A DNA stretch of 36,078 nt from Octopus sinensis (taxonomy: Eukaryota): contig NW_021836590.1 of assembly GCF_006345805.1 (NCBI RefSeq), positions 1 through 36,078 on the forward strand, in the 5' to 3' direction. The position numbers and the translations under genes were made by a program. The notes below the pieces were generated by a model, which worked only from the letters and a program-made list of their open reading frames with translations, ran no database searches and was not told the DNA's origin. Below are positions 1 to 36,078 of the stretch, one piece after another; position 1 is the stretch's first letter; every line of letters starts with the position of its first letter.

Positions 1-232
1 AACCCAATTGACTGGAGCGTTTGTGATGTGATCGATGGGCCGCGTTTTTGCAGTCCAAGCAGAATCTTTGACCTATCACCGACCCGTGCTATCGTAACAT
101 TGTTCACAATTGAACCTACCGCATTACTCGGATCAGTGATAGATAAATCAGTAATAGATGAACAATACAAGGTGCCTTTATACAAACTTGTTATACAGCC
201 AAACCTCTTTCTAAACCGTTCGCGGCTTATTT
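1..232 (-). CDS. Possible internal coding exon of an unknown host gene, running off the window start
   Basis: Acceptor-like ttcttttaacatttcttaaaaatcag, then a stop-free frame (ISRERFRKRFGCITSLYKGTLYCSSITDLSITDPSNAVGSIVNNVTIARVGDRSKILLGLQKRGPSITSQTLQSIG) to base 1. An in-frame TAA lies just upstream of the AG. Non-repetitive sequence; no domain recognised. Confidence 0.3.
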
Positions 233-305
233 CTGATTTTTAAGAAATGTTAAAAGAAGACGTGGTGAATTTCAGTCATTCATTCAAATAAATTTCCTGG
301 TCAAG

Positions 306-396
306 AATTAGCGTGTAAGTGGCTGAGTATTCCAGAGACATGTGTGCCTTTAACAGAATCCCACAGAAGAACCAGCGTGACACAGCATGTAACAAA
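306..396 (-). mobile_element. Degenerate fragment of SINE family C
   Basis: gtgtaagtggctgagtattccagagacatgtgtgcctttaac...cagcgtgacacag matches 8776-8847. Confidence 0.7.
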
Positions 397-469
397 CTAT
401 CACTGGTAGTCAAGCGATGGAGGAGAACAAACACAGACACAAACACGCACCACATTTTTACATATCTAT

Positions 470-503
<34 letters not shown>

Positions 504-509
504 ATATGA

Positions 510-795
510 CAGACCAGGCCTTTCGTTTGCTGGGATCAAATCTCATTTGCGGACTCATGAAACACGAACGTCCATCAACTATTCTGCTTATATATCTGTG
601 CACACCTTTCAATGCCATTTATGTCATAAGGTCTCCAGATCTAATCCAGGCCTCAAAAGATATTTTAAGACCCACAAAGATCAGAACTTAACTGCAATTC
701 TTGGTGGTCCAAAATCGGATATGCAATCTATGTGGGTGGCTTTTCAATACATTGTCTGGTTTAAAAAGCCACAAATGTGGTCAGACTCTGCATAA
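510..795 (+). pseudogene. Decayed C2H2 zinc-finger fragment, probably the C-terminus of an RTE-type LINE ORF
   Basis: LSFAGIKSHLRTH, FQCHLCHKVSRSNPGLKRYFKTH and, after a frameshift, [18 protein letters not shown]. Flanked by (TA)n. A C2H2-ZNF pseudogene is the alternative. Confidence 0.55.
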
Positions 796-811
796 GAATA
801 GATAACCACCA

Positions 812-836
812 TAAATATATATATGCATATATATGT

Positions 837-910
<74 letters not shown>

Positions 911-935
911 CACATATATTATACATATAATATAT

Positions 936-1024
<89 letters not shown>
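812..1024. repeat. (TA)n microsatellite
   Basis: Direct reading. Confidence 0.97.
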
Positions 1025-1320
1025 GATGTAAGGTATACTAGCCATTCAATATGGAACCACTAAGGGTGGATGTTACTGTAGCTTGTAGCCCCAAGGGAAC
1101 ATCGTCTCAAGCTACAAGCTACAGTAACACCCACCCTTACTGGTTAGCCATATTGAGATGGCTAGTATACCTTACATTGTCGTGAAGTTACTGTTTACAT
1201 CTCGTTCAGAGATTTATTATTTCTTGCATACAGTTTTTCGAGATCAGTGACGAAAAGTTACTGGAAAAACGATATATAAGGATTTGCATTGGGACTCCCT
1301 TCATCGAAAACTGGTGATTG

Positions 1321-2133
1321 GGGCTCTGGGGTTCGACGAGGACCAGCTTACCAACCTGTTTAAAAAGACTTTCAGGACGGGGTATTTGGATAATTTTCAA
1401 AGATCCCTGGCCTGGCAGTGTTATAGGAATGCTTTACCTGTTCGCGAGAAGTTATCGCGGCACGGAATTTCAGTGCCACCGACATGTCCAAGATGCGGGT
1501 TGGACGATGAAACCGTCCAGCACGCTTTTGTACACTGTCGGCAGTTGTCAGACTTGATAAGTTACGCAGAACACGTGTTATCGCATCTGGGACGAGTACA
1601 GCTGTCGGCTGAGTCTATGATTAAGATGATACCGCCAACTGGACTCTCGAAGGAAGGTGAGGCATGTTTTCACTGCACGGTTGCAGTAGTAAAAGAATGC
1701 ATGTGGCGTACAAGAATGGAAGGAGTCGCAATAGGATCCTTTGTCTCAGGCCCCGGCTTGCTCACTTACTTCAGATATCATCTGAAGAGCAAAATGGGGC
1801 TGCAAAAGAAGACCTTACCACGAGGTGTGTATGAAAAAAGATGGAAGGAAGTGGCGAAAAAGGTGGGTGTCAGAAACCCAGTTTAACTATGGATGGAGAA
1901 GAGGAAAGGAAAGCTGCGGGGCCTTATAGGTTGCGGGGTTTAATATATCGGTAAGATTTCAATCTAATGTAATGTTATATAGTCAATGCAAAGGACAATT
2001 TAAATACAGTTTTTTGTATAATGAATAATCCATATATTGTGGAAATTTTTAAACGAACCACTTAACTGTTTTTTGTATGTATGTCCTGCTTTGTTCTTCT
2101 ATGTACTGATTTTATAATCGTAATAAAGAATTA
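1321..2133 (+). mobile_element. 5'-truncated Tx1/L1-clade LINE (ORF2 C-terminal zf-RVT domain plus 3'UTR)
   Basis: LAWQCYRNALPVREKL...CPRCGLDDETVQHAFVHC zf-RVT motif; stop at 1886; AATAAA near the end; exact 18-bp TSD atcgaaaactggtgattg at 1303-1320 and 2134-2151. Confidence 0.9.
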
Positions 2134-2144
2134 ATCGAAAACTG

Positions 2145-2203
2145 GTGATTGCCGTACGCAGAAGACAGGCAAATACCTAGAAACTGCAGTCCGTGCGAAT
2201 CAC
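2145..2203 (+). ncRNA. Minimal type I hammerhead ribozyme (core variant CAGAAGA)
   Basis: gtgatt-gc-cgtacg CAGAAGA c-agg-caaata-cct-a GAAA c-tgca-g TC cgtgcg-aatcac. Stem I with distal extension, stem II, palindromic stem III loop and GUC site. U4 is mutated to A. Confidence 0.8.
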
Positions 2204-2429
2204 TTAGGTTGACGAGGAAGGGATGACCTCCCTTTGCAAATACCATAAGGGCACAGAAAGTGTGCCTAAAGCCAGCTGGAGACGATGTTCTTCTGGGGAT
2301 ACAAGCTACAGTAACCAGTGGTTAGCCATATTGAGATGGCTAGTATACCTTACATTGTCGTGCAGTTACTGTTTACATCTCGTTCAGAGATTTATTATTG
2401 CTATATATATATATATATATATATATATA

Positions 2430-2803
2430 CGAGGGTGAGTCAAAAAGTAATGCCATTTCGTTTAAGACAGTTATAATTGCCAACACAGGAACATGTATCA
2501 TACATCAAAAAGAAGCTGGTCCTCTGTGGATCAGATCCCTACTTCTCAACATGGTCACTGTTAATCTCAATAGCAATGTTCCACCTTCGAATGAAAGCAT
2601 GTATCCCTGTCCCGTAAAATTCTATTGACTGTTCTTTGAACCACTTTTTCTCTACAGTTTTCACTTCCTCGTCACTGGAATAATTTAATACCTTCAAACT
2701 ATCATCTCTTCGGCCCCATGAAAGAGGGTTTGAGAGGCAGACATTATTCCAGTGACGAGGGAGTGAAAACTGTAGTGAAGAAGTGGTTCAAAGAACAGTC
2801 AAC
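2430..2803 (-). mobile_element. Mariner 3' remnant with internal fold-back
   Basis: TA-cgagggtgagtcaaaaagtaatgcc TIR. Minus-strand YSSDEEVKTVEKKWFKEQSIEFYGTGIHAFIRRWNIAIE; plus-strand YHLFGPMKEGLRGRHYSSDEGVKTVVKKWFKEQS. Confidence 0.85.
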
Positions 2804-2809
2804 ATATAT

Positions 2810-2973
2810 ACGACAGGCTTCTTTCAGTTTCCGTCTACCAAATCTAGTCTCAAGGCTTTGGTTGGGCTGAGGTTATATTAGAAGACACTTGCCCAAGAAA
2901 CCACACAGTGCAACTGAACCTGGAAACATGTGATTGGGAAGCAAGCTTCTTACCACACAGTCGCCTCTGCGCC
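2810..2973 (-). mobile_element. SINE family A (tRNA-like head, CORE-like cttgggcaagtgtcttc), 5' half
   Basis: Matches the 5' part of 9459-9842. Confidence 0.85.
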
Positions 2974-2992
2974 TATGTACGTGTATATATAT

Positions 2993-3397
2993 ACTCTTTT
3001 ACTCTTTTACTTGTTTCAGTCATTTGACTGCGGCCATGCTGGAGCACCGCCTTTAATCGAGCAACTCGACCCCGGGACTTATTCTTTGTAAGCCCAGTAC
3101 TTATTCTATGGGTCACTTTTGCCGAACCGCTAAGTGACGGAGACATAAACACACCAGCATCGGTTGTCAAGCGATATTGCAGGGGGGACAAATACAGACA
3201 CGCAAACATATACACACACATACACATATATATATACATATATACGACGGGCTTCTTTCAGTTTCTGTCTACCAAATCCACTCACAAGGCTTTGGTCGGC
3301 CCGAGGCTATAGTAGAAGACACTTCCCCAAGGTGCCACGCAGTGGGACTGAACCCGGAACCATGTGGTTGGTAAACAAGCTACTTACCACACAGCCT
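2993..3397 (-). mobile_element. SINE family A, near full length
   Basis: Reverse complement of the 9459-9842 family with (gagtaaaa)n tail. Confidence 0.9.
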
Positions 3398-3580
3398 GAC
3401 GATATATTTATGAGAAAACCGTGGCATTTTTTTAAAGAGAGAGAGGGTAGGACGTGATTGGGAGACTCCATAGAGTCTCGCTTATGGCACGTAAATAAAC
3501 CGTCGTTTGACAGACGGGTGAAGCTGTACTTAAGTGTCAAATTCCTGAAGGAAAAGCTACAGTTAAAAGAATATAAGAAA

Positions 3581-3874
3581 TTAAGAATGAAATACGAACG
3601 TGAGGCAAACTTTCCAATGAGTAGCTACTGCGGTAGCAACTTTACAGTTAGCATCGACAAAATATATAGGAAATATGAGAGCAGAGAATGGAGAAAGAAG
3701 CGCCATTACAGTTGTCTTTGTAGCACCACCTTCTTTTCTTCTGACACCATCATTATCACCATCACCATCATCATCATCAGTATCAACATAGCCATTATCT
3801 TCGTCATCATCACCATCATCATCATCATCATCATCATCATCAGTAACAACATAGCCATTATCTTCGCCATCACC

Positions 3875-3906
<32 letters not shown>

Positions 3907-4320
3907 CATTATCATCATCATCATCATCATCATCATCAATATCAGTATCAACATAGCCATTATCTTCGTCATCACCATCATCATCCTCCTCATCATCATC
4001 ATCATCAATATCAGTATCAATATAGCCATTATCTTCGTCATTACCATCATCATCATCATCATCATCATCAATATCAGTATCAACATAGCCATTATCTTCG
4101 TCATCACCATCATCATCCTCATCATCATCATCATCATCAATATCAGTATCAACATAGCCATTATCTTCGTCATCATCACCATTATCATCATCATCATCGT
4201 CATCATCATCGTCATCATCATCCTCATCATCATCATTATCATCATCATCTTCATCTTCATCATCATCATCATCATCATCATCATAAACATTATCATCATC
4301 ATCATCATCATCATCATGAA

Positions 4321-4359
<39 letters not shown>

Positions 4360-4465
4360 CATCATCATCATCATCTTCATCTTCATCATCTTCATCATCA
4401 TCATCATCTGTAGCTGCAGCAGCAGCTTCAGCATCTTCGGCAAATTGGATTGAGTGGCGAATGAC
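3581..4465 (-). CDS. Candidate Asp-rich exon (294 codons), absent from the ORF track
   Basis: ttctacttttatag|GTC acceptor, then VIRHSIQFAEDAEAAAAATDDDDDEDD...(DEDNGYVDTDIDDD)n...GVRRKEGGATKTTVMALLSPFSALIFPIYF...; no stop until 3583-3581. Could also be only a triplet microsatellite. Confidence 0.3.
3745..4408. repeat. (ATC)n array with a higher-order ~60-nt unit containing atcagtatcaacatagccattatcttcg
   Basis: About six copies of the insert between 3777 and 4170; triplet frame preserved throughout. Confidence 0.95.
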
Positions 4466-4884
4466 CTATAAAAGTAGAATTGGTATTCAGCTGGAAATTG
4501 TCATGTTCTGCAGATAATTGGGTCCTCCTTTCCCCTAATATCTCAACACAGAAAAGAAAAAAAAATGGACAAAAAAAGAGTAAAAAAAATAATGAGAAAT
4601 GACCAAACAAGAACGAAATATCGAAGACTCAAGGAACGACGCGACGACGACGACGACGACGACGGTGACCGTGACGATGACGATGACGATGATGAGATGA
4701 TGATGGTGGTGGTGGTGGTGGTGGTGGTTGCGATAAGGATGACGACGATGATGCCTGAACTTTAGAAATATTGAGGTTCGAAGGCTTGCAGGAATTTATA
4801 TAAGCAACTCAATATTATTTCCACTTGGTAATTCTTTCATTCAGTCTTATTTTCGTTTACACACACATAACACACACACACACA

Positions 4885-4886
<2 letters not shown>

Positions 4887-4944
<58 letters not shown>

Positions 4945-5201
4945 ATATATATAGAGAGAGAGAGAGAAAGAGAGAGAGCGGGACAGAGAGAAAGATTATT
5001 TGCCAACATGCATACATATATATATGCATATATATATACATATGTATACATATATATATATACACATATATATATATATATATATATACATATATATATT
5101 CATATATATATATATATATACATATACTATATTTATATACATATACATATATATATAACATATACATTATTTATTACATATACATATATATCTATATATA
5201 T

Positions 5202-5281
<80 letters not shown>

Positions 5282-5345
5282 TATATACATATATATATAT
5301 ATACATATATAAATTATATACCATATACATATTATATATCTTACA
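4887..5345. repeat. Compound (CT)n/(GA)n/(TA)n microsatellite
   Basis: Direct reading. Confidence 0.95.
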
Positions 5346-5891
5346 TATCTATAATAAGAATCCTGAAGCACCTTCAGGCTCTTATTAAATCAAACCACAT
5401 AAATTCAGGGAGTTCACTCTGGAGCCTCAGATCGGGACCCTGTCCCTTCATTGTTTCTCATTCTTTCATCTTTCTTTTTTTCTTTTTTTTTTCTTTTTTT
5501 TTTCTATTTCACATTAAACTCGATCCCAGTTCTTTCTCAAAATACTGTTATAACTAATAGAAATTTAGTAATAAAGAGAACATTTACATCAGACCAACAC
5601 AGAGTGCCGAAAGACACTTCACTGACGAATTAACTGTTCCATCAATCTACAACTATCGCCAGCTATTTTCCTTTATCGATGCCAGAATGATAAATGGCAA
5701 GACTTGAACCCAGTGAGACTTCAACTCATACAAATATAAAAAGCAGAAAGAAACAGCACTAAGCTATCGAACACTCCATATCTTCTGATTCTCAACCTTA
5801 TGCATACATACGTATATGCATGTATGTATGTATGTATGTATGTATGTATGTATGTATGTATGTATGTATGTATGTATATATGTATGTATGT

Positions 5892-6082
5892 CGATTTCTC
5901 CCCTAGATTCAAGACTCCTTCCTTGGAATTTCAACATCAATGACACGGTATTTTTGTATGTATGTATGTCATTATTCGGTTTATTTCAAGTTTCCTTGCC
6001 AACAGAGAAAGAACCACTTTCTGACCTAGATTCAAGACTCCTTCATCGGCATTTCAGCATCAACAACAGGGTATTTTTTGTT
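5892..6082 (-). mobile_element. Two tandem copies (partial and full) of a ~110-bp (TATG)n-embedded repeat with degenerate hammerhead-like core
   Basis: cctagattcaagactccttc shared by both; inverted third copy at 6722-6836. Confidence 0.65.
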
Positions 6083-6160
6083 TATATGCATGTATGTGTG
6101 TATGCATGCATGTATGTATGTATGCACGTAAGTATGTATGTATGTATGTGTGTATGTATG

Positions 6161-6290
6161 TTGAAGAGCGTAGGCTCGAAACGTAAAAGACTTGTTTTAT
6201 TTATATTCCTGAGCGCCATACTAATACAATTGTTTGTTTGTATTCCACCTGCCTTCGTCTTTTGTTTATTTTCATAAAGCTTCCCATTAT
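6161..6290 (+). mobile_element. Short insert in (TATG)n starting with a hammerhead-like remnant
   Basis: tTGAAGA gcgtaggctc GAAA c GTA aaaga; 5' stem I is missing. Confidence 0.45.
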
Positions 6291-6344
6291 GTATATATGT
6301 ATGTATGCATGCATGCATGCATGCATGTAAGTATGTATGTATGT

Positions 6345-6582
6345 ATAGATTTGTATGTTTTGCTTTATGTATGTATTCTCTTACATATAGTTACATATCT
6401 AGATATGCTCACATATATTTAATTAATAAACTTCGGGAAAGTTTCACAGATTTTTACAGTTCCAGTGATCTATAGTCTTCGAATTAGCTTTCTCCTTTCT
6501 CTTTTGAAAAGCCTAATTTCTCAAGATTGGAATTTCGGCTGCGTGTTACATATCCCAAGGCCCCAATAATTACAGGTATTCA
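6345..6582 (-). mobile_element. 3' end of an RLE-type (R4/Dong-like) non-LTR retrotransposon
   Basis: IPVIIGALGYVTRSRNSNLEKLGFSK...KLIRRL...GTVKICETF; homologous to 10900-11275; 3' end runs into (CATA)n. Confidence 0.75.
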
Positions 6583-6721
6583 AAAGAACTTCAAAAGAAA
6601 ATATACATACATACATACATGCATACATACATACACACACACAGATACATACGTGCATACATACATACATTCATACATACATACATACATACATACATAC
6701 ATACATACATACATACATACA

Positions 6722-6836
6722 ACAAAAAAATACCCTGTTGTTGATGTTGAAATTCCAATGAAGGAGCCTTGAATCTAGGTTAGAAACCGGCTCTTTCTCT
6801 ATTGGCAAGAAATTTTGAAATAAAACTGAACAATGA
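6722..6836 (+). mobile_element. Inverted copy of the ~110-bp (CATA)n-embedded repeat
   Basis: Reverse-complement homology to 5970-6082. Confidence 0.7.
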
Positions 6837-7053
6837 TATATATATTTATGAATGTGTGTATGTATATGTGTGCGTCTGTGTTTGTTCATGTAACTTTGCG
6901 GTTCGACAATAGAACCAATAAAATGAACACCAGACTTAAAGTACTGGATTTGACTCAAACCCTTAAAGCAGTGTCCCAGTATGGCCACAGTTCAATGATT
7001 AAAACAAGTAAAAGGGAAATCATAAAAATATGAAAAAGATAAAAACAAATATA

Positions 7054-8332
7054 CGAGGGGGTACCCAAAAGAAACCGGAATTTTGCGATATTATTTTATT
7101 CACTTAGTTCTAAATAATCGGCACAGGAGTGGCTGTGAAGGAAGTAGCTTGCTTACCAACCACATGGTTCCGGGTTCAGTCCCACTGCGTGGCGCTTTGG
7201 GCAAGTGTCTTCTACTATAGCCTCGGGCCGACCAAAGCCTTGTGAGTGGATTTGCTAGACGGAAACTGAAAGAAGCCCGTCGTATATATGTATATGTATA
7301 TATGTATGTGTGGTGTGTGTGTTTGTGTGTATGTGTTTGTCCTCCAACATCGCTTGACAACCGATGCTGGTGTGTTTATGTCCCCGTCACTTAGCGGTTC
7401 GGCAAGATAAACCGATAGAATAAGTACTAGGCTTCCAAAGAATAAGTCCTGAGGTCGATTTGCTCGACTAAAGGCGGTGCTCCAGCATGGCCGCAGTCAA
7501 ATGACTAAAACAAGTATATCGCCTCCAAAGTATTCTCCATTTGAAGCAAAGCATCGGTCCAGGTGCGTTTTTCCACTATTCGAAGCAGTGCTGGAACTTC
7601 TGTCAAGTGAGGCCATTTAACGCCTCCGTCGTTTTTCTCTTCACCTCTTCCACATCTGCAAATTCCGTAGCACCAGCTTTCATCACCAGTGGTGACCTTT
7701 GAAAAACGGCCCGGATCAACTTGCAACTTTTCTTTCAGTTCACGAGACGCATTCAGTCAGTGACTGCTTTTGATCTTCCGTGAGCAAGCGAGGCACAAAT
7801 TTTGCTGCAACGTTTTTCATTCGTAATTCCTCGTTCAAAATTCGTTGACAATCATATAAACAAGTTTGTCAATTGTTCGGTGACGGTCCTCCAAGATCAG
7901 TTCATGAATTTTCATGATGTTTTCATTCGTTCGGGACGTCAATGGTCGTTCTGAATGAGTTTGGTCTTCAAGCGACAAGGAACCATTCCTTAAGCATGAA
8001 AACCACTCGTAAACTTGTGTTTTGCTCATGGCAGCTTCCTTATAAGCTGTTTGAAGCATGGCAACTGTTTCGGTCGCCATTTCCCCCAGCAGAAAACAGA
8101 ATTTCACAGATGTACGCTGTTTCTTCGTTTCAGGCATCGCAAAAATCGATGAACAGAGGAGGAACACTTCAAAATAAAGATGTACCATGTGGCAGTACGA
8201 ATACACACGACGACACCGGCCGCAAGACTGATGCCTGAGGGTCACATCAAGTAGCTTCTAGCGGCAGAAGCCTGAACTACAACGAGCTTGTCTCCCACAG
8301 TAACGTTTCCGGTTACTTTTGTGTACCGCTCG
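7054..8332 (-). mobile_element. Internally deleted mariner transposon carrying a nested SINE
   Basis: TA-flanked TIRs cgagggggtacccaaaagaaaccggaa / ttccggttacttttgtgtaccgctcg. HTH region QRTSVKFCFLLGEMATETVAMLQTAYKEAAMSKTQVYEWF; catalytic motif KVTTGDESWCYG. Confidence 0.92.
7119..7514 (+). mobile_element. SINE family A nested in the mariner
   Basis: Full match to family A. Confidence 0.9.
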
Positions 8333-8692
8333 TACCTCTAACACAGATGATTTTTTTATTACCCACAAGGGGTTATACACAGAATGGGACAATACAAACA
8401 GGACAAACGTAAAATCGGGGAACTTAAAATACAAAAAGAAGATGAATTAAGACGAAAAAATTAAAGAAATTAATGAAAATATGAAAAGATATAAATGAGG
8501 CGCAATGCCCACTCGAACTCCGAAGTCGAGTAGTTACATTTCGACAATTTTTTCCTTTTTCATAAAGGAATTTCACACCTCGTACCTCTGACATTGAATG
8601 GAGACATTTCAAAGGAATAATGTTTGAAAAAGAAATTATACAGAATTGAAACATTATCGCAATAATAATCAAAAAGGAATCAACAGAACTAA

Positions 8693-9075
8693 TGGATGGA
8701 AGCACTCCGTCGGTTACGACGACGAGGGTTCCGGTTGATCCGAATCAACGGAACAGCCTGCTCGTGAAATTAACGTGTAAGTGGCTGAGCACTCCACAGA
8801 CACGTGTACCTTTAACGTAGTCCTCGGGGATATTCAGCGTGACACAGAGAGTGACAAGGCCGGCCCTTTGAAATACAGGTACAACAGAAACAGGAAGTAA
8901 GAGAAAGTTGTGGTGAAATAGTACAGCAGGGATCACCACCATCCCCTGCCGGAGCCTCGTGGAGCTTTTAGGTGTTTTCACTCAATAAACACTCACAACG
9001 CCCGGTCTGGGAATCGAAACCGCGATCCTATGACCGCGAGTCCGCTGCCCTAACCACTGGGCCATTGCGCCTCCA
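8693..9075 (-). mobile_element. SINE family C, full length, with TSD
   Basis: tRNA-like head with A box (tggcccagtgg) and B box (ggtttcgattcc); 12-bp TSD caacagaactaa at 8681-8692 and 9076-9087. Confidence 0.92.
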
Positions 9076-9458
9076 CAACAGAACTAAACAAAATCCTGGC
9101 TATCATATGCAAAATAATTGACACGAAGTATCAAGTATTTATTATATCGAAAAGAATTAGAAAATGTTAAGCAAGAAAATTAAGTCACTTTTTGTTGTAA
9201 TTTTTTTTTTTTGTACATATGAAGTCTGAGATACAATTTTAGGGGCAATGTTATTTAATTAGTTTTTTTTTTTTGTGTCTGATGTCAAATTATACTTGGT
9301 TATAAATTGTCAATCCTGAGTTTTAACAGAAACTAGTAATCAGAAAGATAATACGTTCGCCGACGCTGCCTATCATAAGATATATAACAAAACAACGAAG
9401 GAGAACAGCATACGGTATTTGAAGTTGCTATATATATAGTGAAGTTGCTATATATATA

Positions 9459-9842
9459 GGCGCAGGAGTGGCTGTGTGGTAAGTAGCTTGCTAACCAACC
9501 ACATGGTTCCGGGTTCAGTCCCACTGCGTGGCATCTTGGGCAAGTGTCTTCTGCTATAGCCCCGAGCCGACCAATGCCTTGTGAGTGGATTTGGTAGACG
9601 GAAACTGAAAGAAGCCTGTCGTATATATGTATATATATGTGTGCTGTCTGTGTTTGTCTGTATATGGTGGTGTGTTTACGTCCCCGTCACATTAGCGGTT
9701 CGGCAAAAGAGACCGATAGTAGAATAAGTACTGGGCTTACAAAGAATAAGTCCCGGGGTCGATTTGCTCGACTAAAGGCGGTGCCCCAGCATGGCCGCAG
9801 TCAAATGACTGAAACAAGTAAAAGAGTAAAAGAGTAAAAGAG
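9459..9842 (+). mobile_element. SINE family A, full length
   Basis: Head tggctgtgtggtaag...gggttcagtccc (A/B boxes), internal TA/TG repeat, gagtaaaa tail. Confidence 0.92.
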
Positions 9843-9856
9843 AGTGTGTATAAAAA

Positions 9857-10087
9857 GGCGGCGAGCTGGCAGAAACGTTAGCACGCCGGGCGAAATGCGT
9901 AGCCGTATTTCGTCTGCCGTTACGTTCTGAGTTCAAATCCCGCCGAGGTCGACTTTGCCTTTCATCCTTTCGGGGTCGATAAATTAAGTACCAGTTACGC
10001 ACTGGTGTCAATGTAATCGACTTAACCCGTTTGTCTGTCCTTGTTTGTCCCCTCTGTGTTTAGCCCCTTGTGGGTAGTAAAGAAATA
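9857..10087 (+). mobile_element. SINE family B (Meta-domain-like gcctttcatcctttcggggtcgataaa)
   Basis: Head ggcggcgagctggcagaa...gagttcaaat; seven copies in the window. Confidence 0.9.
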
Positions 10088-10196
10088 TATATATATATAT
10101 ATAGTGTGTATATGTGTATGTGTACGTGTGTGTGTGTCTGTATATGTGTGTGTATGTATATATATATATGTATATATGTATATCCCTTTTACCTAT

Positions 10197-10430
10197 TACT
10201 TAGTCGAGCAAAGCGACCCCAAGACTTATTCTTTGTAAGACTAGTACTTATTCTATCGGTCTCTTTTGCCAAACCGCTAAGTTACGAGGACGTAAACACA
10301 CCAGCATCGGTTGTCAAGCGATTTGGGGTGAGGGGACACAAACACAGATACACAAACACACACACGCATATATATACATATACATATGTACGACGGTCTT
10401 CTTCCAGTTTCCGTCTACGAAATCCACTCA
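10197..10430 (-). mobile_element. SINE family A, internal fragment
   Basis: Homology to family A. Confidence 0.8.
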
Positions 10431-10899
10431 TACATATCTTTATGTATATATATATATGTATATGTATGTGTGTGTATATAGATATATATATATATATATA
10501 TATATATACGTACAAAATATGGGGTTTAGTTCACAGGTGATCTAAACGACTAGCTATGCTAGGTAAATGCTGTAACGGATTACTGGGGTTCCAAGGTTAT
10601 AGCCGAGACAGGAGTTATGGAACCATTGTAGATTTCCGATACAAGTCGGATATATAATTGGTAAAGAGGACAATAAACGTTAAGGCAAGACAAACATCAA
10701 GTCATATAAGTTATTATTATTGGAAAAATTTAAAGTCTTACAGCTGTTTCTGGGATATCCCAGAGTATGTATGTATGTATGTATATATGTATGTAAGTAT
10801 GTGTGTGTGTATGTATGTATGTATGTATGTAAGTATGTATGTATGTATGTATGTATGTATGTATGTATGTATGTATGTATGCATGTATGTATGTAGGTG

Positions 10900-11275
10900 C
10901 ATATTTGTATGTTTTATGTATGTATTCTCATGCATATAGTTACATATCTAGACATGCTCATATATATTTAAATGATAAACTTCTGAAAAGTTTTACAGAC
11001 TTTTATAGTTCCAATGATGGATTGGATCTGTAGTCTTCGAATTAGCTTTCTCTTTCGTGGTTTCGAGAAGCCTGATTTCTCAAGATTGGTATCTATTGCA
11101 GGGTCCCAATGATTACAGGTATAAATCTGAACTTGTAATCTGGATAGAGTAACTGCAGATTTCTCAATAGTTCGGCGTAGGTGTTCTCTTTCTCACTGAT
11201 TTCAGCTTTATGTCAACATCCACTAGGCAGCTAATATTCATAATTGGGCACAGTTTCTCTTCTCTATCCCAGTAT
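10900..11275 (-). mobile_element. 3' end of an RLE-type (R4/Dong-like) LINE
   Basis: WDREEKLCPIMNISCLVDVDIKLK/SEKENTYAELLRNLQLLYPDYKFRFIPVIIGTL...KLIRRLQIQSIIGTIKVCKTFQKFII*, a restriction-like endonuclease pattern. Abuts (TATG)n at 10765-10895. Confidence 0.8.
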
Positions 11276-11375
11276 GTATATATGTATTATGTATACCTAG
11301 TCCATAAAGTCATGGTGGGATTTCAAAACTATTTATTGATATAACTGGCATTACTTTGCGGGTACACTGTATACA

Positions 11376-11594
11376 CGAGGTGGGTTGCTGAAAAGTTTCT
11401 GGCGTTGGGAAAAACAAAATACATGAGGGTCAGTTAATTACGATTTTGTTCAACATATTCTCCTCTCTGATTCAAACACTTATTGCATCGGTCCTTTCGT
11501 TTTTCTAGACCCTGTAAAAGAAGGCGGAAGTTTGGACCTCCAACCAGGTCTTTCGCAACACCCTTAAAGCCAGGAATTTTTCAGTACCCCCTCG
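11376..11594. mobile_element. Mariner-type MITE
   Basis: TIRs cgaggtgggttgctgaaaagtttctggc / gccaggaatttttcagtaccccctcg; an inverted partial copy follows at 11632-11686. Confidence 0.8.
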
Positions 11595-11892
11595 TGTGTG
11601 TGTGTACATACACACACACACACGCACACAAGAGGGTGCTGAAAAGTTCTTGGCTTTAAGAGTGTTGCGAAAGGCCTGGTTGGAGGCCTAAGCTCAGTTC
11701 CTCTTCAGCGAGTCTTATTGACAGCCAGTCAAAACACGCTAAAGGGGATCTAAGGGTATTTCTCAAAGTTCGAAATCACGGTGATACAGATATGCCTGAC
11801 TTTTCGATTTTAGATTATTTTCGTTATTGGTACGGGGTTCTTTGGGTTTTTATTCATTTTCCCGCTTTCACCTTTGTGTTTAAGTGAAAGAC

Positions 11893-11931
11893 CTCTATCT
11901 ATCTATCTATCTATTTATCTATCTCTGTCTG

Positions 11932-11999
<68 letters not shown>

Positions 12000-12409
12000 C
12001 CTATCTATCTATCTACCTGTCTGTCTATCTGTCTATCTATCTATATATATACCAATCTAACTGTCTCTCTATTTGTCTATCTATCTATATATGTATCTAT
12101 CTATCTATTTATCTATCAATCTGTCTGTCTGTCTGTCTATCTATTTATCTATCTATCTGACTGTCTATCTATCTAATCTGTCTATCTATCTGTCTCTCTA
12201 TCTGTCTACCTATCTATCTATCTATCTATTTATCTATCAATCTGTCTGTCTGTCTGTCTATCTATTTATCTATCTATCTGACTGTCTATCTATCTAATCT
12301 GTCTATCTATCTGTCTCTATCTGTCTACCTATCTATCTATCTATCTCTATTTGTCTATCTATCAGTCTATTTATCTATCTATCTGTCTCTCTATTTGTCT
12401 ATCTATCTG

Positions 12410-12448
<39 letters not shown>

Positions 12449-12520
12449 CTATTTGTCTATCTATCAGTCTATTTATCTATCTATCTCTCTCTCTATTTGT
12501 CTATCTATCTGCCTATCTAT
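11893..12520. repeat. (CTAT)n/(CTGT)n microsatellite with higher-order duplications
   Basis: Direct reading. Confidence 0.97.
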
Positions 12521-12912
12521 ACTTCCGTTAATAAAGAGGTTATGTGCCACAGGATGGCAGGTCTGATGTTTCCCCTATATTGCTAAGTGCAATAAGAGAC
12601 GTGAAAGCAATGACAACTTTCTGGCCGACCATAACCAACGACTTCATTAAATGCAACCTATGTATATAAGAAAATATTTATATATCCATATACATTTACG
12701 TATGAAGTAACATTATGTTTTATAGACTCTTTATTTACATATATCCAATTTACATACTCCCACTTCATCCTACTTTTCTCTCTGACCACACAATCTGTTT
12801 TCAGATTTTATCTTACATTTTATGTACTCTTGTCTCACTAGATATTCCGGTGCCTCTCTCCTTTCTTTATGACTTATGTAGCGTCTAAATTTCATTCTTT
12901 ATTTCGTTTTAG

Positions 12913-12963
<51 letters not shown>

Positions 12964-13105
12964 ATTTATTTATTTATTTATTTCTGTCTCCCTCCCTCTC
13001 CCAACCTCACTTTTTATCCTTTCTTTCTGACGTAGATTTACTTTGAAAACATTTCTTATAACCAGGACTCCCACCACACATACACGCCGTTCGAAAAATA
13101 AATAT

Positions 13106-13107
<2 letters not shown>

Positions 13108-13144
<37 letters not shown>

Positions 13145-13155
13145 TATATACATGC

Positions 13156-13192
<37 letters not shown>

Positions 13193-13273
13193 GTGAGTGT
13201 GAGTGTGCGTGTGTATGTATGTATGTATGTATGTATATATATGTGTGTGTATATATATATGTATATATATATG

Positions 13274-13307
<34 letters not shown>

Positions 13308-13798
13308 ATATATATCTATATATGTGTGTGTGTGTGTGTGTGTGTTGTGTATGTATATGTATGTATGTATATATATATATAACATCTACGTCTGCTTCGT
13401 GTTTCTCGCTTTAATTGACAAACAAATTCAATCAACGTATTGATTCAAACTCATTGTAAACGCGGACCTTGTAACTCTTCATCACATTTTGTTAAAAATG
13501 TATATCCGATGTCAACGTATAGATTTCACCAAGAAATGTTTTAAGTGTTGTCTTACTTATTTTATATAATATAAGTTTTACATCCATTACAAACATTACA
13601 GTTATTTGGTTTGTTTAAAAACAAAGATGAAATCAATAGCAACGCTTCTTCTACGTTTACCTATTCTTGTGTTCGTTACAAACATTGTAACCAACCGAAC
13701 AGCGATACACACATACACACATACACAAATACACACAAATACTTACATATACACACATACATACATACATACATACATACATACATACATACATACAT

Positions 13799-13835
<37 letters not shown>

Positions 13836-13897
13836 TACATACATACATACATACATACATACATACATACATACATACATACATACATACATACATA
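13108..13897. repeat. (TA)/(TG) tract 13108-13380 and (CATA)n tract 13705-13897
   Basis: Direct reading. Confidence 0.9.
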
Positions 13898-13945
13898 CTT
13901 ATGCAAATATTAGTGTGTTTGAAAGTTTTTTATGGAGACGATAAA

Positions 13946-14263
13946 GGCGGCGAGCTGACAGAAACGTTAGCACGCCGGGCGAAATGCGTAGCCGTATTTC
14001 ATCTACCGCTACGTTCTGAGTTCAAATTCCGCCGAGGTCTACTTTGCCTTTCATCCTTTCGGGGTCGATTAAATAAGTACCAGTTACGCACTGGGGTCGA
14101 TATAATCGGCTTAATCCGTTTGTCTGTCTTTGTTTGTCTCCTCTGTGTTTAGCCCCTTGTGGGTAGTAAAGAAATAGGTATTGGTATTTCGTCAGCCGTT
14201 ACGTTCTGAGTTCAAATTCCGCCGAGGTCGACTCTGCCTTTCATCCTTTCGGGGTCGATAAAT
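13946..14263 (+). mobile_element. SINE family B with partial second unit
   Basis: Restarts at gtatttcgtc...acgttctgagttcaaattcc near 14185. Confidence 0.9.
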
Positions 14264-14269
14264 TGGTAA

Positions 14270-14418
14270 AAGTTACGGTTGAAGAGCTATTTTTACCACT
14301 ATCCGGGGTGCCCCGGGAAAAATAAGTTGACAAAAGCACACCCATTATGGTGACCAATGTCCTCCTAAAATTGGAGCGACATGAGTGCTAATTTGTGAAC
14401 GTGCATTAAGTACATTCA

Positions 14419-14465
<47 letters not shown>

Positions 14466-14488
14466 CCTGCCTTTTATAGATATAGATT
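14270..14488 (-). mobile_element. Possible non-autonomous Helitron-like 5' end
   Basis: Minus strand begins atctatatctataaaaggcaggatatgtgtgtg, a TC-start plus microsatellite layout typical of small Helitrons; no 3' CTAG end identified. Confidence 0.4.
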
Positions 14489-14628
14489 ATGCACACGATT
14501 ATGCAGAATCGAAAGAACACCAGACAAAATTCCTTGCAATGTTTGTTCTAGCCATTAGTAACAAGTTACTAGAGGCTAATGTTAACCTTTGCATTCGATT
14601 ACATATGCGAAACTTGTAAAACTTCATG

Positions 14629-15027
14629 AGGCGTAGCTGTGTGGCAAGAAGCTTGCCTCCCAACCACATGGTTCCGGGTTCAGTCCCACTGCGTAGCACC
14701 TTTGGCTACTGTCTTCTACAATAGCCTCGAGGCGACCAAATCCCGTGAGTGATTTTGGTAGACAGAAAAATGAAAGAAGACTGTCGCGCGCGCGCGCGTG
14801 TGTGTGTGTGTGTGTTTTTGTCTGTTTGTTCCCCATCAGCGCTTGACAACCGATGCTGGTGTGTTTACGTCCCCGTAACGTAGCGGTTCGGCAAGAAGAG
14901 ACCGATATAATAAGTATAAAGCTTTAAAAATAAGTTCTGGGGGTCGATTTGTTCGGTTACAGCCCTTCAAGGCGGTGCTCCAGTATGGCCGCAGTCAAAT
15001 GACTGAAACAAGTAAAAGACTGAAAGA
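14629..15027 (+). mobile_element. SINE family A
   Basis: Diverged full-length copy. Confidence 0.88.
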
Positions 15028-15242
15028 AGTCCAACTGTTATAGTCACCACCCTAAAAGTATAACAATCTCCTGTCGGCGCTACGCCACTCGTCATTAAGT
15101 AAAACCAGACAGAAACCTGTCGCGAGGGTTACCAAGGGACTCGCTCGAATCTTCGGTTAAAGTGTCCATTTGAAATATATATCGGTCTTCCATATCCTCC
15201 GACTTGTTCTGGGAAGTATAAGGGTGGGAGCACGCAGGATGC

Positions 15243-16164
15243 TGTTTGTTTGAAGCAGTGAAGTTTCCAAATCCACCGCCAATGTTTCTAGACTTTCGTA
15301 GTCATATCTTCAGGATGAATTGCTGTTGGCGCATGTTTCTCTTTTATAATAAGCACAGTTATTATGATTATTACATACATCATTACTTGCATTGGAATTT
15401 TTCCCATTAGACGTGTACGGCATGAGATATGTGTTCATTTTTTTGTGATTATTGTATGTTGTTGTCTGTCTACTTATTTTAAGCCTATCGTTTGCTAACA
15501 ATATTGTTTCCATTGTTGATCCTTTAGTTTTGAGTACAGATGTATTGTCCACAAACGTTTTTCTGTCCCTACATCCATCTACAAGGGTCCAAAAGGAAAC
15601 AGCTGCTAGTGACTAGGGATTGGAAAGTGTATAGGAACCTTTGGAGGGGGCGCCTAAGGACCCTCTAAGAAATTGTAGGCGGAGATGGCTGGCTGGCTGG
15701 ATGGATGGATGAATGGATGAATGGATGGATGGATGGATGGATGAATGGAAGGATGGATGGAAGGATGGATGGATGGATGGATGGATGGATGGATGGATGG
15801 ATGGATGGATGATGGATGGATATGAAAACGTTAGTGGACAATACATCTGTACCTTACAGAATTCCAAACAAAACTAGATGATCAAAGATGGAAACAATAT
15901 TGTTAGCAAGGTATAAAGTTAAAATAGATACACAGACAACAACATACACTAGTCACTAAAAGAAAAAGAACACATAGCTGATCCATTACACATCTATCGG
16001 GCAAAGCTCCATCGCCAGTAATGGTGTTTATAATAATCACATTGGCCGGGTTTATTATAAAAGAGAAACATACACCAACATCACTTCATTCTGAAGATAT
16101 GACTACGAAAGTCTAGAAACATTGGTGATGGATTTGGAAGCTTTACTGTTTCCAACAAACAACC
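15243..16164. mobile_element. Old, diverged inverted repeat (arms 15243-15562 and 15824-16164) with outward-facing hammerhead-like motifs and a (GGAT)n spacer
   Basis: caatgtttctagactttcgtagtcatatcttcag vs ctgaagatatgactacgaaagtctagaaacattg is exact, while the rest of the arms is visibly diverged. Confidence 0.8.
16085..16132 (+). ncRNA. Hammerhead-like motif (mirror copy on minus strand at 15272-15319)
   Basis: ttcatt CTGAAGA tat-gact-acgaa-agtc-ta GAAA cattggt gatgga; stems I and II present, cleavage triplet non-canonical. Confidence 0.5.
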
Positions 16165-16359
16165 AATTTCACTTTTTAAGATTCGATATACTGCCATTGT
16201 TTGTCATTAACAAGTTTATATACAAGTGGGATATGATAAATACCGTTAGATAATATTAACACTCAGAACCATTAGATAATCGATCGGTATAATACTTAGT
16301 AGTCGAGCGTTTCATAGTTGATATCATATGTGGATATACGTATGTTTGCATGAGCAAGC

Positions 16360-16457
16360 GTATATATATATAAATATAATATATATATACATCATATGAT
16401 ACTTTCAATAATTTATATATATATATATATTATATAGATATCCATATATATAATACA

Positions 16458-16490
<33 letters not shown>

Positions 16491-16598
16491 GATATATAAC
16501 TACATATACCTACTATATATATATATATATTATATATATATATATATATACATACATATACATCATATATATATTATATATATACATATACATACATA

Positions 16599-16629
<31 letters not shown>

Positions 16630-16653
16630 CTATTTATATATATATACATATAT

Positions 16654-16705
<52 letters not shown>

Positions 16706-16757
16706 ATATATATATATATAATATATATATATATATTATCTATATATATATATATAA
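16360..16757. repeat. Degenerate (TA)n tract
   Basis: Direct reading. Confidence 0.95.
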
Positions 16758-16904
16758 ATGGACTGATGAGCGCTGTTTCATATGCGTCTTACACATACAA
16801 ACGTGCGTGCGCAAAAACACACTCACACGAATATGTGTGTGTATTGAGGAGGAAAGGTTGAATGCATGTATGTGTGTAAGACGGGTTTTTATAACGACTA
16901 AGCG

Positions 16905-17195
16905 GATGAATGGCGGCTTGTTTTATTGTTTATTGGTTGAGGTTTTTCGCAGCTGAAGAAACATCTTGAATATACGAAGAAATCTTCCGATATTTTAAAG
17001 TTGATCCGATTCTCTGATCAATTATTTACCGAAAAGTAGCCTACCTCCACTCCTGCTTTTTCTAGTAACAAAAGTATTTCAACAATGTTCCGGATTGTAG
17101 CATTTCTACCATTAATATGGCGAAAAAACATGGCGTGGTGACGGTGGCAGACGGAGAGTAGCATACCATAAAAAAAAAGACAAAATGGCGACAAA
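16905..17195 (+). promoter_or_regulatory. Cluster of YY1-like motifs (AANATGGCG); possible promoter/5'UTR
   Basis: gaatggcggc (~16908), aatatggcg (~17114), aacatggcg (~17127), aaaatggcg (~17182) in unique, CpG-richer sequence. Confidence 0.3.
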
Positions 17196-17427
17196 GAGTA
17201 GCGTTTAACGCATATTGATTCAAGTTGAAACCACTACAAAGACAGAGACAGTGGCTAATAAACATGTAGTTATGTTCATATTAGAAGCTTAACTAGCTGT
17301 AAAATTGTTATATATATATAGATTTGATATATATCTATAGATTCGATATATATATATATATATATATCTATATATATATATATATATATATTAGATTCGA
17401 TATATATATCTATAGATTCGATTATAT

Positions 17428-17462
<35 letters not shown>

Positions 17463-17763
17463 ATATACAGAATCTATATTTGAATCTCTCAATCTATTTG
17501 TTTGTCAGCCATTCTGTCTAGCTATCCATATCTACTTAACCATTTGTTTAGCAACATACCTAACTTTCTATATTTATCTATCGACTTATTTATCTGTCTG
17601 CCTATCTATTATGTGTTTGTATATACTTTAATATGTAAAATGCAAAGTTAACCAAAGAAAAATACGAAACAATATGAAAAGGTTTATTTTCACTTTGATT
17701 TTTCTGTTCAGTAACTGTATGCACGTGCGCCACGAAGATATATATAATATATATATATATATT

Positions 17764-17812
<49 letters not shown>

Positions 17813-18000
17813 CATTATATAAAAGGGCTTAGTAAATAAATTACTTTGCCACATACTGAAACTCATTAGAAAATCAGCAGCTAAAAAAATTTTAAACTAT
17901 TTCTAATACTTAAAGAAATCTCTCTCTATATAGTGTTTGCTCAAGTCACTCACGAAAGATGAAGGTAAAAACATTAAAACATCACAAATGCAAAGGTTAT

Positions 18001-18051
18001 TTGAACGTACGTTTTCTAGATAGTCAAATCGACATTTCTTTCGTCAGCTCA
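18001..18051 (-). ncRNA. Minimal type I hammerhead ribozyme (inverted-arm copy)
   Basis: tgag CTGACGA aagaaatgtcgatttgactatcta GAAAA c-gtac-g TT caa. Confidence 0.7.
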
Positions 18052-18475
18052 GAATTCCTTGGTTCGGATTTGGGAAACTGAAAGCGGGAGCATACCTTTT
18101 AGCTTCTATCACTTCTGAAGATCTGCTCGTACTATCAGTGGTTAGCAAATTCAAAATATGCAAGCGAAGAATTTCTTTACATACTGAATACTTTACATAC
18201 TGAATACTTGGTAAAATTGATTAATAATTAATTAATTTTACCCTCAATTGTTGAAATTATAATTTATTTCTCTCTATTTAATGCTTCGGTCTTTACCGAT
18301 AAAACAAAGTGTTTACTAATTTTAACCCACGCTGGTGGAAAGGGGAGAGCAGAATTCTTCGCTTGCTATTTTGAATTTGCTAACACTGATAGTCCGAGCA
18401 GATCTTCAGAAGTGATAGGAAGCTAAAAGGGTATGCTCCCGCTTTCAGTGTTCCCAAATCCGAACCAAGGAATTC

Positions 18476-18526
18476 TGAGCTGACGAAAGAAATGTCGATT
18501 TGACTAATCTAGAACGTACGTTCTCA
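18476..18526 (+). ncRNA. Minimal type I hammerhead ribozyme
   Basis: tgag CTGACGA a-aga-aat-gtc-gattt-gac-taa-tct-a GAA c-gtac-g TT ctca. Stem I tgag/ctca; palindromic GUAC loop; GAA here and GAAAA in the mirror copy suggest consensus GAAA. Confidence 0.78.
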
Positions 18527-18804
18527 ATAACCTTTGCATTTGTGATGTTTTAAAATGTTTTTACCCTCATACTTCGTGAGTTGACTTGAGCACACTATAT
18601 GAGAGAGATTTTCTTTAAGTATTAGAAATAGTTTAAAAAAATTTTTTAGCTGCTATTTCTAATGAGTTCAGTATGTGGCAAAGTAATTTTTTTACTAAGC
18701 CCTTTTATATAATGTAATAATTTGAATCGCCTTAAATGGTCCCTTTACTACTGAATACTTGGTAAAATTGATTAATAATTAATTTAATTTTACCCTCAAT
18801 TGTT

Positions 18805-18857
<53 letters not shown>

Positions 18858-19234
18858 TATATTTAAGTTTAAAGCGATCACCGCGCAATGACTAAAGAAA
18901 ATACTAATAATGGAGCTTATAAGCCCTCGACAGAAAAAAGTAGCTTTTTCCCGTACGCGTGCTACACGAACCCAAACTTCCTTGTTTACGCGACCAACAA
19001 TGCTACCGATTACACTGACGCACAAACCTGCTGGTCCTTGTCAATTTTAAGAACTATAATTAGTTCGTAGTTGTTTTTGTAAACAAACTTTCATGTGCTT
19101 TCACTGCGATGGTTTTGTTAAGCAGTGTCGATTTTTACAATTCTGTAAATAATAATAATAATAGTATTTTATAAGATTAAAGCTTATAGCGATCACTGTG
19201 CAATGACAGTGCAATCTGAGGACATGTACTGAGA

Positions 19235-19870
19235 GTGATAAAAATCAAACATCCAGTCAACATCATGGTGTTTGGAGTGATCATTAGTGATGACGACACT
19301 AGACCTCCATTCATCTTCCCACGCGGCTTCACATTCAACACAGAGACCTACAGAAGTGTCTGAAGAAAGTAGTGCTGCCTTGGGTCAAGAGAGTGGCTGC
19401 TGGAAGACCCTATGTCTGGCAACAGGACTCTGCACCATGCCACACAAGCAAGAGAACCCAGTCATGGCTGTCAGACAATTTCTGCGACCACATCACCCCT
19501 AACATCTGGCCACTTAATTCCCCAGATTGCAACCCCCTTGATTATTATCTGTGGTGCACATTTGATTGGGAGACCAACAAAACTCCTTGTAACATCAAAG
19601 ATGAACTGAAGGCAAGGATTATGGCAGCATTCACCATCTTAAAAGAGATTCGAACTTGAAACGTCAGATGAATATAGTGTTGCATGATATTCTGAAATCG
19701 TCTGGAGGTTATGGTTGAAGCCAATGGCTATTTTATTGAATAAATTTACTCTTTAGTATTTCAAGATATTTTTATGTAATTTTGGTAAATATACCTGTTA
19801 AAATGAGATGTCAGTGATATTTTCAATTTTCGTAATTTAGACGAGAATAATTCTCGTCTAAATTTACCTG
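19235..19870 (+). mobile_element. maT (DD37D) Tc1/mariner transposase 3' remnant with right end
   Basis: KHPVNIMVFGVI...YVWQQDSAPCHTSKRTQSWLSDNFCDHITPNIWPLNSPDCNPLDYY, with 37 residues between the 2nd and 3rd Asp; ends cctg-TA. Confidence 0.9.
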
Positions 19871-19916
<46 letters not shown>

Positions 19917-19968
19917 TATAGATATATGATATATATATATATATATATAGATATTTGATATAATATAA

Positions 19969-19999
<31 letters not shown>

Positions 20000-20032
20000 G
20001 ATATATATATATATAATATATATATATATTAT

Positions 20033-20325
20033 ATGATTCTTGTCGAAGATACGTCTCGCTTTTATCCTTCGAAACGTAGAGTAGATGAAACCTTAGCGAC
20101 TGAAGAAGGTTTTTTTTCGTTGTGTTAACTGTCCTGTACTCCATTTTTTTGTTGTTTTTAAAAAAATGTCCTGTTCCTTTGGTTTGTGTCTATGTTTTCG
20201 TTTCTCTATGTTTCGACGTCCCTTTGGTGTCCTGTACTCATATATGCGTGTATATGTACATGTAGAGGTAGGTACGTACATATATGTTTATATATATGCA
20301 TATGCTATATTTCTTTTATTAATAT
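20033..20325 (+). mobile_element. Insert between (TA)n and (GATA)n; possibly a truncated Penelope-like terminal repeat
   Basis: Only a 3' half-core cGAAAcGTAgag (~20070) is present; T-rich tail. Confidence 0.35.
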
Positions 20326-20386
20326 ATATATAGATAGATAGATAGATAGATAGATAGATTTAGAATAGATAGATAGATATAGATAG

Positions 20387-20423
<37 letters not shown>

Positions 20424-20535
20424 TTTAGATATAGATATAGATATATACATATACATGTGTATATATATGTATAGAGAGAGAGAGAGAGAGTGAGAGAGAT
20501 ACACACACACACAACAACCACACACACACACACAC

Positions 20536-20577
<42 letters not shown>

Positions 20578-20821
20578 ATATATATGTGTGTATGAATGTG
20601 CTTGTGTTTGTATGAATATGCGTATAAATATTCACAGACAAAAAAGTTGAAATATTCTTTGGCCGTCTTTGACGAAACCATATTAGTTTTAGAATAGAAG
20701 ACTTTCCGTTGGTTCAATATTTTTGTTTAGCTACTCCCAGCTAGATTAGTTAGTGTTTAGTACGAGAAATAATCTATAAAAACTCTCATTCGACATACTG
20801 GGGAGGAATAACGTGAAAAGC

Positions 20822-21984
20822 TGTCAGATAAACTCGTTCGTTTTAATTTTGTTTTGTTTTTTGTTTATTTTTATACCTGCCACTCCATTGTCTTATGTCT
20901 TAGAAGAGATTAAATTTATTAAAATTTCTGACACAGGCGTAGGGGTGACTGTGTGGTAAGTAGCTTGCTTGCGAACCACATGGTTCCGGGTTCAGTCCCA
21001 CTGCGTGGCACCTTGGGCAAGTGTCTTCTACTATAGCCTCGGGCCGACCAAAGCCTTGTGAGTGGATTTGGTAGACGGAAACTGAAAAAAGCCCGTTGTA
21101 TATATGTATATATATATATATATATGCGTGTGTGTGTGTATATGTTTGTGTGTCTGTGTTTATCCACCCAACAACGATTGACAACCGATGTTGATGTGTT
21201 TACGTCCCCGTCCCTTAGCGGTTCGGCAAGAGAGACCGATAGAATAAGTACTAGGCTTACAAAAGAATAAGTCCTGGGGTCGATTTGCTCGACTAAAGGT
21301 GGTGCTCCAGCATGGCCGCAGTCAAATGACTGAAACAAGTGAAAGAGTAAAAAAGAGTAAACAATAAACAAAAAGAAAAAGAAAGAACAGAGCTACAAAA
21401 AAATACATAAAATGCTGCGATAAAAATATTTTTCGTGTTAATTCAAATAATATTGGAAAGGATTAAGAAAGCATTAAAAAAAATAATAATAAAGAAACGA
21501 ATTTATCTGACAACCTGATATATAGAACTCAGTCAAAACTATTGAGCAGTTAGTTTTTGTTGGGTTTTTTTTCTTCCTACTTGGCACTCTCTCGTCATAT
21601 GCCTGGAACGAGTTAAGATTTATTCAAATATCGAACACGATAAACAAAGGTAGAAAAGGCTACGAAAAAAATTTTTGTATTAATTCAAACATTGAAAAGG
21701 ATTCAAGAACGAAAAAAAAGCGAACGAATTTATCTGATAACTCAATATAAAACCACTGGATTGTCAGATAAATTCGTTCGTTTATTTGTATGTCTGTACT
21801 CCATCATATGTCTGGAAAATGCTAAAACTTATTCAGATTTCAGAAATGATAAACATGTGTTGTACAGGAGGAAGAAAGCTGCAAAAAAAATCATAAAATA
21901 CTATGATAAAAATACTTTTCGTATTACTTCAAATGACATTGGAAGGGACTAAAATAAACAGAATAATTTGTCTGACAATCTGAT
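20822..21984. mobile_element. Three tandem diverged mariner-type MITE units
   Basis: TIR tgtcagataaattcgttcg / cgaatttatctgacaacctgaTA at 20822, 21498-21520, 21721-21741, 21761 and 21961-21984; homologous interiors; the first unit holds a SINE. Confidence 0.7.
20936..21360 (+). mobile_element. SINE family A nested in the MITE
   Basis: Full-length copy. Confidence 0.92.
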
Positions 21985-22088
21985 GATTAAGATTAACGCG
22001 GTTAAATTTATAATAGTGTGTTGAAGTGTTGTGATTGGTCAAAAGTTTGAACTGATTCAGCAATAGCGACGTACAGTCGATGAAAATA

Positions 22089-22655
22089 TTGGGTTGTCCG
22101 GAAAGTTCGTGCCGATTTTTAAAGGAAATAAAATGGTCAATAAATACTTGTCAATAGCATTTTAAATCAACCAAATATGAACCATTTTGTTGCACAATGC
22201 GTCTCCATCTTTCCTTTAACTTGAAAATACCCTCTTCCCAGAACTGAGGTGGTTTCATGGCAAAGAATTCATCAAGGTATCATTTTATGTCATTCAAGGA
22301 ATTCAAACTTTTACCATTAAGACTATTCTGCAGAGACCTGAATAAGTGGAAATCCAAAGGAGCAATATCTGGTGAATATGGAGGGTGAGGCAACACATCC
22401 CACCCGAGCTGCAGCAATTTTTGTCTAGTTCCCAAAGCATCAAGTGCCGAAAATGAATTTTCTTATCTTCCATTTTAAAGGGTTACAGAATTAACACAGG
22501 TTATAGGAACATAAACCTTCTTCCCCGAAAACATAGCTTAAACTGTGCTCTTAATGGAGGTGTAGTCAAATCCCATTTTATGGACTCAATCATGTTCTAA
22601 AATAAGTCAAAAGGTAAGCTACTATAAATCGGTACGAACTTTCCGGACAACCCAA
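22089..22655 (-). mobile_element. Internally deleted mariner
   Basis: TA-flanked TIRs ttgggttgtccggaaagttcgt; [33 protein letters not shown]...EEGIFKLKERWRRIVQQNGSY. Confidence 0.93.
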
Positions 22656-22834
22656 TATATGTAGAAGTGTTGGATTCGGGGGATGCCATTCGGGGGATGC
22701 CCTTACCATGTGGTTGGTAAGCAAACTACTTACGACACAGCCACTTAAAAAGAAGGTTAACAAAACCTTATATGGACCCCTAAGGGTTATATGGGCCCCA
22801 AGGGTCATATGGACCCCGATTGCAAACCACATGG

Positions 22835-23063
22835 CTTAGACGGTGAATGTGGCCAGCCAGGCAAAATCGGCGATCTGCTACAATCCTTTGCAGTAATTAT
22901 GAGCTCGTTCTTTTCAGTATCTTCTCATTTGTGGCCTGGTTTCGCCAGTTGTTCCTCGGGATCTTTTCGAGGCCCCGTTGATAGAATACAATTAGTTTTC
23001 TATCAGTCCTTACTGTGCTCTTCCAAGTGTTGCTGGCATAGTTCGCATTGTGTAATAAAATAG
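22835..23063 (-). mobile_element. RTE-clade LINE fragment (post-RT region)
   Basis: YASNTWKSTVRTDRKLIVFYQRGLEKIPRNNWRNQATNEKILKRTSS*LLQRIVADRRFCLAGHIHRL. Confidence 0.75.
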
Positions 23064-23669
23064 TTTGCCGAGATGGAAAAATTTAACGTTACGAGCAGAG
23101 TGACAAAAAGTTTCTGTCCGAAACGTTAGAGCTCTCCTCATACCAATGGTAGATTAGTGATCCGAAAATTAAGACATAAAGGGTTAAACGCCAACCAGAC
23201 ATAAATACGATACGCGTAAAAAAGCTATATTTTTGAATGACTACTAATTTGATTTTTCCAGCAAGAACAGGAGACAAATCTAAAAATGATTCGGTTCTAT
23301 TTTAACCTTACTAGAGAAGAATAACCTTCACAACACTTTACTGCTTGTACGAGTGATGAATCGCTAAGTAAATATACAAATAACGGCGTGGGAATATAGA
23401 AATCGGAATTATTTAAGAGAAGCGAGTCCAATCTATCAAACAGATATCTTTAAGGTTGAATGCGTAATCGCCCACTCATACATATTGAAAGACTCATTGA
23501 TGATAAGATATAGGATAGAAACGGCAGGTAGGTAAGAAAAGGAACACCATGATATCAGGTGAAGCAGGAGTTAATAACCAGTTTTTAGAAAGTTTCCCAG
23601 GGTCAAAGGTGCCCTTTACATGTTTATCATATTACAACGATAATAAGTTTCTATCTTCTTTTAACTTCT

Positions 23670-24145
23670 TTTACTTATTTCAGTTATTGGACTGTGACCA
23701 AGCTGGAGCATCGACTTCAAATGTTTTAGTCGAGTAAACCGAACCCAGGATTCGTTTCAGTGGTTAGGGTTTTGCACTCACGATCGCAAGATTGTGATTT
23801 CGGTTCCCTGACCGGGCAGTGCCTTGTGTTCTTAAGTTAAGCACTTCATCTCACGTTGCTATGCGATCTCTTCGACACCTGATGATTGGTATACGATGCA
23901 CCTGTTCAGGTAACATTGATTTTAATGGAGGCAGTGAGCTAATATACAGCACATACCTTTGTTTCAGTCAATTGACTGTGGCTATGCTGGAGCACCGTCT
24001 TGAAGGGTTTTAGTCTAGCATATCGAGCCCACTACTTATTTTATCGATTACTTTGCTGAACCGCTAAGTTGCGGGGTACGTAAACACACCAATACCAGTT
24101 GTCAAGCTGTGGTGGGGGACAAACACAGACACATGCATATATGTA
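23670..24145. mobile_element. Degenerate SINE fragments (family A tails on minus strand; tRNA-like head on plus at 23757-23860)
   Basis: Homology to family A tail and to the family C-like head. Confidence 0.65.
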
Positions 24146-24177
24146 GTCCGATATATATATATATATATATATAATAT

Positions 24178-25045
24178 AAATTAGAGATAAAACCACTATT
24201 ATGCAACTCAAATAGTGCATAAATAACAAATAATATATATTTTTATAAAACATAACTAGATCTCAAAAAGTATAAAAATGAATTATCAATATATAATATA
24301 TAATAAGTAAAAAAACTACGTACGTTTCATGGCTACAATTAAATTCGAATTACAATTAAGTTTAAATTCAATTGAAATAAATTCTATTTAAAATTATAGT
24401 CAATCTTCAGGTTAATGATAATAGTTAAATAAATAAACAAATAGAGTTAAACAATATTTATTTAAAAAATAAATAAAATAATAATTTTTCTTATAGAAAA
24501 AACTCCATTAACTAAATTTGAAACTTAAAACATTAGGATTATTTCCTACAACACATTTATTATGTTAAATATTTAATTTTTAAGGTAAAAAATAGATAGA
24601 AATATGTATTTATCTTTGAAGATATAATTTGGCTTAAAAAACATGATAAACTATCGAATATCTTTAACTCAGTTATACTCCAATATTTAATAACCAAATT
24701 ATTTTACAAAATAATCACTATTAATATTTTTAGATTTAAGTTCACATCTAATGATTATAAAATAATAAATACATAAAAATAGGTATCTAAATTATAATCA
24801 ACAAATATAGTAATTAAAAATTTTCTCTATCAATAAATATATAAACATATAACCAAAAATAAATTAGTCCATTATTACTTACATAAATATTGTAAATATC
24901 TATAGAATATATCTATGAAATACAATTGAAAAATTGAAAAATCAAATTAAAAATGTATAACCTATCTTTAAAAAAAACTTATTATTACTATTATCATCAC
25001 TATTATCATCACTATTATCATCATTATCAAAAACATTTCTACGAT
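24178..25045 (-). mobile_element. Extremely AT-rich hammerhead-bearing element 3
   Basis: Bounded by TA-rich repeats; HHR ~135 nt from the 3' end; no ORF recognised. Confidence 0.6.
24314..24413 (-). ncRNA. Type I hammerhead ribozyme with long stem II
   Basis: aac CTGAAGA t-tgactataa...ttgtagcca-t GAAA c-gtac-g TA gtt; perfect core, GUA site. Confidence 0.82.
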
Positions 25046-25092
25046 CTATATATACGTATGTATATATATATTATATCTATAGATATATAATA

Positions 25093-25591
25093 AATTTATA
25101 TATAGAGGGCATAATTATACATACATGCCAGGAGGCATTATATATACTTGCCAAACGCTAAGAGGGACAATCAGTCATTTCTACCAAAAATATTACTAAT
25201 ACACCGAATGCAATTTTCAAAGTAGACATTTAAAAATATAGGCCTGTATCACAGTGATTCATACTTACGTAATCATCAGCAGGCCTGAATGATTACGTAA
25301 GTATGAAATCACTGTGATACAGGCCTATATTTTAAATGTCTTACTTTGAAAATGGCATTCGGTGGGATAGTAATATTTTTGGTAGAAATGATGATTGTCC
25401 CTCTTAGCGTTTGGCAAGTATATATAATGCCTCCTGGCATGTATGTATAATTATGCCCTCTATATATAAATTAATATGTTCAATAAGAAATAATTATTTC
25501 GAATTTTTTCTCTTATGAGGTTTTTACGCTATCTACCTGACAATTTCTTGTTAAGTTTTCCTTATTAAGTAGTTGTCCTTAATTGCAAAAT

Positions 25592-25595
<4 letters not shown>
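25093..25595 (+). mobile_element. Fold-back hammerhead element 4 (spacer-less ~190-bp palindrome plus 3' tail)
   Basis: Arms 25093-25283 and 25284-25472 centred on aggcct; unique tail to 25595, then (TA)n. Confidence 0.85.
25240..25286 (-). ncRNA. Type I hammerhead ribozyme (mirror copy on plus strand at 25281-25326)
   Basis: aggcctg CTGATGA t-tac-gtaa-gta-t GAA(A) tcactgtga TA caggcct. The minus copy has GAA; the plus copy has GAAA but a damaged CUGAUGA. Confidence 0.75.
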
Positions 25596-25625
<30 letters not shown>

Positions 25626-25629
25626 TACA

Positions 25630-25820
25630 TACGACGAGCTTGTTTTCAGTTTCCGTCAACCAAATCCACTCACAAGACTTTGGTCGACCCGAAGCTATGC
25701 TAGAAGACACTTGCCAAAGGTGCCACTTGCCAAAAGTGCCACTGCGTGGCACCTTTGGCAAGTGTCTTCTAGCATGTGGTTTGTGAGTAAGCTTCTTACT
25801 ACACAGCCACGCCTGCGCCT
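25630..25820 (-). mobile_element. SINE family A 5' half with internal inversion
   Basis: atgctagaagacacttgccaaaggtgccac mirrored by gtggcacctttggcaagtgtcttctagcat. Confidence 0.8.
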
Positions 25821-26363
25821 ATACATGAATGTATGTTTATGTATGTTTAAGAAATTAATCGTGTGAGTGAGTCAGTGACTGAGTGAGTGAGTGAGTGAGT
25901 GAGTGAGTGAGTGACGGAGGTTGGGCGTGGGGAGAGAATGACTGGGTTGCCTGAGACACAGATTGATGAGAACCAATATTTGCGAAGAAGAACTTCCAGA
26001 CGAGCTATGAAATATAGTAACTACATTTATCTCGCATTAATTTAATGTATTACGCTCACATTTACAGACAGGCAAACACATACAGACACCCACCCAGACA
26101 CATTAATTCTATCGGTTATACAGAGGAAGAGCAACGATCTGGTGAAACTTGGTTCATTTGAACTGGTTCAACTGGAACTTTTCTAGTTTGAAACTCTGAC
26201 TAACCTGTAAGAAAATGTTCATTGTTACAGATGCATACATACGAAGAAAATACGCACATGCACACACATGTGTAAGATTAGTGAAAATGTATGCAAAAAT
26301 ACAAACGTGTATATATACACACATTCACGTTTACATGTAATATATATATTTTCACAATTTGAG

Positions 26364-26595
26364 GGCGGCGAGCTGGCAGAAATGTTAGCACACCGGGCGA
26401 AATGCTTAGCGCTATTTCGTCAGCCGTTACGTTCTGAGTTCAAATTCTGCTTAGATCGACTTTGCCTTTCATACTTTCAGGGTCGATAAATTAAGTACCA
26501 TTTACGCACTGGGATCGATGTAATCCACTTAATCCGTTTGTCTGTCCTTGTTTGTCCTCTCTGTGTTTAGCCCCTTGTGGGTAGTAAAGAAATAG
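26364..26595 (+). mobile_element. SINE family B
   Basis: Homology to 9857-10087. Confidence 0.9.
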
Positions 26596-26823
26596 GCTTC
26601 TCGTCTCCATGCTTACATCAAATTCTCAGTTGATGGAATTTATACTTCCTTAGCTGGAAGACCGAAGGAGCTCTTCGGGAATCCGTCACACTTTGGTTCC
26701 ACTGAAATAAGTTCCTTTGGTAATTATTACGATACCGTTTAATTATTGAAGAATCCAGATCAAGCGAGATCTGATGGACATACTGAGATATCAGTCGCAA
26801 CAAGAATATAAGTGAGAGTATAA

Positions 26824-27240
26824 AGCGACGAGCTGGCAGAAACGTTAGCACGCCGGGCGAAATGCGTAGCCGTATTTCGTCTGCCGTTACGTTCTGAGTT
26901 CAAATTCCGCCGAGGTCGACTTAGCCTTTCATCCTTTCGGGGTCGATAAATTAAGTACCAGTTACGCACTGAGGTCGATGTAATCGACTTAATCCGTTTG
27001 TCTGTTCTTGTTTGTCTCCTCTGTGTTTAGCCCCTTGTGGGCAGTAAAGAAATAGGTATTTCGTCTGCCGCTACGTTCTGAGTGCAAATTCTGCCGATGT
27101 CGACTTTGCCTTTCATCCTTTTCGGGGTCGATTAAATAGGTACCAGTAACGCACTGGGGTCGATGTAATTGACTTGATCCGTTTCTCTGTCTTTGTTCGT
27201 CCCGTCTGTGTTTAGCCCCTTGTGGGCAGTAAAGAAATAA
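26824..27240 (+). mobile_element. SINE family B, two-unit form, with TSD
   Basis: Imperfect TSD aagaatataagtgagagta / aagaatataagcgagaata. Confidence 0.9.
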
Positions 27241-28599
27241 GAATATAAGCGAGAATAGTCTGGTGTTGGCTTGATTATTGAGGAAGAAATAACAGTTCCA
27301 CTGTTCGAACTTCTTCGACACTCAACAAGAATTCGAGAAGCACCACCTCAGGTACATTATGTTACACTTTACTCTAAGACTGACATTTAGACATTTGTCA
27401 TAAACACTGACATGTTACAGTTATGCTTCCACTACAAAGGATGAATATTTTAGCCGAGGACAACAATTTAATTGTCAGTAATTGTTTATAGTCGCAATAG
27501 TCATGCTATGTCATATGGGATACATTACTATTCTCGGTTTTATTGCATTTTATTTTAATATTCCGCTATTAATTTCGATTTCAAAAATGTATTTTATGAG
27601 ATTAATAGCAGCTATTACTACACGCTAAATAACTCCAGCAAACTTTTCTTTCCATCAATATGTCTGAAGCTGATATATATTTAGATTCTGTTTAGGAGGA
27701 TTTATTTGGACAAATGAAATGTTATTTACAATGGCTAACGTTTCCACGTCCCTGTCCTCTACCTCGATATCTTGATTGATACTTAGACTAAATATAATAG
27801 ATTATAGTTTATTATGATGGTTCGACCAAATATTATATTGGTCATGCATTTATGCCTTATGTCTCTGGCTAATATTGTATAATTGCGACAATACATAATA
27901 GAAAATAATCTATCGCTGGAAAATATTAGAAGAGAAAAATATCGTAAAATACAGAATCGTACGTAAAATCTGAGATGAATGACAAAACCATTTTAACTTA
28001 GAGACATAATATTGATTAATAACCGAATAAATTTACAGAAAACATTGCTGAAATCCTCAGCTGATGAATAAGATAATAAAAATCTGATTGTATAATTATA
28101 AGTAAGAGAATTCAAAATAAAATTCCTCCAATACGAACATGAATTATCGGCTAACGTCAGCAATTGCTGATGTCAATATCGGCATTAAATCATATTCCAT
28201 AGTATATTTTATAGTTTATGGCTTTCAGAAATATGGGTATTTCCAGTAAATGCAATTATATTTATAATTTTAAGCCTAATGTATAACGAATCGTATGTTC
28301 AAAGAAATTGTTTATACTGATATTAAAAATTGCCTCATCTGAGAACAACCTCGCTTCACAACTCTTAACTCTCAAAGAATTAGGCGGATTGTGACACTTT
28401 CGTTATAACTAGTCTACTTTTCTCTTTTGTACTTAGATGCACGCATTTGTGCAACTATAAATACGATATTATTTATACCTGCACATATGAGCATACATGT
28501 GCATTTATGTGCAATTATTGCTATTATATAATATTATACATCTGCATATGTGTATTCTTTTATACTTGCTTCTGTCACCGGTATTAGTGACAGAAGCAA

Positions 28600-28996
28600 G
28601 GTGGCGAGCTGGCAGAAATGTTAGCGTGCCGGGCGAAATGCTTAGCGGTATTTCGTCTGCTGTTACGTTCTGAATTCAAATTCCGCCGAGGTCGACTTTG
28701 CCTTTCATCCTTTCGGAGTCGAGTAAATAAGTACCAGTTACGCACTGGGGTCGATATAATCGACTTAATCCGTTTGTCTGTCCTTGTTTGTCCTCTCTGT
28801 GTTTAGCCCCTTGTGGGTAGTAAAGAAATAGGTATTTCTCCCGTCACTGCGTTCTGAGTTCTAATTCCGCTGAGGTCGACTTTGCCTTTCATCTTTTCGG
28901 GGTCGATAAATTAAGTACCAGTTACGCACTGGAGTCGATGTAATCGACTAGTTCCCTTCCAACAAATTTCAGGCCTTGTGCCTATAGTAGAAAGGT
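28600..28996 (+). mobile_element. SINE family B, two-unit form with alternative tail
   Basis: Second unit ends ccttgtgcctatagtagaaagg. Confidence 0.9.
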
Positions 28997-29445
28997 TTAT
29001 TAAAGTAATAATTCTGTTGAAAGATAAAACATAAAAGAATTCCATTGAAAGATAAAACAGAAAAAGTGTATATAATTTAGCTTCTCCTGGGAATGACTTT
29101 AAACTACATCCAGTAGTGGGACCTTCGTTCGGGGGTTCCAGGTTTTTGAAGAGCATGGAACTACTTCTTAAACAGTTGTTCTCAGATCTACTCTCACCTT
29201 GAGTTGTAGCACCTGTCAGGGTTTTAGTTATGGGTTAATTAACATATCACGGAACTACCTCAAGAAGAAAAGCACTCACTAGATCGCAAAAGGACTCAGG
29301 ATAGCTGATGCCCTTCAGCTCCTAAGCTGCATATCTAAGAGAGGATAACTCCTAATAATTCTGCCTCTTGATGACTACTGGGCTAGTGGCGCTTGTTGCA
29401 CTAGACCAATACAGGGTTAAAGGTAGAGAGAATGTGACTGGTTCT

Positions 29446-29677
29446 TATTTCTTTACTACCCACAAGGGGCTAAACACAGAGGGGACAAACAAGGACAGAC
29501 AAACGGATTAAGTCGATTATATCGAGCCCAGTGCGTAACTGGTACTTATTTAATCGACTCCGAAAGGATGAAAGGCAAAGTCGACCTCGGCGGAATTTGA
29601 ACTCAGAACGTAGCAGCAGACGAAATACCGCTAAGTATTTCGCCCGACGCGCTAACGATTCTGCCAGCTCGCCGCCT
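29446..29677 (-). mobile_element. SINE family B with 15-bp TSD
   Basis: aatgtgactggttct at 29431-29445 and 29679-29693. Confidence 0.93.
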
Positions 29678-29852
29678 AAATGTGACTGGTTCTGCACAAA
29701 CCTTGCCCAGCACCAAGACGACACCAGCACCAAGACGACACCAGCAGCAACACCATCACATTGGTGATGTTAGCTGTGTATCTTGTTCCTCATTCGTCGA
29801 AGCGACGTGAGAGTCCAGTATACGATTTAACTGTTGTAAAAAAAACACGTAA

Positions 29853-30269
29853 GGGATCTTTTCGGTTTGAACGGCAGTTTTTTACATAATTTCTAGGTAA
29901 CTAAAAAATTGTTAAACTTCGTATACTGGTAGAATGTGTTTATGAAACATCTTTTTCTCTTGGCTTTATTAAGAAAATTCTATAGTTTGTAAGATATTTG
30001 TTGTTGTTTTTTCTTCAATTTCTGCAATTTCAACCAATCAATTACGTCTATTGAAGTAAAAAACATTCTGTGCCGTATGAATATGTCCCTCGTTTAAGAA
30101 ACAGATTGGGTTTATTTACATTTCTGAAGAAAAAAAAAGATACCATTCCCCCCACCCCTAACCCTAAAACAGATCGAAATGCAATAGATCGATACTAGGG
30201 TCATAATTATGGGTGACAATTTCATAAGACACCGCTAGAAAAAACTGCCGTTCAAACCGAAAAGATCCC
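29853..30269. mobile_element. 417-bp MITE with 31-bp perfect TIRs and 6-bp TSD
   Basis: TIR gggatcttttcggtttgaacggcagtttttt; TSD acgtaa at 29847-29852 and 30270-30275. Confidence 0.93.
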
Positions 30270-30908
30270 ACGTAAGCAAACATCCTAAAACACGCAAGTA
30301 CACAAATATCTGCTTCGTTAGTACAACATAACCCACTGCTTCTCTATTGTTGTTTCACACCAATGAAGACAAAATGCGCGTCGCAATTTTCCAACGATTG
30401 CTTATCTACTCGAAGCTATATTTGTTTTATTATCTTTAGTTACCATTTAACCGTTTCCGTTTGTAAATCTGTACATAATAGGTATTTTGAGAATTAATGA
30501 GCCGTACCTACAGATACTTCGTTACCAAACACAGCCCAACTTTTCATAACAGGATCTACCCTACGCTAAATGAAAGCAATTAAAATACGTACGTATTTTG
30601 TTATCGCTTAGTCCTGGTCTAACAGAACTACGATCCGAAATATTTCATCCGTGGCCATTCAGTTTTTATTTAGAAGTGTTATGTATTCATATTGATCGTC
30701 CAGTTTAGGAGGGTGGCTATGATATTCAGATTGGGGCGACTATTTCAAGCAGGTCGAGAAAGGATGTGGGCGATTTTGGTCCTAAATGCACATGGTTGAA
30801 GTGAATGAATTAGATTTAACTAGTATTTACTTGTGAATACATGTCTAGATACGTGTGGATATATATTATTCGTATTGCTATATGTAGATATTTGCATTTA
30901 TGTACTGT

Positions 30909-30979
30909 GGGTTATATTATACTGAAGACGGCAGGAAGATTTGATATCCCCAAGCTAGAAATCGGTCTATAACGAACCC
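30909..30979 (+). ncRNA. Minimal type I hammerhead ribozyme (element 5, ~30820-31108, ending at (CATA)/(TA)n)
   Basis: gggtt-ata-ttata CTGAAGA c-ggc-a-gga...tcc-ccaa-gct-a GAAA t-cg-g TC tataa-cg-aaccc; extended stem I with internal loop; GUC site. Confidence 0.82.
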
Positions 30980-31132
30980 TTTTTAAAAAAATCTTCTTTA
31001 TTCCTTCTCTCGCTTTCACTCTGTGCCAACGGAGTACAAGATGTGGCTTTAGTGCGATTTGGCGCCTATCTCTAGCATACTGGTGTTGTTTATCAGCATC
31101 CATTATTATACATACATACATACATACATACA

Positions 31133-31171
<39 letters not shown>

Positions 31172-31180
31172 TATATATAT

Positions 31181-31213
<33 letters not shown>

Positions 31214-31649
31214 ATATATATATATATTATATATATATATATATATTATATATATATATATATATAATATATATATGTATATATATATATATAAACATTT
31301 ATATTATATTGTGCTATATATGATACATCATTTTCCTTTTTGCTTTTTCGTTTCGTCTTCTCTATCTTTTTTTTCTCGCTTTCAGCTTTTCTGCCATTAT
31401 ATTTTTTCTTCTCTCTGTTACTTGTATGCCCTTCTCTTACATAGAAAATCTTTTAGATTAATATTGGCCTAAGTGCAATAAATCTAACAACTCTAACTAT
31501 TAATTATTTGGGAAGCCGATAAATTCTCATTCAGTTTCCATCATGTTTTTCCTGGTGGTCAGTTTCGTTTCGTTTTTTCAATAACACCTTGTGCGGACAT
31601 AGATGTAAGTCTTCTATTCCTTGTCTCAGTCTATTCTTTGTCTCCCTCT

Positions 31650-31684
<35 letters not shown>

Positions 31685-31842
31685 CCACACTCTGTGTATA
31701 TGAATATATATGTGTGTGTGTGTGTGTGTGTAATGCTTAAATGTATATGTGAAGGTCCGTATGTGTCTGTGTGTCCCCATATCTATGTAAACTACATTCT
31801 CTATTGTCCATTTCTTTTCAGCTCTTTTTACATTTACGTTGC

Positions 31843-31877
<35 letters not shown>

Positions 31878-32080
31878 TAATTTTGCTTCAGTTCTTTTTT
31901 TTATCCTGTCACGTTTGTCATTCACGCTTTTCGGCCGCCTTCATCTTTCTTTACGTTAACCCTTCTTTATTTCCTTCGTTCTTTCTTTCCTTCTCACTCC
32001 CGTTTTCAGTTCAACTATTTCTTTCTTTCATATGATTTCTTTCGTAGTCATCAATTAAATGTTCTTATTTACTTCTCTGA

Positions 32081-32443
32081 AGGCAGCGAGCTGGCAGAAA
32101 CGTTAGCACGCCGGACGAAATGCGTAGCCGTATTTCGTCTGCCGTTACGTTCTGAGTTCAAATTCCGCCGAGTTCGACTTTGCCTTTCATCCTTTCGGGG
32201 TCGATTAAATAAGTACCAGTTACGCACTGGGGTCGATGTAATCGACTTAATCCGTTTGTCTGTCCTTGTTTGTCCTCTCTGTGTTTAGCCCCTTGTGAGT
32301 AGTAAAGAAATAAGTATTTCGTCTGCCGCTACGTTCTAGTTCAAATTCCGCCGAGGTTGACTTTACCTTTCATCCTTTTGGGATGCACCAGTTGCGTACT
32401 GGGGCAAATCTAATCGACTAGCCCCCATGTGCCTAGAGTAGAA
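32081..32443 (+). mobile_element. SINE family B with degenerate second unit
   Basis: Same restart junction at ~32315. Confidence 0.9.
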
Positions 32444-32603
32444 AATATTTTTTCATACTTCTCTCTTGCTCTCTTTCTTTCTTTATTTCTCTGCGACTCT
32501 ATATCATTCTTCCTTCGAGATATCGTTATATGCTGCATCTTCCGCCGATGTATGCGCGCGCGCGTGTGTGTGTGTGTGTGTGTGTGTGTTTGTGTGTGTA
32601 ACA

Positions 32604-33085
32604 TATTCTATCGGCTTCTTTGCTGTACCTCCAGGTTACGGGGACGTAAACAAACCATCATCGGTTGGCAAGCAGTAGTAGGGCACAAACATAAGCACAA
32701 AAACATACACACACACATGCATAAATACATGTGTATGCGTGTGTTTGTGTATGTATATATATACATGAATGGTCCCACCGCGTGGCACCTTGGGCAAGTG
32801 TCTTCTACTATAGCCTCGGGCCGACCAAAGCCTTTAAGTGGATTTGGTAGACGAAAACTGCTAAATTACGGAGAAATAAACACACCAGCATCAGTTGTAA
32901 ACCAATGGCGGAGGGACAAACACACACACACACACACATACACGACAGACTTCTTTCAGTTTCTGTCTACCAAATCCACTCACAAAGCCCGAGGCTATAG
33001 AAGACACCTGCACTAGGTGCCACGCACTGGGACTGAATCAGGAACTATGTGGTTTGGAAGCAAGCTTCTTACCACACAACCACAC
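32604..33085. mobile_element. Mosaic of SINE family A fragments in both orientations
   Basis: Minus 32604-32720, plus 32773-32860, minus 32860-33085. Confidence 0.75.
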
Positions 33086-33103
33086 CTATCAATCAATCAA
33101 TCA

Positions 33104-33160
<57 letters not shown>

Positions 33161-33277
33161 CACTAATCTCTCGCTATATCGCGGTTCACCAATCGCGGTT
33201 TATCATTTAAGCTTACGTCGATTCCTCCGTGGTGTTGCTTTGCATTTATAATAAGACAAATATATGCAAATTATAAA

Positions 33278-33338
<61 letters not shown>

Positions 33339-33339
33339 T

Positions 33340-33377
<38 letters not shown>

Positions 33378-33488
33378 TAATAATAATAATAATAAACATA
33401 CAGTACAGTACTGTTTCTCCTTCGCGGATTTTCACCTATCGCGGGTGTCTTTGGAACGTAACACCCGCGATAGTCGACGGATTAGTCG
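33161..33488. mobile_element. Tigger/pogo-like MITE with internal (AAT)n
   Basis: Imperfect TA-flanked TIRs cactaatctctcgctatatcgcgg / cccgcgatagtcgacggattagtcg; internal cagtacagtactg. Confidence 0.7.
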
Positions 33489-34054
33489 TAGTAAGATTTG
33501 TTAAGTGATCGTGGTGGATATAGTCGGTTAAGTCTGTAAGCATAAACAAGGGGTGTGTAGAAAATACAAATGGTTCGATAACTAATCGATATAATTTACA
33601 AATCATTGCATGAAATCCAGTCCATCCCATATCGGGATTAGAGAGAAAATTCCGATATGTCTTGCTATACGACTCCATCTCAAAAGCAACAAACATTGCT
33701 TATAATGCGATACTCAAACAGACATGTGATGAGTGTGTGGGTGTATATTCTTGTGTATACACCTTGTGTAAGTAGTTTCACAAGTAATGCTATGAACAAG
33801 TAAAAAACAATATACTTCTCCTTAGCTGCAAGTTTTTGTTTGGGTTGCGGCGCATCGATTTCAGCGTTTATCAAAATATAGGAAACTACTCAATAATTCC
33901 TAGTCAGCGGATGTCTTATTGTTGAAACTTCCTTGGTAAAGATGCAAAAGCTGTTTAAGATATTCAGTCACTTCCTCGATTATGGCCCATTTAATTCAAG
34001 ACGGATTAGAAGCTCTCAAATATTCAATCAAACTCGGTCATTTGTCTGCATAGT

Positions 34055-34360
34055 GAAGGCGCGTGGCTTAGTGGTTAAGCTTATTCTGCTCCCGAACGTA
34101 AGGTCGTGATTTCAGTTCCCGGCAGCACTATTGTATCTTGAGCAAGAAGCTTTATTTCATTTTGCTCCAGTCATTCATCTGGCAATAATGAGTAGTGCCA
34201 ACTATTTCAGAGGACCAGCTCTGTCACATTCTGTGTCATGCTGACTCTCCTTGAGAACTACGGTAAGGGTACGCGTGTCTGTGTAGTACTCAGCCACTTG
34301 CACGTTAATTTTACAACAGGCTGTTCCGCTGATCGGATCAACTAGAACCGAGGGAGCGCC
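34055..34360 (+). mobile_element. SINE related to family C
   Basis: Head ggcgcgtggcttagtggttaag; body ctcagccacttgcacgttaattt...caggctgttcc as in 8693-9075. Confidence 0.8.
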
Positions 34361-34746
34361 AGTTGATTCCGACACCTTTTAAGTAAAAAACGAAATTTCC
34401 GCTTTACTCTCATACGATTCCAGATTCGACGCTGATTGTAAAGTTTCTACTAAAAATACGAACAAAATCTCCCCTCATTAGGGTCGAAAACCGATCAAGG
34501 ATGTCTTAGTCTTAAATCTACAGAAAAATGGGCAAAATTGATATGTTTCAATGTCTGCTATGTACTTTTACATATATCACATCATACCTTGATACTGCGT
34601 GGACTGAGAGTCCCATTGGCTAGCTTTTGGTATTAAGTAAAGTGTGGAACACTATGGTATGCAAATTAATAAGACCAGTAATTACTGGAATTGTTGAGTA
34701 TGTAATGTAATTAGAATGGCTACTTGTTTCTCTCAGATTTATGTGT

Positions 34747-34794
34747 ACACCTCTGATGAGACTGCAACAAGAAACGAAAATCGATTAAGGATGT
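34747..34794 (+). ncRNA. Minimal type I hammerhead ribozyme (element 6)
   Basis: acacct CTGATGA g-actgcaacaagaaa-c GAAA a-tcga-t TA aggatgt; perfect core and palindromic UCGA loop; stem II reduced to one G-C pair. Confidence 0.75.
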
Positions 34795-35043
34795 GGGATA
34801 AAATTAATATATTTGTATGTCTACATCTTAGGTTTACACATAAATACGTAGATATGAATTTTGTCAGGAAACGTCTACTTTCAGAAATGATGAAAGATTA
34901 ATTCAATTTAATTCATTTCAATTTTTGAGCATGATCAAACGGTTTTAACTACTTCTGAAAACGGTAGCATATTTCGCGAAACACGTAAATGTTTTCCTTC
35001 TTTTGTCCATGATCAAGTTCTCAAAGCCTTTTCTTCTTTTTGT

Positions 35044-35090
<47 letters not shown>

Positions 35091-35324
35091 TAAACATACA
35101 AATATACAAAATTACACACACACATATATATATACGACGGGCTTCTTTCAGTTTCCATCTACCAAATCCACTGACAAGGCTTTCATGCATTGAACTATGC
35201 AATCTTTAGGTTCATATACTAGTGATAACAGTTATTTTTTTACAATTTACAATAGTTGTAAATTGTTAAACATTGTAGATAAAACGTAAAAATCAAAGTT
35301 GGAATTTCTTGAGTAATATATATA

Positions 35325-35643
35325 CTCTCTCTTTACTCTTTACTCTGTTTCAGTCATTTGACTGCGGCCATGCTGGAGCACCGCCTTTAGTCAAGCAAAT
35401 CGACCCCGAGACTAATTCTTTGTAAGCCCAGTATTTATTCTATCGTTCTCTTTTTGCCGAACCGCTAAGTGACGGGGACGTAAACACACCAGCATCAGTT
35501 ATCAAGCAATGTTGGGATGACAAACATAGACATACAAACATATACACACACATATATATTTATATATATATACATATATACGACAGGCTTCTTTCAGTTT
35601 CCGTCTACCAAATCCACTCACAAGGCTTTGGTCGGCCCGAGGC
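35325..35643 (-). mobile_element. SINE family A, 5'-truncated
   Basis: Homology to family A; a further fragment at 35133-35182. Confidence 0.88.
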
Positions 35644-36078
35644 CAATATTCACACATATATATATAGATACAATACGTACGCACACCACAGCTACATCAG
35701 AATTTTAAAATACTTTTAAAAAAAACATAAAATAGTAATTATCGGGAAACACGGTTTTGTTATTGAGGAAAACACTCCAAAAACAAATAAATAAAACGGA
35801 AAGGCCTAATATCTCTTATCAAAGAAAGCTAGAGCAGAATAATTTGTGGACCAATAATTAAGGAAGGTAATGAAAATAATTTCCAAATGATACATCGTAA
35901 TTACGAGTTAATAATAACAAATTGTCTATATCTAATAAAACCGTAAAGCAAAAAGAAGAAACATCTATATTAGCAAGAAATATATATATACAGAACAAAT
36001 TAAATTTACGTTAATTATGAATTATTGTATACATAATATATATGTTTTCTGTTACGCTTGTATGTATGTGTATATATA

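What the first reader, a model, noticed from the sequence alone, without database searches (positions are those of the whole stretch)
1026..2401. Same architecture in an unrelated ~350-nt unit, visible only after removing a nested LINE
Seen: (TA)n, inverted arm (1026-1113), redundant end (1111-1221), unit with HHR (2145-2203), redundant end (2300-2399), (TA)n. No evident sequence similarity to the 17.8-kb element, but the same layout. Inference: a shared insertion mechanism. The CAGAAGA core suggests this copy is inactive.
Basis: partly seen in the sequence, partly recalled or inferred. Interest (0 to 1): 0.72.

Follow-up and report, generated by a model that had tools for sequence, protein, structure and literature searches.

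The report
Penelope-type ribozyme repeat split by LINE
This stretch is one insertion of a short, protein-free, many-copy repeat that carries a hammerhead-ribozyme motif and has the insertion shape of Penelope-like retrotransposons, which likely copied it in; this is a known kind of element, but the LINE that later split it lands at the same spot in most sampled copies of such repeats.

Summary
Window 1026-2401 lies between two (TA)n runs. It holds an inverted 5'-truncated arm, a partial upstream copy, and a full ~356-nt unit with a type-I hammerhead motif. A 5'-truncated L1-like LINE with a 17-bp target duplication interrupts the unit.

- **Family size and reconstruction:** the unit is a high-copy family, with 3441 first-look candidates. 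10 of 34 aligned cores read CTGAAGA; the window copy reads CAGAAGA.
- **One-tail rule:** in 20 of 21 interpretable two-arm insertions, exactly one outer end carries a 46-nt "tail".
- **Second family:** the unrelated element at 17.8 kb of the window (551-nt unit, 90-nt tail) follows the same rule in 14 of 14.
- **What it is:** this is the published insertion footprint of endonuclease-positive Penelope-like elements. The unit is therefore most likely a non-autonomous, retrozyme-like Penelope passenger, a new member of a known kind.
- **Earlier in this scan:** the same kind was found before on other DNA of this genome (e1-9506098).

Self-cleavage, circular RNA and the autonomous partner remain unshown.

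One addition goes beyond the finding. The nested LINE is target-specific: 24 of 29 other sampled copies sit at the same site at the foot of the hammerhead of such units.

The parts
811..1024 (.). left (TA)n microsatellite, the landing site
   Evidence: TRF: period 2, 108 copies
1026..1113 (-). inverted 5'-truncated arm (unit r310 back to r220). Its outer end is the tail-less terminus ...CCTTACAT.
1111..1221 (+). partial upstream copy (r244-356), the 'redundant end' or pseudo-LTR; it includes the tail
   Evidence: (D3, D4)
1222..1320 (+). start of the full unit (r1-97). Its last 17 nt (1304-1320) are the left copy of the LINE's target duplication.
1321..2134 (+). nested 5'-truncated L1-like LINE: last 814 nt, frame ends at 1886, AATAAA at 2122-2127
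   Evidence: zf-RVT. Full-length relatives of ~5.3 kb carry zf-CCHC, Exo_endo_phos, RVT_1 and zf-RVT. Closest solved proteins are L1 ORF2p.
2135..2151 (+). right copy of the 17-nt target duplication TCGAAAACTGGTGATTG
   Evidence: read; D5
2144..2204 (+). type-I hammerhead motif: helix I 2144-2158 with 2192-2204, core CAGAAGA 2159-2165 (U4 to A), helix II 2167-2178, GAAA 2180-2183, palindromic helix III/loop ACTGCAGT 2183-2190. Cut predicted after C2191.
2152..2355 (+). rest of the full unit, up to the tail-less terminus (r98-310)
2356..2401 (+). 46-nt tail (r311-356), present at this end only
2402..2429 (.). right (TA)n
17811..18806 (+). comparison element (family B, 551-nt unit) between (TA)n 17748-17810 and 18808-18855: inverted tail-less arm 17811-18173, partial tandem, 90-nt tail 18717-18806

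Best explanation
Window 1026-2401 is a single insertion, into a (TA)n microsatellite, of a ~356-nt non-coding high-copy repeat with a hammerhead-ribozyme motif; its shape (inverted 5'-truncated arm, partial tandem, 46-nt tail at one end only) matches Penelope-like-element insertions, so it was likely copied in by a Penelope-type reverse transcriptase and GIY-YIG endonuclease, and it was later split by an L1-like LINE.

**Shown here**
- the layout of the insertion;
- the dispersed family with target duplications;
- the fixed 3' termini (r310 or r356) facing outward, and the variable 5' ends;
- the one-tail rule in two unrelated families;
- the LINE's target duplication.

**Inferred from published Penelope biochemistry**
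- The enzyme nicks both strands of AT-rich DNA.
- Each 3'-OH primes cDNA synthesis inside the RNA, at one of two neighbouring start sites. The stretch between the two sites is the tail.
- Synthesis runs towards the RNA's 5' end. On a template longer than one unit it runs over the unit boundary, which gives the redundant end.
- The two cDNAs are joined head to head at arbitrary points.

The hammerhead would cut after C2191 in copies with CUGAAGA. It is probably dead in this copy. It was probably not needed for spread, because sub-lineages with a changed U4 are the most numerous.
For: - **Family and reconstruction:** 3441 first-look candidates, of which 40 were scored, at 90-94% identity. The junction is uninterrupted in 24 of 29 other loci.
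- **Architecture in 50 unique loci:**
  - 23 are two-arm insertions, always with 3' ends outward.
  - 20 of 21 interpretable ones have one tailed end (r352-356) and one tail-less end (r305-313).
  - 19 of 73 arms exceed one unit.
  - 5' ends are scattered.
- **Target duplications:** 6-13 bp, read by eye in 14 loci.
- **TA-rich flanks:** 17 of 50 loci, against 100 of 4450 background 20-mers.
- **Unrelated family B:** 2984 candidates. All 24 unique loci lie in (TA)n, and 14 of 14 two-arm insertions have one tail.
- **No coding capacity:** no open frame over 97 codons across the unit boundary.
- **Literature, passages read:**
  - PMC8557442: pseudo-LTR, adjacent inverted 5'-truncated copy, a 30-40-bp tail often at one end only, (TA)n targets.
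  - PMC11167929: both strands are cleaved and extended, the tail corresponds to the stretch between two internal RT start sites, and hammerhead mutants do not affect insertion in vitro.
  - PMC4209133: extra nucleotide after A9, palindromic helix III, action as dimers.
- **Penelope enzymes are abundant here:** 5029 GIY-YIG candidates, including intact 781-aa frames.
Against: - **No autonomous partner found.** No Penelope element sharing sequence with the unit turned up. Only 30 of 5029 candidate GIY-YIG loci were looked at. The main family there shows no similarity to family A or B.
- **Rfam finds no hammerhead.** No family matches even at E<=10, in this copy or in a CTGAAGA copy.
- **Weak covariation.** Only one pair covaries.
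- **Unusual helix II base.** The pair at the base of helix II is A-U flanked by C and A, not the usual G10.1-C11.1.
- **Difference from the in-vitro result.** PMC11167929 saw no difference in start-site use between the two strands. The strict one-tail rule seen here is therefore not explained.
- **No RNA evidence** was obtained.
Confidence: 0.8

Rival explanations
1. Same element, but the redundant end and tandems come from rolling-circle reverse transcription of a circular RNA. That RNA would be made by hammerhead self-cleavage and ligation (the retrozyme model), not from read-through transcripts of tandem copies.
For: PMC7229834 (passages read) shows 170-400-nt circular RNAs from comparable animal repeats. 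19 of 73 arms run over the unit boundary. Family B arms reach 2.8 units.
Against: Family A arms stop at about 1.5 units (longest regular arm 528 nt). 16 of 34 copies belong to sub-lineages with CCGA[AC]GA, where U4 is changed, yet these are the most numerous. Only 1 of 73 arm 5' ends lies within 3 nt of the predicted cut; this fits either model. No RNA data were obtained.
Confidence: 0.2
2. The units are SINE-like passengers of the L1-like LINE that is found inside them, not of a Penelope element.
For: LINE and units are physically associated in 24 of 29 sampled LINE copies. No Penelope partner was found.
Against: The LINE insertions are plain: 5' truncation plus a 13-17-bp duplication, with no inverted arm and no tail. 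No unit-like sequence belongs to the LINE's own 3' end: the sequence after ...AAAGAATTAA differs between copies. LINE copies are 94-98% alike, while the units beside them are 76-94% alike, so the units are older. The units have no A-tail.
Confidence: 0.06
3. LINE plus flanking unit sequence is one composite autonomous element. The unit would be its terminal repeat, and the 356-nt family its internally deleted form.
For: Full-length LINEs lie between unit r..93 and r77.. in L153, L154 and L156.
Against: 5'-truncated LINEs are still preceded by the upstream half of the unit, with a matching duplication (window, L070, L085). The flanking units belong to different, much more diverged sub-families than the LINE bodies.
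Confidence: 0.04
4. A fold-back DNA transposon, or a local inverted duplication unrelated to retrotransposition.
For: Inverted arms next to a microsatellite.
Against: 27 of 50 loci have a single arm and no terminal inverted repeat. Arm lengths vary from 57 to 528 nt with fixed 3' ends. The short arm is not a subset of the long arm: in L034, r277-356 pairs with r9-309.
Confidence: 0.02

Closest known systems
Insertion units of endonuclease-positive Penelope-like elements (Craig et al. 2021, PMC8557442; Frangieh et al. 2024, PMC11167929)
   Same: Partial tandem (pseudo-LTR), adjacent inverted 5'-truncated copy, a tail at one end only, (TA)n or AT-rich targets, and a hammerhead motif in the repeat.
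   Different: No reading frame at all (356 nt). The tail is 46 nt (90 nt in family B) against the published 30-40. No sequence link to an autonomous element was found.
Animal non-LTR retrozymes (Cervera and de la Pena 2020, PMC7229834; Li, Clavereau and Pollet 2026, bioRxiv 10.64898/2026.07.22.740005)
   Same: Non-coding repeat of a few hundred bases with a type-I hammerhead, many copies, coexisting with Penelope elements. The 2026 preprint argues that retrozymes derive from Penelope pseudo-LTRs.
   Different: Here the copies are mostly dispersed, of 0.2-1.5 units and with inverted arms, not long tandem arrays. GC is 45.5%, at the upper edge of the published range. Circular RNA and cleavage were not shown.
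Minimal or dimeric hammerheads of Penelope elements (Cervera and de la Pena 2014, PMC4209133)
   Same: CUGANGA...GAAA...H order, an extra nucleotide after A9, a 2-bp helix III with a palindromic loop (ACUGCAGU) that would allow dimers, and a 6-bp helix I.
   Different: The base pair of helix II is A-U in this family. It is G-C in sister sub-families next to LINE copies. There is also an extra A before G12.
Target-specific L1/Tx1- and R1-type LINEs (from my own knowledge: Tx1L in Tx1D, R1 in 28S rDNA; PMC4640811 seen in a search listing only)
   Same: The nested LINE has an AP-type endonuclease, an RT, and zinc-finger domains in ORF1 (zf-CCHC) and at the ORF2 C-terminus (zf-RVT). It inserts at one sequence in a multicopy target, with tandem LINE-LINE cases.
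   Different: The target is the foot of a hammerhead in a Penelope-type repeat. One literature search found no such target described.

Membership tests
Penelope-like element insertion unit | partial tandem giving a pseudo-LTR | tested here: met
   1111-1221 repeats 2300-2401. 19 of 73 arms exceed one unit.
Penelope-like element insertion unit | inverted 5'-truncated copy adjacent at the 5' side | tested here: met
   1026-1113 in the window. 23 of 50 family loci have two arms, always head to head.
Penelope-like element insertion unit | short tail present at one end only | tested here: met
   The 46-nt tail is in 2356-2401 only. One tail in 20 of 21 two-arm insertions of family A and 14 of 14 of family B.
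Penelope-like element insertion unit | microsatellite or AT-rich target | tested here: met
   Family A: 17 of 50 loci with a TA-rich flank, against a 2.2% background. Family B: 24 of 24.
Penelope-like element (autonomous) | single frame with telomerase-like RT and GIY-YIG endonuclease | tested here: not met
   No frame longer than 97 codons in the unit. It can only be a non-autonomous derivative.
Penelope-like element (non-autonomous derivative) | sequence shared with the end of an autonomous element | tested here: inconclusive
   30 of 5029 candidate GIY-YIG loci and 4 full copies of the main family were checked, with no similarity.
Animal non-LTR retrozyme | type-I hammerhead with an intact core | tested here: inconclusive
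   Core intact in 10 of 34 copies and CAGAAGA in the window copy. 96% of cells are paired, against 12-47% when the partner is slid, and one pair covaries.
Animal non-LTR retrozyme | self-cleavage and unit-length circular RNA | not testable with these tools
   No run on record as RNA. Contigs cannot show ends.
Animal non-LTR retrozyme | short head-to-tail repeats of 150-450 bp, low GC | tested here: inconclusive
   The 356-nt unit fits. Arrays are only up to about 1.5 units. GC is 45.5%.
Rfam hammerhead families | score at or above the gathering threshold | tested here: not met
   No hammerhead match even at E<=10.
Target-specific AP-endonuclease LINE (nested element) | ORF1 zinc knuckle, AP endonuclease, RT, C-terminal zinc domain | tested here: met
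   Pfam hits on L153 and L154 frames. L1 ORF2p is the closest solved protein.
Target-specific AP-endonuclease LINE (nested element) | insertion at one sequence with target duplication | tested here: met
   24 of 29 other copies are followed by a unit, and in 19 of them the alignment starts at r77-78. The duplication is 13 bp in 3 full-length copies and 17 bp in the window.

The most novel reading that the evidence does not exclude
The LINE that splits this copy is not a chance lodger. It belongs to an L1-like family specialised to land at one 13-17-bp site at the foot of the hammerhead of these ribozyme-bearing repeats, always in the same orientation, so that an intact hammerhead lies 57 nt past the LINE's 3' end. 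That is a transposon using another transposon's ribozyme module as a safe harbour, and perhaps to trim its own read-through transcripts.
Probability: 0.6. Interest if true: 0.6.

Novelty: new member of a known kind. Interest (0 to 1): 0.4.

Why it matters
On its own the element is one more hammerhead-bearing Penelope passenger. It mostly shows that such repeats are abundant in this animal genome.

Three points add something.

1. **The one-tail rule.** Pooled over two unrelated families, 34 of 35 two-arm insertions have exactly one tailed end. This is a hard constraint on the still unsolved Penelope integration cycle. It suggests that the two nicked strands use the two RT start sites one each, which the in-vitro work did not see.
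2. **A changed catalytic U4 did not stop spread.** The most numerous sub-lineages carry that change. This argues from genomic copies that self-cleavage is dispensable for spread.
3. **A LINE family targets the foot of the ribozyme.** This gives a natural system for studying target choice by an L1-type endonuclease.

Tried and rejected
- **Rfam.** Gathering threshold on the whole window. E<=10 on 900-2600, on 8 loci with CTGAAGA (swamped by TA-hairpin microRNA chance hits) and on 131 nt of L006. No hammerhead family matched. I treat this as a limit of the models for Penelope-type variants, not as evidence against the motif.
- **Single-sequence folding.** z-scores were -1.1 to -2.1, and the minimum-energy fold does not reproduce the three-way junction. 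Not informative.
- **Reading '17.8-kb element' as a length.** I tested 13381-31137 between (TA)n runs (no terminal repeats), the SINE pair 3194/21149 and a mariner-like end at 2433 (no second end). All were dropped in favour of the element located at 17.8 kb.
- **Partner search.**
  - GIY-YIG family search, then BLAST of units against 30 loci.
  - The only family A hit, L117/L121, is a diverged two-arm insert beside a broken Penelope copy, not its end.
  - Family B hits in L106 and L113 were not examined and showed no evident link to the Penelope ORF.
  - Four full copies of the main 781-aa family showed no similarity. A regex found no canonical hammerhead inside the elements; one hit in L160 at position 484 lies outside.
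- **RNA.** No RNA holder listed. Contigs of four runs of uncertain kind were laid: no joints or ends that bear on cleavage or circles. I did not use depth to rank parts.
- **Fold-back (snap-back) copying as the origin of the inverted arm.** Rejected, because the short arm is often not contained in the long arm (L034, L037, L038, L040, L057).
- **Pile-up of 5' ends at the predicted cut.** 1 of 73 arms.
- **Clustering of 5' ends at r74-90.** Not above expectation given how the loci were selected.
- **Earlier notes of the scan.** Nothing by place near the finding or by sequence.

Full report
**What is in the window.** Between a long (TA)n run (811-1024) and a short one (2402-2429) lie the following parts, in order.

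- 1026-1113: an 88-nt stretch that is the reverse complement of the sequence following it (92.5% over 67 nt).
- 1111-1221: a stretch that recurs at 2300-2401 (98% over 84 nt, D3; 88% over 112 with a 9-nt gap).
- 1222-1320: 99 nt of unique sequence.
- 1321-2134: an 814-nt block whose open frame matches Pfam zf-RVT (E 1e-10).
- 2135-2401: the rest of the unit.

The 814-nt block is bracketed by identical 17-nt copies, TCGAAAACTGGTGATTG (1304-1320 and 2135-2151, read).

The hammerhead-like motif lies at 2144-2204:

- helix I: 6 bp plus a 5-6 bp outer stem;
- core: CAGAAGA;
- helix II: 3 bp flanked by C and A;
- GAAA;
- helix III: 2 bp with the palindromic loop TGCA;
- then C2191, the predicted cut site.

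**The unit is a real, abundant family.** A search of the window's own genome (2.72 Gb) with 2135-2401 gave 3441 first-look candidates. The 40 that were scored are 90-94% identical and lie on many contigs. In 24 of the 29 other loci the 1111-1320 part runs straight into the 2135-2401 part, overlapping by the 17 nt. The other five start near that point or carry a LINE. The reconstruction is therefore right.

As a coordinate reference I used one natural copy, L006:1421-1776 (356 nt):

- r1 follows the end ...TTATTATTGC;
- the predicted cut is after r137;
- r310 is ...CCTTACAT;
- r311-356 is the tail.

**Anatomy of the insertions.** I annotated 50 unique loci. They come from two searches. The second search used r97-294 only, so it is blind to the tail. 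Ten re-hits or duplicates were removed.

- **Arms.** 27 loci have one arm. 23 have two arms, always head to head with both 3' ends outward.
- **Termini.** 3' ends fall at r305-313 or r352-356. 5' ends are scattered. Only 1 of 73 arm 5' ends lies within 3 nt of the predicted cut.
- **Length.** 19 of 73 arms exceed one unit. The longest regular arm is 528 nt.
- **One-tail rule.** Of 21 interpretable two-arm insertions, 20 have exactly one tailed and one tail-less end. L042 has two tail-less ends. L003 and L016 are ambiguous. In the tail-blind sample the figure is 9 of 10, while 11 of 11 single arms there are tail-less.
- **Independence of the arms.** Either arm can be the longer one, and the short arm is often not contained in the long one (for example L034: r277-356 with r9-309). 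The arms are therefore independent copies, not a snap-back of one cDNA.
- **Target duplications.** Duplications of 6-13 bp are visible in 14 loci. I read these by eye from the flanks printed.
- **Target preference.** A TA-rich flank occurs in 17 of 50 loci. The background is 100 of 4450 20-mers in outer locus sequence and 66 of 1668 in the rest of the window.

The window copy is typical: left arm r220-310 without a tail, right arm r244-356 plus r1-356 with a tail.

**The element at 17.8 kb.** I first took '17.8-kb' as a length and found nothing that fitted. The phrase fits the element located at 17811-18806:

- (TA)n;
- inverted arm 17811-18173;
- partial tandem (18198-18261 repeats 18749-18813);
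- a 551-nt unit with a hammerhead-like motif whose helix III (AACGTACGTT) is again palindromic;
- a 90-nt tail (18717-18806) absent from the inverted arm;
- (TA)n.

The window self-BLAST shows no similarity to family A. This family has 2984 first-look candidates. In 24 unique loci every insertion lies in (TA)n. 14 of 14 interpretable two-arm insertions have one tailed and one tail-less end. Single arms are 5 tail-less and 4 tailed. Two unrelated sequences thus obey the same rules, which is what a shared insertion machinery predicts.

**What machinery.** The rules are those published for endonuclease-positive Penelope-like elements.

- **PMC8557442 (passages read):** partial tandems forming pseudo-LTRs; an inverted 5'-truncated copy at the 5' side; a 30-40-bp tail often present at only one end; (TA)n as preferred target of several clades; hammerheads in the pseudo-LTRs of canonical clades.
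- **PMC11167929 (main text read):** a purified Penelope protein cleaves and extends both DNA strands. Reverse transcription starts at two adjacent internal sites whose spacing corresponds to the tail. It prefers AT-rich DNA. Hammerhead mutants do not affect insertion in vitro.
- **PMC7229834 (passages) and the 2026 preprint 10.64898/2026.07.22.740005 (abstract and section 14):** short hammerhead repeats ('non-LTR retrozymes') are described as likely Penelope passengers.

The unit has no frame over 97 codons. The genome has thousands of GIY-YIG loci (5029 candidates) and intact 781-aa Penelope frames whose copies also end in (TA)n.

I therefore read family A, and the window copy, as a non-autonomous Penelope-type retroelement. 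The mechanism itself (two target-primed syntheses, one from each start site, joined head to head) is inferred, not shown. The published in-vitro work saw no strand preference for the start sites, so the strict one-tail rule remains unexplained.

**The hammerhead.**

- **Core variants in 34 aligned copies:** CTGAAGA in 10, CCGAAGA or CCGACGA in 16, CAGAAGA in 2 (the window among them), other variants in 6.
- **Probable ancestral core:** sister sub-families beside LINE copies have CTGATGA. The canonical core is therefore probably ancestral, and the U4-to-C lineages are derived yet the most numerous.
- **Structure:** the proposed structure pairs 96% of cells, against 12-47% when partners are slid. 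Only one pair covaries (U-A 24, C-G 6, U-G 2). The family is too young for more.
- **Rfam:** no hammerhead is recognised even at E<=10.
- **Match to Penelope-type hammerheads (PMC4209133, passages):** the extra C after A9 and the palindromic ACUGCAGU match. The A-U pair at the base of helix II does not match the usual G-C.

So this is a hammerhead motif of Penelope type. It is probably inactive in this copy (U4 to A), and its activity is untested in any copy.

**The nested LINE is target-specific.** A search with its 3' UTR alone (1830-2134) gave 337 candidates. The 40 that were scored are 95-98% identical.

- **Downstream side.** Of the 29 other fetched copies, 24 are followed directly, after ...AAAGAATTAA, by a unit in the same orientation. 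In 19 of them the alignment starts at r77-78. The five without a match to the reference unit are:
  - two that carry a third hammerhead-like unit type (L076, L085);
  - two that keep only 16 nt of unit (L074, L086);
  - one with no unit at all (L083).
- **Age difference.** The units beside the LINEs belong to several sub-families, 76-94% identical to the reference. The LINE bodies are 94-98% alike. These are therefore independent insertions into older units.
- **Upstream side.** 5'-truncated LINEs are still preceded by the upstream half of the unit with a matching duplication (window, L070, L085). Three full-length copies of about 5.3 kb sit between r..93 and r77.. with the 13-bp duplication TCGAAAACCGGTG. 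L152 has two LINE sub-families in tandem at the site. L012 and L053 carry a second sub-family, 82% identical, at the same place.
- **Type.** The LINE encodes an ORF1 zinc knuckle, an AP-type endonuclease, an RT and zf-RVT. Its closest solved relatives are L1 ORF2p.
- **Geometry.** The site lies in the 5' strand of hammerhead helix I, so a complete hammerhead remains 57 nt downstream of each LINE.

Whether the LINE exploits the ribozyme is speculation. One literature search found no LINE reported with such a target.

**What stays open.**

- **Autonomous partner.** It was not found. Only 30 of 5029 candidate loci were examined, and the main family is unrelated.
- **Expression.** No run on record as RNA holds the unit, and contigs could not show ends. 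Expression, cleavage and circles are therefore untested.
- **Supplements.** I did not see the supplementary files of the papers cited. Repbase-style family lists in them (for example file S1 of PMC8557442) could already name this family or its partner.

**Verdict.** The finding is real and its interpretation holds. It is a new member of a known kind. The scan had already met the same kind elsewhere in this genome (e1-9506098) and in others, including a note that inverted pairs join one longer and one shorter copy (e1-9987643). The added value here is the quantified one-tail rule in two families, the spread of core-mutant lineages, and the target-specific LINE.

Noticed in passing
window 1321-2134; loci L061-L090, L152-L156: The nested L1-like LINE family (337 candidates) inserts at one site of hammerhead units. 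24 of 29 other copies are followed by a unit at the same register. Duplications are 13-17 bp, tandem LINE-LINE cases occur, and a second sub-family (82% identical) uses the same site in L012 and L053.
   Followed up: partly
window 17811-18806 and loci L123-L151: Family B (551-nt unit, 90-nt tail, about 3000 candidates) lies in (TA)n in 24 of 24 loci. It shows one tail per two-arm insertion in 14 of 14. In the window its right-hand copy has GAAC where the left arm has GAAAAC.
   Followed up: partly
loci L157-L160 (G000 C3, C6, C1): [quoted passage not shown] L098 ends in (TA)n about 690 nt after the stop, while many other copies' similarity stops about 48 nt after it. A regex found no canonical hammerhead inside the elements.
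   Followed up: partly
window 2430-2802 and 7835-8257 (-): A mariner-like terminal sequence starts right after the right (TA)n, and 2625-2802 is a 181-nt self-inverted stretch. A frame at 7835-8257 matches the Mos1 transposase HTH (PF17906).
   Followed up: no
window 25090-25475: A 392-nt near-perfect palindrome (94%) beside TA-rich sequence, possibly another two-arm insertion.
   Followed up: no
window 15243-15575 / 15811-16161: An inverted pair (78%, about 350 nt) in which each arm holds CTGAAGA...GAAAGTC, not far from the long (TA)n at 16361-16756.
   Followed up: no
window 2802-3396, 7106-7516, 9443-9838, 14629-15027, 20931-21361, 35316-35643: Many copies of a SINE-like repeat of about 400 nt, in both orientations. 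Seven copies of a second repeat of about 230-300 nt lie at 9855, 13944, 26362, 26822, 28598, 29446 (-) and 32080.
   Followed up: no
locus L025 (family A); loci L133, L136 (family B): In a few two-arm insertions both arms start at the same unit position (r81/r81, rB392/rB392, rB511/rB511), giving a perfect palindromic centre. This differs from the usual unequal junctions.
   Followed up: no

Follow-up and report, generated by a model that had tools for sequence, protein, structure and literature searches.

A non-coding hammerhead repeat family of Octopus sinensis with two fixed outer ends and head-to-head insertion in (TA)n tracts

The window, the whole stretch of 36,078 nt of Octopus sinensis DNA analysed here (contig NW_021836590.1 of assembly GCF_006345805.1), contains an insertion with its flanking target tracts at positions 17738-18855. 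Elsewhere in the window lie a LINE-type fragment with a zf-RVT match (1251-1883, plus strand), a mariner transposase fragment with a Mos1-type HTH (7835-8254, minus strand), a long (CAT)n tract (3748-4408) and a SINE-like repeat consisting of a 185-bp two-copy tandem (26872-27239), while the stretch at 19303-19659, which has no Pfam match, is presumably another transposase fragment. The insertion comprises the following features:

17738-17810, no strand: left (TA)n target tract
17811-18176, minus strand: inverted arm, ending at site A, covering unit positions ~92-468, 3' end facing left, tail-less
17995-18057, minus strand: type I hammerhead motif of the inverted arm, with indels beside GAAA and in the 3' strand of stem I in this assembly
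18175-18176, no strand: head-to-head junction with 2-nt microhomology (CT), read from the sequence
18175-18190, plus strand: additional 16-nt copy at the junction, an exact duplicate of 18191-18206
18191-18806, plus strand: direct arm, ending at site B, one whole unit preceded by 62 nt of the upstream unit
18470-18532, plus strand: type I hammerhead motif of the direct arm
18711-18716, plus strand: site A, one of the two fixed outer ends, read through in the direct arm
18712-18806, plus strand: ~95-nt tail spanning sites A to B, on the direct arm alone
18807-18855, no strand: right (TA)n target tract

A preliminary description of this locus had placed an inverted copy of the unit ahead of the direct one, a 16-nt duplication at their junction and the whole in (TA)n, all of which is borne out. 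The segment 17811-18173 is the reverse complement of 18353-18716 at 92% identity over 374 columns (7 substitutions, 21-22 gap columns, E 1e-142), (TA)n tracts border the insertion on both sides, and the exact 16-nt junction copy is likely the result of slippage during end joining. No joint among those listed from four contig sets covers the junction of this locus. The same description saw a terminally redundant unit with a period of 551 nt and one hammerhead. The redundancy is real, with 18191-18252 recurring at 18743-18804 (62 nt, 97% identity, offset 551-552), but 551 nt is not the family unit, which has a median of 556 nt, and two hammerhead motifs are found rather than one, on opposite strands of the two arms. 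In family contigs from the four contig sets, extra bases occur at several of the places where arm or unit is gapped, and the A missing from GAAAC is present in two of four runs; the 551-nt period and the broken motif are therefore specific to this copy. Since 5' truncation is variable while the outer ends are fixed, the 62-nt redundancy is a by-product, the mere inner truncation point of a direct arm of 1.1 units.

In the plus-strand hammerhead, stem I is formed by TGAG (18476-18479) and CTCA (18523-18526), followed by the core CTGACGA (18480-18486), GAA(A)C and a palindromic GTAC loop, and cleavage is predicted after GTT at 18522. The type I core is intact in neither of the two window copies, the plus-strand copy reading GAAC instead of GAAAC and the minus-strand copy carrying indels in the stem I/III flank, which may represent either decay or assembly error. 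Rfam scans returned no hammerhead at the gathering score and none at E<=10, and the hammerhead call, which the preliminary description had made for the unit, therefore rests on family comparison, by which it is supported. Among 260 copies, found by the motif search itself so that core conservation is overstated, CUGANGA occurs in 214 (position 7 being U in 152, C in 48 and A in 14), and GAAA in 249 of 255. The cleavage triplet is GUU in 220 copies, GUA in 32, GUC in three and GUG never (H = U/A/C), and the stem I pairs are UGAG/CUCA (212), UGAG/CUCG (22) and CGAG/CUCG (11); one subfamily, with 35 of the 260 copies, carries a U4C core change (CCGAUGA). Pairing of the stems holds in 99% of cells in 36 distinct copies, compared to 24-49% when the strands are slid, and covariation is modest, being equalled in 17-23 of 500 shuffles. 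At the family level, the CUGANGA, GAAA and UH core elements and the three stems of a type I hammerhead are thus all found. Stem III consists of 2 bp with a palindromic GUAC loop, stem I of 4 bp, and the base of stem II is U.U, A.A or G.U. A 2-bp stem III with a palindromic loop is a form described in a section of PMC4209133 as requiring a dimer fold, and the family hammerhead is predicted to require the dimer fold likewise and to self-cleave.

A unit search of the genome assembly (G000, 2.72 Gb) yielded 2,278 first-look candidates, of which 40 were scored. Exact patterns for the outer ends matched 977 times (A end plus TA) and 858 times (B end plus TA), with no match for the reversed controls, while the intact-core hammerhead pattern matched 3,553 times (control 2) and that of the 3' half 4,334 times. 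By eye, a partner among the 74 listed B ends is found for 15 of the 81 A ends listed in C1, and from this pairing rate the union of the A- and B-end matches genome-wide therefore comes to near 1,600 insertions, as a lower bound. The median unit period is 556 (range 540-565, n=68), and the seven natural units that served as references have 85-95% identity to the unit of L011, whose fold has a z of -6.7 against 100 shuffles. The units are tandem and non-coding, have a GC content below 45% and carry one type I hammerhead each, as do non-LTR retrozymes, and form tandem arrays of up to at least 14 units. The array at L232:330-8551, of at least 14 units, runs off the fetched stretch and contains a few variants common to subsets of its units. 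The linkage to a long ORF that would have told against the preliminary description is not seen: the longest stop-free stretch in a natural dimer is 68 aa and no RT + GIY-YIG ORF lies inside the element. A search for a hidden ORF in the long A-B pairs and in a 5-kb gap found arrays or, in L226, an independent Penelope-like element (PLE). The family is very probably a non-autonomous PLE, that is, an animal non-LTR (PLE-type) retrozyme. It is an already-known kind of element, set apart by its long tail and an unusually clean insertion record.

Outer ends were mapped at 163 loci after removal of seven duplicates of one insertion; no call was obtained for L193 and L222, and one locus was complex. 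Site A ends fall at unit positions 463-483, a spread of ~20 nt, and site B ends at unit position 562, with 66 of 83 at GAAAT(T)ATA. The two sites lie ~97 nt apart. The outer ends always run into TA, TATA is present in both sites, and in 34 of 42 direct copies TA also precedes the 5' end. The target consists purely of TA repeats. Inverted head-to-head arrangements account for 115 of the 162 mapped rows, from which four picked as pairs and three cut by the locus edge were set aside, leaving 108 callable insertions. Among these, 103 combine an A with a B end, one is AA, two are BB and two join B to another point (binomial p 5e-27 against 50:50, on 103/106), and the tail, of ~95-99 nt, is on one arm only in 103 of the 108. 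The partner end was B for all 56 insertions picked by A and A for 32 of the 35 picked by B, and 15 of the 17 picked by similarity were AB. A-only direct insertions and 10-nt B stubs also exist. At L211 (with L212 and L213 duplicate-like), L223 and L215, nothing but the tail (unit ~460-562) is inserted, with a TA tract on either side, as would result from a B cDNA halted at A. In an alignment of the copies, variable permutation around a fixed 551-nt circle would have supported a circular RNA template, according to the preliminary description; because the outer ends are fixed at two sites and only the inner ends vary, such free permutation is not supported.

The same A/B end rule is found in a non-coding sister family (L121-L145; e.g. 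L139:700-1715 and L143:1411-2110) with a ~600-nt unit (by eye) and 1,933 first-look candidates, in which 12 of 13 insertions are AB and one is BB. This family is 64-70% identical over the 3' half and has its own hammerhead with a long stem II and a GUA triplet. The hairpins of the 3' module are kept in it, and the site-A stem shows a compensatory change between family and sister family (CAGUAUGU/ACAUACUG versus CGGUAUGU/ACAUACCG).

The inner 5' ends (272) are spread over the entire unit. The preliminary description had proposed reverse transcription of a template of more than one unit, and this is upheld by the 104 of 272 arms that are longer than one unit and the 162 of 267 that span the hammerhead cut. 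Among the joints of 107 AB pairs, 67 have overlaps, 11 are blunt and 29 contain inserts, with an overall median overlap of 1 nt, and the joints show microhomology of 1-4 nt or small slippage repeats; nine of the 17 inserts of at least 5 nt repeat adjacent sequence, as does the 16-mer in the window. In 33 of the 107 pairs the inner ends of the two arms coincide on the unit to within 15 nt, as against a mean of 7.3 pairs and never more than 20 in 10,000 permutations, and in 36 the A arm is longer than the B arm. The joints of L165 and L197 are perfect fold-backs centred on the palindromic hammerhead stem III. Two further patterns were considered and rejected. An inner end at the hammerhead cut (266-283) is present in 13 of 156 insertions, which is not significant given that 18-nt intervals elsewhere have 8 as the median count and reach 19, and arm lengths are equal modulo the period in nine cases as opposed to 6.7 expected (p 0.22). 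At L106:2904-3264 the end of an arm coincides exactly with the predicted hammerhead cut, and two 9-nt slippage repeats follow it.

These insertions are probably products of one-RNA twin priming by a trans-acting Penelope-like RT/GIY-YIG protein at both cut (TA)n strands. An array would give rise to an uncleaved multimeric RNA transcript, a PLE dimer would bind its structured 3' module and nick both (TA)n strands, and one active site would begin cDNA at A and the other at B, with UAUA-TA primer pairing probably helping. Extension of both cDNAs would then proceed 5'-ward, in many cases reaching one and the same position of the unit, and they would be joined head-to-head by microhomology; an arm that remained minute or was lost would leave a 'direct' copy, and hammerhead-made circles may seed long arrays. 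In LINE-1 twin priming, two DNA ends prime one RNA and the inverted 5' part is joined by microhomology, with a second priming site that varies and arms that barely overlap. In the Octopus family, by contrast, neither priming site varies, and one stretch of RNA is copied in both arms, with an overlap of tens to thousands of nt. Five of the 108 callable insertions depart from the A+B rule, and the tail of ~97 nt compares to 30-40 nt in the literature, both of which speak against twin priming. A PLE protein has been described which cuts and extends both strands, is predicted to be dimeric and starts at two internal sites defining the tail (PMC11167929); the in vitro start site is, however, not homologous to the cut DNA, which counts against the step of UAUA pairing.

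A different template, the circle, was envisaged in the preliminary description and in the model outlined in part of PMC7229834. On this reading the principal route would be rolling-circle reverse transcription of a monomeric ~556-nt circular RNA sealed at the hammerhead cut site, and priming would still be at A and B. The arrays of at least 14 units (L232), the many arms crossing the cut site, the strong unit fold and the conserved hammerhead core are all in keeping with such a circle. Substitutions between the units of one insertion (median 3.3) are also fewer than those separating them from the nearest other insertion (6.8). Nine insertion-private alleles occur in every unit of the insertion concerned, a pattern expected of a circle and a point against the twin-priming explanation; a further 142 private alleles are singletons. 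Every one of these points also fits uncleaved transcripts of homogeneous arrays, and the outer permutation is not variable. Unit-specific variants mirrored across the arms tell against the circle more directly. In L189 (5 + 3 pieces), three variants are restricted to the two outermost units and two to the two second units, with units 3-4 unmatched, while L056 and L071 have one outer-register variant site each; L045, L074 and L201 have mirrored variants in both arms, with inseparable registers. As a monomeric circle gives identical units, such mirrored arms cannot derive from one, and as conversion would pair units from the centre, the L189 variants are not attributable to hairpin gene conversion. 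Fifteen variant sites common within one arm only, together with a cross-arm allele in another register in L067, indicate that later duplication or conversion occurs, and the circle-versus-tandem test by private alleles is mixed overall. Judged from these sequence variants, which place the outer-register evidence in three insertions, two of them single-site, some insertions appear to be one heterogeneous multimer copied twice (L189, and L056 and L071 on single sites). Of the circular or tandem RNA template originally suggested, it is thus the multimer that is retained and the monomeric circle that is set aside for these three insertions; for other insertions a circle is a possible template, and circular RNA is a possible source of arrays. 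As the main route, the rolling circle is unlikely.

Less probable again is the use of two separate RNAs, one per strand, with an asymmetric dimer enforcing one A and one B start. This would account for the A+B rule and the unequal arms, and transcripts from one donor would share variants. A single donor, and one and the same unit, would, however, have to supply both RNAs, the arms of one insertion are always of the same subfamily where compared, and the excess of fold-backs is more simply explained by one shared RNA end. A single TPRT event at B, followed by fold-back self-priming of the cDNA and a stop at A, an idea put forward for inverted PLE junctions in a part of PMC3846280, is very improbable. 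The outer-register mirroring would be expected here too, and 33 of the 107 joints are near-perfect fold-backs, several of them at palindromes, with the B arm longer by about the tail in 28. The other 74 joints are not fold-backs, though, and since the A arm exceeds the B arm in length in 36 of the 107 pairs, and in four fold-backs, it is no copy of the B arm in those pairs; the fixed stop at A would also be left unexplained, and A-only direct insertions exist. An artefact of assembly, or a palindrome formed in a satellite at the DNA level, is brought to mind by a window that is a whole small contig and by differences between arm and unit that are mostly 1-nt indels (7 mismatches, 22 gap columns). 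This reading is refuted for the family and has a negligible probability, as the same anatomy with site-specific ends recurs at more than 100 unrelated loci, which lie on large contigs and have unique flanks, and is repeated in a second family.

Twin priming from one RNA may be extended to a broader proposal with an even chance of being right: the insertions would be the genomic record of concerted twin TPRT by a PLE dimer on one RNA with two structure-defined start sites, and retrozymes would integrate from uncleaved multimers, the hammerhead circle being at most an array seed. If true, concerted twin priming would explain the inverted pLTRs and one-ended tail of PLEs in general. The origin of the tandem and inverted insertions and of the one-ended tail is named as an open question in a passage of PMC8557442, and the integration of animal retrozymes is presented as a hypothesis in sections of PMC7229834 and bioRxiv 10.64898/2026.07.22.740005. 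Counts of A/B pairing, or proof that both arms derive from one RNA, were not found in searches of an open-access library, subscription journals and repeat databases lying outside its scope. With insertions numbering well over a thousand, this short and young family allows the rules of A+B pairing, outer-register mirroring and fold-back excess to be counted, and supplies a 100-220-nt cis element for in vitro assay.

The animal non-LTR retrozymes portrayed in parts of PMC7229834 and bioRxiv 10.64898/2026.07.22.740005 share with this family the tandem arrangement of non-coding units low in GC, the type I hammerhead in each unit, the occurrence as dimers to multimers and a proposed dependence on PLEs, and the ~556-bp unit lies inside the 51-972 bp range given in a passage of the preprint. 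The words 'inverted' and 'microsatellite' are absent from the main text of PMC7229834 and the relevant passages of the preprint describe no ends, whereas the mapping of the O. sinensis family covers outer ends fixed at two sites, inverted arms and the targeting of (TA)n. Circles and cleavage are demonstrated for retrozymes of other species in those same sections, as opposed to a family known from assembled sequence, and among the 30 elements compared in O. sinensis there is no homologous autonomous pLTR, a further difference from the retrozymes as they are described there.

The preliminary description had likened the inverted arm to Penelope, and this likeness holds for the fixed 3' ends, the 5'-truncated inverted copy, the partial tandems, the one-ended tail and the (TA)n target. 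Partial tandems, an inverted 5'-truncated copy, a tail often at one end only and a preference for (TA)n are listed as PLE features in a section of PMC8557442. Portions of PMC8557442, PMC3846280 and PMC11167929 on the EN+ PLEs (Penelope/Poseidon, Neptune and Naiad) add two start sites, palindromic or microhomology joints and a hammerhead in the repeat. In contrast to these, the Octopus family is without an RT/GIY-YIG ORF and has a longer tail, TATA in both start sites matching the target and arrays of at least 14 whole units. The Chlamys non-autonomous elements, e.g. MRC1, are similar in that they derive from PLEs, are non-coding and have pLTR-like insertions in multiple copies, head to tail, according to part of PMC8557442, where their 3' ends are likened to that of their autonomous partner and where Chlamys and Naiad are without the canonical hammerheads that are present in the Octopus family.

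From the anatomy of the insertions we infer that the family depends on PLEs. A GIY-YIG search of the genome gave 5,029 candidates, with 149 of the 150 scored being matches, and many RT+GIY-YIG elements are present. Sequence common to the 3' end of the unit was found in none of the 30 elements fetched from these 149 matches (mostly one family), barring two neighbouring separate insertions, and the first 100 of the 3,553 matches to a relaxed hammerhead pattern all belong to this retrozyme family. The RT+GIY-YIG elements of the genome likewise run out into TA and contain variant hammerheads, and Pfam confirms the RT and GIY-YIG domains in L098. PLE ORF fragments near a few loci lie outside the arms, and the full-length PLE at L226:3600-7400, which has inverted repeats of its own, separates two insertions that belong to different subfamilies. 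L098, L097, L107, L111 and others represent an abundant autonomous PLE family with CxxC before a C-terminal GIY-YIG, frames of up to ~780 aa and a (TA)n target, which we take to be Neptune-like. Elements of this type carry a UUGAUAA (U3-A8) hammerhead variant ~65 nt before the 3' end.

Follow-up and report, generated by a model that had tools for sequence, protein, structure and literature searches.

How did a hammerhead-bearing repeat come to lie in the octopus genome as two mirror-image arms that appear to be hinged on the ribozyme itself? The question is raised by a locus in the Octopus sinensis contig NW_021836590.1, which was analysed over its full 36,078 nt (the window). An earlier note on this DNA had described a 380-bp palindrome (25093-25472) whose axis would be stem I of two back-to-back hammerheads, and had proposed that a cDNA snapped back at this stem to prime the inverted arm. 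Self-comparison confirmed that a spacer-less mirror is present at 25090-25475 (93.9% identity over 392 columns, E 6e-162, zero spacer). This mirror is only a portion of a longer element: the whole insertion spans 25090-25592 and is a single insertion of a 483-bp tandem hammerhead repeat.

Anatomy of the insertion

The insertion lies between a TA-rich microsatellite on the left (25047-25092), which is the likely insertion target and falls within a period-2 array called by TRF at 25047-25104, and a (TA)n microsatellite on the right (25592-25625, TRF). Junction mapping resolved it into two partial units, a left arm on the minus strand (25090-25291) and a right arm on the plus strand (25289-25592), respectively 96.7% and 96.9% identical to a real family copy. 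Unit positions were numbered from the predicted cut site, with one real copy (L008) as the reference. The left arm runs from its outer end, the fixed site A at unit ~157, back to unit 438 at its inner end, and the right arm begins at unit 453, crosses the predicted cut site and ends at the fixed site B (unit ~279). The right arm thus includes a one-sided extension or 'tail' of about 120 bp (25476-25592, plus strand, unit ~160-279), identified from the sequence and by family match.

Regarding the axis, the alignment centre is indeed the AGGCCT at 25281-25286, within the self-complementary CAGGCCTG (25280-25287) that forms the 5' strand of stem I. Although it looks like the centre of symmetry, this sequence lies entirely within the left arm, which passes through stem I and four further family bases to 25291. 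StuI, suggested by the earlier note for checking the palindrome, would cut at 25240, 25281 and 25321, not just at the centre. The true junction is off-axis, at 25289-25291, where a 3-nt overlap (ATG) is common to both arms; public contigs of the hammerhead family start at 25289 and stop at 25290-25291, the same positions as the arm ends.

Two predicted hammerheads are present, as had been claimed, but neither reads as complete. The left one (25240-25286, minus strand) is a predicted type I hammerhead with a cut predicted at 25247/25246; judged from the sequence and the hammerhead core motif, with no match in Rfam, it is complete bar one A of GAAA. This A is present in 127 of 131 aligned family units, and the gap is likely a sequencing error. 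The right one (25289-25326, plus strand) is a 5'-truncated remnant that lacks the first core bases because the right arm begins only at 25289, where it overlaps the left arm by ATG; its stem I is borrowed from the left arm, a motif scan found no intact core, and it is predicted to be inactive. Thirteen differences separate the arms from the reference copy, 11 of them single-base deletions; two of these deletions (unit 35) reflect a variant in the reference copy, and the other differences are rare or absent in the family. The contig thus seems to have been poorly polished and to contain read errors, in which case the arms are probably more than 94% alike and the left hammerhead is probably intact.

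An active copy is defined, in passages of bioRxiv 10.64898/2026.07.22.740005, by two consecutive complete hammerheads. These are absent at 25090-25592, which holds two partial units on opposite strands with the right hammerhead truncated, and the copy is predicted to be unable to release a monomer. No stop-free frame of at least 90 aa was found across 25090-25572, and the unit holds no RT or GIY-YIG frame, so that it was not classed as an autonomous Penelope-like element. A read-through transcript of the mirror, expected by the earlier note to form long dsRNA, is predicted to fold with 181 pairs (-291 kcal/mol), and the predicted hairpin would also mask both hammerheads.

The single-base deletions (11 of the 13 differences) form an error pattern that would also suit a fold-back artefact of long reads, the contig being small and unplaced. 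Such a reading would likewise fit a window that is an entire 36-kb contig and a junction sequence at 25289-25291 that occurs once in the genome. The listed public contigs (4 runs over 24850-25850 and 4 over 25259-25328) do not bridge the junction, these runs being of uncertain locus content and uninformative either way; the 21 public runs listed reach a best share of 0.30, with no RNA run recorded as a holder. However, a read chimera would mirror the flanking DNA and disregard the element ends, whereas here the mirror ends at family end A, the other arm ends at family end B and the flanks differ. The same architecture is moreover found at dozens of chromosome-scale loci. The mirror is not an obvious assembly fold-back, in line with the earlier note, and we regard an artefact as extremely improbable.

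Rejected at this locus was also a miRNA precursor, as the Rfam miRNA scores are far below the gathering cut-off and reflect the hairpin alone.

The 483-bp hammerhead repeat family and its neighbours

The genome search gave, among the scored candidates, 46 matches to the right arm at 96-100%, and an exact 43-nt core is present in 1224 copies in the 2.72-Gb genome. Family loci are head-to-tail arrays of a ~483-bp unit (core spacing ~481-485 bp) with a ribozyme motif in each unit; 13 cores follow in succession at C1:143.65 Mb. Intact copies show a 7-bp stem I with CAGGCCTG as its 5' strand, CUGAUGA, a helix II of U-U plus 3 bp, and GAAA, followed by a helix III that is 4 bp long and nearly palindromic and by AUA as the cut triplet. 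We take the unit to carry a type I hammerhead on the strength of a match by eye to the core motif. Rfam at the gathering score returned no match in the whole window and, at E up to 10 over 24900-25700, only weak miRNA-type and low-complexity matches and no hammerhead; RNAfold on the unit hammerhead returned stem I and a small hairpin for stem II, with stem III missing. Since Rfam is silent and RNAfold misses stem III, the ribozyme call rests on the motif. Three contigs of one public run, guessed to be RNA, hold the core and were not counted as expression. The family would best be read, from its sequence, as a protein-free non-LTR retrozyme.

Other elements are associated with this family. A diverged non-coding sister hammerhead repeat (L194 2250-2600) has its outer end A in (TA)n and retains a stem in which unit ~30-45 pairs with ~305-320. 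Unit ~379-398 is the insertion site of a LINE family that contains pieces of an endonuclease and an RT (L144, C2:90016800-90022800; L197-L223, L115 and L014), 14 of its 15 exact 3' ends being followed by this target site, and a second, shorter family with one long frame occupies the same unit site (3 of the 12 loci read). In the open-access literature we found no paper on this 483-bp family or on a LINE targeting a retrozyme.

The window holds further inverted structures, and the earlier note had placed the other fold-back junctions near short palindromes. These are not spacer-less folds. The inverted repeat at 1026-1177 has an unpaired centre of ~20 nt and a left arm with sequence absent from the right arm; that at 17811-18716 has a 179-nt spacer that repeats the far end of the element. 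Both resemble the asymmetric join at 25090-25592 rather than palindrome folds. Throughout the family, inner arm ends were not enriched in palindromes: among 132 ends, 45 fell in 4-nt palindromes (39.5% of the unit) and 32 in 8-nt palindromes (20.5%).

The first of these structures forms part of an inverted-plus-direct repeat of a different family (1026-2402), located between TA runs and split by a 5'-truncated LINE that matches the L144 family at 87%; a direct repeat of 21 nt accompanies it at 1300-1320 and 2131-2151. The second belongs to a head-to-head insertion of another repeat (17811-18806) with a hammerhead-like motif, 92% arms and a one-sided tail, again between TA runs; sequence related to it lies close to the GIY-YIG locus L170. 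An older head-to-head pair (78%) at 15243-16161 carries a minimal hammerhead-like motif per arm and a spacer with a microsatellite. Short imperfect inverted repeats (80-85%) are found at 2625-2802, 11529-11694 and 25697-25775; the first two are presumably mariner-type remnants, and the third sits in a very abundant dispersed repeat. Finally, a long (CAT)n-based array at 3748-4408 has a higher-order period of 63-69 bp and a 294-aa Asp-rich frame on the minus strand.

Outer and inner ends of the inverted arms

To compare the locus with its relatives, 95 loci were scanned: 11 distinct inverted insertions taken out of 30 best DNA matches, 30 of the first 100 core matches on C1, 52 selected by outer ends and 2 selected for a stem-I fold. 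These yielded 74 junction rows, of which 66 were kept after removal of the 2 fetched for a stem-I fold, 1 duplicate and 5 complex cases; in 2 rows the ends were set manually to those given by BLAST, and 23 loci contributed no row.

The outer ends fall at two sites about 120 nt apart, A (unit ~151-164) and B (unit ~268-285). Sixty-three of the 66 insertions combine one A and one B end, 54 of them cleanly and 9 after resolution through neighbouring segments or overlapping loci, and the remaining 3 run off the locus; no A+A or B+B insertion was found among the 66 (3 unread). Site A is on the left in 28 of the 54 clean A+B insertions. In the first 30 loci, chosen regardless of their flanks, and in the C1 sample, the outer ends are bordered by TA runs. 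The earlier view of the inversion as a retrotransposition product of a hammerhead repeat is upheld. Substitutions, compared over 33 loci, amount to 0.42% between opposite arms of one insertion, 0.54% between units within an arm and 2.8% between different loci, which shows that both arms derive from one template.

Two other origins were rejected, namely the recombination of two separate insertions, opposite arms being as alike as units within one arm, and a DNA-transposon MITE, the arms being partial retro-units with unequal ends.

At the inner ends, 53 of the 66 junctions lack symmetry, their positions being scattered across the unit. The earlier note held that fold points scattered at random across copies would speak against its snap-back. 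Scatter is the rule here, although symmetric joins are above chance: 13 of the 66 junctions lie at most 16 nt from symmetry (6.1 expected, p 0.005) and 7 at most 4 nt (1.8 expected, p 0.002). Exact folds occur at stem I at 3 other loci and at the neighbouring 8-nt palindrome TTACGTAA at 4; none was found at a third palindrome, ATAATTAT, a weak control, subfamilies varying there.

For the copy at 25090-25592 itself, the idea that one cDNA snapped back at the palindromic stem I and self-copied the second arm appears improbable. Unit 438-452 is present only in the left arm and unit 160-279 only in the right. Because each arm thus holds unit sequence that the other lacks, neither is a plain copy of the other and a simple snap-back is excluded at this insertion. 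The left arm runs 4 nt past the palindrome in family sequence, and an exact fold at 25289-25291 could be upheld only by assuming sequencing errors at three neighbouring bases that happen to recreate the base lying upstream in the family. Furthermore, a fold-back from the longer arm would put the loop on the longer arm, yet the loop is found on the shorter one. In favour of the snap-back are the alignment centre on stem I, the 3 loci with an exact fold there, the self-priming proposed for Penelope palindromic junctions (in passages of PMC3846280) and a local excess of inner ends at unit 441-449 (10 of 130, 2.8 expected with jittered lengths). However, the neighbouring palindrome yields more exact folds than stem I does, and where sampling took no account of hammerhead content, 4 of 68 inner ends fall at stem I with 1.45 expected (p 0.056), the windows having been chosen post hoc.

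Self-priming on an antisense transcript, giving a hairpin cDNA that then integrates, has been put forward for head-to-head Penelope palindromes (in passages of PMC3846280). It predicts symmetric junctions, at odds with the 53 asymmetric ones, and does not predict two fixed outer ends; we consider it very improbable here.

A hybrid route deserves more weight, though it is still unlikely. According to it, a cDNA started at A would stop at unit 438, fold on the 3-nt overlap, copy itself and switch template for the 120-nt tail, or else a longer hairpin would be opened and trimmed in repair. The junction at 25289-25291 is near-symmetric (offset 15), arm lengths fit a true fold-back at the near-symmetric loci L003, L004, L035 and L084, and symmetric junctions exceed chance, all of which would be consistent with this route. 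Yet it requires an extra unseen step, it leaves the strict A+B rule at the 53 asymmetric junctions unexplained, and a 3-nt overlap is anyway the commonest junction class (13 of 65). Arm lengths fit no arm-from-arm copying in 9 of the 54 A+B insertions and are also compatible with copy-back plus a template jump in the other 45; in view of these 45 and of the over-representation of symmetric junctions, true fold-back probably makes a minority of copies.

Overlaps of at least 2 nt were seen in 31 of the 39 junctions without extra bases, where chance gives 18.6%. Extra bases are present in 26 of the 65 scored junctions, which points to further repair or template jumps. Inner ends are also clustered along the unit, with p values that are nominal because the windows were set after data inspection. 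Unit 420-453 holds 24 of 130 inner ends (10.8 expected), 20 of 123 (10.2 expected) when conditioned on hammerhead selection and only 8 of 68 (5.6 expected, p 0.18) in the end-selected sample, and unit 29-65 holds 24 of 130 (14.0 expected). At the predicted cut site there is no excess of inner ends, with 5 of 130 at unit 1-16 and 0 at 478-483. Stem I is one among several sites of symmetric joins, within a mildly favoured zone, and the centring of the 25090-25475 mirror on it is largely a coincidence within that zone.

A two-cDNA reading and its relation to known elements

The reading that we prefer, with a probability of about 0.6, is that a Penelope-type RT/GIY-YIG enzyme acting in trans placed a non-LTR retrozyme head-to-head, in two arms, within a TA microsatellite, the two cDNAs being joined at a 3-base overlap. 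The enzyme would nick both strands of (TA)n; one target strand would prime reverse transcription at RNA site A, its partner at site B. Each cDNA would head towards the 5' side of the RNA, around a tandem or circular template, for a variable length and then stop, after which the two cDNA 3' ends would pair by microhomology and be filled in. At 25090-25592, both cDNAs would have halted at most 15 nt apart at the 5' edge of the hammerhead, in the mildly favoured stopping zone, and because the two stops were so close the product would resemble a spacer-less stem-I fold.

Autonomous GIY-YIG elements are present in the same genome, with frames of 762-883 aa and, in some, hammerhead-like motifs. Among 42 loci (150 of 5029 candidates scored), no GIY-YIG partner sharing sequence with the unit was found, the only match being the neighbouring non-coding sister repeat. 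Near-identical GIY-YIG elements with 780-781-aa frames lie on several contigs (L185-L190), two of them preceded by a further frame of 479 aa; in L185, direct repeats of 1.15 kb contain a hammerhead-like motif.

We tentatively raise a more specific possibility, namely that a dimeric enzyme primes both strands at RNA sites 120 nt apart and that most cDNA stops occur at two places, the 5' edge of the hammerhead (unit 420-453) and a conserved stem (unit 29-65), and not at the cut site. If so, the template would be an uncut or circular RNA, and its fold, ribozyme included, would determine the end points of reverse transcription; the Penelope inversion mechanism could then be tested genomically on hundreds of insertions. 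The single palindrome is of little weight in this respect, being one of many such insertions; the family matters more.

In L1 twin priming, both target strands prime cDNA and the inverted product is joined by a short microhomology. The octopus repeat differs from that system in that it has no poly(A), its priming sites are internal and fixed, and its template is a tandem or circular unit.

The insertion at 25090-25592 is real, and an unexceptional copy within a retrozyme family that bears the footprint of Penelope-like elements. According to passages of PMC7229834 and bioRxiv 10.64898/2026.07.22.740005, metazoan non-LTR retrozymes typically have units of ~170-400 nt, and their mobilisation by Penelope-like elements is a proposal. 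As described there, they share with the octopus family protein-free, low-GC tandem units with a type I hammerhead motif in each, and the axolotl HHR_Amex2 shares the U-U at the base of helix II. The octopus unit exceeds this range at 483 bp. In the passages of PMC7229834, where the word 'inverted' occurs 0 times, and of the preprint, where it occurs once, in a reference, no head-to-head two-armed (TA)n insertions with two fixed ends are described.

Such features are familiar from Penelope-like elements. Passages of PMC8557442 report an inverted 5'-truncated copy, a one-sided tail and a preference for (TA)n, and term the origin of the inverted repeats and tails unresolved. As far as the passages of PMC8557442, PMC3846280 and PMC11167929 go, the octopus insertions (25090-25592 and 65 further junctions) have in common with these elements the head-to-head inverted 5'-truncated copy, partial tandems, a tail between two start sites, an AT-rich or (TA)n target and microhomology or palindromes at the 5' junction. 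They differ in having no RT/GIY-YIG frame, a tail of ~120 nt as against the published 30-40, and A and B ends that are strictly paired on opposite arms. According to the passages of PMC11167929, one Penelope-like protein, studied in purified form, cleaves the two target strands and extends each of them, and its two start sites on the RNA are internal and delimit the tail. The octopus repeat, a young family in which one A end is strictly paired with one B end and the junctions can be mapped, offers a direct prediction for an in vitro test.
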